64,000 nucleotides of DNA from Macrostomum lignano. Taxonomy: Eukaryota. This document shows positions 1 to 64,000 of the stretch, in pieces (position 1 is the stretch's first letter; each line of letters opens with the position of its first letter). The position numbers were made by a program, and so were the translations under genes. Under the pieces are notes generated by a model. The model made no database searches, had not been told where the DNA came from, and saw nothing but the letters and a program-made list of their open reading frames with translations. The stretch spans positions 124,001 to 188,000 of the forward strand of contig NIVC01000275.1 in the NCBI GenBank assembly GCA_002269645.1. Direction: 5' to 3'.

Positions 1-49
1 CAATGATTGTCTTAAAAAGGAATAAAATTTAGGAGTACCCCCTAGTATA

Positions 50-200
50 GGGGCTGTAGCGTAGTGGTTAGAGTGTCGGACTCACGACTTGAAGGTCGAA
101 GGTTTGATTCCCGATCCCACTGGAACAATTTGTATCGTTGAGCAAGACACTTAACTCTGCATTGCTTCAGTTCACCCAGCTGTAAAATGGGTGCGTGTTG
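50..200 (+). mobile_element. tRNA-derived SINE with CORE-like central domain
   Basis: A-box TAGCGTAGTGG (57-67) and B-box GGTTTGATTCC (101-111) in a tRNA-like head. These are followed by AGCAAGACACTTAAC...CAGTTCACCCAGCTGTAAAATGGG (about 141-191), which resembles the CORE domain of MIR-type SINEs. 3' end uncertain. Confidence 0.7.
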
Positions 201-967
201 TGACTCCCCCCATCCACGGACTGAACAGCCTTCAGATGCGCCGCGCAATAGCTGCGGCTGAGCTGTCGGCTGCACACCTGGCTTTATTGGGGCCGGTGTA
301 ATCAATTATAATTATGTTATCATTAAAAAGAAGGTATACAATAGTGAACTCCCAAACGAGTATGAACAGAATAATTCGAAAATTATGAACCTGAACAACA
401 ATTTGGCAGCATATAATCGAACGAAAGAAATTAACTAATGAAAATTTAGCATCATGCGTCATGTGGAGAGGAAATGGGTTATAAAATCGACAAGAAGGAA
501 TAGAACAGCCAATTAGATCTGCTGGGAAGTAAAAATATTGGATACAAAAATAGCCAACAAGCAGTACCTGAAAAAATATTAAGCTTGATGTGACTCCTTC
601 ACTAAAAAGCGCAAGTATAACTTTGACAGACATGAAAAGGAAAAACGGCTCCAAAAATCATGAAAGTACAATATGCACTTACGGGAAGAGAGCCAAGTTA
701 GTGAGGTTAAACAAAAAAACAGGAACACCGCCTTTATACAGACAATGAATTGCATTGCATTTTTATTGGAGATAAAAATTAGATATGCACAGTTAATAAA
801 TTAATTCATTTGCAAAGCATATTACTAGAAAAATATAATGGCAATCTCTGAACAATCAAGTAAAAAACCCATGCCCCTCGATAGATGAAAAATGAAAGTA
901 CACAATAGCACTTTAAATAAAAATAGCACAAAAATGTTTTGACTTAGGAGAGACAAAGGAGATGAGG

Positions 968-3900
968 TCAGGCTTCAGACTCCTCTCTGAGCATGCCCTG
1001 CTCAATTTCGAGCTGCCTGCTGGCGAGTGCGCAGCGCAAGTCGTGAAACTTTTTACGAATATTCCGCTCGTGCTGCTGCTGCTCCAGGCTGAGGATCTGT
1101 AGGAAGTTCAGCAGCTCCGGGACGCTGAACAGATCCCACTGAGGAAATTGGGATGCGATTTGCAAACTTTTGAAATCTGTACTAGAACGGTGGGCTTAAA
1201 AGACTACCAGGGAGATTTTATTTTCTGATTTGCTCCTGATAATTGTTTTCTACCGGGAAGTAACGAAAAGCACGTAATACTCGTATTTAATCAGTGTACC
1301 TTCCATATGTACCTTACCCTCCGCCTACCCTTCCCTCTGTACCCTCCGCCTACCCTCCCCTCTGTACCCTCCGCCTACCCTCCCCTCTGTACCCTCCGCC
1401 TACCCTCCCCTCTGTACCCTCCCCCTACCCTCGCCTCTGTACCCTCCGCCTACCCTCCCCTCTGTACCCTCCGCCTACCCTCCCCTCTGTACCCTCCCCC
1501 TACCCTCGCCTCTGTACCCTCCGCCTACCCTCCCCTCTGTACCCTCCGCCTACCCTCCCCTCTGTACCCTCCCCCTACCCTCGCCTCTGTACCCTCCGCC
1601 TACTCTCTCCTCTGTACCCTCCGCCTACCCTCCCCTCTGTACCCTCCGCCTACCCTCCCCTCTGTACCCTCCGCCTACCCTCCCCTCTGTACCCTCCGCC
1701 TACCCTCCCCTCTGTACCCTCCGCCTACCCTCCCCTCTGTACCCTCCGCCTACCCTCTCCTCTGTACCCTCCGCCTACCCTCCCCTCTGTACCCTCCGCC
1801 TACCCTCCCCTCTGTACCCTCCCCCTACCCTCGCATCTGTACCCTCCGCCTACCCTCCCCTCTGTACCCTCCGCCTACCCTCCCCTCTGTACCCTCCGCC
1901 TACCCTCCCCTCTGTACCCTCCGCCTACCCTCTCCTCTGTACCCTCCGCCTACCCTCCCCTCTGTGACCCTTCGCCTACCCTCCCCTCCCCTCTGTACCC
2001 TCCGCCTACCCTCCCCTCTGTACCCTCCACCCACTCCTCCCCTCTGTACCCTCCACCCACTCCTCCTCCCCTCTGTACCCTCCGCCTACCCTCCCCTCTT
2101 TACCCTCTCTTAGCCCCTCTTTACCCTCTCTTATCCCCTCTTTACCCTCTTTACCCTCTCTTATCCCCTCTTTACCCTCTTATCTTTCCGCTTCTAAACT
2201 ATTCTGAATAGTCACGGGAAGCCACCTTGAGCAACCCTTACTGGGCAGTAGAACAAAGGCGGGGCCGCTGCACTCACATCAATACTAGACGTGTCAGTTT
2301 CCTGCAGGACAAACCTCCGCCTATCGAATGCGGTCCGCATCTCAGCTGGCGGCAGGGTGGTCCAGGACAGCAGAATCTCCAGCGGCTTCTCCTGGGGATG
2401 CAGGCGGCGAACTTCGACTGCCGACAAATTAGGTTCGGGTTCGGGTTCGGGTCAGCAGTCAATTCATGGCAACTTAGCCCCCTCCCCCACGACTCCGAAT
2501 TCCCATCTCGTAAAATCCCTCCTAACGAGGAATTCCTCAGCTCTATAAAATCTTCTCTTAACGCGGATTCCCCTATTTTAAAATTCCTCCAACGCGATTC
2601 ACATCTTAAACCCCCCTACAGCGGAATTCCCAAACTTGAAAATCCCCCAACGTGGAATTCCCATCCCGAAATTCTCCTCCCTTAAAGCGGAATTCCCCAT
2701 CTCTTCCCTTGACGCGGAATTCCCCAGCTCTTCCCTTGACGCGGAATTCCCCATCTCTTCCCTTGACGCGGAATTCCCCAGCTCTTCCCTTGACGCGGAA
2801 TTCCCCAGCTCATCCCTTGACGCGGAATTCCCCATCTCTTCCCTTGACGCGGAATTCCCCAGCTCTTCCCTTGACGCGGAATTCCGAAAGTTTAAAATCC
2901 TCTAAACGCGGGATTTCCCAGCTATAAAATCCCCCCTCCAGTACGGAATTCCCAAGAGAAACTATTCAACGAGGAATTCCCTAAGAGAAAATTTTCCCAA
3001 CAGGGAATTACCAAACTCGAAACCACCCCCAAAAATGCGGAATTCCCCCAGTGAAAAATACGAGCTGCTCGGAATAAAATCAAATACACAAAAAATTAAA
3101 TGCTTATATCTAGGTATGTGATGTAAAAGATTTAAAAATATATATACTAATATTAAAAGCTCTTTCCACATCTTTCACTGAGCCACAAGATCCGCAGGCT
3201 GTCACTAAAAGGCAACTAATTTCACCATGTGAAAGCTTGCGTACACAATCACAAGATTAAATTAAAAGTGAGAGCTATAAAATGCGTGGACTAATTAAAA
3301 TATTCAACAACTTAGCCGATACCCCACAAGCCATCTAATTAGTTAATAAAACTATAAAGGTAATCGGCGGGAGCAACTATGACCGCTTAAAAGCATAATG
3401 AATGCCTCGTCATTTAATTAGTTTTTACTTCAAGTTAAGGTAAACGGCTGGAGCAAATATACCAGTTTTAAGCAATATAACCCCTCGCCATCTAACAAGT
3501 CGCCAATGCTCACCGGTGCAGTCGCCTCGCACAGTGTGCAAATAGAGGCCAAACTTATGCGCCGGATCCTTGATGCGCAGCTTGGCCAGCAACTGCCAGA
3601 CGACTTCGTCGGCGCCGAGGTCGCTAGACAGGCCGTGCAGCAGGCAGGCGTGGCCCCTCGGTAGGAAAAACGTGGCCGCCGGCTTGTCGGAGTGCACGGG
3701 TCGCATCAGGTTGACGTGGACTCGAAGGGAGCCGCGAAACCTCAACTGCTGCTGCTGCTGTTGCTGGGACAGGTGGTGCAGGTGGTGCTGGCTGTGCGGA
3801 TGCGACGAGGACGCAGCGGACTGGACGCGAAACTCCTGGCCAGGCAGGCGCTCGGACAGCAGAAACAGGTGCGCGCCCAGCTTCTCCGGGGTCCAAGCGG

Positions 3901-4353
3901 CGAAGAAGCTTCGAACTTTGCTGCCGCCGCCGCCGCCACCGGATTCCATCGACGGCCTCGTCGGTGTCACCAGGCGGATGCCGGTGCGATCGATGAGCCG
4001 CGAGTCCAGGCTGCTCAGCGTGTAGGACCGGTCGGCGAGGGAGCCGGCTGTCAGCAGCAGCTCCTTGGCGGTGACGAATGCCGAGTCGTCGTCAGGGTTG
4101 AAGTCAGCGGAGAGGTCGTCGTCGGTGGCGGCGGTCGTGTTCTCGTCAGTTACAACACCGGGCGAGCTGTCGGCCTCGTGGCAGGCGACGCCGATGCCTG
4201 CGGCAGCGCAGTCGGCGTGGCAGGTGGCGCTGCAGCGTCGGCAGCTGACCAGCGAGTCGCCGAGGGCCGCCCGGCCGCAGGCGTCGCAGGCGGTCGGTTT
4301 GTCCAGGCTGCGAGGCTCGAACTTGTGACCGCCTTGAGTGTCGCGACCGGAGC
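968..4353 (-). CDS. RASSF1/RASSF5: Ras-association domain family protein (C1 + RA + SARAH), RASSF1A/RASSF5-like. Exons 4353-3514, 2417-2278, 1138-968; 5' exon(s) not found
   Basis: C1 motif HKF...CDAC...CRRC...CHADC...C; RA domain (FRGSLRVHVNLMRPV...FFLP...KFGLY); linker EVRRLHPQEKPL...FVLQE; SARAH WDLFSVPELLNFLQIL. All splice sites are GT-AG and phases join (G|TC phase 1, GAT|TGG phase 0). Stop TGA at 970-968. Confidence 0.92.
1295..2190. repeat. 25-bp minisatellite TGTACCCTCCGCCTACCCTCCCCTC in the last RASSF intron
   Basis: About 30 near-identical tandem units, degenerating into a CT-rich tail. Confidence 0.95.
2690..2886. repeat. 27-bp minisatellite CTCTTCCCTTGACGCGGAATTCCCCA(G/T) in a RASSF intron
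   Basis: About 7 tandem units, with degenerate GAATTCCC-containing copies in the flanks. Confidence 0.9.
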
Positions 4354-4384
4354 CTGATGGATCGAATGGGGGATTCGTCTGGAT

Positions 4385-4650
4385 CTTGGAGGGTAGCATG
4401 GGATTTGGGAGGGTAGCATGGGATCTGGAAGGGTAGCAAGGGACCTGGGAGGGTAGCATGGGATCTGGGAGGGTAGCATGAGATCTGGTAGGGTAGCAGA
4501 GAATATGGGAGGGTAGCATGAGATCTGGTAGGGTAGCAGAGAATATGGGAGGGTAGCATGGGATCTGGGAGGGTAGCATGAGATCTGGTAGGGTAGCAGA
4601 GAATATGGGAGGGTAGCATGGGATCTGGGAGGGTAGCATGGGATCTGGGA
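4385..4650. repeat. 20-bp minisatellite GGGAGGGTAGCATG(G/A)GATCT; short outlier copy at about 5020-5085
   Basis: Tandem units visible immediately upstream of the RASSF acceptor at 4354-4355. Confidence 0.9.
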
Positions 4651-5879
4651 AAGGGGCGCCGTAGCCCAGCGGTAGCGCAGCTGCTCTGGTGTGCCAGCGA
4701 CCCAGACTCGATTCCAAGTGCAGTCACATTAATTTGGGGCTGAATTGGAATCCCAGCTTGGCTCTGCTTGTGTAATTAATGGCCATGAGAGCCAACCCCC
4801 CAAGGCGCAGTGAAGTGTACATGCCTAACGATAATATAAAGTTAGGGCCGCTGTACACTCCTGTGTGAGTGTGTGCCTGCGTACGTATCCGCGCGCTTGT
4901 ATGCCTGCTCAGGGGAGTCGGCGGAATGGGCAGTAATGCCTCTCGCCGGTTGTGTGCCCATGTCGCCTAAAGTGTGCCAGGGTGCACACAACCCCCCTGC
5001 CTCTAATAAAAAAGGAATCTGGGAGGGTAGCATGGGATCTGGGAGGGTATCATGGGAACTGGGAGGGTATCATGGGAACTGGGAATGTACTATATACTGT
5101 TCCATAAAAAAGACCACAGAAAGATCTGAGTATTATAGAATTTGTACAAACTAAGTCAACTTATTTAAAATGAAAGTTCTACCTGGCTGACTTGTATTGG
5201 CCTGGTTGGCCTTGCCATGGTCAGTAGCTGTGGAGTGAAAATAGCTCTCAATATTGCCAAGAATGCGCCTTACAATCATAGACATGCCTAACTCTTCTAG
5301 AGTTGCACTGGTAGCCAGGCTGATAAGATTTTATATTCTTGTATACTAAGCACAATTATTATCTGAAAGAAAGAGAAAAATAATTGCAGTATAAAATTCT
5401 TATCATTAATAGGATAGTAAACTATAATAATGAGTTATTTCAGGTGTAAAAAATTACAAATAAAGCCAGAGTCAAAGTGGTATAGTGTGCTAGAATACAT
5501 ACATTAAAAAGTTTTTATATCATTTATAATTTATTCAACATTTTAGGAAATAATTTTATCAAAGATAAGACTATACATGGATAACTGGTGTTTTTTTTAC
5601 TTTTTTACTTTTTTTAAGCTAAAAGAAATTTATTTTATAGCTTCATTGCTTTTAAATTGCCAAAAAATTTTTTCAAAAAACTTACCCTTTTTTTAGATTT
5701 TACCATTAAATATTCATAGGCCTTAGCCCTTTGCCAAAAGTCAAGACTAGCTTCTCTATTTTTTATTTATTAATATTAGTATACGAGCTGCCTCAATCTC
5801 AGCCTCAGCTCCAAGGTGAAGTGGTTCAGCCCTAGCCTCAGTGCCAAGTTGAAGAGTGGCCTTAGTCTCAACCATATAT

Positions 5880-6035
5880 GCGCAACCTTGGGATTCACCC
5901 AGCCATTTCTATTGGCAACATACACATGTTAGTCGCTATTGGCTGAGAGCAGTCACGTGACTACTATTCCATCCAATAGCGACTTACATGTGTGTGTTGC
6001 CAATAGAAATGGCTGGGTGAATCCCTAGGTTGCGC
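5880..6035. mobile_element. Palindromic MITE-like / foldback element
   Basis: 63-bp inverted arms 5880-5942 and 5973-6035 with 3 mismatches; the spacer contains AGTCACGTGACT. A 9-bp direct repeat GTCTCAACC lies nearby at 5865-5873 and 6045-6053. Confidence 0.75.
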
Positions 6036-6699
6036 CGAAGCATGGTCTCAACCTCAGCTCCAAAGTAAAATGGTACAGTCCCAGCCTTAGCTTCTCCTAT
6101 GTGAACTGCTCCTGTCTCAGCCTCAGCTCCTAAACAAATTACATTTTGTAGAGCTTCAGGCTTAGCCTGATCAGCAGTTTATAGCTAATGCTGTTAGCTA
6201 TAACTGTTGCTGTTAGCTATGGAGTTTTATGCTGTTTGCCCCTTTGAAGTTCTATCACAATTGCAAAAGAGTCACCTTTGGAACCACCAGTGCAGCCTCC
6301 AGTTTAATAGCAACATGAAGATAGCTTTTATTTAGATATTACAATGAGCAAGCTAAAAAGGCAAGGACATTCTACTTCAGGTTATTGAAGGATCCAAATA
6401 CTGCCTTGGTCACAATTATACTCGAGCTGGAATAACCTATTGGAGATGTGTAAAATGCACTGTTGGATAAAAATGTACTTGTTTGAGAATGGCAACACAC
6501 AAATGATGGTTTCTGGAGTGGAACGCCACATGACTGCAACCCTGGTATTGAAATTCCTACCAAACATAAGTTGCAACAAGCCACCACAATAGAAGCATTA
6601 AGCAAAAAGAAACTGCTTTTGACCTATCATGGCAATTGATAAAGAGGTATATTTGTAATATAATGGGGGCCTAGAGGGTGTCCCTACAAGCCATCACTC

Positions 6700-7700
6700 A
6701 AACAGCTTACCAAGAATGCAAACTATGGTTGTGCCAAAGAGCAGCCTTGTGATCCAGTGAACTTGCATTTTGAACTGGACTGTAGACACATTCCTTCAGA
6801 TTTTATTGTTGAAGACATTCACCTAGAACAGGCTAGTAGATATGTTTATAATGAGTGATCAACTGACTCTGCTAAAGCAATGTACCCAATGGTTCATGGA
6901 CAATACTTTTCATGTAGTCAAAGAGCATTTTACACAACTCTACTCAATTCATTGCTACATGTGCAAAGAGAACAGCATCAAGTAGGTGCCTCTAGTGTTT
7001 GCTTTAATGTCCAATAAGTGACTAATGTGTATAATTCTACAATAACTTCTTTTGTATATATACAAGATTTGCACACTATATTATGTAGTATATACTATAT
7101 ATAATTTTAATTGCAAATTTTGATTGCTATAGGAAAGTCTTAGCATGATTATATTGCCATCCTAAGATGTCTTTGTCAACATCTAAGTGCAACTGCATCT
7201 ATAGTATCCTTCCTTGACTTTGAGTGCTTTATGTGGCAAGCAATGTGTTAAGTTTTTCCTATGGCACAGTGAAAGGGATACCTTTTTCACTATAACCAAG
7301 CCATCTAGTGCTAAATTCAATTAGAAGGTCTTATTGAAGCTTATAGATATTATAAGCAAACAACAGAATAGATTTCTATTAACAATTGATGGCATTAGGC
7401 CCTTTCTTGCCTGCAGAGCACATGGAAGTTGGATTCAGAGAAACAATAAAAATGATCTCTAATGTAAGGCTACCTAGGCTTGGCTAGTATGTTAAAGCAA
7501 TATGGTTGTCAAATCTTATGTGGAGCACAGCTTAATGTTAGTATTATTTGGCAGGAAGTTTGAACTAATGATGAAGTGGAAAGATGGCACAGAAGGCTAA
7601 AGAGCAAAGCTGGACATGGGTAGCTTCCTCTCTATATGCTGCTTTGACTGCTGAATAAAGAAGCACAAGTGGCCATATACAAATTGTTGGAAATATAAAG
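6700..7700 (+). pseudogene. Decayed Mutator/MULE-type DDE transposase remnant
   Basis: Manual translation gives PCDPVNLHFELDCRHIPSDF, WFMDNTFHVVKEHFTQLYSIH (6890 onward), K*VPLVFALMS, DYIAILR, DFECFMWQAM, KGYLFHYNQAI**-like GCxFHxxQA motif, and *TNDEVERWHRRL (RTNNxxEGWH motif). Many stops and indels; possible intron-like gap at about 7018-7132. Confidence 0.85.
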
Positions 7701-8379
7701 AATCATTGTAAAAATATATATTTTAAATTTTTTTTCAACCTAAATGAATACTAAAGTGTATAAATTTATTGTAATGGAAAACACCTTTAATGAGACAAAA
7801 CTATTCAAAAATAAAACTGTAAAATCTATATTATAGAGCTCCTGGGCCTGACCCTGATGTAACTACCCTAGGAACACGATGAAGGTTGGCAGAAGTAGAC
7901 ATCCAGTCATCTAGTCATTGCTTGCAAGTGATAATCAAGGATAATAAATTAAAACTTATTAAGATAAAGGTTTATAACAACTAATTATAATTTAAAAATC
8001 AGTCAAACTAATAAATATAACACTAAATTGAATGGTTTTGTATCATTAAATGTTTCTTATCACAATAAATATATCATTTAATATGATTTGGACATGGTAT
8101 TCCTTTAAGCTAAAAAAAACATGTGCTATTTTAAAATTGTCAAATTGTCAAATTAGGCCTATTTTATTGGTTCATGACTTTGAGTTTCATTTTCAAAATA
8201 CCAAACTTTTACAACAATATAACAATAAATTTATTTGAACTGCAAATATAGTTGCTAATTTGGGCCTAATTCAAATATAACTTTGCCTAAATCAATATAG
8301 TTTTTACTTTTTTCAATTTTTAAAATTGTCATTACCATATGATGATTTAGAATATTACCAATTAATTTTAGGCTATAGC

Positions 8380-8566
8380 CAGGGGCAGCGGAGCCTAATA
8401 TTTTAGGGGAGGCACTGGGCATAAGGCAAGGGGGCACAGCCGTACAGGTACCTTTATAAGCTGTTAATTAGGGCCTAAAATCAGAAAAGGCACTAACATT
8501 ACCATGTGGACTCATTTTCTGGGGGGGGGCACATGCCCCCAGTGCCACAAGCTCCTGCCACCCATG
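8380..8566. mobile_element. hAT-like non-autonomous element (MITE)
   Basis: Imperfect TIRs (CAGGGGCAGCGGAGC ... GCTCCTGCCACCCATG); exact 8-bp direct repeat GCTATAGC at 8372-8379 and 8567-8574; internal GGGGGCACATGCCCCC near-palindrome. Confidence 0.65.
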
Positions 8567-11077
8567 GCTATAGCCATTTATATGGCATACATATATTGGC
8601 ATAGACAAAAAATGTAACTCGTAAGTCATTTAACATTAAACAGGAAAAAAATTATGGACTAAATGGCAAAATACTAATTCATTAGAATCTCTAGGGGCCT
8701 AACTCTAGGCCTTTTCATATTGCTTGTTCTGGTTCCAGGACCAGAACCAATTTTTGAAGTATAACTTTTTGTCTCCATAACTAGAGGGAGATATGTGCTA
8801 TAAAGTTTTTATTATTGAATGACAATCGCCAAGAAGAAAGTGAAAAAATTGTGCTAAGTGAGGTTGTTAAGGCAGTCAAACATTCAACAGAATTAAATAG
8901 TTATACTGCTGTTTTTCTTGGAAGATCCGAACCGATTCTGATTCTGGAATTGGTAATATGAAAAGCCTCTCTAAGTCTAATAAAGTTCAATGGCCACTAA
9001 TTTAAATTTCTCGGCTACTAAGACACATTCAATGAGTAACAAACCAACAGAGACAAAAGGCACAGATTAAATGACCGAGCATCACAGAGAGTTGTGTTGT
9101 GTATTGTGTAACAATGTTTAGGCCCTGCTGCCACCCCCCTTATATATCTGACCTGATAACTCTCGAGAAGTAAAAAAAATTAAGGTTTCTTTGAATTTCT
9201 ATGAACCTTATAAATTAGATTTTTATGTTGTAGGCCTAAGCTTAAACTTTTGGAACCCACATTGAAACCCCTATACTGAATGCTCTAATAGCTGACACGG
9301 ACAGTTTTACTGACACAATAATAGCAAAGGCATTTGTTTTAAACGTTGTGTCTCATTACATCGCAAGTTTTAATTTGCAACAAAGAAGAAATTATTGCCG
9401 AAAAAAAGTATGTTCACTATGAAAATTACGGACATTTTTTTATTTTTAATTTAGTTCATTTACTTAGCTTTCACCACATTCACCTCATTGGTCTCTTGTA
9501 TGTCTACCTACTTCTACTTATACTTATAGACTAGGCAGATTATATTGTCGGCTAGGGGCAGGCAGGCGGCAGCCTCGGCAGCTGCAGCCGGCAGGCACAG
9601 GCAGGGCCTAGACTATATTTGCCTGTTTGCATTGTACATAAGTAACATAAGATATTTTCAGAACTAATTGTAGTCTAACTTTTAATTCTAGTAAATATTT
9701 ATTGTCTGAACTCCCTGTACAGTTCAAAACATCCATGACCATGCTTCAATCTATTTCTGTATCTGACTATATTCTGAATCTTTGATTTGAGATTAGTAAA
9801 CTAGTCAAGTCTAAGTAGGCGTAAATTTTATGTCTATAATACTATATTTAAGGGAACCAATCAGTTTGGTGATATGAGCTATGAGGGGGCAGTTAAAACA
9901 AGGTGGTAATTTCAAATTTGTCATGGTATCCATTGAGTTTGCATGTTTACTTGAAATCTTGGATTTCAAAATAAGCCAAAAGTGGTAGCCCCACTATTAT
10001 ACATACATATATGCTTTTTCTAGTGTTTTAACTCTACCGTCCTAGTTATAACTTGTTAACTTGTTAAATTTTAACTAACTTTTATATTTGCATAGGCCTA
10101 GGCCCTAGTCTATTAATTGTTTGATTGTTGACTAAAGTAAATTGTAAATGCAATAAAAAATAATTGTAAATTAAATATACATGTATACCTCTAATAATGC
10201 GGCACACAAACTATGTCAACTTATGGTTGATTGCCTTTGACACAGTTGTCCCTATACTATCTGGACTAAAAATGTATTTACCCTAATCTAAGACTCCAAG
10301 GGGTTAAAATGCACCTTTTTGAAAATGTGTTATTGGTATAATTAAAACAAAATTACCTTTATTTGAATGGCAGGGACTAATGCCAATATGTTAAATTTCA
10401 AGGAATGTCCTTTAATCTTTAGCAATCACCAAATCAGTTGTTGCCAAACTGACTTGTTGCTAAATTGGTTGTTGCCAAATCAACTGGAAGTCTGGAAGCT
10501 ATATTTAAACTACTAAAGTAGGGCCTATTATTAGCTAGATGCTAGCAGCCTATAGCACTAGGCCTAGGCCTACTCAAATTTTTAAGATGTTAAGTTAATC
10601 TTAATATACTAAATCTCTAAGGTTTGTATGCTTGATTGCTTGTCCATAATGCTCTATACTAGAGATTGCAATTTTTGACCATTATTATACTAAATTCCAA
10701 TTTTTGGGACATACTAAGTGAGTATGTGAACATTTTTTCAAATTGCCTTGATAGCATCATGGCATGGCATTATGGCAATTATGCAATTCAATTTTCAAAA
10801 AGTTTTAAGTCAAAGAGTTTTTTAAACTATATTATAGATTCATAGAACTTCTTTATTTTATAACTTTAGAATTAAAAATTAGGGGCCTACTAGTATCCAA
10901 TGTTGCAAATGTTTTTGGTGCTTGTATCAAATGTTAACAGTATCAAATGTTTTTGGTGCTTGTAAAGTTAAGCAATTTCAGCTTATAGAACTAATAGAAG
11001 CTTTGTCATATAACCTTTTTCAATCGTTTCAATCAGTATGTGTAAAATAAAATCATATTAGTAAACTTGCTTGTTTC

Positions 11078-11806
11078 ATGTCGCTAGCCAGTGTTTTCAA
11101 TCTGCTGCCTGCATTTCGCGTGAAAGCAGCAAATATCAGCATTTTACACGAGCCTTCGCAGTTCTACAATGCTTTGATTGTAAGTTTTGCTTGATTTTTT
11201 TACTACCAGGAATGCTTTGGAGTCACACCAAGCCTCTCCATTCCCCTCGTCACTCAGTGCGGCATCGCTGGCGCCAGGCGCCGAATCGTCTTGGCGTCCC
11301 TCTACCTCGGCTGCGGCGCTCACGAGCGTCGCCTCGTCCAGTCGATGGTGTCGGCGCTGGACGCCGCTGGGTCACCGACCCGTCAGCGGCCACTTCGCGT
11401 CCGAGTTCTGCTGGACGCGGCGCGCGGCACCCGCGGCAGCCCGTTGAACAGCTCCACGGCGATGCTCCGTCCGCTGTGCGCTGCGGCTGAGCGTCGTTGC
11501 CATGGTAACGTCTGGAGCAACCGCGCAGATGTTCGCGTCAGCTTCTACCGCTGCCCCAGTCTGCTGGCCGCACTGCTGCCGGAGCGAATCAATGAAGTTG
11601 TGGGCCTGCAGCACATGAAGATCTACTTGTTTGATGACTCGGTGATTCTGTCTGGGTCAGTTTGCTAATTAGTTGGCTTTTTTGGTTGGTTAACTATTGG
11701 TTAGTTAGTCAGTTAGTTAGTTAGTTAGTTGTTCAGTTAGTTTTTCAGTTAGTTAGTTAGTAAGTTTTTCAGTTAGTTAGTTAGTTAGTTAGTCAGTTAG
11801 TTAGTC

Positions 11807-11854
<48 letters not shown>

Positions 11855-11910
11855 GTTCAGTTAGTTAGTCAGTTAGTTAGTTAGTCAGTTAGTTAGTTAG
11901 TTAGTTAGTC

Positions 11911-11941
<31 letters not shown>

Positions 11942-12014
11942 CAGTTAGTTAGTTAGTTAGTTGTTCAGTTAGTTAGTTAGTTAGTTAATTAGTAAGTTAG
12001 TTAGTTAGTTAGTC

Positions 12015-12057
<43 letters not shown>

Positions 12058-15000
12058 CAGTTAGTTAGTTAGTTAGTCAGTTAGTTAGTTAGTTAGTCAG
12101 TTAGTTAGTCAGTTAGTTAGTCAGTTAGTCAGTTAGTTAGTCAGTTAGTCAGTTAGTCAGTTAGTTAGTTAGTCAGTTAGTTAGTTAGTTAGTCAGTTAG
12201 TTAGTTAGTTAGTCAGTTAGTTAGTCAGTTAGTTAGTCAGTTAGTTAGTCAGTTAGTTAGTTAGTTAGTTAGTCAGTTAGTCAGTTAGTTAGTTAGTCAG
12301 TTAGTTAGTCAGTTAGTCAGTTAGTCAGTTAGTTAGTTAGTCAGTTAGTTAGTTAGTTAGTCAGTTAGTTAGTTAGTTAGTCAGTTAGTTAGTTAGTTAG
12401 TCAGTTAGTTAGTCAGTTAGTTAGTCAGTTAGTTAGTCAGTTAGTTAGTCAGTTAGTCAGTTAGTTAGTTAGTTAGTTAGTTAGTCAGTTAGTCAGTTAG
12501 TTAGTTAGTTAGTCAGTCAGTTAGTTAGTTAGTTAGTCAGTTAGTCAGTTAGTCAGTTAGTTAGTCAGTTAGTTAGTTAGTCAGTTAGTCAGTTAGTTAG
12601 TCAGTTAGTTAGTTAGTCAGTTAGTTAGTTAGTCAGTTAGTTAGTTAGTTAGTCAGTTAGTTAGTCAGTTAGTTAGTCAGTTAGTTAGTCAGTTAGTTAG
12701 TCAGTTAGTCAGTTAGTTAGTTAGTTAGTCAGTTAGTCAGTTAGTTAGTTAGTTAGTCAGTCAGTTAGTTAGTCAGTTAGTTAGTTAGTCAGTTAGAGTC
12801 AGTTAGTCAGTTAGTCAGTTAGTCAGTTAGTTAGTTAGTTGCATCCCCTTCTCCTGCAGACTGCGACAGGCTGGATTTTGCATATCCTCCAATGTGATGT
12901 TTGGGTGAATCTCGGAGCTCGCACTGGAAGCAGGCTTTGTTTTTTGTTTGGGTTAGCAACCAACTCCACCAGCTGGAAAGATATCTAAATCCCCAGCGCA
13001 CGCCCTCACCACAGAGCCAACCTGAGCAGGGACTACTTCACGGACAGGCAGGATCGCTACCTGTTGATCCGCGACGCGCCTCGCCTTTGCGACTTCCTGG
13101 AAAAGCTGGTCGACTGCGTGTCCGACGCGTCGGAACAGCTGAGCTCGGACGGCTGCCTGTCCCAGCCAGCCCGGCCGCCCGGCCAGTGGCTGGGAGATCG
13201 GGTTAACCGGCTTATCGCCGAATTCGCCACTAGCCAAGACTGCAGTGGAGAGTCGGACTCCACCGTCTATGCCATGGTGCAGATGGGGCCCATGGGAGTG
13301 TGCGATGACGCCTACGCCACCCAGCGGCTGCTGCACCAGCTGCCTCAGCTGCTTCAGACTGGCCAGCATCAGCTGCACCTGGCGTCTGGCTATTTCAATC
13401 TGACTGACGACTTCACTGAGGCTCTGCTGACTGCGCCACAGCAGCTGAGGGTTCTGTGTGCATCGCCTGCTGTGAGTGCCGGGTCATTGCGGTTTGTGTG
13501 TCTGTCTGCCGCTGTTGAGTCTGACTGAGTGTCCGTCTTCTGTGCTCTGTCTCAGTACCTGTCTCTGTGTCTCTGTCCGAGTGCCTGTATTTTGTGTGCT
13601 GTGTCTCAGTACCTGTCCGAGTGCCTGTCTTTTGTGTGCTGTGTCTCAGTACCTGTCCGAGTGCCTGTCTTGTGTGCTGTGTCTCTGTACCTGTCTGAGT
13701 GCCTGTCTTTTGTGTGCTGTGTCTCAATACCTGTCCGAGTGCCTGTCTTTTGTGTGCTGTGTCTCTGTACCTGTCCGAGTGCCTGTATTTTGTGTGCTGT
13801 GTCTCAGTACCTGTCTGAGTGTCTGTATTTTGTGTGCGGTGTCTCAATACCTGTCCGAGTGCCTGTCTTTTGTGTGCTGTGTCTCAGTACCTGTCCGAGT
13901 GCCTGTCTTTTGTGTGCTGTGTCTCAGTACCTGTCCGAGTGCCTGTCTTGTGTGCTGTGTCTCTGTACCTGTCTGAGTGCCTGTCTTTTGTGTGCTGTGT
14001 CTCAATACCTGTCCGAGTGCCTGTCTTTTGTGTGCTGTGTCTCTGTACCTGTCCGAGTGCCTGTATTTTGTGTGCTGTGTCTCAGTACCTGTCTGAGTGT
14101 CTGTATTTTGTGTGCTGTGTCTCAATACCTGTCCGAGTGCCTGTCTTGTGTGCTGTGTCTCTGTACCTGTCCGAGTGTCTGTCTTTTGTGTGCTGTGTCT
14201 CTGTACCTGTCCGAGTGCCTGTCTTGTGTGCTGTGTCTCAGTACCTGTCCGAGTGCCTGTCTTGTGTGCTGTGTCTCTGTACCTGTCTGAGTGCCTGTCT
14301 TTTGTGTGCTGTGTCTCAGTACCTGTCCGAGTGCCTGTCTTTTGTGTGCTGTGTCTCAATACCTGTCCGAGTGCCTGTCTTTTGTGTGCTGTGTCTCTGT
14401 ACCTGTCCGAGTGCCTGTATTTTGTGTGCTATGTCTCAGTACCTGTCTGAGTGTCTGTATTTTGTGTGCTGTGTCTCAGTACCTGTCCGAGTGTCTGTCT
14501 TGTGTGCTGTGTCTCTGTACCTGTCCGAGTGTCTGTCTTTCGTGTGCTGTGTCTCTGTACCTGTCCGAGTGCCTGTCTTGTGTGCTGTGTCTCTGTACCT
14601 GTCCGAGTGCCTGTCTTTTGTGTGCTGTGTCTCAGTACCTGTCCGAGTGTCTGTCTTGTGTGCTGTGTCTCTGTACCTGTCCGAGTGTCTGTCTTTTGTG
14701 TGCTGTGTCTCTGTACCTGTCCGAGTGCCTGTCTTGTGTGCTGTGTCTCTGTACCTGTCCGAGTGCCTGTCTTTTGTGTGCTGTGTCTCTGTACCTGTCC
14801 GAGTGTCTGTATTTTGTGTGCTATGTCTCAGTACCTGTCTGAGTGTCTGTATTTTGTGTGCTGTGTCTCAGTACCTGTCCGAGTGTCTGTCTTGTGTGCT
14901 GTGTCTCTGTACCTGTCCGAGTGTCTGTCTTTTGTGTGCTGTGTCTCTGTACCTGTCCGAGTGCCTGTCTTGTGTGCTGTGTCTCTGTACCTGTCCGAGT

Positions 15001-16311
15001 GCCTGTCTTTTGTGTGCTGTGTCTCAGTACCTGTCCGAGTGTATGTCTTGTGTGCTGTCTCTGTACCTGTCCGAGTGCCTGTCTTGTGTGCTGTGTCTCT
15101 GTACCTGTCCGAGTGCCTGTCTTTTGTGTGCTGTGTCTCAGTACCTGTCCGAGTGTCTGTCTTGTGTGCTGTGTCTCTGTACCTGTCCGAGTGTCTGTCT
15201 TTTGTGTGCTCTGTCTCAGTACCTGTCTGAGTGTCTGTCTCCTGTGTGCTATGTCTCAGTACCTGTCTGAGTGTCTGTCTTTTGTGTGCTGTGTCTCAGT
15301 ACCTGTCCGAGTGCCTGTCTTGTGTGCTGTGTCTCTGTACCTGTCCGAGTGTCTGTCTTTTGTGTGCTGTGTCTCTGTACCTGTCCGAGTGCCTGTCTTG
15401 TGTGCTGTGTCTCAGTACCTGTCCGAGTGCCTGTCTTGTGTGCTGTGTCTCTGTACCTGTCCGAGTGTCTGTCTTTTGTGTGCTGTGTCTCTGTACCTGT
15501 CCGAGTGCCTGTCTTGTGTGCTGTGTCTCTGTACCTGTCCGAGTGTCTGTCTTTTGTGTGCTGTGTCTCAGTACCTGTCTTAGTGTCTGTCTCCTGTGTG
15601 CTCTGTTTCAGTACCTGTCCTGTGTGTCTGTCTGTGTCTTCTGTGTCTGTTGAGTTCTGTCTTAATGCCTGTCTGTCTGTCCAAGTGCGTCTCTTCTGCT
15701 CCTGAGCCTGTCGGACTGTCTTTCGACTTTCGAATCTGTCTTCAGTATCCTTTGTGTTTAAGTGTCTGTCCCCTGTATCTGATCGAGTCTGTCTGTCGTG
15801 TCTTAACCAACCTTCTGAACCTGTCTAAACTAATATGCACTCTTTCCGCCTCCGCCTCCCCCCACAGGCCAACAGCTTCTACAAGTCGACCGGGCCCTCC
15901 TACTTCATCCCGGCCGCCTACAGTCAGCTCGAGCGGCAGTTTCTTGCCGCCGCTGCGAAGCTGCGCAGACCGGCAGCAGAAGCGGCGCAGCCCAGTCTGC
16001 TGGCCGAGTACGCGCGGCCCGGCTGGACCTTCCACGCCAAGGGCCTGTGGCTCGGCGACCGCGCCGGCCAGCGGGTCGGCCTGACCCTCGTCGGCTCGTC
16101 CAACTTCGGCTACCGGACGCGGCTGCGCGATTTGGAAGTCCAGTTCGGCCTGGCCACCGACTGCGACCGGCTGGCCGCCCGCCTGGCCGAGGAGCGGGAC
16201 GGCTTGTTCCAGCACGGCCAGCCCGTCTCCATGGCAACGTTGAATGCGGCGGATAGGAGAGCACCGGCCTGGCTGCGACTGGCCATGCCCGCGTTTAAGA
16301 CTTACTGCTAG
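11078..16311 (+). CDS. PGS1: CDP-diacylglycerol--glycerol-3-phosphate 3-phosphatidyltransferase (phosphatidylglycerophosphate synthase 1). Exons 11078-11179, 11258-11655, 13015-13471, 15868-16311 (466 aa)
   Basis: Spliced product reads NLLPAFRV...[11 protein letters not shown]|[47 protein letters not shown] (HKD), SG|[19 protein letters not shown]|ANSFY...[33 protein letters not shown] sites with matching phases; total 1401 nt. Confidence 0.95.
11695..12841. repeat. (GTTA/GTCA)n compound tetranucleotide microsatellite, PGS1 intron 2
   Basis: Directly visible. Confidence 0.97.
13525..15620. repeat. 38/40-bp minisatellite GTGCCTGTCT(TT)TGTGTGCTGTGTCTC(A/T)GTACCTGTCCGA, PGS1 intron 3
   Basis: About 50 tandem units in two length variants. 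Confidence 0.95.
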
Positions 16312-16324
16312 TTTGGGCTGATCG

Positions 16325-16362
16325 ACTGACAGACAGACAGACGCAGACAGACAGGCACACTA

Positions 16363-16399
<37 letters not shown>

Positions 16400-16850
16400 G
16401 CAGACACACGCAGACAGACAGACAGAAACAGACAGACAGACAGACAGCAGACACACGCAGGCAGACACAGACAGACAGACAGACAGCAGACACACGCAGG
16501 CAGACACAGACAGACAGACAGACAGCAGACACACGCAGGCAGACACAGACAGACAGACAGACAGCAGACACACGCAGGCAGACACAGACAGACAGACAGA
16601 CAGCAGACACACGCTGGCAGACAGACAGACAGCAGACACACGCTGGCAGACAGACAGACAGACAGCAGACACACGCTGGCAGACAGACAGACAGACAGGA
16701 GACAGACAGACAGACAGCAGTCACACGCTGGCAGACAGACAGACAGACAGGAGACAGACAGCAGACACACGCAGTCAGACAGGCAAGCAGACACTAAGAC
16801 AGACAGACGGGCAGGCAGACAGACGGACAGGCACACACAGTCATATAGCC
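16325..16850. repeat. (CAGA)n-based compound repeat downstream of the PGS1 stop
   Basis: Directly visible. Confidence 0.9.
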
Positions 16851-17179
16851 ACTGAGACACGAGCGTATACTCTAAGACAAGACAAGTAGACAACAGCGTC
16901 AGTCAATCCGTGTTCGGTGCTGTCACTTCAAATGGGTATCATTTAATAAGCGTTTTTTAGTTGCCCATCTTTTAAACTTGTTTACAACTTCTCTGATTTA
17001 CCGATGTACAAAAAATACTTGCTATATTACCATTTTTGAAATTCTAGGTTTCTTATTTTAATTTCACAAGTAAAAAAAATTTAGTAGCTCCAGTTGAAAG
17101 CGTCTTTCAAATAAAATCTGGTTATTTTTATTTATTTGTGCATTCGCATATCTTAAACTCGAATTGAGACACGATGATG

Positions 17180-18315
17180 ACATTGGGTCATGGAGACAAA
17201 GACATGAGATCATAGAGGGTCATAAAGACATGAACATGGGGTCATTGAGGCAATGCACAGGGTCATAGAGGCAATGCATTTGGTTATAGAGGCAATGCAT
17301 AGGGTCATAGAGGCAAGGCATAGGGTCATAGCGGCAATGTATAGGGTCAAAAGCAATGTATAGGATCATAAAGGCAAGGCTTAGGATCATAGAGGAAATG
17401 TATATGGTCATTGAGGCAATGCATATGGTCATAGAGGCAGGGCATAGGGTCATTAAGGCAAGGCATAGGGTCATAGAGGCAGGGCATAGGGTCATTGAGG
17501 CAGGGCATAGGGTCATAGAGGCAAGGCATAGGGTCATAGCGGCAATGTATAGGGTCAAAAGCAATGTATAGGATCATAAAGGCAAGGCTTAGGATCATAG
17601 AGGAAATGTATATGGTCATTGAGGCAATGCATATGGTCATAGAGGCAGGGCATAGGGTCATTAAGGCAAGGCATAGGGTCATTAAGGCAAGGCATAGGGT
17701 CATAGAGGCAGGGCATAGGGTCATAGAGGCAGGGCATAGGGTCATTGAGGCAGGGCATAGGGTCATTGACGCAATGTATATCGTCATTGAGGCAATGCAT
17801 ATGCTCATAGAGGCAGGGCATAGGGTCATTGAGGCAAGGCATAGGGTCATTGAGGCAGGGCATAGGGTCATAGAGGCAAGGCATAGGGTCATAGCGGCAA
17901 TGTATAGGGTCAAAAGCAATGCATAGGATCATAAAGGCAAGGCTTAGGATCATAGAGGAAATGTATATGGTCATTGAGGCAATGCATATGGTCATAGAGG
18001 CAGGGCATAGGGTCATTAAGGCAAGGCATAGGGTCATAGAGGCAGGGCATAGGGTCATTGAGGCAGGGCATAGGGTCATTGACGCAATGTATATCGTCAT
18101 TGAGGCAATGCATAAGGTCATAGAGGCAAGGCATAGGGTCATAGAGGCAATGCATAAGGTCATAGAGGCAAGGCATAGGGTCATAGAGGCAAGGCATAGG
18201 GTCATAGAGGCAATGCATAAGGTCATAGAGGCAAGGCATAGGGTCATAGAGGCAAGGCATAGGGTCATAGAGGCAATGCATAAGGTCATAGAGGCAAGGC
18301 ATAGGGTCATAGAGG
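17180..18315. repeat. 21-bp minisatellite GAGGCA(A/G)GGCATAGGGTCAT(A/T) with higher-order blocks
   Basis: Tandem 21-mers; a marker variant AAGCAATG.ATAGGATC recurs at 17351, 17559 and 17914. Confidence 0.93.
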
Positions 18316-18431
18316 CCACTGTCAGACAGACCATAAAGATATGGTTCATACAGATAGGAACTGATAGTTGGGTGGATATCTAACAGCATGTATCGCAATG
18401 CCGCCTGTAACTGCATGTTCCAGCCTCCAAG

Positions 18432-19609
18432 ATGTTCAGCAGCGGTAACAACATGGAGAAGCACCTGTTTAACTTGAAATTCGCCGCCAAAGACTTGGAG
18501 CGAAACGCTAAGAAATGCGAGAAAGACGAAAAGGTTGAGAAGAACAAGCTGAAAACGGCTATTCAGAAGGGCAACATGGAAGGCGCGAAGATTCACGCCG
18601 AGAATTCCATACGGCAGAAAAATCAGGCGCTCAATTATCGCCGCATGGCCTCGAGAATTGACGCCGTGGCCGCTCGGTGCAGACTGCCGTCACCACCAAA
18701 CAGGTGGGCCTTGGTGGATGAGAGGGCTGGCTTGAGTAGGTTAAGTAGGTGGAGGTCGGGTTGTACAACTGTTGACAGGCATTTGTAGATTGAGTAGATG
18801 AGTATACAGGTATTAGTATATTTTGTAGACAGACATTGGTAGATTAGGTAGACAGCTATCGGTAAATTGGGTAGACAGGCATTTTTAGGTTGGGTAGACA
18901 AGCATTGGTAGGTTGGGTAGACGGCATAAGTAGGTTGGGTAGACAGACATTGGTAGATTAGGTAGACAGGTATTGGTAGGTTGGGTAGACAGGCATCGGT
19001 AGGTTGGGTAGACAGGCATCGGTAGGTTGGGTAGACAGGCATTTTCAGGTTGGGTAGACAGGCAAAAGTAGGTTGGTTAGACAGACATTGGTAGGCTGGG
19101 TAGACAGACATTGGTAGGCTCGGTAGACAGACATTGGTAGGCTAGGTAGACAGACATTGGTAGGTTGGGTAGAGCAGAGTGTATCCATCTACTCTACTAC
19201 CCTGAAGTACGCAATAACACTACTGAAAGAAGAATCTAAACTGGACATCCATAACCGGCCCAACAGGTCACCAAGAGCATGGCCGGCGTGGTGAAGGGCA
19301 TGGAGGCGGCCATGAAGAGCATGAACCTGGAGCAGATCTCCCAGCTGATGGACAGATTCGAACGCGAATTCGAAAATCTCGACGTCCAATCGCAGGTGAT
19401 GGAGGGCACCATGTGCAACACATCCACTCTGACTGCGCCCGAGGGCGAGGTGAACATGCTGATGCAGGAGGCCGCCGACGAGGCCGGCATCGAGATCAAG
19501 ATGCAGCTGCCCGATGGCGGTAAATCCACCGTTGGCACCGCCACCGCCAGCGGCGAACAGGTTGGTCATCCTGGCTTGTCTAGCTAGTTAGTTAGTCAGT
19601 TAGTTAGTC

Positions 19610-19644
<35 letters not shown>

Positions 19645-19753
19645 CAGTTAGTCAGTTAGTTAGTCAGTTAGTTATTTAGCTAGCTAGTTAGTTAGTTAGT
19701 TAGTTGGTTAGTTAGTTAGTTAGTTAGTCAGTTAGTTAGTCAGTTAGTTAGTC

Positions 19754-19824
<71 letters not shown>

Positions 19825-20390
19825 CAGTTAGTTAGTCAGTTAGTTAGTTAGTTAGTTAGTTAGTCAGTTAGTCAGTTAGTTAGTCAGTTAGTTATTTAGC
19901 TAGCTAGTTAGTTAGTTAGTTAGTTGGTTAGTTAGTTAGTCAGTTATTCAGTTAGTTAGTCAGTTAGTTAGTTAGTTAGTTAGCTAGCTAGTTAGTTAGT
20001 CAGTTAGTTAGCTAGCTAGTCAGTTAGTTAGTCAGTTAGTTAGTCAGTTAGTCAGTCAGTCAGTTAGTCAGTCAGTTAGTTAGTTAGTTAGTTAGTCAGT
20101 TAGTTAGTTAGTCAGTTAGTTAGTCAGTCAGTTAGTTAGTTAGTTAGTTAGCTAGTTAGTTAGTTAGTTAGTTAGTCAGTTAGTTAGTTAGTTAGTTAGT
20201 TAGTCAGTTAGTTAGTTAGTTAGTTAGTCAGTTAGTCAGTCAGGCCAGGCAATCAGTCAGTCAGTCAGTCAGTCAGTCAGTCAGTTAACCCTAAGGAAAG
20301 GCCCCCATCGGCAGTGATCTGATGCAACACTGAATTCCCTAATTCCAGGACGAGCTGTCGCAGCGCTTGGCCGCACTGCGTCAGAACTGA
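18432..20390 (+). CDS. CHMP1: Charged multivesicular body protein 1 (ESCRT-III, CHMP1B-like). Exons 18432-18703, 19267-19560, 20349-20390; one base missing near 18677
   Basis: MEKHLFNLKFAAKDLERNAKKCEKDEKVEK...GNMEGAKIHAENSIRQKNQALNY.RMASRIDAVAAR, then (after +1 nt) VQTAVTTKQ|VTKSMAGVVK...MNLEQIS.LMD.FE..FENLDVQ...EAADEAG...|DELSQRLAALRQN* (MIM1 motif). GT-AG sites, all phase 0. Confidence 0.93.
18820..19172. repeat. About 23-bp minisatellite GGTAGGTTGGGTAGACAG(G/A)CAT(T), CHMP1 intron
   Basis: Tandem imperfect units. Confidence 0.85.
19585..20285. repeat. (GTTA/GTCA)n microsatellite, last CHMP1 intron
   Basis: Directly visible. Confidence 0.97.
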
Positions 20391-20934
20391 TTGGCCAATG
20401 GGGTTTGGCCATGCGAAGAACTCTGTGTACTTTCGCACCAACCCAATCGGTTTCATTAATTTGTCATTGAATTCGTAAAACAGATTTTACGGTTGACGCA
20501 GTTCTCCTAATTAAAATTTCGTTTTTTTTTAGTTACTAAAAGACTGTGTATGAATATGAATATGACCTGTATAACATAAGTTTGTATTGATTGTATATTG
20601 CTCATTTATCATATGCATGCATATTTATATATTCTGGATAGCGCTGGCTCTGCCCAGCTAAAAGAACCAGTTTTAAGTTATTACTCAGATTTAAGTAAAA
20701 CAAATATTTACCTTCTGAATATACTGCAATCTGCTTTCGGTTATCTGTTTTGTCTATTTTCAAAAAACTAATAAACGCTATCAATAGAAGATGAGTTAAG
20801 TTGCTTAATTTTTTAACGCGTCATTGCTGCGGTATGCTCGCACGCGGTTATTATAGAATTGCGTTTTTTGATACTTTTGACTACCATTTATTTAATCGCA
20901 ACATTGTGAAACTAAAAGGCATCTTTTGAAAAAA

Positions 20935-21555
20935 TCGCCCTATCCGCCCCGGAGGATCGCTTCAATCCACACCGGAGAATCCCCAATATACACCGGAGAA
21001 TCGCCCCAAACCACACCGGAGAATCGCCCCAATCCACACCGGAGAATCGCCCCAATCCACACAGGAGAATCGCCCCAATTCACACTGATAAATCGCCCCA
21101 ATCCACACTGATAAATCGCCCCAATCCACACTGGAGAGTCGCCCCAATCCACACTGATAAATCGCCCCAATCCACACTGATAAATCGCCCCAATCCACAC
21201 GGAGAATCGCCCCAATCCACACTGGAGAATCGCCCCAATCCACACTGGAGAATCGCCCCAATTCACACTGATAAATCGCCCCAATCCACACGGAGAATCG
21301 CCCCAATCCACACTGGAGAATCGCCCCAATTCACACTGATAAATCGCTCCAATCCACCGGAGAATCGCCCCAATCCACACTGATAAATCGCCCCAATCCA
21401 CTTTTGGGGCGATCCACTCCATTGCCGATAAATGTGCAATCCACTTTTGCACACCGGAGAATCGCCCAAATCCACACCGGAGAATCGCCCCAATCCACAC
21501 CGGAGAATCGCCCAAATCCACACCGGAGAATCGTTCAATCCACTCCGGAGAATCG
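20935..21555. repeat. About 23-bp minisatellite AATCGCCCCAATCCACAC(CGGAG/TGATA) between the CHMP1 and PDIA3 3' ends
   Basis: Tandem imperfect units. Confidence 0.9.
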
Positions 21556-22520
21556 CATTGACTGCTTTGATTTTTTTTATCTTATAAACAGTTGTAGTCA
21601 AACGAAATCGATTTTAAGATGACTGCATCGATTCAGCTTGGGTCGCCCTCAATAAAATAGTATCTAGGCCTTCAAAACTATATTTAATAAGCGGAAAAAC
21701 GACCGTCCAGGTTTTAAATGCAGCGCATCAATCAGAATCCAGGGCGGATCAATTGTTGTACTTGTTGTTTGCGCTGATAGAAATTTAAGGTGAGGCATCG
21801 GTTCGCCGATTCGGTTCGATTTTATTTATAAATTTGACGCAATTGTGATTTTGTACTAGCTTGTAACTTTAGTAACAATAAATATGATAAATAATAAACA
21901 ATAACTCGCTTTAGGCACACAACACGCTGGCAAATAAACAGAATCGACCACCATTGCAGAGATGTAAAATAGCAATTAGATAGTAGAAAAATTTCTATAG
22001 TCATAAACTGCGTGCTGCTATGCTTACCAGAAACCGGGGATTAACAGTGGGTTAAGAATAATTTATGCTAATTATATAACCAGCTATGCAGCTACAGCTT
22101 CAACCAAACACGGACAGGCAGACAGTTATATAGAGAGAAAAGGTACAACAAAGAGCTAGAAAAACAAAGACAGAAAAATGGTTGATATTTTTGATTGAAA
22201 TTGGCTCGCAGACCCGGGGATAAGTGAGTGAACAGGAAGTTGCTGCTTTCGCGGTGATTAATGTAAGCGATAAACATAGGCATCCAGTTTGGCAGATTAT
22301 CTTGGATCTGTATTAACAGTCTAAAAGGAAATCGTGAATTATGTTACTAAGCACTGGTAGGCAACAGAATGGATTGATTAGCATAAATTTGTCTTTGTTT
22401 TCAAATAACAGTGAGCAGTGGTTTGAGTAGCGCGGCGATGGAAGCCAGTGGTTGCCAGTAGTGAATGACAGCACAGCTAATGGTAGAAGCTAACAGAGAT
22501 GTCAATCAATCAGACAGGCC

Positions 22521-25500
22521 TTACAGGTCCTGCTTTTTCCTGTTGCCAGCCCGGTCGTAGCCGCGCAGCTCATCGGTGGCCTCCTTGGCCAGGTAGGTGA
22601 TGAAGTCGTTCACCTCGCGGCCGCCCTGGTACTGCTTCGGCTGCGACTTGCCGCCCTTCGGCGCGAAGTAGATCGTCGGGAAGCCGCGCACATCGTAAGG
22701 CGGCGGCACGTCGTTGGCGGTGGCGTCCATCTTGGCGATGACCAGGTCGGTCTCGCCGGACAGTTTCTCGGCCAGCTCATCGTATTTCGGGGCCAGGGAT
22801 TTGCAGTGGCCGCACCAGGGCGCGTAGAACTCGATCAGCACGTCCTTGGTGGGGTCGTTGACCAGCTTGTCGAAGTTCTTGGCTACGGCAATCTTCACCG
22901 GGGCAGACTGGGACTCGGGCTCCGGCTCCGACTTCAGGTAGGGCGTGAGCCGTCCGGCCTGCATGTCGGTCAGGAAAGCGTCGAACGCGTCCATGCTGCG
23001 GGAATTGAAATTTGTCATTTTTTAGTTTTTTTTAAATGCTCCAATCAGACTACTGCCGCGGCAGGGTGAGTAGAAAGTATGGAGTTTTAATTCAATATTT
23101 ATGAATCAATACCCAAAGGCTGAGTCATGATAAACATAGCCAGGTAAACTGTATTAAAGAGAAAGGAGACAAAAGCCTCCCCAGGACTACCGTGGGGGCG
23201 GGCGGCGGACTACCAGCTGTTGCGAATTCGTTTGCGACGCGTGGCACAGGATTAAGAATGGGGTCAGCAATGTCTATTTCTTGAATTTTATTAGTCAGCA
23301 GAAATTCATGCCGGGAGAAGGGGGCAGTTAGAGGCAAACCGGCAGAAACTGCACGTTCCAATGAGCAAAAATTCACCTGTACGAAAATGCATTAAGAACG
23401 CATAACTTCCTTTATACGAAATGGTTCCGCCGACACACAAATTTTCCCTTTGTGAAAATATACAGGCATGAAGCATTTAATAATTCTGGTTATGAAGGCA
23501 ACCCGGATCACCAGCTAGATAAGGAAAATTCTCAAAAAAATACAATGAATAAAACTAAGAGAAAAGTCTTACAACTTTGACGCGCGACCCTGGCTGTTTT
23601 TAAGAAATAAAATAATTGGCATGGCAATCACAGTTACCGGTAGAGTTGTTTGTTTTGTTGGTGAAATAACACAAAAAAGCAAGCGATCGGGCAAGGAGGC
23701 GAGGCAATAGGGCAAGGAGCCTGGGCGATGGGGCAAGGAGGCTGGGCGATGGAGCAAGGAGGCTGGGCGATAGGGAAGGAGCCTGGGCGATGGGGCAAGG
23801 AGGCTGGGCGATAGGGAAGGAGCCTGGGCGATGGGGCAAGGAGGCAGGGTGACTCAAAGGCACTCACGTGAAATCCTCGGCCATCTTAAACTTCTGGCCC
23901 TTGTCATTCTTGGCGGCCACGTAAACTTTCTGCTCGTCGGGCGAGTCGACGCCAAACTCAGACAGCTCGAAACTCATGGCCTTGCTGTTGGCAACTGAGA
24001 AGTGCAGGCCGGTGCCGGTGTACTTCTTAGCGACCTTCATGATGCGATTGCGCCAGTAGTTCGTGCCCTTGGGATTGCGCTCGTAGTCAACACCGTAGTA
24101 GGCCGTGACCAGGGGCTGCTTGAAGTACTTGCTGTTGCCCGAGGTGCGGTGGCCCACCATGCCGTAGCTGGATGAGGGAACGGGGTGGACGCTGTGGTCA
24201 GCCAAACTATTTTCCTGAAAGCTTAAAACTTTCCCACAAAGTTTAAAACTTCCCCGCAAAGCTCAAAACTTCCCCACAAAGCTCAAAACTTCCCCACAAA
24301 GCTCGAAACTTCCCCACAAAGCTCAAAACTTCCCCTCAAAACTGCCACACAGAGCTCCAAACTTCCTCGCAAAGCTCAAAACTTCCCAACAAAGCTCAAA
24401 ACTTCCCAACAAAGCTCAAAACTTCCCCACAAAGCTCAAAACTTCCCCACAAAGCTCAAAACTTCACCACAAAGCTCGAAACTTCCCCACAAAGCTCAAA
24501 ACTTCCCCTCAAAACTGCCACACAGAGCTCCAAACTTCCTCGCAAAGCTCAAAACTTCCCAACAAAGCTCAAAACTTCCCAACAAAGCTCAAAACTTCCC
24601 AACAAAGCTCAAAACTTCCCAACAAAGCTCAAAACTTCCCAACAAAGCTCAAAACTTCCCAACAAAGCTCAAAACTTCCCAACAAAGCTCAAAACTTCCC
24701 AACAAAGCTCAAAACTTCCCAACAAAGCTCAAAACTTCCCCACAAAGCTCAAAACTTCTCTGCAAAGCTAAAAAAATTTACGCTGGAACTCATAAGGTCC
24801 AGCTGTTTGCAACCAAAAGCTCACATGTTAGCCTCAATCCAGGCGCGCAGAGCTCCGGAGTCCATGGCGCCACTGTAGGCCAGTTTGTTGTCCTCAAACT
24901 TACTCTGCAGCACAGTTGGCCGCATAATCACAACCTGATCGTTGAAGCCGAATTTCGAGTTGATGTCAGCCGAGACGCTGTGGGCAAAGGCGAAATCCTC
25001 GCTCAGAGAGTCGGCAGCCTGCTTGAAGGCGGACAGGCCGCTGGCCGACTCGCTAGAGAAGAAGGCGACCACAAATGGCTCCTGTCCGGCCATCAGCTTG
25101 TCCAGGCCGCTGGCGTCTTTCAGCAGCCGGCTGGAGGGCCCGGCCTTGGACTTCATGTACTTCACGATGCCGTCCGCCTCGCGCGGCCCGTTGTAGTCAG
25201 AGGAGACCTCGCCGTTCTTGAAGATTTTCAGCGTGGGATAGCCGCTCACTCCGTATTTGCCGCACACGGCAGTCTCGGCTGTGCAGTCAACTTTCACCAG
25301 CGGTACAGGCGGATCGCTCGACTTCAACCGGGTGGCCGCCTCCTCGTACTGGGGCGCCAGGCGCTTGCAGTGGCCGCACCTGACCGGAGATTAGCAATGT
25401 AGATTTCAGTCACTTTCAGTCACTATCAATTTTGGCACCAAATAGCATGCAGAAAAAAATATTCAGAAGTTGGTTAATAATTGTAATCACTGTGAGCTCA

Positions 25501-27776
25501 GGATTACGTCCCATGTTAGCATCATGCATTTGTGTGTGAAAAATGTTTTAGTCAATATATTTTGCTTAATTTTAAACACATTACAAAAAGGTTAATGATG
25601 TCTCAAAAGGTTAAAACGATTCCTAGGAACTTACAGAGCTATACTTAATTTTAAAGGCTTAAAATGTATAAAATGTATAACACCCCCATGGCTAGCTAGT
25701 TTTTAAAAATTTCAAGCATATAAAGGAAGCATTATAATTTTGATCTTGGCTTAGATTTAACTTTTTGGTCCAAAACAAAATTTTGGGCTAATTCCCCCTC
25801 TCTTACAAGAATAACTATATACTGATAGCATATGAATATCTGCCACAAAATTTCTTACATTTTGGTGCCATGTTGCACCATTGCAAAATTTATTATATCT
25901 AGTGCCATGCCACACTATGAATTGGTAATAAAAATTCAGGTTTGAAGTTGTTTTTTTGGCCTTTATTTTTTATGTTTAGTACTATATACTAGCTAGGGTA
26001 GGTGTTTGCCAGTATCCAGATTTTTTTTTATTTCCCCCAGGTAGGGTTACGAAGTTTAAATAGAGTAATTATCTTGGCAGTGGGGCCCAGTGAGTTTTCT
26101 TATCAGTTGGCTTTGGCACAATCATTAAAATTGGTGTGAAGTTTCTTGCTGCACACAGGCTAATAAAAAAATACAGTGAAAAACCTATTTAAAATAGTTT
26201 TTCAAATATTTAATCTATTTAGAAATGAGCTACAGCTTAATAAAAATACATGTACCATCCCAGGCACATTTGACATCTTTTGGCAAAAAACTGTGAAAAT
26301 TGGTTGAGCCATTTGGGAGATAATTGATTGCATACAAATATACAAGATTTTCATTTCATAGAATACTAGACTAGAAGATTAGAAGCTTAATAGTAATATA
26401 AGCCTTTAAGTCTTTATAGAGCTTTAAAAAGTTGTTTAGAAATTAGCAAGTGCATTTTACATTTAGATATTTTAATTTTCTCTTTTTATAGCATCTTGAC
26501 ATTGTTATTTTAGTGTAACACAATTTAAAACTAAAAGTTTGCCTTTGCCAAAGTTTTTCTAGTGCCACAATTTAGCAATATATGTCTGTTGCATAATACT
26601 TATAGCAATACCTCTATAAGATTTAAAATTGAATTACAATAAGGACTTTTGGCCTTTGGCCTTTCCTAATTAAGAAAAATCTTAGATTCTACTATTGATG
26701 CTTTATACTCAAAAGGTAGATTTCACCAATTATTTTAGTATTGTAAAACAAGTGAAGTTTGAGATTGCAAGGAAAACCAACTTGGCGCTTAGGCCTAACA
26801 ATCCATATATTTTATAAGCCAAAGATTGAGGTGGGGTTTGGGTATTGCACACACATGGGTACAACCGCATGTTGCAAACAACTACCCCCCATACGCAAGC
26901 ATGTACAAATAGGACTACGAATAACATTAGAATATTTAGGTGCATAGAATGCTCACAGTATAAATTAGTTATTTTTCTAGTATATGCACTTGACATAAAA
27001 GAAAAATGAGGGCCTGCAACTTAGTGCAATTGGTATAAAAACTATGTAGTTAGATATATATATTAATTTGCAATAATATAAGAATTTTACTAATTTTATT
27101 ACAAATTCTTATCTTTATATTTTTAGAAATCTTTTTGTTATAGTTATATTACCTTTAAGACAATCATTAATTTTAATAGGCCCTATGAATTTAAAAGATT
27201 GCTTAGACTTTGAATTCAATTCTCTGTTTGCTATTTGCTATTCACTAGAAGCTAGGACCTATTATTATTAATATACAAATAAATCATTTTTTAATTATAA
27301 AGTTAATAAACTATTCTTTCAACTGTTTTTAGGATATGGCAACTCTAAGTGCAAGTGTATAATGCAAAGAGTACATTTTTGATGCATGGTGCATATGCAT
27401 GAGGAAAAAACAGGGGGCATTTCTTCTAGAAGTTCTAGCACACTGCACACATAGTACCCTTTTTTGACATCTATGGCTAATGTTATCAAACAATAGTTTC
27501 ATATTACAAAACATTAAAAGTAAAAAAATATTATCATAAAACAAAATAACAAAATAAGATACTACTACTTCTTATTTAATTCCAATGAGACTTTAGAGAT
27601 GTGCACCTGTGTTATGCTTTCTAGAAAACTTACCATGGAGCATAAAATTCCACAAGAGCAATTTCAAGGTCCTTAATTCGGGAATCAAAATTAGCATCTG
27701 TGAACTCCAGAACATCTGAAGCCAAAGTGGTAGAAGCTAGGGCTACAAAAATCAAAATTGAAAAAGATCGAACCAT
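22521..27776 (-). CDS. PDIA3: Protein disulfide-isomerase A3 (ERp57). Exons 27776-27634, 25379-24825, 24167-23868, 22995-22521 (490 aa)
   Basis: Signal peptide [19 protein letters not shown] then [13 protein letters not shown]...VEFYAPW|CGHCKRLAP; second WCGHCK site; [25 protein letters not shown] (ERp57 b' signature); LKSEP; basic C-tail ending KQDL. All introns are phase 2 GT-AG; total 1473 nt, no frameshift. Confidence 0.96.
23685..23845. repeat. 21-bp minisatellite GGG(C/A)AAGGAG(C/G)CTGGGCGAT(A/G), PDIA3 intron 3
   Basis: About 7 tandem units. Confidence 0.85.
24215..24770. repeat. 20-bp minisatellite AAAGCTCAAAACTTCCC(A/C)AC, PDIA3 intron 2
   Basis: About 27 tandem units. Confidence 0.95.
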
Positions 27777-27925
27777 TTTACTTTCGTAATTTTCTCAACT
27801 TTAGAACAATTTTGTTCGCAACTCCTGATAACTTAATTAAGGTTAAATAATTTAGAAAAAATGTGTCAAAATATAGACTGCGATTTGTAACACGCGTAAG
27901 AACCGTATTCAAATATAGCGGCAAA

Positions 27926-27944
27926 AATGGCATCGTCTGATTGG
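27926..27944 (-). promoter_or_regulatory. CCAAT box with ERSE-like spacing (CCAAT-N9-CCATT) about 150 bp upstream of the PDIA3 ATG
   Basis: Minus strand reads CCAAT CAGACGATG CCATT; canonical ERSE is CCAAT-N9-CCACG. An ETS-type CCGGAAGT lies at about 28118-28125. Confidence 0.3.
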
Positions 27945-29354
27945 CTGGCGTTCTGAGCAACAAATATGGTATAACACAGACTTTAATTTGAATTTTAATA
28001 ACTTTGATTTGATGAAGTAAAATCGTCTGTTTTTTTAAAAACGCTTATGTTTATTCTTATTCATTGTTTATTTTGCATCTATTAATTTATATAGTCTTGT
28101 AATTTATCTATATGACATCCGGAAGTAGATATTGGATTTCGTAATGTTGAGAGGAACCAATTTTTTAGCTAGTACCCCATGCACAGGGAGTCAGGGACTA
28201 TTAAGTAATAGGGATAGAAAAATAAAAAAAATTGGAGGCCGATCTATTAATAACTCAGTCCTCAAACACAATGCTTATATAAGGGTTTTACCTTGTAACA
28301 TTAGTCAGTGGTTTGTGTCTCACACAAACGGCGGGATTGCGTTAATAACTTATGTGTGTGTGCATTGCGTCAAGGACTGCTTAAGTTAAAGGGTAGGAAA
28401 CTGTGTTTCTTGAAAATTCTTAAAGCAGGTTTACGAAAACATACATTACGGAGTGGACGCTGTCATGTTTTTTTCAGCACAAAATGCATTGTAGAGACGG
28501 ACAAAAAATTATAATTTTTTATATGCATGTCTCATCATTCCAATGGCTCTATTGATTCATAAAGCTTTTCGTATAGAAAATTAGGATACTTTTTAATTGT
28601 GTAACCCCACGTACATGACTTGTGCATAAAATAAAAAATGGCACAGCTCCACTCATTATTTAAATGAATCTATTTTATCATTCGATCATGCGCAGTTTCA
28701 CATTCTGTTACCTAGTCAGCAAAGAATTTAGTGGTATTTAATTTTACTGTTTTTTGTGAGCAGTAAAATTTGCGTTTTTGCGACAAAGCCCTCAAAACGT
28801 CCAAAAGCTCTCATTTTCCGCATTGTAGAAAATGCTGCCAAGCCATCCCAAAAAGTAATTCCTGGTTATACTGATCCAGGTTATCCCATGTTTAGTAATC
28901 GACGCGAGGCCAGGATATTCGGTGAATAAGAAGCTACTAGCTATACCCCCACTAGTAGGGCATCGAATGCGATTTATATACTTGAGAGCTAAGGGTTCGC
29001 TCAGAGATCGAGTAACATGCACTACTTGAGTAATTGTGATTGTAAGACACATAGAAATACTCGTAGCTGACAATGGCGCAGCAGGTCGCATGTTTAAATA
29101 GAACACCAGGTGATCCCAAGTTATTCCAACAGCCTTATTTTTGGGTTCAGGGTTGCTTGATCAAATGCACCGGGACTGGTTGTTATTAGCTGCTCCGGTT
29201 ACTATAGCAACCCGAACCATACATCTTGTCACTTTAAAGCCAATCACCTCATGGTCCCCAACGTACATTTCATCCTCGGGAGGTTTCAGTGAGTCAAAAA
29301 ATCCTGATTATTTTTTTCAAAAAACTCAGGAGCCTGTCGTGGACACCCGACATT

Positions 29355-29619
<265 letters not shown>

Positions 29620-30295
29620 TGAAAGCATAGCGCTTTATCCACTACTCGAACAAGTAGCACAGCTGCATCAAACATCATTAGTATAAAAAAGCAGTGGTCT
29701 AATAAATCAATGATTGTCTGTCTCGGAAACTTCGAATCCAATTACACTGACACCTCGGGCAACCTCAGCGGACAGTCGGGGGGGGGGGGGGGTAAAGTTG
29801 CGCAAGCAGCAGCGCTCAAAAAGAAGATTGCCAATTTACTAAACCGCGGCCGGGCCCAGCTGGCCTCCTAAGCTCGAATTCGCACCTCAATCGCTCTGAT
29901 TGAGGCCTGTCACAAGCGATGAGGAGATTCTGCCCTGGCCTGGCCAGGTGATGCAACCTCGAAGTGGAGCTCGAGCCGGCTAAGAAATTAGTTTTTTTAG
30001 CTGGACATCTTCCCTGCTGGCCCGGACTGGGTTCCTCAATTAAACTGACGGTTGCGGACCCCCGCCGTGCCGCTTATCTCACAGTTGGCCATTCGGCCTA
30101 CTTAACAAAGACTGACTCAAATATAGATGGCGAAAAAATAGCTTAGTAAACAGACAGACATGTAAAATCTGTTCGGTATTCACTTTCTTGCACATTTGAA
30201 GGCATTCCATCCAAAGTATTTATCTTCATATAATCAACTTTTCGCTCTATTGTTTTAACGTTTGTTCTTTGCGGCTCTCAGCTCTCTTGGTTTCC

Positions 30296-31330
30296 TACTC
30301 CGCTCCCCTCTCCGCTTTTCTTTCCGCTCCCCTCTCCGCTCCCCTCTCCGCTTTTCTTTCCGCTCCCCTCCCCGCTCCCCTCGACACTTTTCTTTCCACT
30401 CCCCTCTCCGCTTCCCTTTCCGCCCCCTCTCCGCTCTTCTTTCCGCTCCCCTCTCCGCTTCCCTCTCCGCTCCCCTCTCCGCTTTTCTTTTCGCTTCCGT
30501 CTCCGCTCCCCTCTCCGCTCCCCTCTCCGCTCCCCTCTCCGCTTTTCTTTCCGCTCCCCTCTCCGCTTCCCTCTCCGCTTTTCTTTACGCTCCCCTCTCC
30601 GCTTTTCTTTCCGCTCCCCTCTCCGCTCCCCTCTCCGCTTTTCTTTCCGCTCCCCTCTCCGCTTTTCTTTCCGCTCCCCTCTCCGCTTTTCTTTCCGCTC
30701 CCCTCTCCGCTTCCCCTCTCCGCTTTTCTTTCCGCTCCCCTCTCCGCTTTTCTTTCCGCTCCCCTCTCCGCTTTTCTTTCCACTCCCCTCTCCGCTCCCC
30801 TCTCCGCTTTTCTTTCCACTCCCCTCTCCGCTCCCCTCTCCGCTTTTCTTTCCGCTCCCCTCTCCGCTCCCCTCTCCTCTCCCCTCTCCGCTCCCCTCTC
30901 CGCTTCCCTCTCCGCTTCCCTCTCCGCTCCCCTCTCCGCTCCCCTCTCCGCTTTTCTTTCTGCTCCCCTCTCCGCTCCCCTCTCCGCTCCCCTTTCCGCT
31001 CCCCTCTCCGCTTTTCTTTCCGCTCCCCTCTCCTCTCCCCTCTCCGCTCCCCTCTCCGCTTCCCTCTCCGCTCCCCTCTCCGCTCCCCTCTCCGCTTTTA
31101 TTTCCGCTCTCTCTCCGCTCCCCCTCCGCTCCCTCTTCACTTCCTTCTCCGCTCCCTCTCCGCTTCCCTCTCCGCTCCCCTCTCCGCTCCCCTCTCCGCT
31201 CCCTTTCCGCTCCCTTCTTCGCTCCCCTCTCCGCTCCCCTCTCCGCTTCCCTTTCCGCTCCCCTCTCCGCTCCCCTCTCCGCTCCCCTCTCCGCTCCCCT
31301 CTCCGCTCCCTTTCCGCTCCCTTCTTCGCG
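30296..31330. repeat. 12-bp minisatellite CCGCTCCCCTCT / CCGCTTTTCTTT
   Basis: Two interleaved 12-mer variants. Confidence 0.95.
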
Positions 31331-31699
31331 CCAATTCCCTCCGCACTCTGCCATCGGCCTCCTATCGTTATCGCAAAGCCGAAATCGCTGAGCCACCCGC
31401 CAGAGCAGCCGTCCCACCCAGAGGCCAGGCAGGGTAGCGATGGCCAGCAGGTGCTAATTAGGGTCACCCGATGCTCAAACGCTCACCTGTGGCGCTGCGT
31501 TGCGTAGCGGTGTTGCGTTTATCGCATCTGACCCTAAACCCGAGCGCAGAAGTTGCCAACTCCGCCCCCACCCCAATAGATCCAGTTGACCCATATTCAA
31601 ATTCATATCGGAAAATTTCATAAATTAGCGAGTTGCGCGACCCAACACTGTGGGATCAACGGCGGCGATAGCTGCCCAGTCGAGGCAGGTTAATCAGAA

Positions 31700-31707
31700 T
31701 GACGTCA
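31700..31707. promoter_or_regulatory. Perfect CRE palindrome TGACGTCA about 2 kb upstream of the bZIP gene
   Basis: Exact motif in a CpG-rich unique segment; function untested. Confidence 0.25.
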
Positions 31708-31999
31708 CGGATGCGACTACCAGCATTTTTTTACGGCTAAACCATTTATTTTAGAACATGTCCATTGCGCCCAAGATTGACGCTTTACTTCCTTGTTCAT
31801 CAATTAAATATCTCAACTCCAGATCTGACAGCAAATTGATAAAAAGACCGGAACTGGCGGTTGACGCAATCGGGACCGGCAGCCAAAATTGGAGCGCAAA
31901 GTCACCGTTTTTATGTTAAAGCAAAATTCATCTCTGGCACATCTCTACTTTGTGAGGGAGCTTCTCTGGTCCGCTGCATCACCTAGCTTTTCCCACAGT

Positions 32000-32960
<961 letters not shown>

Positions 32961-33776
32961 ACAATCTGTTTTGTTCTTTTCCCGCCGCCTTTCGCAGCCT
33001 CCATCGCCCCGCACTTTTTGAAACACCGAACTGCTTCACTGCCGGTCATCAATATAAAAAAGGATGTTGAAGATGAGTTCAGGCCCGAGAAGGAGACAGA
33101 GGGGGACGGAGGTGCGAGAACACGCGAAAATCCCCGGAGGGAAGATCAGTGGTGGGTCATTGGAAATCCGCAGGACCCCCAACCCCCCAGCCAGGGACCC
33201 CCCGCAGCGCGGTCTTCTTCCCACCCACCCCTTCACCTCCTTGGCCGGCGATTTTCACCTCGGCCGCAGCGACTTAGCTCATTGCGCAACACTACATTTC
33301 GCAACCTCCTCTCCCCCCCCCCGGAGAGCCAATGGCACGCAGGGCGCCTTCTCATCGCGCCTTGTCACGGGACAGCCCGACCGACCTCCCATCCTGACCC
33401 CGGGGACCCTTTTTGCCACAGGGCGGGCAGGGGGTGGTAGCCCGGCTCCGGGGGTAGAAGGCCGCAGCGACCCTTTAAAGAAGGTCGACCCCCAGACCGG
33501 AGGGATTACGAAGTTCGCGAGACGGACGCGACCCTCATAGAAGCAGCCGGGGCAATTGGCATTGTTATTGCGCACTCCAGCGAGAAACAACAATACAGAA
33601 TAGAGAACAAAAGCTTGTGCAAAAAAGCAGAAGAAGAATTGCGCCAGAATCTCTGCGTCAGGAATGTTCGGTGAGTACCTGAGCTTGCATCAATATTCGT
33701 TAAAGTAACTATTCACTCGTATGAGTGCATGTAACTAAAAGGTCTGCGCAACTCAAAACCTCTCGCAGGCTCGACA

Positions 33777-35057
33777 ATGCAGATGACGGGCAGCTACTCA
33801 ATTGATTTCGACTTGCTAGCCGAACCGGCTCAGAAACAACAGCTTCATCAGCAGCTTCAGCTTCCTCATCAGCCACAGCTGCAGTTTCACCAGCCGCTGC
33901 AACAGCAGCAGCAGCATGCGGCTGTGCCCTCGTCCTACAGCCTGACTCAGCCGGTGTTTCCATCTGTAGATTCGCATCACGGACAGAGTGTCCACCAGCA
34001 GCAGCAACATCTGCAGCAACAGCAGCAGCACCTTCAGCACCACCAGCAGCAGCAGCAGTTCCAACCCGCGCTGCCAGTCGCATTCCATCAATACGCTGCC
34101 AGAGGCGCCCCGCATCCGGGCTTTGTTGGTCATCACCTGGACAGCCTCTACGCCATCGCCCAGCCTCCCGCCTCTCTCAGCGTCGACCTGCAGCAGCAGC
34201 AGCAGCAGCAACAGCAGGCGCTGCCGCCGCAATCCCATCACCTGCTTGTGAGCCATCACCCTCAGCACCTGATGCAGCACCAGCAGCATCTGTACCAGCA
34301 GCAGCAACAGCAACAGCATCAGCAGCAGTGCTCCATCATCCAACAGACCTCCGTTGAGACCGACGCCTGCGACGCTGACAGCGACTCAGCCGACGATTCC
34401 GTCTCTGCCACCGCCGCCGCGGCCGCCAACGGGTCCTCGGGCCGCTCGGCGTCCTCCCGCCGTCCGGGCAGCCGGGTCCCGGACGACCTGAAGTCCGATG
34501 CCTACTGGAAGCGCCGAGTGCGCAACAACCTGTCCGCCAAGAAGTCGCGCGAGAAAAAGCGCATCGACGAGCGTCAGCTGGCGCGGCAGTTCAGCCAGCT
34601 CAGCGAGGAGGTGTACGCCGACCTGCTGGTGTACTGCGCTCTGCAACGCTGCCGCGACCTTCTTGGCGCCAATCGGCGAGGCTCCATGGAGCGTCCGGCC
34701 GCCTACCTGGAGGAGGTGAACCGGCTGCTGTACTACGAAGGTATCTGCTACGGCCTCCGGGAAGCCTTCCGCAACAAGGGCCTCCCGATGCGAGCCCTGC
34801 TGCCCTGGCGACAGGCCTGCGAGGACCTCAACGCATGGACTGACCGGCGGTTCATCGCCTTCGTTGGCGAGCAGTCAGCGGCTGCTGCGGGACAGGCAGC
34901 CGATGAAGCTGCGCCGCTGGAGCAGCTGAGCTCCCAGCAGCAGCAGCAGCAGCACCAGACATCCGCCTACTTCAGCGTCAGCTCCCAGATGCTGTCGGGT
35001 GAGCAGCAGCAGCAGCGACAGCACAAGTACAGCCCAGCCTCCGCCGCCGCCTACTGA
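33777..35057 (+). CDS. Q/H-rich bZIP transcription factor with a PAR/NFIL3/Giant-type basic region (426 aa, one coding exon; probable 5'UTR intron 33671-33741)
   Basis: VPDDLKSDAYWKRRVRNNLSAKKSREKKR matches the PAR-bZIP basic region pattern (KDxxYWxRRxxNNxAAKxSR). Long open, GC3-rich, non-repetitive frame; GTGAGT...AG just upstream of the ATG. Confidence 0.85.
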   Translation: MQMTGSYSIDFDLLAEPAQKQQLHQQLQLPHQPQLQFHQPLQQQQQHAAVPSSYSLTQPVFPSVDSHHGQSVHQQQQHLQQQQQHLQHHQQQQQFQPALPVAFHQYAARGAPHPGFVGHHLDSLYAIAQPPASLSVDLQQQQQQQQQALPPQSHHLLVSHHPQHLMQHQQHLYQQQQQQQHQQQCSIIQQTSVETDACDADSDSADDSVSATAAAAANGSSGRSASSRRPGSRVPDDLKSDAYWKRRVRNNLSAKKSREKKRIDERQLARQFSQLSEEVYADLLVYCALQRCRDLLGANRRGSMERPAAYLEEVNRLLYYEGICYGLREAFRNKGLPMRALLPWRQACEDLNAWTDRRFIAFVGEQSAAAAGQAADEAAPLEQLSSQQQQQQHQTSAYFSVSSQMLSGEQQQQRQHKYSPASAAAY

Positions 35058-35409
35058 CGCAACCGGAGAGGCCAAAATTTTATCCGCAAATAATTTTAAA
35101 TTTATTTTTTTAACAGTTTTTTCCAGTCTAATTTGCGCTGCTAGAAGAAGAAAATTGTATCATATTTTTGTATCAATCTACAATTGAATTAACAGTTAAT
35201 TAAGTCCGCATATTCCATGTCCGATCTGCACTGAAGCTGCTTAACGCCTGTACTTTTTAGCATGCACTTTATTGAAATCTTTGTTACAGTGAACAAATAT
35301 AAAATACAAAATGCTTTTCTTTGTTTAGTTTTGTTTCAATGAAAATTATAATTTAAATACGCCGAACTGTTCAGAGTCGAGTTATTTTTTACCAAAATGC
35401 CAGACAGGC

Positions 35410-35700
35410 TGATCCCAGTCCCTGATCCTTCAGTCCCTGATCCTTCAGTTCCTGATCCTTCAGTCCCTGATCCTTCAGTCCCTGATCCTTCAGTCCCTGA
35501 TCCTTCAGTCCCTGATCATTCAGTCCCTGATCCTTCAGTCCCTGATCCTTCAGTCCCTGATCCTTCAGTCCCTGATCCTTCAGTCCCTGATCCTTCAGTC
35601 CCTGATCCTTCAGTCCCTGATCCTTCAGTCCCTGATCCTTCAGTCCCTGATACTTCAGTCCCTGATCCTTCAGTCCCTGATCCCAGTCCCTGATCCCAGT
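35410..35700. repeat. 15-bp minisatellite CCTGATCCTTCAGTC
   Basis: About 19 near-perfect units. Confidence 0.95.
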
Positions 35701-35974
35701 TTCTAAGTTCTATCCTAAATCCCTCATTCGAAATCCCAATTCATGATCTTCAAATCCTCATTTCCATATCTAAATTCCAGATCCCAGTCCCCTACTCGGC
35801 ATTTTGCCTAATGTTGCCAGTTCCGGTTGAGCAGTGAGGCACTGAAGTGCCTGGACTCCGCAGCCTGTTTACTGTTTAAGCAAACACGGATTTGTTAGTT
35901 TAGAATTGGACAAAAACCCAAAGACAAAGACTTTGAAGCAAAACAGTGAAACACCTTTTTAAGTCTGCTTTTTA

Positions 35975-36192
35975 GCCAACAGAAAGAAGAGGCAGAGGTT
36001 GGCGGTGGAAGCTTTTATTTGATTTGAGTGACCCCTCACTCTCCACTCCAGTCGCGCATCCCATTGAAGCAGCTGGACAGCTCCCATCTAGGTAAGAGGG
36101 AGGAGCCCCAATGAGCGGGTGAGGTTCAAGTGGCGCCACTTCACCATGGGCACTGATTTCTGAGCAGAGCTTCTCAACTAACTGAGCCACTC
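35975..36192 (-). mobile_element. Degenerate tRNA-derived SINE (tentative)
   Basis: Minus strand has A-box-like GTGGCTCAGTTAG (36190 downward), weak B-box CTTGAACC, and CORE-like TCCAGCTGCTTCAATGGG. Confidence 0.4.
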
Positions 36193-36779
36193 GAGTTTTG
36201 CTACATGCTCATCAGCTCTTCACACAGGCTGAGCATCTGGACTCAACAAGCAACACTGGGGTTCGAACTTCGGCCCCCCCAACTCTCGCCATCTGTTTTA
36301 GTGCAAGCAGCACAGGTTGATGGGAGGACAGAGTTGACAGGAGGGGCAGTTTTCGGGTCTATCGGCATTTCCCAACAATTTTCTTAACTTTCCGATCCCA
36401 CGAGTTTGGGATTTGTTGCGTGACGGGCGAAAAGGGGGGGGGGTGAAGGGCGAAAATTCCCTTCTGTCAAGCTCGGGTGGAAAAAGGTTGTTGGTTGTTT
36501 GATTGCGTCAGAGCGCAGTGGCGCAACCTGCCCTTCTTCTCCTTCGGCCCCCCCCTCTGGCTTTGCTTTTTTATTTAATTCCGTATAATTTGACGCACTG
36601 GGTTCCCCTTTTCCCCATTCAAAGTTTAAACTTTCGGCTATTCCAGCCCACTGAAGCGCCTGGCTTGTCTCTCCTTTTCGATTCGTCTTATTGTTGGCAT
36701 TGTGGACTGGATTTAACTCTGAGTCACCGCCTGCGGAAGTGGATGAGCTATTACAGTCGGTTTAGTCCATTCGGTCGCT

Positions 36780-37060
36780 CTCAGCCACTTTCACTCACTC
36801 TAAGTCACTCTCAGTCACTTTAAGTCTCTCTCAGTCACTCTCAGTCACTCTTAGTCACTCTCAGTCGCTCTCAGTCACTCTCAGTCACTCTTAGTCGCTC
36901 TCAGTCACTCTCAGTCGCTCTCAGTCACTCTCAGTCACTCTCAATCACTTTCACTCACTCTAAGTCACTCTCAGTCACTTTCAGTCATTCTCAATCATTT
37001 CAGTCACTCTCAGCCATTTTTAGTCACTCTCAGCCACCCACACTCACTCTCAGTCACTCC
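36780..37060. repeat. 10-bp repeat TCAGTCACTC
   Basis: Tandem imperfect units. Confidence 0.85.
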
Positions 37061-38003
37061 CAGGCACTCTCATTTTATCAAATAGTCATTCTCACTCAGG
37101 TTCACCTTCAATAACATCCAGTCGCATTCAGCCAGCTTGTGAGTATTCCATTGTGTATCCTTGGCCGCGATAATAGCCAAGTATGAAATGAATAATTGTT
37201 ACAAAATTGGCACAGGGGCAAACAAAGAACAAACTTTTATCTAAAACCAACAATGAATAACCGCACGTTGGCTGCAAACCCGAAGCATTGAATCAGCTCT
37301 GACTCCTGATAATAGCCCGATTAACTGCAATTATCAAAATTGAATTGAGGCGTGAAGTCTCACCTTGCACCTCTGGGCATGGCCCCTATTGTTCGGAGTC
37401 ATATCATTTATTATTATTGCTATTATTGAAAGATAAACAGCAGGTCAAAGTGAGGAAAGCGCTAATACCTTTGATATTTCGTTGAGGTGGGTTGGTGACA
37501 CAAGAAGGATATTGAAAGCGACACATCCGTCTTGGTTACAATCCCCCCACCCCCGAGGTTCTAATCTGAAGTGACATCTCCTGCGGGGTGCAGTGTGCAC
37601 GTCAGGGGTTCCCAAATTGCATCACGACTGTCCCGGCGACCCCTACAGGCAGTTTTATCGCCTGCTTATCTCCGGAGTTGGGGGGGGGGGGTTGGGTGGC
37701 AATGGATGACTGACCGAGTCTTATCAAAGCCAACTCTGCCTACTGTGTCAGGAGCTGCCGACCAACGCTGGTTCAGGCCGGCTTAGCAACACCAACTTCT
37801 GGTGGATGTATTTGCTTCACTGATTTATTCATGAGGCTGACTTGAAGCAAAAGAGGCATTGTCAAGCAGGTTGGTGATGACCCAACAGCAGGTGTTTAGA
37901 AAAAATGTCAAGGCTTTTTTTCCTTTTTTTAGTTTGTAGTCAAAGTGTCAGCACTTAAGTCAGCAATTGTGAAACCACCTGACTGAGGAGGGGGGGGGAG
38001 AAT

Positions 38004-38310
38004 AAAGTGCGCGCTTATGATACTGCGCGCTTATAACACTGCGCGCTTATGACACTGCGCGCTTATGACACTGCGCGATTATGACACTGCGCACTTATGA
38101 CACTGCGCGGTTATGACACTGCGCGGTTATGACACTGCGCGGTTATGACACTGCGCACTTATGACACTGCGCACTTATGACACTGCGCGGTTATGACACT
38201 GCGCGCTTATGACACTGCGGGCTTATGACACTGCGCGGTTATGACACTGCGCGCTTATGACACTGCGTGCTTATAAAACCGGCGTGTTGATGACACTTCG
38301 CGCTTACGAA
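38004..38310. repeat. 16-bp minisatellite TTATGACACTGCGC(G/A)(C/G)
   Basis: About 18 units. Confidence 0.93.
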
Positions 38311-38949
38311 CAGGCGTGCTGATGTATTCGAGTCACGCGGCGATGCAGTGCGGCCAAGAACGATCAAGCTAACATCGCACCAAGCAACATCAAAGCCACG
38401 AAAGTTTTACTTCGAAGATCAGCTAGAATTCTAAGAAACTGAATTCCGGGAAAAGTCGAATTGCGATAAAAATTCGCGCCAGGACTCGCTGACCCAGCCG
38501 CGTAGCAACAAGTGAGAGAATATTGTTTAGCTTTGTGGCACGGTTGTTGAGAAAATGTGGAGCTGCGTGGCGCAATGCTGTGGAAGTCAACATTGAGAGC
38601 AGAGCTCAAGCATATCAGGGAGAAGAAAGTTACTCAACACGTTTGAAGCTTTTAAGTGCAATCTATTGGCCAAACATTCAGCGAAAACATTTCCCGAAAC
38701 CTAAATAAATGGGAATATTGAGGGCGTTGCGCCAGAGACATGGGAGATTAAGGCGTGATCAGTCCGCACCCAGAGATGGTGGCGCTGCGTCACCCACCGC
38801 GGTCTCCAGGCTTATAATGGCCGCACAGCCCGAGCTGGAGAGCTTTCGGTGTCTCCTCGTTTTGCACGACTTTTGGCAACTACGAAGCACACTTACACAA
38901 TAGGGGTTGTTTGCTGTGGCAACGAACGACTCACTGTTTGCTTTGGCAG

Positions 38950-39480
<531 letters not shown>

Positions 39481-40134
39481 GACGCGGAGGCGCCCCAGTC
39501 CAGCGGGTTTACAGCAAATAGAAGTTGACAGGAGCTGACAGGCCCAGATTCCCAGACCAAGATGGCAGGGAAATTTTTATGCCCAGTCAGTAGGCGGAGC
39601 TGAGGATTTTAATCGCCGATCCTGCAGCCGTTGTTTAAAAATCCCAAGTCACACAGCGTGACGCAATTGGCCGGCGAAAATGATGAGGCAATGCGGGAGG
39701 CTGCACCTGCTGCATCTGACGGACCGGGCTGTTTGATGGGCGGCGAGTCAAAGAGATGTCAGGGGACACCGTTAAGGCTGGTAGAGCGACTTTCCTACCG
39801 AGCAAATGCCTTTGCTGGGACTTGTAGCAGAAATATCCTCCCAAATTCTCTCAGCCGACTTGCACTCTGCGCTTGCTAAAAGGATTTCGACGCACTGGAG
39901 CGAGCGAGCTCCATCTCAAACGGTTTATGGCGTGATTCGGAATTTCGAACTTAAAGAAAGGATGGCCTGGACTCGATTCCAATTATCCCTTCATCACACG
40001 ATTCCCACCTTGTCATCTTGGTTTTCCGCGCTCGTACTTGCTGTCTCATACTCTACTGAATAGACAATTTTATTAGTAGTATAGTGAAAACTTCACAAAT
40101 TAAAAAAGGCTTTTGGATTTAAGATTTCACGGTC

Positions 40135-40870
40135 TCTCCTTCCTCTCCCTCTCTTTTATTCTCCATCTCTCTCCTTCGATTCTCTGCCACTCCCTTCTTC
40201 TCTCCTCTATCTCTCCTCTCCCTCTCCCCTCTCTCTCTCTCCTCTCCCTCTCTCCTCTCCCTCTCTCCTCTCCCTCTTTCCTCTCCCTCTCTCCTCTCCC
40301 TCTCTCCTCTCCCTCTCTTCTCTCCCTCTCTCCTCTCCCTCTCTTCTCTCCCTCTCTCCACTTCCTCTCTCCTTTCCCTCTCTCCTCTCTCCTCTCCCTC
40401 TCTCCTCTCTACTCTCTACTCTCACTCTCTACTCTCTACTCTCACTCTCTCCTCTCCCTCTCTCCTCTTCCTCTCTCCTTTCTCTCCTCTCCCTCTCTCC
40501 TCTTCCTCTTCCTCTCTCCACTTCCTCTCTCCACTTCCTCTCTACTCTCTCCTCTCCCTCTCCCCTCTCTCTCTCTCCTCTCCCTCTCTTCTCTCCCTCT
40601 CTCCACTTCCTCTCTACTCTTTCCTCTCCCTCTCTCCTCTCCCTCTCTCCTTTCCCTCTCTCCTCTCCCTCTCTCCTCTCCCTCTCTCCTTTACTTCTCT
40701 CCCCACCTCTCTTCTCCTTTCTCCTCTCTTCTCTCCATCTCCCCACTCCCTCCCGCCATTCTCTCCTCTCCCTCTTTCCGCTCTCCACTTCCTTTCTCAT
40801 CTCTTTTCCATTTCCTTTATTTCTATCCTCCCCCTGGCTTTTCTGCTTCCTTCTTCTCCCTCTTTCTCCT
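40135..40870. repeat. CT-rich low-complexity polypyrimidine tract
   Basis: Directly visible. Confidence 0.9.
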
Positions 40871-41319
40871 CTCCACGGCATACCAATTTTTTAGCCAAAT
40901 ATAATTTATTGAGTATTTAAAATTAGAAAAAGCTCTAACTGGTTCAATCTGCTAAAAGTTTAATCAGTGAAGGCAGTCTGTTAAAATAGTTCTCATTTTA
41001 TTAAACTCCCCTCTCCAAGCTCTTCGAAAAAATTCAGCTACTTTCGAGCCTAAAAATGAGAAGGCAAGACGTGCCTGTCACACTGCCTGCCTGTCTCATA
41101 GGTGAAATGGATTGGTCCATGTGACACGACAACAGGATAATCTAATTGAAAAAAAACGATTCCGACGCAAAGTAGATCTCAGGGGAGCGCAAAATTGATG
41201 CAATAATTTATGGATAGTTTATGACAAGGAAGGGGCGGGACGGACAGCTGGAGCTGAATTCAAATTCGGCAATGGGATTCAGAAATTGCGAATTTCAATG
41301 AATTAGCGCTCAAAATGGC

Positions 41320-43970
41320 GATTCTTGAGAGTGACTCATGGATAATTCTGGGATTCTTGAGAGTGACTCATGGATAATTCTGGGATTCTTGACAGTGACT
41401 CATGCATAATTCTGGGATTCTTGACAGTGACTCATGGATAATTCTGGGATTCTTGACAGTGACTCATGGATAATTCTGGGATTCTTGACAGTGACTCATG
41501 GATAATTCTGGCGATTCTTGACAGTGACTCATGCATAATTCTGGCGATTCTTGAGAGTGACTCATGGATAATTCTGGCGATTCTTGAGAGTGACTCATGG
41601 ATAATTCTGGCGATTCTTGACAGTGACTCATGCATAATTCTGGCGATTCTTGAGAGTGACTCATGGATAATTCTGGCGATTCTTGAGAGTGACTCATGGA
41701 TAATTCTGGCGATTCTTGACAGTGACTCATGGATAATCCTGGCGATTCTTGACAGTGACTCATGCATAATTCTGGCGATTCTTGAGAGTGACTCATGGAT
41801 AATTCTGGCGATTCTTGAGAGTGACTCATGGATAATTCTGGCGATTCTTGACAGTGACTCATGGAAAATTCTGGCGATTCTTGACAGTGACTCATGGATA
41901 ATCCTGGCGATTCTTGAGAGTGAGACTCATGCATAATCCTGGCGATTCTTGACAGTGACTCATGGATAATCCTGGCGATTCTTGACAGTGACTCATGCAT
42001 AATTCTGGCGATTCTTGACAGTGACTCATGGATAATCCTGGCGATTCTTGACAGTGACTCATGGATAATCCTGGCGATTCTTGACAGTGACTCATGGATA
42101 ATTCTGGCGATTCTTGACAGTGACTCATGGATAATCCTGGCGATTCTTGACAGTGACTCATGGATAATTCTGGCGCTTCTTGACAGTGACTCATGCATAA
42201 TTCTGGCGATTCTTGACAGTGACTCATGGATAATTCTGGCGATTCTTGAGAGTGACTCATGGATAATCCTGGCGATTCTTGAGAGTGAGACTCATGGATA
42301 ATTCTGGCGATTCTTGAGAGTGAGACTCATGGATAATTCTGGCGATTCTTGACAGTGACTCATGGATAATCCTGGGATTCTTGACAGTGACTCATGAATA
42401 ATTCTGGCGATTCTTGACAGTGACTCATGCATAATTCTGGCGATTCTTGACAGTGACTCATGCATAATTCTGGCGATTCTTGACAGTGACTCATGGATAA
42501 TCCTGGCGATTCTTGACAGTGACTCATGTATAATCCTGGCGATTCTTGACAGTGACTCATGGATAATCCTGGCGATTCTTGACAGTGACTCATGGATAAT
42601 TCTGGCGATTCTTGACAGTGACTCATGGATAATTCTGGCGATTCTTGAGAGTGAGACTCATAGATAATCCTGGCGATTCTTGACAGTGACTCATGCATAA
42701 TTCTGGCGATTCTTGACAGTGACTCATGGATAATCCTGGGATTCTTGACAGTGACTCATGCATAATTCTGGCGATTCTTGACAGTGACTCATGCATAATT
42801 CTGGCGATTCTTGACAGTGACTCATGCATAATTCTGGCGATTCTTGAAAGTGACTCATGGATAATCCTGGCGATTCTTGACAGTGACTCATGGATAATTC
42901 TGGCGATTCTTGACAGTGACTCATGCATAATTCTGGCGATTCTTGACAGTGACTCATGGATAATTCTGGCGATTCTTGAGAGTGAGACTCATAGATAATC
43001 CTGGCGATTCTTGACAGTGACTCATGCATAATTCTGGCGATTCTTGACAGTGACTCATGGATAATTCTGGCGATTCTTGACAGTGACTCATGCATAATTC
43101 TGGCGATTCTTGACAGTGACTCATGGATAATTCTGGCGATTCTTGAGAGTGAGACTCATAGATAATCCTGGCGATTCTTGACAGTGACTCATGCATAATT
43201 CTGGCGATTCTTGACAGTGACTCATGGATAATTCTGGCGATTCTTGAGAGTGAGACTCATAGATAATCCTGGCGATTCTTGACAGTGACTCATGCATAAT
43301 TCTGGCGATTCTTGACAGTGACTCATGCATAATTCTGGCGATTCTTGAGAGTGACTCATGGATAATTCTGGCGATTCTTGACAGTGACTCATGGATAATT
43401 CTGGCGATTCTTGACAGTGACTCATGGATAATCCTGGGATTCTTGACAGTGACTCATGCATAATTCTGGCGATTCTTGATAGTGACTCATGCATAATTCT
43501 GGCGATTCTTGACAGTGACTCATGCATAATTCTGGCGATTCTTGACAGTGACTCATGGATAATCCTGGCGATTCTTGACAGTGACTCATGGATAATTCTG
43601 GCGATTCTTGACAGTGACTCATGCATAATTCTGGCGATTCTTGACAGTGACTCATGGATAATTCTGGCGATTCTTGACAGTGACTCATGGATAATCCTGG
43701 CGATTCTTGACAGTGACTCATGGATAATTCTGGCGATTCTTGAGAGTGAGACTCATAGATAATCCTGGCGATTCTTGACAGTGACTCATGCATAATTCTG
43801 GCGATTCTTGACAGTGACTCATGGATAATTCTGGCGATTCTTGAGAGTGAGACTCATAGATAATCCTGGCGATTCTTGACAGTGACTCATGCATAATTCT
43901 GGCGATTCTTGACAGTGACTCATGGATAATTCTGGCGATTCTTGAGAGTGAGACTCATGGATAATTCTGG
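41320..43970. repeat. 33-bp satellite GATTCTTGACAGTGACTCATG(G/C)ATAAT(T/C)CTGGC
   Basis: About 80 tandem units; about 6 more at 46884-47095. Confidence 0.97.
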
Positions 43971-44627
43971 TCATTCTTGGGCTGATTTTTGCCAGTGTAA
44001 CCCAAGGCTACTCAAGAAATTCATTCTGGCGACTCTCACAGCTTCCTGTTGCTGTGCAGTGACAGCGCAGCATTAGTGCCTGCAGTCAGAGCTGTCTTTT
44101 CGAGAATCGGCCACTCATTGATCCGAAAAAGGAAGACAGAGGACAAACTCTCGCACCACAGGGACTCCCTTCATTCCAGGGCGCAGAATTTGAACTAACC
44201 CCCCCCCCCAACGCCTCCGAGCTACAAAGTGCAAAGTGGGGATCTGTTCCCAACAGAGCAAACACAGGCGCTGCAAGTCAAATGAAACAGAGGGAGGCAG
44301 AGAATCGAGCAAGTAGTTTCTAGGCGAAATTTGAGCGCCCCATTCATCTCCGCCTCGGGGATCCTGGTTTATGGGGGGGGGGGGTCTGGCGGAAATCTGC
44401 GATGGAAAACCCCGGGCGCCCGCGCTAATGCTGCTGACGATGCCTTTTTTCAGCGAAATAGCGAAATACCACAGAGATCGATTTCATAGAAACTACACGT
44501 TCAGCTCTCCATCATCACAGAATCAAATGTCTGTCTCTACGGAGCATCTGCACCTCTCCCTGTCCTGGTCTGTCACCGACCTGAGTCCTCCGTCTGGTGC
44601 CAGCTGGGGAAAAAGTCGTTTAGGGTC

Positions 44628-44686
44628 TCTCACTTGCACTCTCACTCTCACCCTCACTCTCACTCTCACTTGCACTCTCACTCTCA

Positions 44687-44723
<37 letters not shown>

Positions 44724-44758
44724 CCTCACTCTCACTCTCACTTGCACTCTCACTCTCA

Positions 44759-44810
<52 letters not shown>

Positions 44811-44964
44811 TCTCACTCTTACTGTCACTCTCACCCTCACTCCCACTCTCACTCTCCCTCTTCTCACTCTTACTGTCACTTTCACTCTCACTCCCACTCT
44901 CACTCTCACTCTTACTCTTCTCAATCTTACTGTCACTCTCACTCTCACTCTCATTCTCACTCTT

Positions 44965-44996
<32 letters not shown>

Positions 44997-45108
44997 CCTC
45001 ACTCTCAATCTCACTCTCACTCTTCTCACTCTAACTGTCATTCTCACTCTCACCCTCACTCTCACTTTCACTCTTACTCTTCTCACTCTTACTGTCGCTC
45101 TCACTCTT

Positions 45109-45161
<53 letters not shown>

Positions 45162-45682
45162 TCTCACTCTTACTGTCACTCTCACCCTCACTCCCACTCT
45201 CACTCTCACTCTTCTCACTCTTACTGTCACTCTCACTCTCACTCCCACTCTCACTCTCACTCTTACTCTTCTCAATCTTACTGTCACTCTCACTCTCACT
45301 CTCATTCTCACTCTTACTCTCACTCTCACTCTCACTCTCACCCTCACTCTCAATCTCACTCTCACTCTTCTCACTCTAACTGTCATTCTCACTCTCACCC
45401 TCACTCTCACTTTCACTCTTACTCTTCTCACTCTTACTGTCGCTCTCACTCTTACTCTCACTCTCACTCTCACTCTCACCCTCACTCTCACTCTCACTCT
45501 CACTCTTCTCACTCTTACTGTCGCTCTCATTCTTACTCTCACTCTCACTCTCACTCTCACCCTCACTCTCACTCTCACTCTCACTCTTCTCACTCTTACT
45601 GTCGCTCTCATTCTTACTCTCACTCTCACTCTCACTCTCATTCTCACTCTCACTCACTCTCACTCTCACTCTCACTCTCACC
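44628..45682. repeat. (CTCACT)n hexamer tract; second copy 47749-48797
   Basis: Directly visible. Confidence 0.95.
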
Positions 45683-45874
45683 ATGATATTAAAAGAATAT
45701 TGAAATATTGAAAAATGTTTAAAATGACTTTAATAGCTCGTAACATCTGCAACCTGCATAAGAAGTTTGCAATATCGATATATTTGAAATATGACATTGT
45801 AAATGAAATTTATTCATAGTTCTTGCACAATATACTCTTCAAATAGATTTAGTCGGTTTAAAAAATATTTGCAT

Positions 45875-46883
45875 CTCTGTCAGCAGACTCTGTCAGCAGA
45901 CTTTCAGCAGATTCTATCAGCAGACTCTGTCAGCAGACTCTGTCAGCAGACTCTGTCAGCAGACTCTGTCAGCAGAATCTGTCAGTAAAATCTGTCAGCA
46001 GACTCTGTCAGTAAAATCTGTCAGCAGACTCTGTCAGCAGACTCTGTCAGCAGACTCTGTCAGCAGACTCTGTCAGCAGACTCTGTCAGTAAAATCTGTC
46101 AGCAGACTCTGTCAGCAGACTCTGTCAGTAAAATCTGTCAGCAGACTCTGTCAGCAGACTCTGTCAGCAGACTCTGTCAGCAGACTCTGTCAGCAGACTC
46201 TGTCAGCAGACTCTGTCAGCAGACTCTGTCAGCAGACTCTGTCAGCAGACTCTGTCAGCAGACTCTGTCAGCAGAATCTGTCAGTAAAATCTGTCAGCAG
46301 ACTCTGTCAGCAGACTCTGTCAGCAGACTCTGTCAGCAGACTCTGTCAGCAGACTCTATCAGTAAAATCTGTCAGCAGACTCTGTCAGCAGACTCTGTCA
46401 GCAGACTCTGTCAGCAGACTCTGTCAGCAGACTCTGTCAGCAGACTCTGTCAGTAAAATCTGTCAGCAGACTCTGTCAGCAGACTCTGTCAGCAGACTCT
46501 GTCAGCAGACTCTGTCAGCAGACTCTGTCAGCAGACTCTGTCAGCAGACTCTGTCAGCAGACTCTGTCAGCAGACTCTGTCAGTAAAATCTGTCAGCAGA
46601 CTCTGTCAGCAGACTCTGTCAGCAGACTCTGTCAGCAGACTCTGTCAGCAGACTCTGTCAGCAGACTCTGTCAGCAGACTCTGTCAGCAGACTCTGTCAG
46701 CAGACTCTGTCAGCAGACTCTGTCAGCAGACTCTGTCAGCAGACTCTGTCAGCAGACTCTGTCAGCAGACTCTGTCAGCAGACTCTGTCAGCAGAATCTG
46801 TCAGTAAAATCTGTCAGCAGACTCTGTCAGCAGACTCTGTCAGCAGACTCTGTCAGCAGACTCTGTCAGCAGACTCTGTCAGC
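45875..46883. repeat. 13-bp satellite GTCAGCAGACTCT; second copy about 48990-49672
   Basis: Roughly 77 and 52 units estimated from length; a variant GTCAGTAAAATCT is interspersed. Confidence 0.97.
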
Positions 46884-47807
46884 AGATAATCCTGGCGATT
46901 CTTGACAGTGACTCATGCATAATTCTGGCGATTCTTGACAGTGACTCATGGATAATTCTGGCGATTCTTGAGAGTGAGACTCATAGATAATCCTGGCGAT
47001 TCTTGACAGTGACTCATGCATAATTCTGGCGATTCTTGACAGTGACTCATGGATAATTCTGGCGATTCTTGAGAGTGAGACTCATGGATAATTCTGGTCA
47101 TTCTTGGGCTGATTTTTGCCAGTGTAACCCAAGGCTACTCAAGAAATTCATTCTGGCGACTCTCACAGCTTCCTGTTGCTGTGCAGTGACAGCGCAGCAT
47201 TAGTGCCTGCAGTCAGAGCTGTCTTTTCGAGAATCGGCCACTCATTGATCCGAAAAAGGAAGACAGAGGACAAACTCTCGCTCCACAGGGACTCCCTTCA
47301 TTCCAGGGCGCAGAATTTGAACTAACCCCCCCCAACGCCTCCGAGCTACAAAGTGCAAAGTGGGGATCTGTTCCCAACAGAGCAAACACAGGCGCTGCAA
47401 GTCAAATGAAACAGAGGGAGGCAGAGAATCGAGCAAGTAGTTTCTAGGCGAAATTTGAGCGCCCCATTCATCTCCGCCTCGGGGATCCTGGTTTATGGGG
47501 GGGGGTCTGGCGGAAATCTGCGATGGAAAACCCCGGGCGCCCGCGCTAATGCTGCTGACGATGCCTTTTTTCAGCGAAATAGCGAAATACCACAGAGATC
47601 GATTTCATAGAAACTACACGTTCAGCTCTCCATCATCACAGAATCAAATGTCTGTCTCTACGGAGCATCTGCACCTCTCCCTGTCCTGGTCTGTCACCGA
47701 CCTGAGTCCTCCGTCTGGTGCCAGCTGGGGAAAAAGTCGTTTAGGGTCTCTCACTTGCACTCTCACTCTCACCCTCACTCTCACTCTCACTTGCACTCTC
47801 ACTCTCA

Positions 47808-47844
<37 letters not shown>

Positions 47845-47879
47845 CCTCACTCTCACTCTCACTTGCACTCTCACTCTCA

Positions 47880-47931
<52 letters not shown>

Positions 47932-48085
47932 TCTCACTCTTACTGTCACTCTCACCCTCACTCCCACTCTCACTCTCCCTCTTCTCACTCTTACTGTCAC
48001 TTTCACTCTCACTCCCACTCTCACTCTCACTCTTACTCTTCTCAATCTTACTGTCACTCTCACTCTCACTCTCATTCTCACTCTT

Positions 48086-48117
<32 letters not shown>

Positions 48118-49653
48118 CCTCACTCTCAATCTCACTCTCACTCTTCTCACTCTAACTGTCATTCTCACTCTCACCCTCACTCTCACTTTCACTCTTACTC
48201 TTCTCACTCTTACTGTCACTCTCACCCTCACTCCCACTCTCACTCTCACTCTTCTCACTCTTACTGTCACTCTCACTCTCACTCCCACTCTCACTCTCAC
48301 TCTTACTCTTCTCAATCTTACTGTCACTCTCACTCTCACTCTCATTCTCACTCTTACTCTCACTCTCACTCTCACTCTCACCCTCACTCTCAATCTCACT
48401 CTCACTCTTCTCACTCTAACTGTCATTCTCACTCTCACCCTCACTCTCACTTTCACTCTTACTCTTCTCACTCTTACTGTCGCTCTCACTCTTACTCTCA
48501 CTCTCACTCTCACTCTCACCCTCACTCTCACTCTAACTCTTCTCACTCTTACTGTCGCTCTCACTCTTACTCTCACTCTCACTCTCACTCTCACCCTCAC
48601 TCTCACTCTCACTCTCACTCTTCTCACTCTTACTGTCGCTCTCATTCTTACTCTCACTCTCACTCTCACTCTCACCCTCACTCTCACTCTCACTCTCACT
48701 CTTCTCACTCTTACTGTCGCTCTCATTCTTACTCTCACTCTCACTCTCACTCTCATTCTCACTCTCACTCACTCTCACTCTCACTCTCACTCTCACCATG
48801 ATATTAAAAGAATATTGAAATATTGAAAAATGTTTAAAATGACTTCAATAGCTCGTAACATCTGCAACCTGCATAAGAAGTTTGCAATATCGATATATTT
48901 GAAATATGACATTGTAAATGAAATTTATTCATAGTTCTTGCACAATATACTCTTCAAATAGATTTAGTCGGTTTAAAAAATATTTGCATCTCTGTCAGCA
49001 GACTCTGTCAGCAGACTTTCAGCAGATTCTATCAGCAGACTCTGTCAGCAGACTCTGTCAGCAGACTCTGTCAGCAGACTCTGTCAGCAGAATCTGTCAG
49101 TAAAATCTGTCAGCAGACTCTGTCAGTAAAATCTGTCAGCAGACTCTGTCAGCAGACTCTGTCAGCAGACTCTGTCAGCAGACTCTGTCAGCAGACTCTG
49201 TCAGTAAAATCTGTCAGCAGACTCTGTCAGCAGACTCTGTCAGCAGACTCTGTCAGCAGACTCTGTCAGCAGACTCTGTCAGCAGACTCTGTCAGTAAAA
49301 TCTGTCAGCAGACTCTGTCAGCAGACTCTGTCAGCAGACTCTGTCAGCAGACTCTGTCAGCAGACTCTGTCAGCAGACTCTGTCAGCAGACTCTGTCAGC
49401 AGACTCTGTCAGCAGACTCTGTCAGCAGACTCTGTCAGCAGACTCTGTCAGCAGAATCTGTCAGTAAAATCTGTCAGCAGACTCTGTCAGCAGACTCTGT
49501 CAGCAGACTCTGTCAGCAGACTCTGTCAGCAGACTCTATCAGTAAAATCTGTCAGCAGACTGTCAGCAGACTCTGTCAGCAGACTCTGTCAGCAGACTCT
49601 GTCAGCAGACTCTGTCAGCAGACTCTGTCAGCAGACTCTGTCAGCAGACTCTG

Positions 49654-50204
49654 TCAGCAGACTCTATCAGCAGATCTGCTATTCCCAAACTCACTACAGC
49701 ATCGCTCTTTCTCCCAGGGATCAGGGTGCTCAAAGAGCGAGTCCTGGACCTCCCCACCTTCTCCTGGCTTGTCCCGGGCGGAAGAAGGCACAGGGAGCGG
49801 CTGCGGCGGCTGCTGCTGCTGAGATGCCGGAGGCTCTCCGACCAGACTGAGGTAGACAAACTCGACCAGCTCAACAATGAAGGCCGCCGTGAGGCCGATG
49901 CACAGCGAGCACAGGCCGCCAATTCTGCTCAACAAGATGTTGACATCTAGGGTGAGCTTCTCCAGCTTCCAGCTAATGTCCCAGTTCTTCCTACGGATCT
50001 TCACGCAGGCGTAGCTGGCCTTCCCGGCCAGTCGGGAGTCGAACTGGCCATCCTGGTACTCGCTGACTTCCCGGGACAGCGCATACAGCAGGCGGTCTGG
50101 CGACACTGCCGGATCTTTTTCCCTGGCCAGATGGGCCTTGTACTGGTCCGCCAGCGCTGCCATCTTGCTGGGCAGCGGAGCCCAGTGAGTGGCCGACAGG
50201 GTTG
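49654..50204 (-). CDS. DEG/ENaC channel, distal part of the last exon (TM2 and C-tail), separated from the rest by the LINE
   Basis: LLSRIGGLCSLCIGLTAAFIVELVEF is a DEG/ENaC TM2-type segment. The first 96 bp duplicate 56009-56104. Stop TGA at 49656-49654. Confidence 0.88.
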
Positions 50205-50321
50205 ACTTGACTTACTTGACTTAGCTGCAGGGGGCGTCCGGCGGATGCAGCGAGGAGGCGGAGGAGACCGCCCATTCCGCTAGCCCCTGGCGACCAACGA
50301 CTTCCGTTGAAGTGGTGTCGC

Positions 50322-53300
50322 TCAGGGGGACCCGTCGGTCTCGCCTGCAGCGCGGTCCTCCTCACCGACGGTGGGGAAGAAATCAGCTCGTCCGGTGTCC
50401 CTGAGGTACCGGGCGAGCAGTGGGATGCTCTCGGGCCTGCAAACGTCGGAGAGAACCGGGTTTGGCCCGAGGTGAGTAAGCCTGGCCCTGGTGAAAACCG
50501 GGCAGTGGCAGATAAAATGCTCGGCGTTTTCACTGCCTGAGCGGCAGAAGGGGCACCGCTCCTCGGGTACTTGGCCCTGAAGGAAGCGGTGGCGAGAGAA
50601 GCAGCCATGCCCGGAGAGGGCCATGCTAACTGCTCTGAGGTCTCTGCGGTTGAGCCTGAGGAGGGCTCTACGCAGGAGAGGAGAGGGACAGGTGACGGCA
50701 GCACGGGATTGCCTACAATTCCGGGTGTCGTGCCACCTGCGGAGATGCTCGGAGTCAGCCCAGCGCTTAACGCGGGAATTGATCACCGAGGCGGGGATGG
50801 GGGCACCCGGGCCCGGCCCCAATAGCGCGCCGGCGGAGCCAGCCTTGGCCAGCAGGTCAGCGCGCTCGTTGCCGAGGAAGCCGGCGTGGCCCGGGATCCA
50901 TCTGAGCTCCACCTGGTTGCCTAGCGCAAGCCCGTTGAGCTGGGTGTTGCAGTCCAGGACGGACCTGGAGCTGGCGGTGCTGCGGCAGAGGGCCCGAAGG
51001 GCTGCTTGGCTGTCAGAGTGAAAAATAAATTTCCGGCCGCTAAGCTGCCTTCGGCGCAGCTCTGCCGCGCAGGAGCTGATGGCAAGCACCTCGCTCTGAA
51101 AAACACTGGAGTTGAGCCCAGTGTGCTGGGAGTAGCTCCACACCACTTCTCCCTTGAAGAAGACGCAAGCTCCGAAGCCTGAAAGACCATGCCTCATAGA
51201 GCCGTCAGTGTAACAGTGGACTTCAGAGTCGCTCCAGCTGTCACTCGCCTCGTGTCGAGGCTGAATGGTGACCTTATACCTTTGGCTCAGGAGAAGGGTG
51301 GCTGGGATCGAGTCCGTGAGGATGTTGAGCCCGCCACACTCCTCGAGAGCCTTGAGGCAGAGGTCAGAGTGCGGGATAAGCGACCGCTTCTTAAAGGCCC
51401 GCACTTTCTTGAAGGCCACCCCAGCATCCAGAAGACGCCGGGTGCTCTTCGCCGCCTCTCCTTTGATATAAATATCCAAAGGAGGGGCGCAGAGGAAGGC
51501 ATTCATGCCTTCAAAAGGAGTAGAGGGTGGAGCGCCCATAGTCATGCGGCAGGCTCTGCCCTGGATTTTGTAGAGAGCGTCGAGGTTGCTCTTGACGCTC
51601 AGGCCGCTAGCCCACACGAGGCTGGCGTAACTGATCGAGGGGCGGATGATGGCAGTGTAAATCCACCACAGCTTCCAGCTTCCAGGTGAGCCCCCAGGTG
51701 GTGCCCACGGCGCGCCTGATCTGAGCCAGTACAGCCAGGGCTTTTTTGGCTTTAGTTTGAATGTGCGGAGTCCAGTTAAGCCTGTGGTCCAGAGTGAGGC
51801 CCAGGCAGCGGACCTGCTTCTCCATGGAAATATTCTTTCCATAGAGGGTGAGGGGCTTAATGGTCCAGAGCAGTTTGTTGGTAAACATGACTGCTGTGGT
51901 TTTCGACTCTGAGAGTCTAAGGCCACATTGGTCTGCCCAACGCTCCGCTCGTCCCAGAAAGCCCTGCAGAAGGTCTCTGATGGTATCAACCGAGGGGCCC
52001 GCGCATATCGCGGTCACATCATCGGCATAGCCCACCTTGAGAATGGGGTCGTGGAGATCACTGCAAAGCAACTCATCCATGACCATGTTCCAGAGAACGG
52101 GGGTGAGAACGCCGCCCTGGGGGCCCCCTTTCAGGACAGGCACCGAAAGAGAGCTGCCGCTCAGGTGGGCCACAACAGTGCGGTTTCGGATCATGAACAT
52201 GATCCACCGGACAAGGTGAGGGTGCGTGGCCCTGGATTCCAGGGCTCTGCAAAAGGCCTCGAAGATGACGTTGTCGAAGGCCCCCTCAATGTCCAGGAAA
52301 AGCGAGAGGGCAAAGCCGCTGCCAAGAACGGCCCTCTCCAGGAAGTCAACAATGACATGGAGAGCACTCTCGGTTGACCTGCCCGCGCGGAAGGCGTGCT
52401 GGTTCTGCGAGAGTGGGAAGCGCTTCAGCTCGACCGAAAGTAGGCGCCAAAGCACCAGTCTCTCGAGGAGCTTGAGGCAGAAAGAAGTGAGGCTGATAGG
52501 CCTGAAGGCCTTCACCGATTGGTAGTCGCTCTTTCCAGGCTTGGGGATAAAGACCACCCGGGCCTCTCTCCATGCAACTGGTACATAGCCCAGCTCCATA
52601 CAAGCTCGAAGGAGACGACAGAGCAGGTCCAGGAAGCGGTGGTTTTTCACCGCCTCGTGCAAGAACGCTGGGTAGATGCCGTCGGGCCCAGGCGCCTTGA
52701 ACGGGTTAAAGGACCTTGCCGCTCTAATAATGCGGTCTTTGGTGATCATAGACTTTGCTAGGCCTTGCCCTCCCACTGTGTGGTCGGGCGGGCCCTGCTG
52801 AGTCGGAGATTTAGGGAAAAAACTGTTGAGCATGAGCTCTAGAGTCTCTTCCGAACTCTCTGTGACCGAGCCGTCAGGTCTCTTCACAACAGAGAGTTTA
52901 GAAAAACGGTCATTAGTGAGTGCCTTAACCACGCGGGCTACGGGGCGAGAGCCCTCAAGCCCTTCGCAATATTGGCGCCACTTGGCCGTCTTGGCCCTTC
53001 TGACTTGGCCCTTAAACTCGTGGATCGCACGGGTATAGGCCTCTCTGTCAGATGGGTCTTTGGTTTTGAGCGCTCGCCTTTGGAGGGTCCTGGCTCGGCG
53101 CCGAAGGGCCCCGAGCTCTGGGTTCCACCAGGGAGCAGATTTCTTGCCTTTATAGGCCTTTAGGGGGCAGGCTGCTTCAAAGGCAGTGGTGATCGCCCCG
53201 CCCAGGGAGGAGGCGAGATCGTCCACCACCTGGCAGTCAGAGAGGTCACTGGGGGGTCAAGATCCCGAAGGCCGCGGCTCAGCTTCGAGCCAAAGGCGGC

Positions 53301-54025
53301 CCAATCGGTGTTTCTGACGTTCCGACTCCAAGTGACCTTAGGCTTTTGCTTGGTCGGCCCAATGCAAAAGCGGATAAAGCGGTGGTCCGAGAGCGAGTCC
53401 TCGTCCCACACTCGCCAGCCCGTAACTGCGGAAAGCAGTCCGGGTGAGGCGATGGTGGTGTCGATGACTTCGGCCCACCGCCCATTATTGAACGTTGGTG
53501 CATTGCCCACGTTACAGAAGTTGAGGTTAGTGCTGCTGACATAGGCCAGCAGCTCCTCGCCTCTGCTATTGATGTTCTTGCTGCCCCAATGCAGGTGGTG
53601 TGCGTTCACATCCCCTGCAATGAGCAGCTCGAACCGATGGGACGCAGCATAGTCAGTAAGGTTGACTAACGCGTCGCAGACAACTGGGGCATCGCCCGGG
53701 AAATAGGCAGAAGCTACCAGCACAGGTTTATTGGGAATGAGGTTATTGATTTGAACAACACAGATGTCCCCAGTCGAGAGATCAGGTCTCATCCATGCCT
53801 CAAAAGCTTTTGCAGCAAAGACCAGAGATCTTGGGCGAGGCTGAGAGCCCGCCATGCAAAAACAGTGGTAGCCAGATGGCACATTATTTGGCTTACCTTT
53901 AGTCATCCAGGGCTCCTGTACGAAGACCAGGCCCGGAAGCTGTTGCTCTGCGTGCGCATCAGGTTGACCGACGCCGCCACGCAGTGCTGGGTGTTGATCT
54001 GCAGACACCAGGTAGTCGTTGGCAT
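50322..54025 (-). CDS. LINE ORF2: AP endonuclease, reverse transcriptase, RNase H, C-terminal CCHC; broken by frameshifts at about 53945, 53230 and 51690
   Basis: LQINTQHCVAASVNL, FVQEPW, IAGDVNAH, VIDTT, SDH; KAPGPDG, FRPISLTS, QHAFRAGRSTE, FLDIEGAFD, GGPQGGVLTP, YADD; YTDGS, SEVLAI, SDSQAA, WIPGH..GNERADLLAK; CPFC...EHFICHC. Confidence 0.93.
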
Positions 54026-55538
54026 CATTGCAGATCGGATGTTGCAGCCGCCAGGAGTTCCTCCTCCTCCTCGGCGCTCACCGGCTTCGGGTCGGGGTCG
54101 CCGGTGTCCATGGGCTCTTCTTCAGCAAAAGGCCCCGATTGGCCGGAAGGCAGTAGGCAGCGTTCGCCGCCCTTTGCCCACCATCCATGGGGTCCTCCGC
54201 CTCAGATTGGCCCAATGCCCTGGAGCAGCCAGCCGCCTGGGCAGGCGGGTCCGTCTCCAGTCGGCCCTGCCCCGAGGGGTTGGGCCCAGCTGGGACGTCC
54301 CCACCCTCCCTGGACGAACTGGTGCGCCTAGGCGTCCCGGCGACCTCTCGCCTCAGCTGGGAGATTTTGGCGGTACGGACTGCCTCAGCTGCACGCTGGT
54401 ACAGGCCGCGCCGCTTGGTGCTACGCGCCGGGCGTCGGTCGCCTCCGCCCTCAGCAGCGCGCTCAGCTTTGCCCGCGCGGCCGTGCTGCCGGGCAGGGCG
54501 GTTTGCTTTGGCAGTCTGAGCAGAGGCTTGCGCCTCGGCCCCGGCCGCCTCCGCATCCCGCCCGCCCTGCTCACTGCCACGGGGAGGGTCGGCCTCGTAG
54601 GAGCGGATGCGCAGCTTCCAAAGGCCGACGTTGATGAAGCTGCCGTGTGGATAACGCCTCATCCAGGCGTCCGACAGCCCCAGGATGGCTGTGAAGCCAG
54701 TGCCGTCGGTGCGCTTAAGGGTGTCATGCACCACTAGGCCCGCGGCGGGAAGCTCCCGGTTGACTGCTAGCAGTCCTTTCCGGAGCTCGTCAGCAGAGGT
54801 AACAACGCTCCTGGCCGGGACCCAGATTCGATGCCTCTTGGTCCGGGGGCGCTCGTCCTCTCTGCAGAAGGCTAGGTTGAGGTCCCAGCTCTGCTCGGGC
54901 AGCAGCTCAAGGAGCCGCCGACCCGAGTCAGCATGGCCAAATAAGAAGGCACGAGTCCCTCGTCGCATTCGAATGAATGTTCAGAGGCGTGCCCTTCAGA
55001 GTTTGCTTCCACAGGAGGCCATCAACGGCACTTCTCACCTGCTTCAGCTGATCGGGAGACAGGCGCGCGTCCTTTCCCAGGATGACAACCGCCGGTTGCC
55101 TCTTTGCCGCATCAGCGTAGGAGGCCCGGGGGTCAGTGGAGCTTTCTTCAGGTGGGCTGTCCACCCTCCCGGCTGCATCGGCCTCCCTATCCTGGGCAGG
55201 GGCTTCCGTGGGCTCGAGGCCCTCTTCCGCCACCGCCCCAGACTGGGAAGCTTCGCTGCCGCGGGCCGTTGGCCCCTGGCACCGGTTTGGCTTCCGCCCT
55301 CCTTGGCCCGCCTCGCCTTGTTAAGTCGACGGCGGGCAGCTCCAGAGGTGGTGCTGCGTTTCTTAGCAGCTGGAGTAGCAGGTGTCTTCTCGGAGGCACC
55401 GCTCAGAGTTGGCTCCACGGGTCTCGCCGAGGCGTCCCCGATGGTAGCAGGTGGTATGGCCGAGGAGTCCACGGCCCCAGCCGAGGCCGGAGGCACTGTG
55501 TCATCCACAGCCGGTTTGTTACTTCGGTTAGAAGCCAT
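54025..55538 (-). CDS. LINE ORF1 (nucleic-acid chaperone), reconstructed across about 3 frameshifts
   Basis: MASNRSNK start at 55538; basic RRRLNKARR; SYADAAK; RIWVP...NRELP domain; acidic end SAEEEEELL...DLQ* with TGA at 54027-54025. Confidence 0.7.
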
Positions 55539-56008
55539 TGGCTGGAAGTAAAAAGGTGGGACTTCCTGCAGAACACAGGCAAAGAGCCGCAAGGCCGCAA
55601 CCCCAAACCAAGCGGCAGGCCCCCAAAAAGCAAAATACCACCCTGCGGGGGACCCAAAAGCGCAAGGGGAACCGTTAGCGACCAGACTACTCCCTGGCCA
55701 AGCGTCCATCAGCACGGAGTTACACTGGGACATTAGAGGGTGCGTTTATGGTCACACCAGGACCCGGCGCCAACGAATCAGCTCGGCAGGGCCCAAGGGG
55801 GCCTGCCTTAACACCCACGGGACGAGTACCCTTCGAAGTGCGCCTTGCAAGGTGAAAATCAGGAGACAGAGTCTCTTGAGCTATCAGCCCGCCAGGGGAG
55901 GCAGGTGTGAGCATCGCTGGCTGGGATAAAGGCCATACCAGTCTCATACTGCACAGATAGTTCACCACGCCATTACGTGCAGGACCCGGGGTCCTGGGGG
56001 CAACACCC

Positions 56009-59000
56009 CCGGATCTTTTTCCCTGGCCAGATGGGCCTTGTACTGGTCCGCCAGCGCTGCCATCTTGCTGGGCAGCGGAGCCCAGTGAGTGGCCGACAGG
56101 GTTGGCTCGTAGGTAAAGTAGGTGCACCTGGGGAGGCGGAGTTGTAGATATCGATCCATATCTTCTGACCCAGCAGACACTGATCCAGAACAATCTTGGC
56201 CTAGTAAGATCTTGACCCATTAGATCTTGACGCAGCAGATCTTTACCCAGCAGATCTTGACCCAGCAGACACTGACCCAGTGGTCACTGACCCATTAGAT
56301 CTTGACCCAGCAGCCACTGACCCAGTAGACACTGACCCATTAGATCTTGACCCAATAGACACTGGCCCATTAGATCTTGACCCAGTAGACACTGACCCAT
56401 TAGATCTTGACCCAGTAGACACTGACCCATTAGATCTTGACCCAGTAGACACTGACCCATTAGATCTTGACCCAGTAGACACTGACCCATTAGATCTTGA
56501 CCATGTAGACACTGATCCATTAGATCTTGACCCAGTAGACACTGACCCATTAGATCTTGACCCAGTAGACACTGACCCATTAGATCTTGACCCAATAGAC
56601 ACTGACCCATTATATCTTGACCCTGTAGACACTGATCCATTAGATCTTGACCCAATAGACACTGGCCCATTAGATCTTGACCCAGCAGCCACTGACCCAG
56701 TAGACACTGACCCATTAGATCTTGACCCAATAGACACTGGCCCATTAGAGCTTGACCCAATAGACACTGACCCATTAGATCTAGACCCAGTAGACACTGA
56801 CCCATTAAACCGTGACCCAGTAGACACTGACCCATTAGATCTTGATCCAAAAGACACTGACCCAGTAGACACTGACCCATTAGATCTTGACCCAAAAGAC
56901 ACTGACCCAGTAGACACTGACCCAGTAGACACTGACCCAGTAGACACTGACCCACTAGATCTTGATTCAGTAGACACTGACTCAGTAGACGCTGACCCAG
57001 AAGACACTGACCCAGTAGACGCTGACCCAGTAGACACTGATCCAGTAGACACTGACCCAGTAGACGCTGACCCAGTAGATGCTGACCCAGTAGACACTGA
57101 CCTAGTTGATCCGGCCAATTACTGACAGGAACTCACCGAGGATGGCAATCAACGGAGAAGTTTTTCCTCAGCTGCTCAGTCTGGCTGAGCACCTTCTCCG
57201 CGCAGACCAATCGCTCAGTGAGTCGCGGCCATTTCAAGTCGATGCAGTAGGGCGCCGAAGGCCCGGCTTGCCCGGTCTCGCTCGGAGCCAGCGGCACCGG
57301 CCACAGCGAGTTCAAGCAGCCGCAGCGCTGCAGCATGTGCCGCTGGAGCTGCTGGTTGACGCACTGGTGATAGTCTGCGGCGTAGTCAGTGCCCAGGTGT
57401 CGCACCGGTGGCCGGTCGTCCCGGCAGTTGTGGCGTGGGGTGCGCAGCTTCCGCCAACCGGTGGTGCCGTAGTTCACCTCGTTCAGGCGGCCCGGCTCGG
57501 CGTTGAAGCCGCTCTGGGCCAGGTCCGGGGCCGTGCCCGCCTCGTGCAGGACTACCTGGGATGCCGGGCGAGGGACAGGGTTTTTTTCACACCGGTTACA
57601 GATGAACAGGGGTTATTCACACCGGTAACAGATGAACAGGGGTTCTTCACACCGGTTACAGATGAACAAGGGGTCACACCGGTTACAGATGAGCAGGGGT
57701 TCTTCACACCGGTTACAGATGAGCAAGGGTTCTTCACACCGGTTACAGATGAACAGGGGTTCTTCACACCGGTTACAGATGAACAGGGGTTCTTCACACC
57801 GGTTACAGATGAACAGGGGTTATTCACACCGGTTACAGATGAACAGGGGTTATTCACACCGGTTACAGATGAACAGGGGTTATTCACACCGGTTACAGAT
57901 GAACAGGGGTTCTTCATACCGGTTAGGGATGGACAGGAGCTCTTCACACCGGTCAGTGAGCCCAGGAAACACAGTATGCAGGTTCTGATCCCAGATTCCC
58001 AGATGAAATGGTCGACGCGGCGGCATTTTATTCTCAGGTCATGCTTTATTCAATATCCGAGGTTCAATGACACAACTGACACAAATCAGATTTTATCATT
58101 CTTTTTTCGACTCGACTCACGGATTTTCTTTCGCTAATTCGCGAATGCGACGGATTTCGGAGAGTCGCCCAGATTAGCAGATTCGATTACATTAAATCGA
58201 GTAAATGGATTAAGTCACTAAATCTGAGCTTCTCTTCTCTGAGCTGTTGCCTCCCTGAGTCTGATCGAACTGCTGATTCACATTGATTTCCATTATATCC
58301 AGAAACCTATGCTCCAACATTGGCAACTCCCTAGCAACCTATATTCCAAAACCGCCTTGACAACGTCCTAATAACCTAATACCAACATCTCCTTGACAAC
58401 GCCCTAACAACCTATGCTTCAACATCCTCTTGACAACGCCCTAGCAACCTTTGCTTCAACATCCCTTTGACAACGCCCTAGCAACAAGGATTCCCCACTC
58501 GAGCTCACCTTGACGCCCTCGCCTCTGCTGAGCACATCGTACACAAAGCTGTGCCTCAGCGACGGCAGCTCCTTGGCCGGAGTGAGCGAGACGACAACCA
58601 CCACCGACTCGATGCCTCGGGCCGCGCTGGCGTCCACGGTGAAGCAGTTGAAGAACTCGCTGTGCTGAAACAGCCTGACGCTGATCTTGGCGAACTCGTC
58701 ATCAGCCTGGCAGTTCTCGGCCAGCACCTGCATGCCGTCCACGCTGACCATGCAGAGGAACAGAGAGTCCATTCTGTGCCCGATGGCCACCGTGTCGCTG
58801 TGGTTGAGCTGCTGGTAGTAGGTGTTCACATTGTCGTAGGCGAACAGGCCAGCCATTTGCTCGGCGAGGCGGCCGGTGAGGGCAGCGGCGCTGATGTTTC
58901 TCAACAGCCGCTGAAACTCCGAGGGCGACAGCACCGCGCCGCTGCGCCAGGCGGCTTCGGCCGCGCCGCTGAACGGCTGATGCGAGCACAGGGTGAAGGA

Positions 59001-59225
59001 GGGAAACGCCGGCTTGTAGTCAAAAGCTGTGGTGGTGTGCCAGCCGGTGTTGAAGGCCAGGTAGTCGCTGACGAGAAAGCCGGAGGTGACCAGCAGCACC
59101 AGGGTCATGCCGATGACGAACAGAGTCCACAGGATCCGAGTGAACGGCGCCTTGGACTTCGCGATCTTCTGGACGCCTCTGATGGAGGAGCCTTCGCACA
59201 GGATGCGCAGCCTGTTGCCCGACAT
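56009..59225 (-). CDS. DEG/ENaC (amiloride-sensitive sodium channel family) subunit. Exons 59225-58509, 57555-57137, 56127-56009, continuing at 50108-49654; insertion-disrupted allele
   Basis: N-terminal SSIRG, TM1 RILWTLFVIG...LVSDYL, FPSFTLCS, FNCFT, GVK|VVLHE.GT.P...G...PG, Cys-rich YHQC...RCGC...YC...C...CHPR|C. Removing the LINE and one TSD copy gives 717+419+574 = 1710 nt, a 569-aa open frame. Confidence 0.9.
56150..57115. repeat. 15/30-bp minisatellite AGATCTTGACCCAGT-AGACACTGACCCATT, channel intron 2
   Basis: Alternating related 15-mers. Confidence 0.93.
57585..57955. repeat. 30-bp minisatellite ACACCGGTTACAGATGAACAGGGGTT(C/A)TTC, channel intron 1
   Basis: About 12 units. Confidence 0.93.
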
Positions 59226-59377
59226 CCTGGTTGGGAGCTGAGGATCTGGGAGTCTGGGGATTGTTGAACCGATTTGGAAAATTCTTTCTAACCCGGGACA
59301 CTATTATCCCCCCCCCCCTGCTGTAAAATCCAAGCCAGCTTTTACTGGTCAAGAATTTGGCCAATCACAGCGCAGCA

Positions 59378-59785
59378 GTCAGTCAGTCAGTCAGTCAGTC
59401 AGTCAGTCAGTCAATCAGTCAGTCAGTCAGTCAGTCAGTCAGTCAGTCAATCAGTCAGTCAGTCAGTCAGTCAGTCAGTCAATCAGTCAGTCAGTCAGTC
59501 AATCAGTCAGTCAATCAGTCAATCAGTCAGTCAATCAGTCAGTCAGTCAGTCAGTCAGTCAGTCAGTCAATCAGTCAGTCAGTCAGTCAGTCAGTCAGTC
59601 AGTCAGTCGGTCAGTCAGTCAGTCAGTCAGTCAGTCAGTCACCCACTCACTCAAGTCAGTCAGTCAGTCAGTCAGTCAGTCAGTCAGTCACCCACTCACT
59701 CAAGTCAGTCAGTCAGTCAGTCAGTCAGTCAGTCAGTTAGTCAGTCAGTTAGTCAGTCAGTTAGTCAGTCAGTCAGTCAGTCAGT
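59378..59785. repeat. (GTCA)n microsatellite upstream of the channel ATG
   Basis: Directly visible. Confidence 0.95.
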
Positions 59786-60285
59786 CATAAACTCACTCAT
59801 GAACTCAATAAACTCATTCATGAACTCATAAACTCATTCATGATCTCATAAACTCATTCATGAACTAGCGGAATGGGCGCCCGCGCCTTCCCGCTGTGTC
59901 CCCTCCGGGACAGCCCTGCAGCTAAGATCTCATAAACTCATTCATGAACTCATAAACTCATTCATGATCTCATAAACTCACTCATGAACTCATAAACTCA
60001 CTCATGAACTCATAAACTCACTCATGAACTCATAAACTCACTCATGAACTCATAAACTCACTCATGAACTCATAAACTCACTCATGAACTCATAAACTCA
60101 CTCATGAACTCATAAACTCACTCATGAACTCATAAACTCACTCATGAACTCATAAACTCACTCATGAACTCATAAACTCACTCATGAACTCATAAACTCA
60201 CTCATGAACTCATAAACTCACTCATGAACTCATAAACTCACTCATGAACTCATAAACTCACTCATGAACTCCTGAACTCACTCCA
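59785..60285. repeat. 20-bp minisatellite TCATAAACTCA(C/T)TCATGAAC
   Basis: About 22 units, interrupted at 59865-59926. Confidence 0.95.
59865..59926 (+). mobile_element. 62-bp retroposed fragment related to the 3' end of the LINE
   Basis: Shares CTAGCGGAATGGGCG and CCTGCAGCTAAG with the LINE 3' UTR (minus strand, about 50284-50220). Flanked by a duplicated ATCTCATAAACTCATTCATGAA (59843-59864 and 59927-59948). Confidence 0.8.
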
Positions 60286-60907
60286 GTCCAATTCAGACCG
60301 GGAAGTTTTCGATTCAAAAATGTTTGCTAGAGTTCAGAGATTTCTACAGTAAAACTGCTCCGCAAATCCAGTGCACTTGCCAGCTAAGGTTTGCAGTTCG
60401 GAATTTCAACAATCTCAGAGCAGCTAAGCAGCACAAGACGATTTGGCTTCTCAAGAAATTCCGCACCGAAGGTCTGAAGGATTAGCCAAGAGGTCTCAGA
60501 GATCCTTATTCCCGGAGTAAAATGCGTATTAGGGCTCAGAATATGGGTAATGAGTTTGAGCTGGATTTATTCAAGATTGCCAAAGGCCACTGGCTCTCTT
60601 TCCCTCCCCTTCTCCCTCTTCTCTGTCTCCCTTCAAGTGCGAGGTTAATTTTTTTCCTCACAAAGCGTTTCCTCTCCTTTCAGAGCAGGAAAATCGAAAA
60701 ATTTTGGCCCCTATAGGACTGGGATTTCTTTATCTCCCGGTAGTCAGGGAGTTGCTCTGCGACGAGCTTTGCTGAAAACTTAGCTTGACCTTCATGCGCT
60801 GCGCTTAATTGTAGTTGGGGTCTGGGAGATGGCCTCGGATGCTACGCCCGTTCATGACTCCGCATGCAGACCGACTCAAGCTCAGTGAGTGGCTCAGGCT
60901 GATTGCC

Positions 60908-61952
<1,045 letters not shown>

Positions 61953-62484
61953 ACTCTAGGGCATGTAAGCGCATCAAGTCAGGGTTAATGATGGTGAGGC
62001 GTATATTTCATATCAGAAAGTTACAGTCTGTACAAGCCAATCCGAATTCCGAAACAATAAAATACTGTTAAATTTAAGATTTTTCTCTCGCATCAAGAAT
62101 ATCAACATCGGATAGTTAAAGTATTGAAAAATATTCACATGACAAATTTATAACGCAAAGGGTTACAGAGGGAGGCTGAAGTCAGGGGCAAGCCTGGGTG
62201 ACAAAATTCGTTAGTGAAGCACTGCAGCGGCTCACAGTGCTACTCTGATTACATTTCACGTGGAATGTTGAAATCTGCGCAGTCTGTCTTTATTTTCAGC
62301 TGGCTAATTAGTGTCTGCAATTTTATGCAATCGGCGGGCGGAGCTGCCAGTCACCAGTCTGCCGGGCAGGACTGCCTAATTCGACTGCTAATCCCCACCA
62401 TAATAAAGTTTCGAACATCTTCGATACTTTACTTATTGGATTAAAATGTTCTGCTGGCCGAAAAATTCAGATGGTGAAGAGGAA

Positions 62485-63425
62485 AGAGTGGGGGCGAATG
62501 GGAGAGAGTGGGAGAGAGTGGGAGAGAGTGGGAGAGAGCGGGAGAGAGTGGGAGAGAGTGGGAGAGAGTGGGAGAGAGCGGAAGAGAGTGGGAGAGAGTG
62601 GGAGAGAGCGGAAGAGAGTGGGAGAGAGTGGGAGAGAGTGGGAGAGAGTGGGAGAGAGCGGGAGAGAGTGGGAGAGAGCGGGAGAGAGTGGGAGAGAGTG
62701 GGAGAGAGTGGGAGAGAGCGGGAGAGAGTGGGAGAGAGTGAGAGAGAGCGGAAGAGAGCGGGAGAGAGCGGGAGAGAGTGGGAGAGAGCGGGAGAGAGCG
62801 GAAGAGAGCGGGAGAGAGTGGGAGAGAGTGGGAGAGAGTGGGAGAGAGTGGGAGAGAGTGGGAGAGAGTGAGAGAGAGTGAGAGAGAGTGGGAGAGAGTG
62901 GGAGAGAGCGGGAGAGAGTGGGAGAGAGTGGGAGAGAGTGGGAGAGAGTGGGAGAGAGTGGGAGAGAGCGGGAGAGAGTGGGAGAGAGTGGGAGAGAGTG
63001 GGAGAGAGTGAGAGAGAGCGGGAGAGAGCGGAAGAGAGCGGGAGAGAGCGGGAGAGAGTGGGAGAGAGCGGGAGAGAGCGGAAGAGAGCGGGAGAGAGTG
63101 GGAGAGAATGGGAGAGAGCGGGAGAGAGCGGAAGAGAGTGGGAGAGAGTGAGAGAGAGTGGGAGAGAGCGGGAGAGAGCGGAAGAGAGTGGGAGAGAGCG
63201 GGAGAGAGCGGAAGAGAGTGGGAGAGAGTGGGAGAGAGTGGGAGAGAGTGGGAGAGAGCGGGTGAGAGCAAAAGAGAGTGGGAGAGAGTGGAAGAGAGCG
63301 GAAGAGAGCGGGAGAGAGCGGGAGAGAGTGGGAGAGAGCGGAAGAGAGCGGGAGAGAACGGGAGAGAGCGGCAGAGAGTGGGAGAGAGCGGAAGAGAGTG
63401 GGAGAGAGTGGGAGAGAGTGGGAGA
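62485..63425. repeat. 10-bp satellite GGGAGAGAG(T/C)
   Basis: About 94 units estimated from length. Confidence 0.96.
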
Positions 63426-63493
63426 GAGCAGTGGAGCCCAGCTTGGATCCGGCTGCACAAACGCGAGCGGGTTCCAGCCTCTCCGCAGCCGTA

Positions 63494-63864
63494 TCACACG
63501 TAGCTCGCCCCCAGCGCCCTGGCCAGCCGGTCCTCGCTGTCCTCCTCATCCTCGCCAGCATCGGCGGCCGCAGCGGAGTTTCTCGGTGGCAGCAGCAGAT
63601 GCTGGATGGTGGTATAGTGCAGGCCGCCGCCGCCGTCCCCAGCTGATGCCGCAGACGAGGCGAGATCTGAGGACAGCCGCTGCTGAACGGGGCGCGGCGC
63701 GCCGCAGCAGCCGCAGGCGCCTTGAAGCAGCGGCTCGTAGGCGTTGCCGCGACCTCCGCCGCCGCCGCCGCCCCCGCTGCGCCGTGTCTGGGACACCGGC
63801 CCGGCGCCCGGTTGCTCGAGTTAGCGCCAGGGCTGAAGCCAGAAGTGATTGGATTGTTCTGCAT
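63494..63864 (-). CDS. Candidate coding segment of an unidentified gene (GC/CpG-rich, Gly/Ala/acidic)
   Basis: Frame 63796-63494 reads SQTRRSGGGGGGGGRGNAYEPLLQ...GLHYTTIQHLLLPP...EDEEDSEDRLARALG with GC-ending codons, like the verified exons. An ATG at 63864 is in a different frame. No family recognised. Confidence 0.4.
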
Positions 63865-64000
63865 TTTTATTGGCTTGCTACTAAGTAACTTGCAGTAAGT
63901 AGTGTGACTGGAATTTTACCGCCTTATAAAGATTAAAAGCGTTGAAAATGCTATTAACATCATTCTAACTGGGCTCGTTCCATCTCCTCCCACTCTCTCC

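What the first reader, a model, noticed from the sequence alone, without database searches (positions are those of the whole stretch)
5100..11040. Block with near-total CpG loss and apparent CpA-to-TpA decay (RIP-like signature) over dead transposons
Seen: this 6-kb AT-rich block has only scattered CG dinucleotides and is visibly rich in TAG/CTA words, whereas equally AT-rich DNA at 20.4-22.4 kb and 27.8-29.3 kb keeps many CGs. In the MULE remnant, lesions at conserved residues read as C:G to T:A changes. CpG context: R to TGA (7561), R to TGC (7309). CpA/TpG context: KQVPL Q to TAG (6983), GC.FH C to TAC (7279), QAIW W to TAG (7306). Established: CpA-to-TpA hypermutation is the hallmark of fungal RIP, whereas animals mainly show CpG decay. 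Inference: a locally targeted methylation/deamination process that also hits CpA may act on these regions. Caveat: stop codons are ascertainment-biased toward CAA/CAG/TGG/CGA, and ancestral codons are inferred from family motifs.
Basis: partly seen in the sequence, partly recalled or inferred. Interest (0 to 1): 0.72.

Follow-up and report, generated by a model that had tools for sequence, protein, structure and literature searches.

The report
CpG-decayed dead transposon island, not RIP
A 6-kb AT-rich stretch holding a dead Mutator-like transposon in a flatworm (Macrostomum lignano) genome has lost about 80% of its CpGs in the ordinary way that methylated DNA does, and the suspected fungal-style (RIP-like) CpA-to-TpA mutation is not supported.

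Summary
The CpG loss is real, sharp-edged and far beyond chance. Window 5085-11077 has 33 CG against 174 expected (P about 6e-39), and the transposase remnant has none in 1.35 kb. The RIP-like reading fails. CpA/TpG is in excess (o/e 1.20), not depleted, and TpA is slightly below expectation (0.94). The CA+TG surplus (131) nearly equals the CG deficit (140). RIP indices are 1.02 (product), 1.38 (substrate) and -0.36 (composite), against thresholds of >1.15, <=0.75 and >0.

At family-conserved codons of the MULE remnant, G:C>A:T transitions hit 10/16 CpG sites, 6/33 CpA/TpG sites and 5/62 CpC/CpT sites. CpA against the rest gives P=0.18. Simulations calibrated on the remnant's 13 in-frame stops fit best with no CpA boost and reject a boost of 3-fold or more; about 2-fold cannot be excluded. 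The "TAG/CTA richness" comes from a recurring word, RGGCCTA.

The window is from Macrostomum lignano, which retains DNMT1 and DNMT3. A second island with the same signature is exactly intron 1 of PDIA3 (25382-27628). All other unique DNA in the window keeps its CpGs. Best explanation: locally methylated, probably transposon-derived DNA decaying by 5mC deamination. This is ordinary in kind. It has modest value as a sequence footprint of where this flatworm methylates.

The parts
5085..11077 (.). AT-rich (GC 0.34), CpG-depleted island. It lies between a CpG-rich flank next to the RASSF-like gene (minus strand, left) and the start codon of a PGS1-like gene (plus strand, right).
   Evidence: 33 CG against 173.8 expected, P 6e-39. 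Edges resolved to within about 100 nt.
6682..7677 (+). MULE (Mutator-like) transposase pseudogene: five frame segments, 13 in-frame stops (6 TAG, 4 TAA, 3 TGA), at least 4 frame changes, zero CpG.
   Evidence: The profile of 95 homologues matches HMM positions 17-307 collinearly, E 1e-9 to 1e-23. Pfam PF10551 gives E 4.8e-6 at 27.4 bits against a cut-off of 27.6. Stops are listed. Best homologue is 39% identical.
6340..6560 (+). Probable N-terminal FLYWCH-type zinc-finger region of the same transposase (KGKD-LL...YWRC motif), also broken by stops.
   Evidence: Weak blastx matches to the N-terminal parts of family members, best E 0.009. No Pfam hit.
7019..7131 (.). 113-nt AT-rich stretch that interrupts the transposase reading frame between profile positions 129 and 128-130. 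It is an insertion or an unalignable decayed stretch.
   Evidence: Gap between collinear profile segments.
5880..6035 (.). Near-perfect palindrome: arms of about 63 nt and a loop of about 30 nt with CACGTG at its centre and CCAAT/ATTGG boxes in the arms. It keeps all its CpGs and holds 6 of the island's 33.
   Evidence: the repeat finder I1. Arm comparison shows 3-4 mismatches, none at a CpG.
5780..6160 (.). Three diverged copies of a 33-45-nt direct repeat (TCTCAGCCTCAGCTCC...) flanking the palindrome.
   Evidence: the repeat finder D1 and D3.
8154..10890 (.). Cluster of the word RGGCCTA / TAGGCCY in both orientations: 19 of the island's 22 copies. The whole 64-kb window has 36.
   Evidence: 22 observed against 2.5 (Markov-1) or 6.1 (Markov-2) expected, P<0.003.
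25382..27628 (-). Second island with the same signature (GC 0.30, 8 CG against 50.5 expected). It coincides exactly with intron 1 of the PDIA3-like gene.
   Evidence: Exon 1 is 27629-27776 and ends ...EFYAPW|gtaag. Exon 2 starts at 25380 with (W)[13 protein letters not shown].
11078..11179 (+). First coding exon of the PGS1-like gene ([34 protein letters not shown]). A 30-nt intron follows at 11180-11209, then a CpG-rich exon 2. This marks the right edge of the island.
   Evidence: Translations and sequence. The match to human PGS1 is from my own knowledge of that protein.
4651..4964 (.). CpG-retaining GC-rich flank. It marks the left edge together with the 20-nt minisatellite at 5014-5084.
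   Evidence: 19 CG in 363 nt, o/e 0.68. Tandem repeat.

Best explanation
The island is old, probably transposon-derived DNA in the Macrostomum lignano genome: a dead FLYWCH-MULE element plus unidentified AT-rich sequence. It has been CpG-methylated in the germ line while its surroundings have not. Spontaneous deamination of 5-methylcytosine turned its CpGs into TpG/CpA, at a rate modelled as about 10-25 times that of other C>T changes. Ordinary AT-biased mutation over roughly 0.3-0.5 substitutions per site did the rest, producing the stops, the frameshifts and the low GC. No CpA-specific hypermutation is needed.

Shown: the CpG-specific loss, its local confinement, its direction at ancestral CpG codons, the dead transposase, and the organism. 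Inferred: that methylation is the cause, that it is aimed at the inserted DNA rather than at the transcription unit, and that it acts in the germ line.
For: CpG o/e is 0.19 while GpC is 1.52. The CG deficit is 140 and the CA+TG surplus is 131, while TA is 41 below expectation. In the transposase remnant CG o/e is 0.00, CA/TG 1.38 and TA 0.92. At family-conserved columns, transitions hit 10/16 inferred CpG sites against 11/95 other G:C sites, P 3e-5; several of these made stops or replaced invariant residues, so they occurred after the element died. In unique DNA, CpG o/e is bimodal: only 5085-10754 and 25691-27522 fall at 0.04-0.46, and all 40 other segments lie at 0.52-1.13, including other AT-rich ones. 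Simulations with CpG hypermutability alone reproduce the observed indices at the divergence implied by 13 stops in 294 codons. The window is M. lignano: its LINE ORFs are 100% and 99% identical to UniProt A0A1I8IXZ7. That species retains DNMT1 and DNMT3 and has low-level 5mC (PMC11292947, PMC9246332, PMC10658182).
Against: There are no methylation data for this locus. The literature calls M. lignano methylation low, and one review calls its pattern unknown. The borders are razor-sharp. PDIA3 exon 2 has 30 CG in the 300 nt that abut the depleted intron. That requires either a methylation boundary at the splice site or strong forces preserving exonic CpG. An intact, very young LINE in the same window (50.3-54.0 kb) is only mildly depleted (o/e about 0.7), so 'all transposons are methylated' is not shown. 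Apart from the MULE, the transposon origin of the islands is assumed, not shown.
Confidence: 0.75

Rival explanations
1. RIP-like process. A repeat- or locus-targeted cytosine methylation/deamination system also converts CpA to TpA at high rate, as in ascomycete RIP.
For: Several lesions at conserved residues are TpG>TpA or CpA>TpA: Q>TAG at 6983, C>Y at 7280 and W>Y at 7292, and W>TAG at 7306 (codon, ancestral W from P0001). The point estimate for CpA/TpG (18%) is about twice that for CpC+CpT (8%), and at one conservation threshold (0.6) P is 0.02. TpA/ApT (1.02) is higher than in the rest of the window (0.88).
Against: The substrate index (CpA+TpG)/(ApC+GpT) is 1.38 for the block and 1.55 in the remnant, against <=0.75 required. 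The product index is 1.02 against >1.15. The composite index is -0.36. None of ten 1-kb windows passes all three criteria (thresholds from PMC7882544, where true RIP regions show 1.6 / 0.2-0.3 / 1.3). CpA/TpG is in surplus by almost exactly the number of lost CpGs. A CpA boost of 3-fold or more predicts TpA>1 and CA/TG<1.1 at the remnant's divergence. CpG sites are hit 3.4 times more often than CpA sites (P 0.003). The stop spectrum (6 TAG, 4 TAA, 3 TGA) is not distinguishable from the no-boost model. The host is an animal, and no duplicate of the block exists in the window.
Confidence: 0.03
2. Mild CpA/TpG excess on top of CpG decay. The same local methylation marks CpA weakly (DNMT3-type non-CpG methylation), or there is a general sequence-context effect, giving about 2-fold more C>T at CpA than at CpC/CpT.
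For: The odds ratio is about 2-2.5 across thresholds. Simulations with a 2-fold boost fit about as well as no boost if divergence is 0.1-0.2.
Against: It is not significant at three of four thresholds. With the divergence implied by the stops (0.3 or more), a 2-fold boost predicts CA/TG about 1.15-1.2 and TA about 1.0, whereas the remnant shows 1.38 and 0.92. Some 'CpA' events are second hits on former CpGs, such as CGA>TGA>TAA at 7380-7381.
Confidence: 0.15
3. Born that way. The AT-rich, CpG-poor composition was inherited from the inserted elements, through a family consensus already depleted or through horizontal arrival from a methylating AT-rich genome. The locus is not specially methylated in M. 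lignano.
For: The two islands share a dinucleotide signature (GC 0.30-0.34, GpC 1.5-1.7, TpA 0.93-0.94) that differs from all other unique DNA in the window. The borders coincide with an exon edge and with gene ends, as insertions would. Only about 2.4 points of the GC deficit can come from CpG loss itself (140 of 5941 sites). Relatives of the MULE are in distant marine animals such as Branchiostoma and Asterias.
Against: The CpG>TpG/CpA changes at invariant Arg and other codons include stop-creating ones, so they happened after the transposase died, that is, in a resident dead copy. The remnant is more depleted (0 of about 32 expected CG) than the rest of the island. No close relative of the element was found in any database searched.
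Confidence: 0.12
4. Transcription-unit methylation. The islands are depleted because they are intronic or outron DNA of constitutively expressed genes (PDIA3 intron 1, and the 5' region of trans-spliced PGS1). This would be the usual invertebrate gene-body methylation, not transposon targeting.
For: Island 2 is exactly PDIA3 intron 1. Island 1 ends 1 nt before the PGS1 start codon, with a possible acceptor (ttag) 17 nt upstream. Both are housekeeping genes.
Against: The exons and other introns of PDIA3 (22.5-25.4 kb) keep their CpGs, with o/e 0.85-1.11, as do PGS1 exons at 1.1. Canonical gene-body methylation depletes exons too and usually spares the 5' end. No upstream PGS1 exon was identified.
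Confidence: 0.1

Closest known systems
Methylation-driven CpG decay (5mC deamination) of silenced transposons; mosaic methylated/unmethylated domains of invertebrate genomes
   Same: The loss is CpG-specific, with a matching TpG/CpA surplus and GpC untouched. It forms sharply bounded domains in an otherwise CpG-replete genome. The content is dead transposon. The host has DNMT1 and DNMT3 (PMC11292947).
   Different: In most spiralians studied, methylation sits on the gene bodies of expressed genes rather than on transposons (PMC11292947, PMC9246332). Here the exons next to the islands are not depleted. The methylation pattern of this species is reported as unknown (PMC9246332).
Fungal repeat-induced point mutation (RIP) and its AT-rich 'large RIP-affected regions'
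   Same: An AT-rich block several kb long over a dead transposon, next to GC-richer gene DNA, with many premature stops and G:C>A:T transitions.
   Different: The dinucleotide signature is the opposite: CpA/TpG in surplus and TpA not enriched. The indices are 1.02 / 1.38 / -0.36, against 1.6 / 0.2-0.3 / 1.3 in true RIP regions (PMC7882544). CpG, not CpA, is the preferred context. GC is 34%, not about 21-23%. The host is a flatworm.
FLYWCH-MULE (Mutator-like) DNA transposons of marine invertebrates
   Same: Collinear match to the MULE transposase core with the D..D..E-region motifs (MDGTF, KQVPL, DFE, GC.FH, QA.WR, RTNN..E.WH), and an N-terminal YWRC zinc-finger-like stretch. Homologues occur in Branchiostoma floridae and Asterias amurensis.
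   Different: It is a long-dead copy, 40-60% identical to relatives only locally. No terminal inverted repeats or target-site duplication are recognisable. No intact relative was found for this species.

Membership tests
RIP (repeat-induced point mutation) | Product index TpA/ApT high (>1.15 in RIPper; about 1.6 in true RIP regions) | tested here: not met
   1.02 for the block and 0.93-1.17 in 1-kb windows. Threshold from PMC7882544.
RIP (repeat-induced point mutation) | Substrate index (CpA+TpG)/(ApC+GpT) low (<=0.75; about 0.2-0.3 in true RIP regions) | tested here: not met
   1.38 for the block, 1.55 in the MULE remnant, and 1.11-1.58 in windows.
RIP (repeat-induced point mutation) | Composite index above 0 (mostly above 1) | tested here: not met
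   -0.36 for the block. Two of ten windows reach +0.04 and +0.06, but they fail the substrate criterion.
RIP (repeat-induced point mutation) | C>T transitions dominated by the CpA context in alignments to an unmutated reference | tested here: not met
   At family-conserved codons: CpG 10/16, CpA/TpG 6/33, CpC/GpG 1/29, CpT/ApG 4/33. CpG against CpA gives P 0.003. CpA against the rest gives P 0.18. The sample is small, and ancestral codons are inferred from protein homologues, not from a DNA consensus.
RIP (repeat-induced point mutation) | Acts on duplicated sequence (copies of several hundred bp) | tested here: inconclusive
   There is no second copy of any part of the block in the 64-kb window. 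The rest of the genome could not be searched.
RIP (repeat-induced point mutation) | Host is a fungus with a RID-type methyltransferase | tested here: not met
   The window is Macrostomum lignano, a flatworm. Presence of a RID-like gene was not tested.
5mC-deamination CpG decay | Strong CpG deficit while GpC is not depleted | tested here: met
   CpG o/e 0.19, GpC o/e 1.52. 33 CG against 174 expected, P 6e-39.
5mC-deamination CpG decay | Reciprocal surplus of the decay products TpG/CpA | tested here: met
   CA+TG surplus of 131 against a CG deficit of 140. The remnant has CA/TG o/e 1.38.
5mC-deamination CpG decay | Directional CpG>TpG/CpA changes at inferred ancestral CpGs | tested here: met
   10 of 16 sites. 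Examples are R>C (6730, 7309), R>Q (6743), R>stop (7561, 7380) and V>I after a C (7159, 7303).
5mC-deamination CpG decay | Host encodes maintenance and de novo CpG methyltransferases | not tested
   Taken from the literature only: DNMT1 and DNMT3 are conserved in M. lignano (PMC11292947, PMC9246332).
5mC-deamination CpG decay | The locus is methylated in germ-line cells | not testable with these tools
   This needs bisulfite, EM-seq or nanopore data.
MULE (Mutator-like) DNA transposon | MULE transposase domain | tested here: met
   The family profile matches five collinear segments, E 1e-9 to 1e-23. Pfam PF10551 gives E 4.8e-6 at 27.4 bits, just under the 27.6 cut-off, as expected for a decayed copy with stops written as X.
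MULE (Mutator-like) DNA transposon | N-terminal zinc finger (FLYWCH/WRKY type) | tested here: inconclusive
   A YWRC motif and weak blastx matches to the N-termini of relatives, E 0.009. No Pfam FLYWCH hit.
MULE (Mutator-like) DNA transposon | Long terminal inverted repeats and an 8-10-bp target-site duplication | tested here: not met
   The only inverted repeats found are the 5880-6035 palindrome and a 26-nt pair at 10079/10561. At about 0.4 substitutions per site, terminal repeats would no longer be recognisable.

The most novel reading that the evidence does not exclude
The sparse 5mC of Macrostomum lignano is aimed at inserted, transposon-derived AT-rich DNA, with borders as sharp as a splice site, rather than at gene bodies as in other spiralians. 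The same local methylation also touches CpA weakly, giving an excess of CpA>TpA of about 2-fold. The CpG-depleted islands would then be a sequence-only map of the germ-line methylome of a free-living flatworm.
Probability: 0.15. Interest if true: 0.5.

Novelty: new member of a known kind. Interest (0 to 1): 0.22.

Why it matters
As a candidate animal RIP it would have been remarkable, but that reading fails. What remains is a clean textbook footprint of CpG methylation over a dead transposon. Its modest value is organism-specific. [quoted passage not shown] In this window CpG depletion is bimodal. It marks two AT-rich, probably inserted islands, while neighbouring exons, promoters and other AT-rich DNA are untouched. 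This predicts that methylation in this species is local and insert-directed rather than gene-body-wide. Existing or new methylomes can test that prediction directly.

Tried and rejected
1. A family DNA consensus for the MULE was not obtainable. No paralogue exists in the window. Only one homologue was found by the word-indexed search, at 39% identity. The exhaustive search gave 13,355 relatives, but the closest are 40-60% identical locally. The source genome is not in the look-up collections. I therefore inferred ancestral codons from a protein profile, which gives little power.

P0001 was used instead.

3. Six-frame Pfam scans of the whole block found nothing, not even the MULE, so they say little about other transposon remnants.

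4. Rfam and tRNA scans of the window were empty, so there is no SINE or tRNA-like element to report.

5. The first two simulation scripts timed out. The partial output (equilibrium, CpG factor 8) agrees with the later runs.

6. Using L001, the contig of the best homologue, as a DNA reference failed: it comes from a different organism and has no DNA similarity.

7. The palindrome arms and the 45-nt repeats offer too few differences for a substitution spectrum.

8. An assembly chimera or food-organism contamination was rejected for island 2, because PDIA3 exons 1 and 2 splice coherently across it.

9. Wasik et al. 2015 (PMC4603488), the primary source on M. lignano methylation, is not held in the library.

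Full report
**1. The observation**

For 5100-11040, GC is 0.342 and there are 33 CG, giving a strand-symmetric CpG o/e of 0.19. GpC o/e is 1.52. Read at fine scale, the island runs from 5085, just after a 20-nt minisatellite, to 11077, one base before the start codon of a PGS1-like gene. It holds 33 CG against 173.8 expected (Poisson P 6e-39).

The edges are abrupt:
- left edge: 16 CG in 4665-4964 against 1 in 5085-5384
- right edge: 1 CG in 10778-11077 against 26 in 11078-11377

No CG occurs between 6525 and 7876. A sub-stretch at 8.8-9.8 kb is less depleted, with o/e 0.46.

The two comparators do keep their CpGs: o/e 1.04 at 20400-22400 and 0.90 at 27800-29300. About a third of the CGs in the first comparator come from a 23-nt minisatellite with one CG per unit. 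Its unique flanks are nevertheless also CpG-normal, at 0.98 and 0.93.

**2. The claimed TAG/CTA richness**

This does not hold as a mutational signature. Given the block's dinucleotide content, TAG is 112 against 114 expected and CTA is 151 against 116. Together they are 263 against 231 (P 0.013). Twenty-two of these trinucleotides lie inside a recurring word, RGGCCTA or its complement TAGGCCY. That word occurs 22 times, against 2.5 expected under Markov-1 and 6.1 under Markov-2, mostly between 8.15 and 10.9 kb. Setting those aside removes the excess.

**3. What is in the block**

A profile built from 95 homologues matches five collinear, frame-shifted segments over 6682-7677, at profile positions 17-307, with E from 1e-9 to 1e-23. 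The homologues were found with the best hit, P0001, as query. A stitched translation hits Pfam MULE at E 4.8e-6. Upstream, at 6340-6560, a KGKD..LL...YWRC stretch aligns weakly with the N-terminal zinc-finger regions of family members.

The remnant carries 13 in-frame stops (6 TAG, 4 TAA, 3 TGA), at least four frame changes and a 113-nt interruption. Relatives occur in Branchiostoma floridae, Asterias amurensis and unnamed marine eukaryotic contigs. Nothing close was found for this genome.

No other protein-coding remnant, RNA family or tRNA-like element was detected. 'Dead transposons' in the plural is therefore an assumption.

The left part of the island holds a near-perfect 63-nt-arm palindrome at 5880-6035. 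It has CACGTG at its centre and CCAAT boxes in its arms, is flanked by three diverged 33-45-nt repeats, and keeps all of its CpGs.

**4. Organism and setting**

The LINE ORFs at 50.3-53.2 kb are 100% identical over 318 aa, and 99% over 151 aa, to a UniProt protein of Macrostomum lignano. About 38% of the window is tandem repeat.

The island lies between a RASSF-like gene on the minus strand to the left and a PGS1-like gene on the plus strand. PGS1 exon 1 is 11078-11179, followed by a 30-nt intron.

According to the literature read here, M. lignano retains DNMT1 and DNMT3 and has low-level 5mC, unlike planarians and parasitic flatworms. [quoted passage not shown]

**5. A second island**

With tandem repeats masked, CpG o/e of unique DNA in the window is bimodal. 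Only 5085-10754 and 25691-27522 fall at 0.04-0.46. All 40 other segments lie at 0.52-1.13, including other AT-rich ones with GC 0.33-0.40.

The second island (GC 0.30, 8 CG against 50.5 expected, P 1e-13) is exactly intron 1 of the PDIA3-like gene. Exon 1 (27629-27776, minus strand) ends ...EFYAPW|gtaag. Exon 2 starts at 25380 with (W)[13 protein letters not shown] and has 30 CG in its first 300 nt. The coherent splice rules out a chimeric assembly.

The two islands share their whole dinucleotide profile: GpC 1.5-1.7, CA/TG 1.19-1.20 and TpA 0.93-0.94.

**6. Testing the RIP-like reading by composition**

RIP removes CpA/TpG and creates TpA. Here CpA/TpG is in surplus (o/e 1.20, and 1.38 in the remnant) and TpA is just below expectation (0.94 and 0.92).

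The balance is telling. The block lacks 140 CG, has 131 extra CA+TG, and has 41 fewer TA than expected. The decay products of CpG are still there and have not been converted onward.

| RIP index | This block | RIPper threshold | True RIP regions |
|---|---|---|---|
| product (TpA/ApT) | 1.02 | >1.15 | about 1.6 |
| substrate ((CpA+TpG)/(ApC+GpT)) | 1.38 | <=0.75 | 0.2-0.3 |
| composite | -0.36 | >0 | about 1.3 |

Block values are; thresholds and true-RIP values are from PMC7882544. None of ten 1-kb windows passes all three criteria.

**7. Testing it by context-resolved counts**

No DNA consensus was obtainable. I therefore inferred the ancestral residue at columns where at least half of the 95 homologues agree (123 columns). 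I took the nearest codon and counted G:C>A:T transitions at sites where the transition is non-synonymous.

| Context | Transitions / sites at risk | Fraction |
|---|---|---|
| CpG | 10/16 | 62% |
| CpA/TpG | 6/33 | 18% |
| CpC/GpG | 1/29 | 3% |
| CpT/ApG | 4/33 | 12% |

CpG exceeds everything else (P 3e-5) and exceeds CpA (P 0.003). CpA against CpC+CpT has an odds ratio of about 2.5 with P 0.18. Across conservation thresholds of 0.4, 0.5, 0.6 and 0.7, P is 0.25, 0.18, 0.02 and 0.60.

They are part of a spectrum dominated by CpG. Some 'CpA' events are second hits on former CpGs, such as CGA>TGA>TAA at 7380-7381.

**8. Simulations**

I mutated Markov sequences under a model with AT-biased substitution, a CpG factor of 10-25, and a CpA/TpG factor r. 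The sequences were trained either on the CpG-normal AT-rich DNA of the window or on the LINE ORFs.

Thirteen stops in 294 codons correspond to about 0.4-0.5 substitutions per site at r=1, or about 0.3 at r=3.

| Model, at that divergence | CA/TG | TpA | Substrate index |
|---|---|---|---|
| r=1 | 1.24-1.30 | 0.89-0.93 | 1.27-1.32 |
| r=3 | about 1.05 | about 1.08 | 1.03-1.2 |
| r=5 | below 0.9 | above 1.18 | not given |
| observed, block | 1.20 | 0.94 | 1.38 |
| observed, remnant | 1.38 | 0.92 | 1.55 |

r=2 is marginal. The model is simple and the starting composition is unknown. I therefore read this as: no CpA term is needed, a boost of 3-fold or more is excluded, and about 2-fold is not excluded.

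**9. Mechanism**

The most economical account is local germ-line CpG methylation of these two islands, followed by 5mC deamination. Ordinary AT-biased drift over a long time accounts for the rest. CpG loss itself explains only about 2.4 points of the GC deficit, so most of the AT-richness is either inherited from the inserted DNA or due to general drift.

The stop-creating and invariant-residue CpG changes show that the decay continued after the transposase died.

Why these islands and not their neighbours is inferred, not shown. Insert-directed methylation fits the exon-sharp border of island 2 and the CpG-normal exons of PDIA3 and PGS1. Classical gene-body methylation does not fit, because it would also deplete exons. 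A 'born CpG-poor' origin cannot be fully excluded. The young intact LINE in the window is only mildly depleted (o/e about 0.7), so a general rule for all transposons is not established.

**10. Comparison, novelty and verdict**

The feature works like, and is best filed under, methylation-driven CpG decay of silenced insertions in a mosaic-methylated animal genome. It fails every testable defining feature of RIP.

It is a new instance of a known kind. It has modest interest as a sequence footprint that predicts where M. lignano places its sparse methylation.

- Interest: 0.22
- Strong RIP-like process: about 0.03
- Mild CpA excess: about 0.15
- Best explanation: about 0.75

Noticed in passing
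window 8154-10890 (19 copies), also 5717, 6668, 7396: The word RGGCCTA / TAGGCCY occurs 22 times in the island, in both orientations and with no longer consensus. Only 2.5-6 copies are expected, and the whole 64-kb window has just 36. GGCC itself is 23 against 5 expected from base composition. The origin is unknown; subterminal binding-site repeats of a transposon or a short dispersed repeat are possibilities.
   Followed up: partly
window 5880-6035: A near-perfect palindrome with arms of about 63 nt, 3-4 mismatches, and a predicted hairpin of -125 kcal/mol as RNA. It has CACGTG at the centre and CCAAT/ATTGG boxes in the arms. It keeps every CpG although it sits in the depleted island. So it is younger than its surroundings, or unmethylated, or homogenised between its arms. 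It could be a foldback element or a bidirectional promoter-like element.
   Followed up: partly
window 25382-27628: A second AT-rich, CpG-depleted island (8 CG against 50.5 expected) coincides exactly with intron 1 of the PDIA3-like gene. The composition flips at the splice acceptor from GC 0.31 to GC 0.64, with 30 CG in the next 300 nt.
   Followed up: yes
window 27629-29300: PDIA3 exon 1 and its upstream region are AT-rich (GC 0.29-0.39) but CpG-normal, with a CCAAT box (ctgattggctgg at about 27940). This looks like an unmethylated promoter in AT-rich DNA.
   Followed up: partly
window 50322-54008 (minus strand): A LINE with endonuclease, reverse-transcriptase and RNase H ORFs of 282, 540 and 555 aa. 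The ORFs are 99-100% identical to a Macrostomum lignano UniProt entry, which identifies the organism. The element is GC-rich (0.57-0.66) with CpG o/e about 0.7. It is flanked by a 109-nt direct repeat (50099-50207 / 55999-56107, 96% identical) that overlaps a DEG/ENaC-like exon.
   Followed up: partly
window 43900-46579 and 47027-49678: A tandem segmental duplication of about 2.7 kb at 96% identity. It consists mostly of (CTCTCA)n and 13-nt minisatellites plus a unique 640-nt segment.
   Followed up: no
whole window; e.g. 1001-2000, 12001-13000, 19001-20000: About 38% of the window is micro- or minisatellite, in 36 arrays. Several arrays, including (TACCC)n-like, (GTTA)n and (TAGT)n, give formally 'RIP-positive' indices, with TpA/ApT of 3-15 and a substrate index of 0.4-0.65. 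Sliding-window RIP indices are therefore unreliable in this genome unless repeats are masked.
   Followed up: partly
window 11180-11209: The first intron of the PGS1-like gene is only 30 nt long (gtaag...accag), whereas PDIA3 intron 1 is 2.2 kb. The long intron is probably long because of inserted DNA.
   Followed up: no
L001 (ENA ERZ25073809 contig, 264 kb): The contig carrying the closest homologue of the transposase has FLYWCH, reverse-transcriptase and MULE ORFs side by side. It is AT-rich (GC 0.33-0.41) with only mild CpG depletion (0.5-1.07). It comes from a different, unidentified eukaryote.
   Followed up: no

What the first reader, a model, noticed from the sequence alone, without database searches (positions are those of the whole stretch)
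50109..56104. Full-length LINE inserted in a DEG/ENaC exon with a 96-bp target-site duplication
Seen: 50109-50204 and 56009-56104 are identical and bracket a 5804-bp APE-RT-RNase H element in the same orientation as the channel gene. Deleting the element plus one copy restores a 569-aa open frame. With the element, the upstream half reads EKDP-GVLPPGPRVLHVMAW* and stops before TM2. Established: TPRT normally gives TSDs of about 5-25 bp, and TSDs near or above 100 bp are mostly associated with RTE-type elements. Inference: this LOA/R1-like family makes a widely staggered second-strand nick; zero mismatches imply a very recent insertion.
Basis: partly seen in the sequence, partly recalled or inferred. 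Interest (0 to 1): 0.8.

Follow-up and report, generated by a model that had tools for sequence, protein, structure and literature searches.

The report
Young flatworm LINE with 96-bp duplication
A very young, full-length jumping gene (LINE) of the flatworm Macrostomum lignano sits in the last exon of a sodium-channel gene, flanked by an unusually long but not unprecedented 96-bp target duplication; one copy cannot show that the whole family does this.

Summary
50109-50204 and 56009-56104 are identical (96/96), occur nowhere else in the window, and bracket a 5804-bp minus-strand element with APE, RT, RNase H and a C-terminal Cys-His motif.

The host is a three-exon DEG/ENaC gene of Macrostomum lignano. 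Removing the element and one repeat gives a spliced 569-aa CDS that matches Pfam ASC end to end. It is not a contiguous open frame.

Both element ends are confirmed from other copies or relatives:
- The 3' end CTGCAGCTAAGTCAA is shared with a 62%-identical intact relative.
- The 5' end is shared with a sibling copy at another locus.

So this is most likely a real target-site duplication from target-primed reverse transcription.

Three sibling copies are 100% identical in protein wherever they align, so the family is very young. As assembled, this copy has six frame breaks. Four are single-base deletions, two at clear base runs. These are probably long-read consensus errors.

The claim that the family makes a wide stagger is untested, because only one copy could be read. 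A distant relative has an ordinary 13-bp duplication. "LOA/R1-like" is unresolved; the evidence supports only an I/R1/LOA-type element.

Long LINE duplications are already known (R9, RTE-1, Dualen). Moderate interest.

The parts
56009..56104 (-). Upstream copy of the 96-bp target-site duplication (gene orientation). It lies wholly inside channel exon 3 and encodes PTLSATHWAPLPSKMAALADQYKAHLAREKDP.
   Evidence: Identical to 50109-50204, with no extension on either side. Only two occurrences in the window.
50205..56008 (-). Full-length LINE, 5804 bp: 5' UTR, ORF1, ORF2 (APE-RT-RNase H-CCHC), 3' UTR, and a short TAAGTCAAG-repeat tail.
   Evidence: Pfam domains. Collinear with intact relative L001. 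No other copy in the window.
50109..50204 (-). Downstream copy of the 96-bp target-site duplication. The channel exon 3 continues from it down to the stop at 49654.
55539..56008 (-). Element 5' UTR (470 nt), starting GGGTGTTGCCCCCAGG.
   Evidence: Sibling gene model P0002, at a different locus, reads LLPPGPRVL from element nt 6-32 directly after unrelated integrase-like flank. The family's 5' end is therefore within about 5 nt of this copy's. Rfam finds no ribozyme.
54025..55538 (-). ORF1 (506 aa once the sibling-informed indels are allowed for). It has no CCHC knuckle and no Pfam domain. As assembled it has frame breaks at 55254 (-1), 54933 (-5) and 54132 (-1, CCC to CC).
   Evidence: Its stop codon overlaps the ORF2 start (ATGA at 54028-54025).
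50322..54028 (-). ORF2 (1234 aa once the indels are allowed for). APE about 53382-54028, RT 51790-52548, RNase H 50835-51224, CX2CX8HX2C 50502-50555. As assembled it has frame breaks at 53951 (-1), the C6 run 53251-53256 (-1), and 51675-51684 (10 nt where siblings have 6).
   Evidence: 62% aa identity to the intact 1232-aa ORF2 of L001.
50205..50321 (-). 3' UTR with conserved stem-forming blocks. The terminal tail (TAAGTCAAG)2T is at 50205-50223.
   Evidence: Blocks CCTGAGCGAC/GTCGCCAGGGG, TAGCGG/CCGCTG and the end CCCTGCAGCTAAGTCAA are conserved in L001.
58509..59225 (-). DEG/ENaC exon 1 (start codon, TM1).
57137..57555 (-). DEG/ENaC exon 2 (Cys-rich extracellular domain).
   Evidence: GT-AG junctions. 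RGEGVK|VVLHE is continuous with trematode homologues.
56009..56127 (-). DEG/ENaC exon 3, the part upstream of the element. The acceptor AG is at 56129-56128.
   Evidence: CHPR|CTYFTYEPTLSATHWAP matches the conserved C-x-P-R-C-x-Y-x-T-Y...S-x-T-x-W motif of the homologues.
49654..50204 (-). DEG/ENaC exon 3, the part downstream of the element. It includes TM2 (LLSRIGGLCSLCIGLTAAFIVELVEF) and the stop.

Best explanation
[quoted passage not shown] Inferred steps:
1. The antisense strand was nicked at 5'-CAGGGTTG^GCTCG-3' (window + strand, between 56104 and 56105).
2. Its 3' end TTG paired with a CAA in the element RNA's TAAGTCAAG-repeat tail and primed cDNA synthesis. Synthesis ran to the RNA's 5' end.
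3. The sense strand was broken 96 nt downstream, at 5'-GATCCGG^CAGTG-3'.
4. Fill-in of the 96-nt stagger produced the duplication.

The insertion truncates the channel before TM2.

Whether 96 nt is this family's normal stagger or a single displaced second-strand break is not decided by the data. I favour the one-off event by about 2:1.

The six frame breaks in this copy are most likely long-read consensus errors, so the real element may be intact.
For: Shown:
- The 96/96 repeat is exact, has sharp edges, and is unique in the window.
- APE, RT and RNase H domains are present.
- The 3' terminus CTGCAGCTAAGTCAA and upstream 3' UTR blocks are shared with an intact relative. That relative's flank diverges exactly there.
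- The 5' terminus is shared with sibling P0002 at another locus.
- The 3' junction reads ...AAGT|CAACC, which continues the tail unit AAGTCAAG for 3 nt. This is a microhomology.
- One copy of the 96 bp aligns without a gap to five trematode DEG/ENaC proteins. The restored CDS is a complete ASC domain.
- Siblings P0002, P0003 and P0005 have different flanking genes but are 100% identical in protein in every aligned block, about 1240 codons for P0002.
- With the six indels allowed for, ORF1 is 506 aa and ORF2 is 1234 aa, both in frame. L001 ORF2 is 1232 aa.
- Four of the six breaks are 1-nt deletions, two of them at clear runs (CCC to CC, C7 to C6) and two that may be.
- Both public assemblies of this species are PacBio CLR based.

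Bearing on one-off versus family rule:
- A 34%-identical relative has a 13-bp TSD.
- R2 insertions shift to large duplications when the element's own second-strand nick fails (PMC13486585).
Against: - No raw reads or second assembly could be checked across the junctions.
- No protein for this channel gene from the other assembly is in the database, so neither an empty nor a filled site was seen independently.
- 36% of Mlig_3_7 scaffold length is reported to be chimeric between subgenomes.
- Two of the six frame breaks are not typical consensus errors: a 5-bp deletion, and a 10-nt stretch containing a 7-bp tandem repeat that replaces 6 nt. The copy may therefore be truly defective.
- The window's assembly of origin is not known.
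- The nick positions and priming microhomology are inferred from the junctions, not observed.
Confidence: 0.85

Rival explanations
1. Family rule. The ORF2 protein of this LINE family, or a second subunit of it, routinely cuts the second strand about 100 nt downstream. On this view long TSDs are a property of the family, as in R9 or RTE-1.
For: The insertion looks otherwise canonical: full length, precise 3' end with microhomology, no deletion. Long fixed or variable staggers exist in other LINE lineages, such as R9 at 126 bp and Dualen. A randomly met copy with a 96-bp TSD is more likely under this model than under an ordinary-TSD model.
Against: Only one copy was examined. The finding was picked because it is an outlier. 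The only relative with both junctions readable has a 13-bp TSD, and two more show no flanking repeat over 12 nt. All three are only 32-34% identical, so this is weak evidence.
Confidence: 0.3
2. Assembly artefact. The contig joins, through identical LINE sequence, the left junction of one insertion and the right junction of another insertion 96 bp away in a homeologous or haplotype copy of the gene. Alternatively, a consensus error duplicated the flank.
For: The species has three subgenomes 1.4-2.4% apart, and 36% of Mlig_3_7 scaffold length is reported as chimeric. The element itself carries probable consensus errors.
Against: It needs two independent same-orientation insertions of one family within 96 bp in two gene copies. 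At 1.4-2.4% divergence, 96 bp from two subgenomes should differ at 1-2 sites, and none is seen. Both junctions are base-precise at the family's true termini.
Confidence: 0.07
3. A 96-bp (32-codon) tandem duplication already existed in the exon, and the LINE landed exactly at its midpoint with no TSD of its own.
For: The window is full of tandem repeats, and 96 is a multiple of 3.
Against: Five trematode homologues align to a single copy with no gap. The insertion point would have to coincide exactly with the repeat junction. The two copies are identical.
Confidence: 0.01

Closest known systems
I-clade / I-like LINEs (Drosophila I factor type); nearest readable example here is the Diaphorina citri element in L002 (P0032)
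   Same: ORF2 order is APE-RT-RNase H plus a C-terminal Cys-His motif. The 3' end is a short repeat rather than poly(A). There are two ORFs. The D. citri relative is 34% identical over 95% of ORF2 and has a (TAA)7 tail.
   Different: The tail unit here is TAAGTCAAG, not TAA. ORF1 has no CCHC knuckles. The TSD is 96 bp against 13 bp in the relative and 10-14 bp for the I factor (the latter from my own knowledge). No RT tree was built.
R1 clade (TRAS1, R1Bm)
   Same: The endonuclease is closest to TRAS1 EN among solved structures (1wdu, E 1.5e-13), with a weak match to R1Bm EN (2ei9) and no match to L1 EN.
   Different: R1-clade elements are mostly site-specific (rDNA, telomeric repeats) and give about 14-bp TSDs (own knowledge). 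This copy is in a unique coding exon, and sibling copies sit in unrelated genes.
R9 of bdelloid rotifers (Gladyshev and Arkhipova 2009, as cited in PMC9977147 and PMC13486585)
   Same: A LINE whose insertions carry a TSD of about 100 bp (126 bp).
   Different: R9 is an R2-derived element with a restriction-like endonuclease and is specific for a 28S rDNA site. Its long TSD is seen in all copies. Here the endonuclease is APE type, the target is not rDNA, and only one copy is known.
RTE-1 of C. elegans / RTE clade
   Different: RTE elements have a single ORF, no RNase H and a very short 3' UTR. This element has ORF1, RNase H and a 117-nt structured 3' UTR.
R2 insertions made without the element's own second-strand nick (PMC13486585)
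   Same: The outcome is a canonical 3' junction with the 5' junction displaced downstream on the second strand. This gives a large target duplication in a transcribed region.
   Different: Those are experimental R2 protein variants in human cells, with duplications of about 1 kb. Nothing here shows that second-strand nicking failed.
Trematode DEG/ENaC channels annotated 'FMRFamide-activated amiloride-sensitive sodium channel' (host gene)
   Same: 38-39% identity over 88% of the protein. TM2 is nearly identical, and the Cys pattern is conserved.
   Different: The source annotation is by similarity only. No ligand or function is known for the M. lignano gene.

Membership tests
Non-LTR retrotransposon (LINE) inserted by TPRT | APE-type endonuclease and reverse transcriptase in one ORF | tested here: met
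   Exo_endo_phos_2 2.4e-19 and RVT_1 6e-28. Collinear with an intact 1232-aa ORF2.
Non-LTR retrotransposon (LINE) inserted by TPRT | No terminal repeats of its own; a defined 3' end with a tail; flanked by a target-site duplication | tested here: met
   The only long direct repeat is the 96-bp flank. The 3' end is conserved with L001. The tail is (TAAGTCAAG)2T.
Non-LTR retrotransposon (LINE) inserted by TPRT | Multiple dispersed copies with the same termini | tested here: met
   P0002, P0003 and P0005 lie in different gene contexts and are 100% identical in protein. P0002 shares the 5' end. These are protein data only, with no DNA of the other copies.
I / R1 / LOA supergroup of APE LINEs | RNase H domain downstream of RT | tested here: met
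   RNase_H 1.9e-11.
I / R1 / LOA supergroup of APE LINEs | Cys-His motif near the ORF2 C-terminus | tested here: met
   CPFCRSGSENAEHFICHC at 50502-50555.
I / R1 / LOA supergroup of APE LINEs | ORF1 with CCHC zinc knuckles | tested here: not met
   No CX2CX4HX4C in the sibling ORF1 (4 Cys in 488 aa) or in L001 ORF1. No Pfam hit.
   No labelled reference LINE sequences could be obtained. The only indirect hints are EN nearest TRAS1 and a relative with an I-type (TAA)n tail.
LINE families with systematically long TSDs (R9, RTE-1, Dualen) | Long TSD in most or all copies of the family | not testable with these tools
   No other genomic copy was reachable.
LINE families with systematically long TSDs (R9, RTE-1, Dualen) | RLE endonuclease (R9, Dualen), or single-ORF RTE architecture without RNase H | tested here: not met
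   The endonuclease is APE only, and both ORF1 and RNase H are present.
DEG/ENaC channel (host gene) | Full-length ASC domain with TM1, Cys-rich ectodomain and TM2 | tested here: met
   PF00858 at 134 bits against a cut-off of 23.6, covering profile 2-455 of 455. Alignment to trematode channels.

The most novel reading that the evidence does not exclude
This young, probably still active M. lignano LINE family is an APE-type I/R1/LOA-like element. It may place its second-strand break about 100 nt from the first as a rule. That would make it the first long-stagger family of this supergroup, and it would sit in a flatworm that can be made transgenic, so the mechanism of second-strand cleavage could be dissected there.
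Probability: 0.3. Interest if true: 0.6.

Novelty: new member of a known kind. Interest (0 to 1): 0.38.

Why it matters
How APE-type LINEs make the second-strand break is still open. The length of the target duplication is its only genomic footprint.

A family with a long, reproducible stagger would be a useful natural model, as R9 is for R2-type elements. This family looks recently active: at least four protein-identical copies, and ORFs that are in frame once probable consensus errors are allowed for. M. lignano is also experimentally tractable.

As it stands, one 96-bp TSD is an uncommon but known kind of outcome. It also marks a fresh knockout of one DEG/ENaC gene copy in a neopolyploid genome, where homeologs probably buffer the loss.

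Tried and rejected
1. HDV-like or other ribozyme at the 5' end, which would allow co-transcription with the host gene. Rfam found only two sub-threshold chance hits.
2. Other genomic copies of the family:
   - none in the window;
   - exact-protein look-ups for P0005 and for a window ORF found nothing;
   - the JGI metagenome scan found no relative.
3. TSDs of relatives:
   - L001 lacks a visible 5' flank;
   - L003 shows nothing and L004 has an assembly gap at the 3' end;
   - L005 and L006 have no flanking repeat over 12 nt;
   - only L002 was readable, at 13 bp.
4. Reading a TSD from the flanks of gene model P0002 (...GNSYLLVAG | LINE | VKYLLVMQDQ...). The two integrase-like stretches overlap but are not identical, and they are filtered through predicted splicing. 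This was uninterpretable.
5. I first placed the exon 3 acceptor inside the repeat (CCCAG|CAAG at 56069-56068). That would have duplicated the splice site and let splicing bypass the element, giving a 549-aa CDS. I rejected it because the acceptor at 56129-56128 restores the conserved CxPRCxYxTY...W motif and the 569-aa CDS.
6. Independent confirmation of the junction or of an empty site from the other assembly's proteins. No M. lignano hit for the channel was found.
7. Clade assignment by named database hits. None of the 107 hits carries a LINE clade name.
Full report
**Observation**

The repeat is real. 50109-50204 and 56009-56104 are identical over 96 bp, and the bases on either side differ at once. 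The 96-mer occurs only twice in the window, and the next best partial match is 13 nt.

The 5804 bp between the copies (50205-56008) has no other copy in the window. On the minus strand it encodes Exo_endo_phos_2/Exo_endo_phos, RVT_1 and RNase_H, followed by a CX2CX8HX2C motif.

**Organism and family**

A search with the conceptual ORF2 returned Macrostomum lignano proteins:
- P0005 at 100% identity (best local alignment covers 33% of the query);
- P0002 and P0003 at 94% (best alignment covers 43-45% of the query; the shortfall from 100% reflects alignment gaps, and the aligned blocks are 100% identical);
- an intact 1232-aa ORF2 at 62% identity on a Logan contig (L001).

L001 carries ORF1 (525 aa) and ORF2, and it is collinear with the window element.

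**Element ends**

The 3' end is confirmed. L001 shares the terminal CCCTGCAGCTAAGTCAA and two upstream stem-forming blocks of the 3' UTR, and its flank diverges exactly where the window element's tail meets the repeat. In the window the last unit is doubled, (TAAGTCAAG)2T.

The 5' end is confirmed. Gene model P0002 sits in an unrelated, integrase-like context. It reads LLPPGPRVL from element nt 6-32 directly after its own flank.

The element is therefore full length, and the 96 bp abuts the family's true termini on both sides.

**Host gene**

The restored genomic frame is open for about 221 codons and then meets stops in a 15-bp minisatellite.

Three GT-AG exons give exactly 569 aa once the element and one repeat are removed:
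- exon 1, 59225-58509;
- exon 2, 57555-57137;
- exon 3, from 56127 down to the stop at 49654.

This protein matches Pfam ASC over the whole profile (134 bits). It is 38-39% identical to trematode DEG/ENaC channels.

The alignment runs continuously across both exon junctions and across the 32 residues encoded by the repeat. One copy of the 96 bp is therefore the ancestral state. The repeat starts 23 nt inside exon 3.

With the element in place, translation ends at ...EKDPGVLPPGPRVLHVMAW* after 433 residues. TM2 is lost.

**State and age of the element**

As assembled, ORF1 and ORF2 are each broken three times.

Sibling models P0002, P0003 and P0005 have different flanking genes. They are 100% identical to this copy in every aligned block, about 1240 codons for P0002. 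Yet they read straight through five of the six breaks.

| Break (window) | Change relative to siblings |
|---|---|
| 55254 | -1 nt |
| 54933 | -5 nt |
| 54132 | -1 nt (CCC to CC) |
| 53951 | -1 nt |
| 51675-51684 | 10 nt where siblings have 6 |
| 53251-53256 | C6 run; one more C restores the frame; sibling models skip this stretch |

Allowing for these six indels gives ORF1 of 506 aa and ORF2 of 1234 aa, both exactly in frame. The ORF1 stop overlaps the ORF2 start (ATGA, 54028-54025).

Five private indels against no amino-acid substitution is not what neutral decay gives. It fits consensus errors in a multi-copy repeat. Both public assemblies of this species rest on PacBio CLR data, assembled with Canu and polished with Pilon (PMC5730564).

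The 5-bp deletion and the 7-bp tandem repeat are less typical of such errors, so real damage is not excluded.

Either way the family is very young. The identical repeats and the otherwise intact host gene also point to a recent insertion.

**Mechanism (inferred from the junctions)**

The element is in sense orientation. The first nick therefore lies on the antisense strand at the left edge of the repeat, 5'-GGGTTG^GCTCG-3' on the window + strand between 56104 and 56105.

The 3' junction ...TAAGTCAAGT|CAACCC continues the tail unit for three bases (CAA). This is as expected if the primer end TTG annealed to a CAA of the RNA tail.

The sense strand was broken 96 nt downstream, at GATCCGG^CAGTG. 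Fill-in of the stagger gives the repeat.

No target bases were lost and no extra bases are evident, apart from possible G ambiguity at the 5' junction.

**One-off or family rule?**

This could not be tested, because no other genomic copy was reachable. Evidence from distant relatives (32-34% identity) is weak:
- The Diaphorina citri element in L002 has a (TAA)7 tail and a 13-bp TSD, AGTTCAACAAATC.
- L005 and L006 show no flanking repeat over 12 nt.

Long LINE duplications are on record. R9 gives 126 bp and Dualen gives longer ones (PMC9977147; PMC13486585). RTE-1 is another case, from my own knowledge.

R2 insertions made without the element's own second-strand nick shift to large duplications that use host nicks in a transcribed region (PMC13486585). 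That offers a ready one-off explanation for a sense-strand break inside a gene.

I put the family rule at about 0.3.

**Artefact**

The genome has three subgenomes 1.4-2.4% apart, and many scaffolds are chimeric (PMC10733133).

A chimeric join could mimic this structure only if two independent, same-orientation insertions lay 96 bp apart in two gene copies. Even then, 1-2 mismatches in the 96 bp would be expected, and none is seen. I rate this at about 0.07. It can only be settled with reads.

**Clade**

The evidence is as follows:
- RNase H and the C-terminal Cys-His motif place the element in the I/R1/LOA group.
- The endonuclease is nearest TRAS1 among solved structures.
- The nearest relative with a readable tail is I-like.
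- ORF1 lacks CCHC knuckles.

No reference tree was possible. 'LOA/R1-like' remains a guess.

**Verdict**

This is a real, very recent LINE insertion with an unusually long but precedented TSD, in a coding exon of a flatworm DEG/ENaC gene. The family-level claim is untested. Interest is moderate.

Noticed in passing
window 54025-54028 (minus strand): The ORF1 stop and ORF2 start overlap as ATGA once the sibling-informed frame is used. This arrangement suggests termination-reinitiation coupling. In relative L001 the two ORFs are 24 nt apart.
   Followed up: partly
window 50205-50330 (minus) and L001:5843-5966: The 3' UTR blocks CCTGAGCGAC...GTCGCCAGGGG and TAGCGG...CCGCTG, and the end CCCTGCAGCTAAGTCAA, are conserved between two families that are only 62% identical in ORF2. 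They can form two stems. This is a likely RT recognition element, but there are only two sequences and no compensatory changes.
   Followed up: partly
window 56068-56069 and 50168-50169 (minus strand): An in-frame cryptic acceptor (TGCCCAG|CAAG) lies inside the repeat and is therefore duplicated. Splicing from exon 2 to the downstream copy would skip the whole LINE and give a 549-aa protein lacking 20 conserved residues (CTYFTYEPTLSATHWAPLPS). Whether it is used is unknown.
   Followed up: partly
window 50099-50108 versus 55999-56008: The first 10 nt of the element (GGGTGTTGCC) match 7 of 10 positions of the target sequence just 3' of the repeat (CAGTGTCGCC). This explains why repeat finder extended the pair to 109 nt at 96%. 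It may be chance (about 0.4% per alignment) or microhomology at the 5' junction.
   Followed up: no
window 57552-57947, 56117-57100, 49003-49652: Both introns of the channel gene hold minisatellite arrays (about 33-bp and 15-bp units). The sequence directly after the stop codon is a 13-bp array.
   Followed up: no
window 43757-46579 and 46884-49678: There is a tandem segmental duplication of about 3.1 kb at 96.4% identity. It ends 25 nt inside the 3' end of the channel CDS, and each copy holds a long (CA/TG)-rich array. It may be real or an assembly redundancy.
   Followed up: no
window 41316-43979, 13560-15648, 60889-61977, 62433-63888: There are large tandem arrays with units of about 33 bp, about 40 bp and shorter. 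Simple and tandem repeats dominate the window, which fits what is published for this genome.
   Followed up: no
window 3425-4717 (minus) and 33777-35057 (plus): Two other likely coding exons are present. One has a C1 (phorbol-ester/DAG) domain (33 bits). The other has a bZIP_2 basic-leucine-zipper domain (41 bits) in a Gln-rich protein.
   Followed up: partly
L002:7640-7660 and 12940-12985: A Diaphorina citri relative (P0032) has ORF1 and ORF2 joined in one 1607-aa gene model. It ends in (TAA)7 and is flanked by the 13-bp TSD AGTTCAACAAATC. It lies close to Ig-domain genes.
   Followed up: partly
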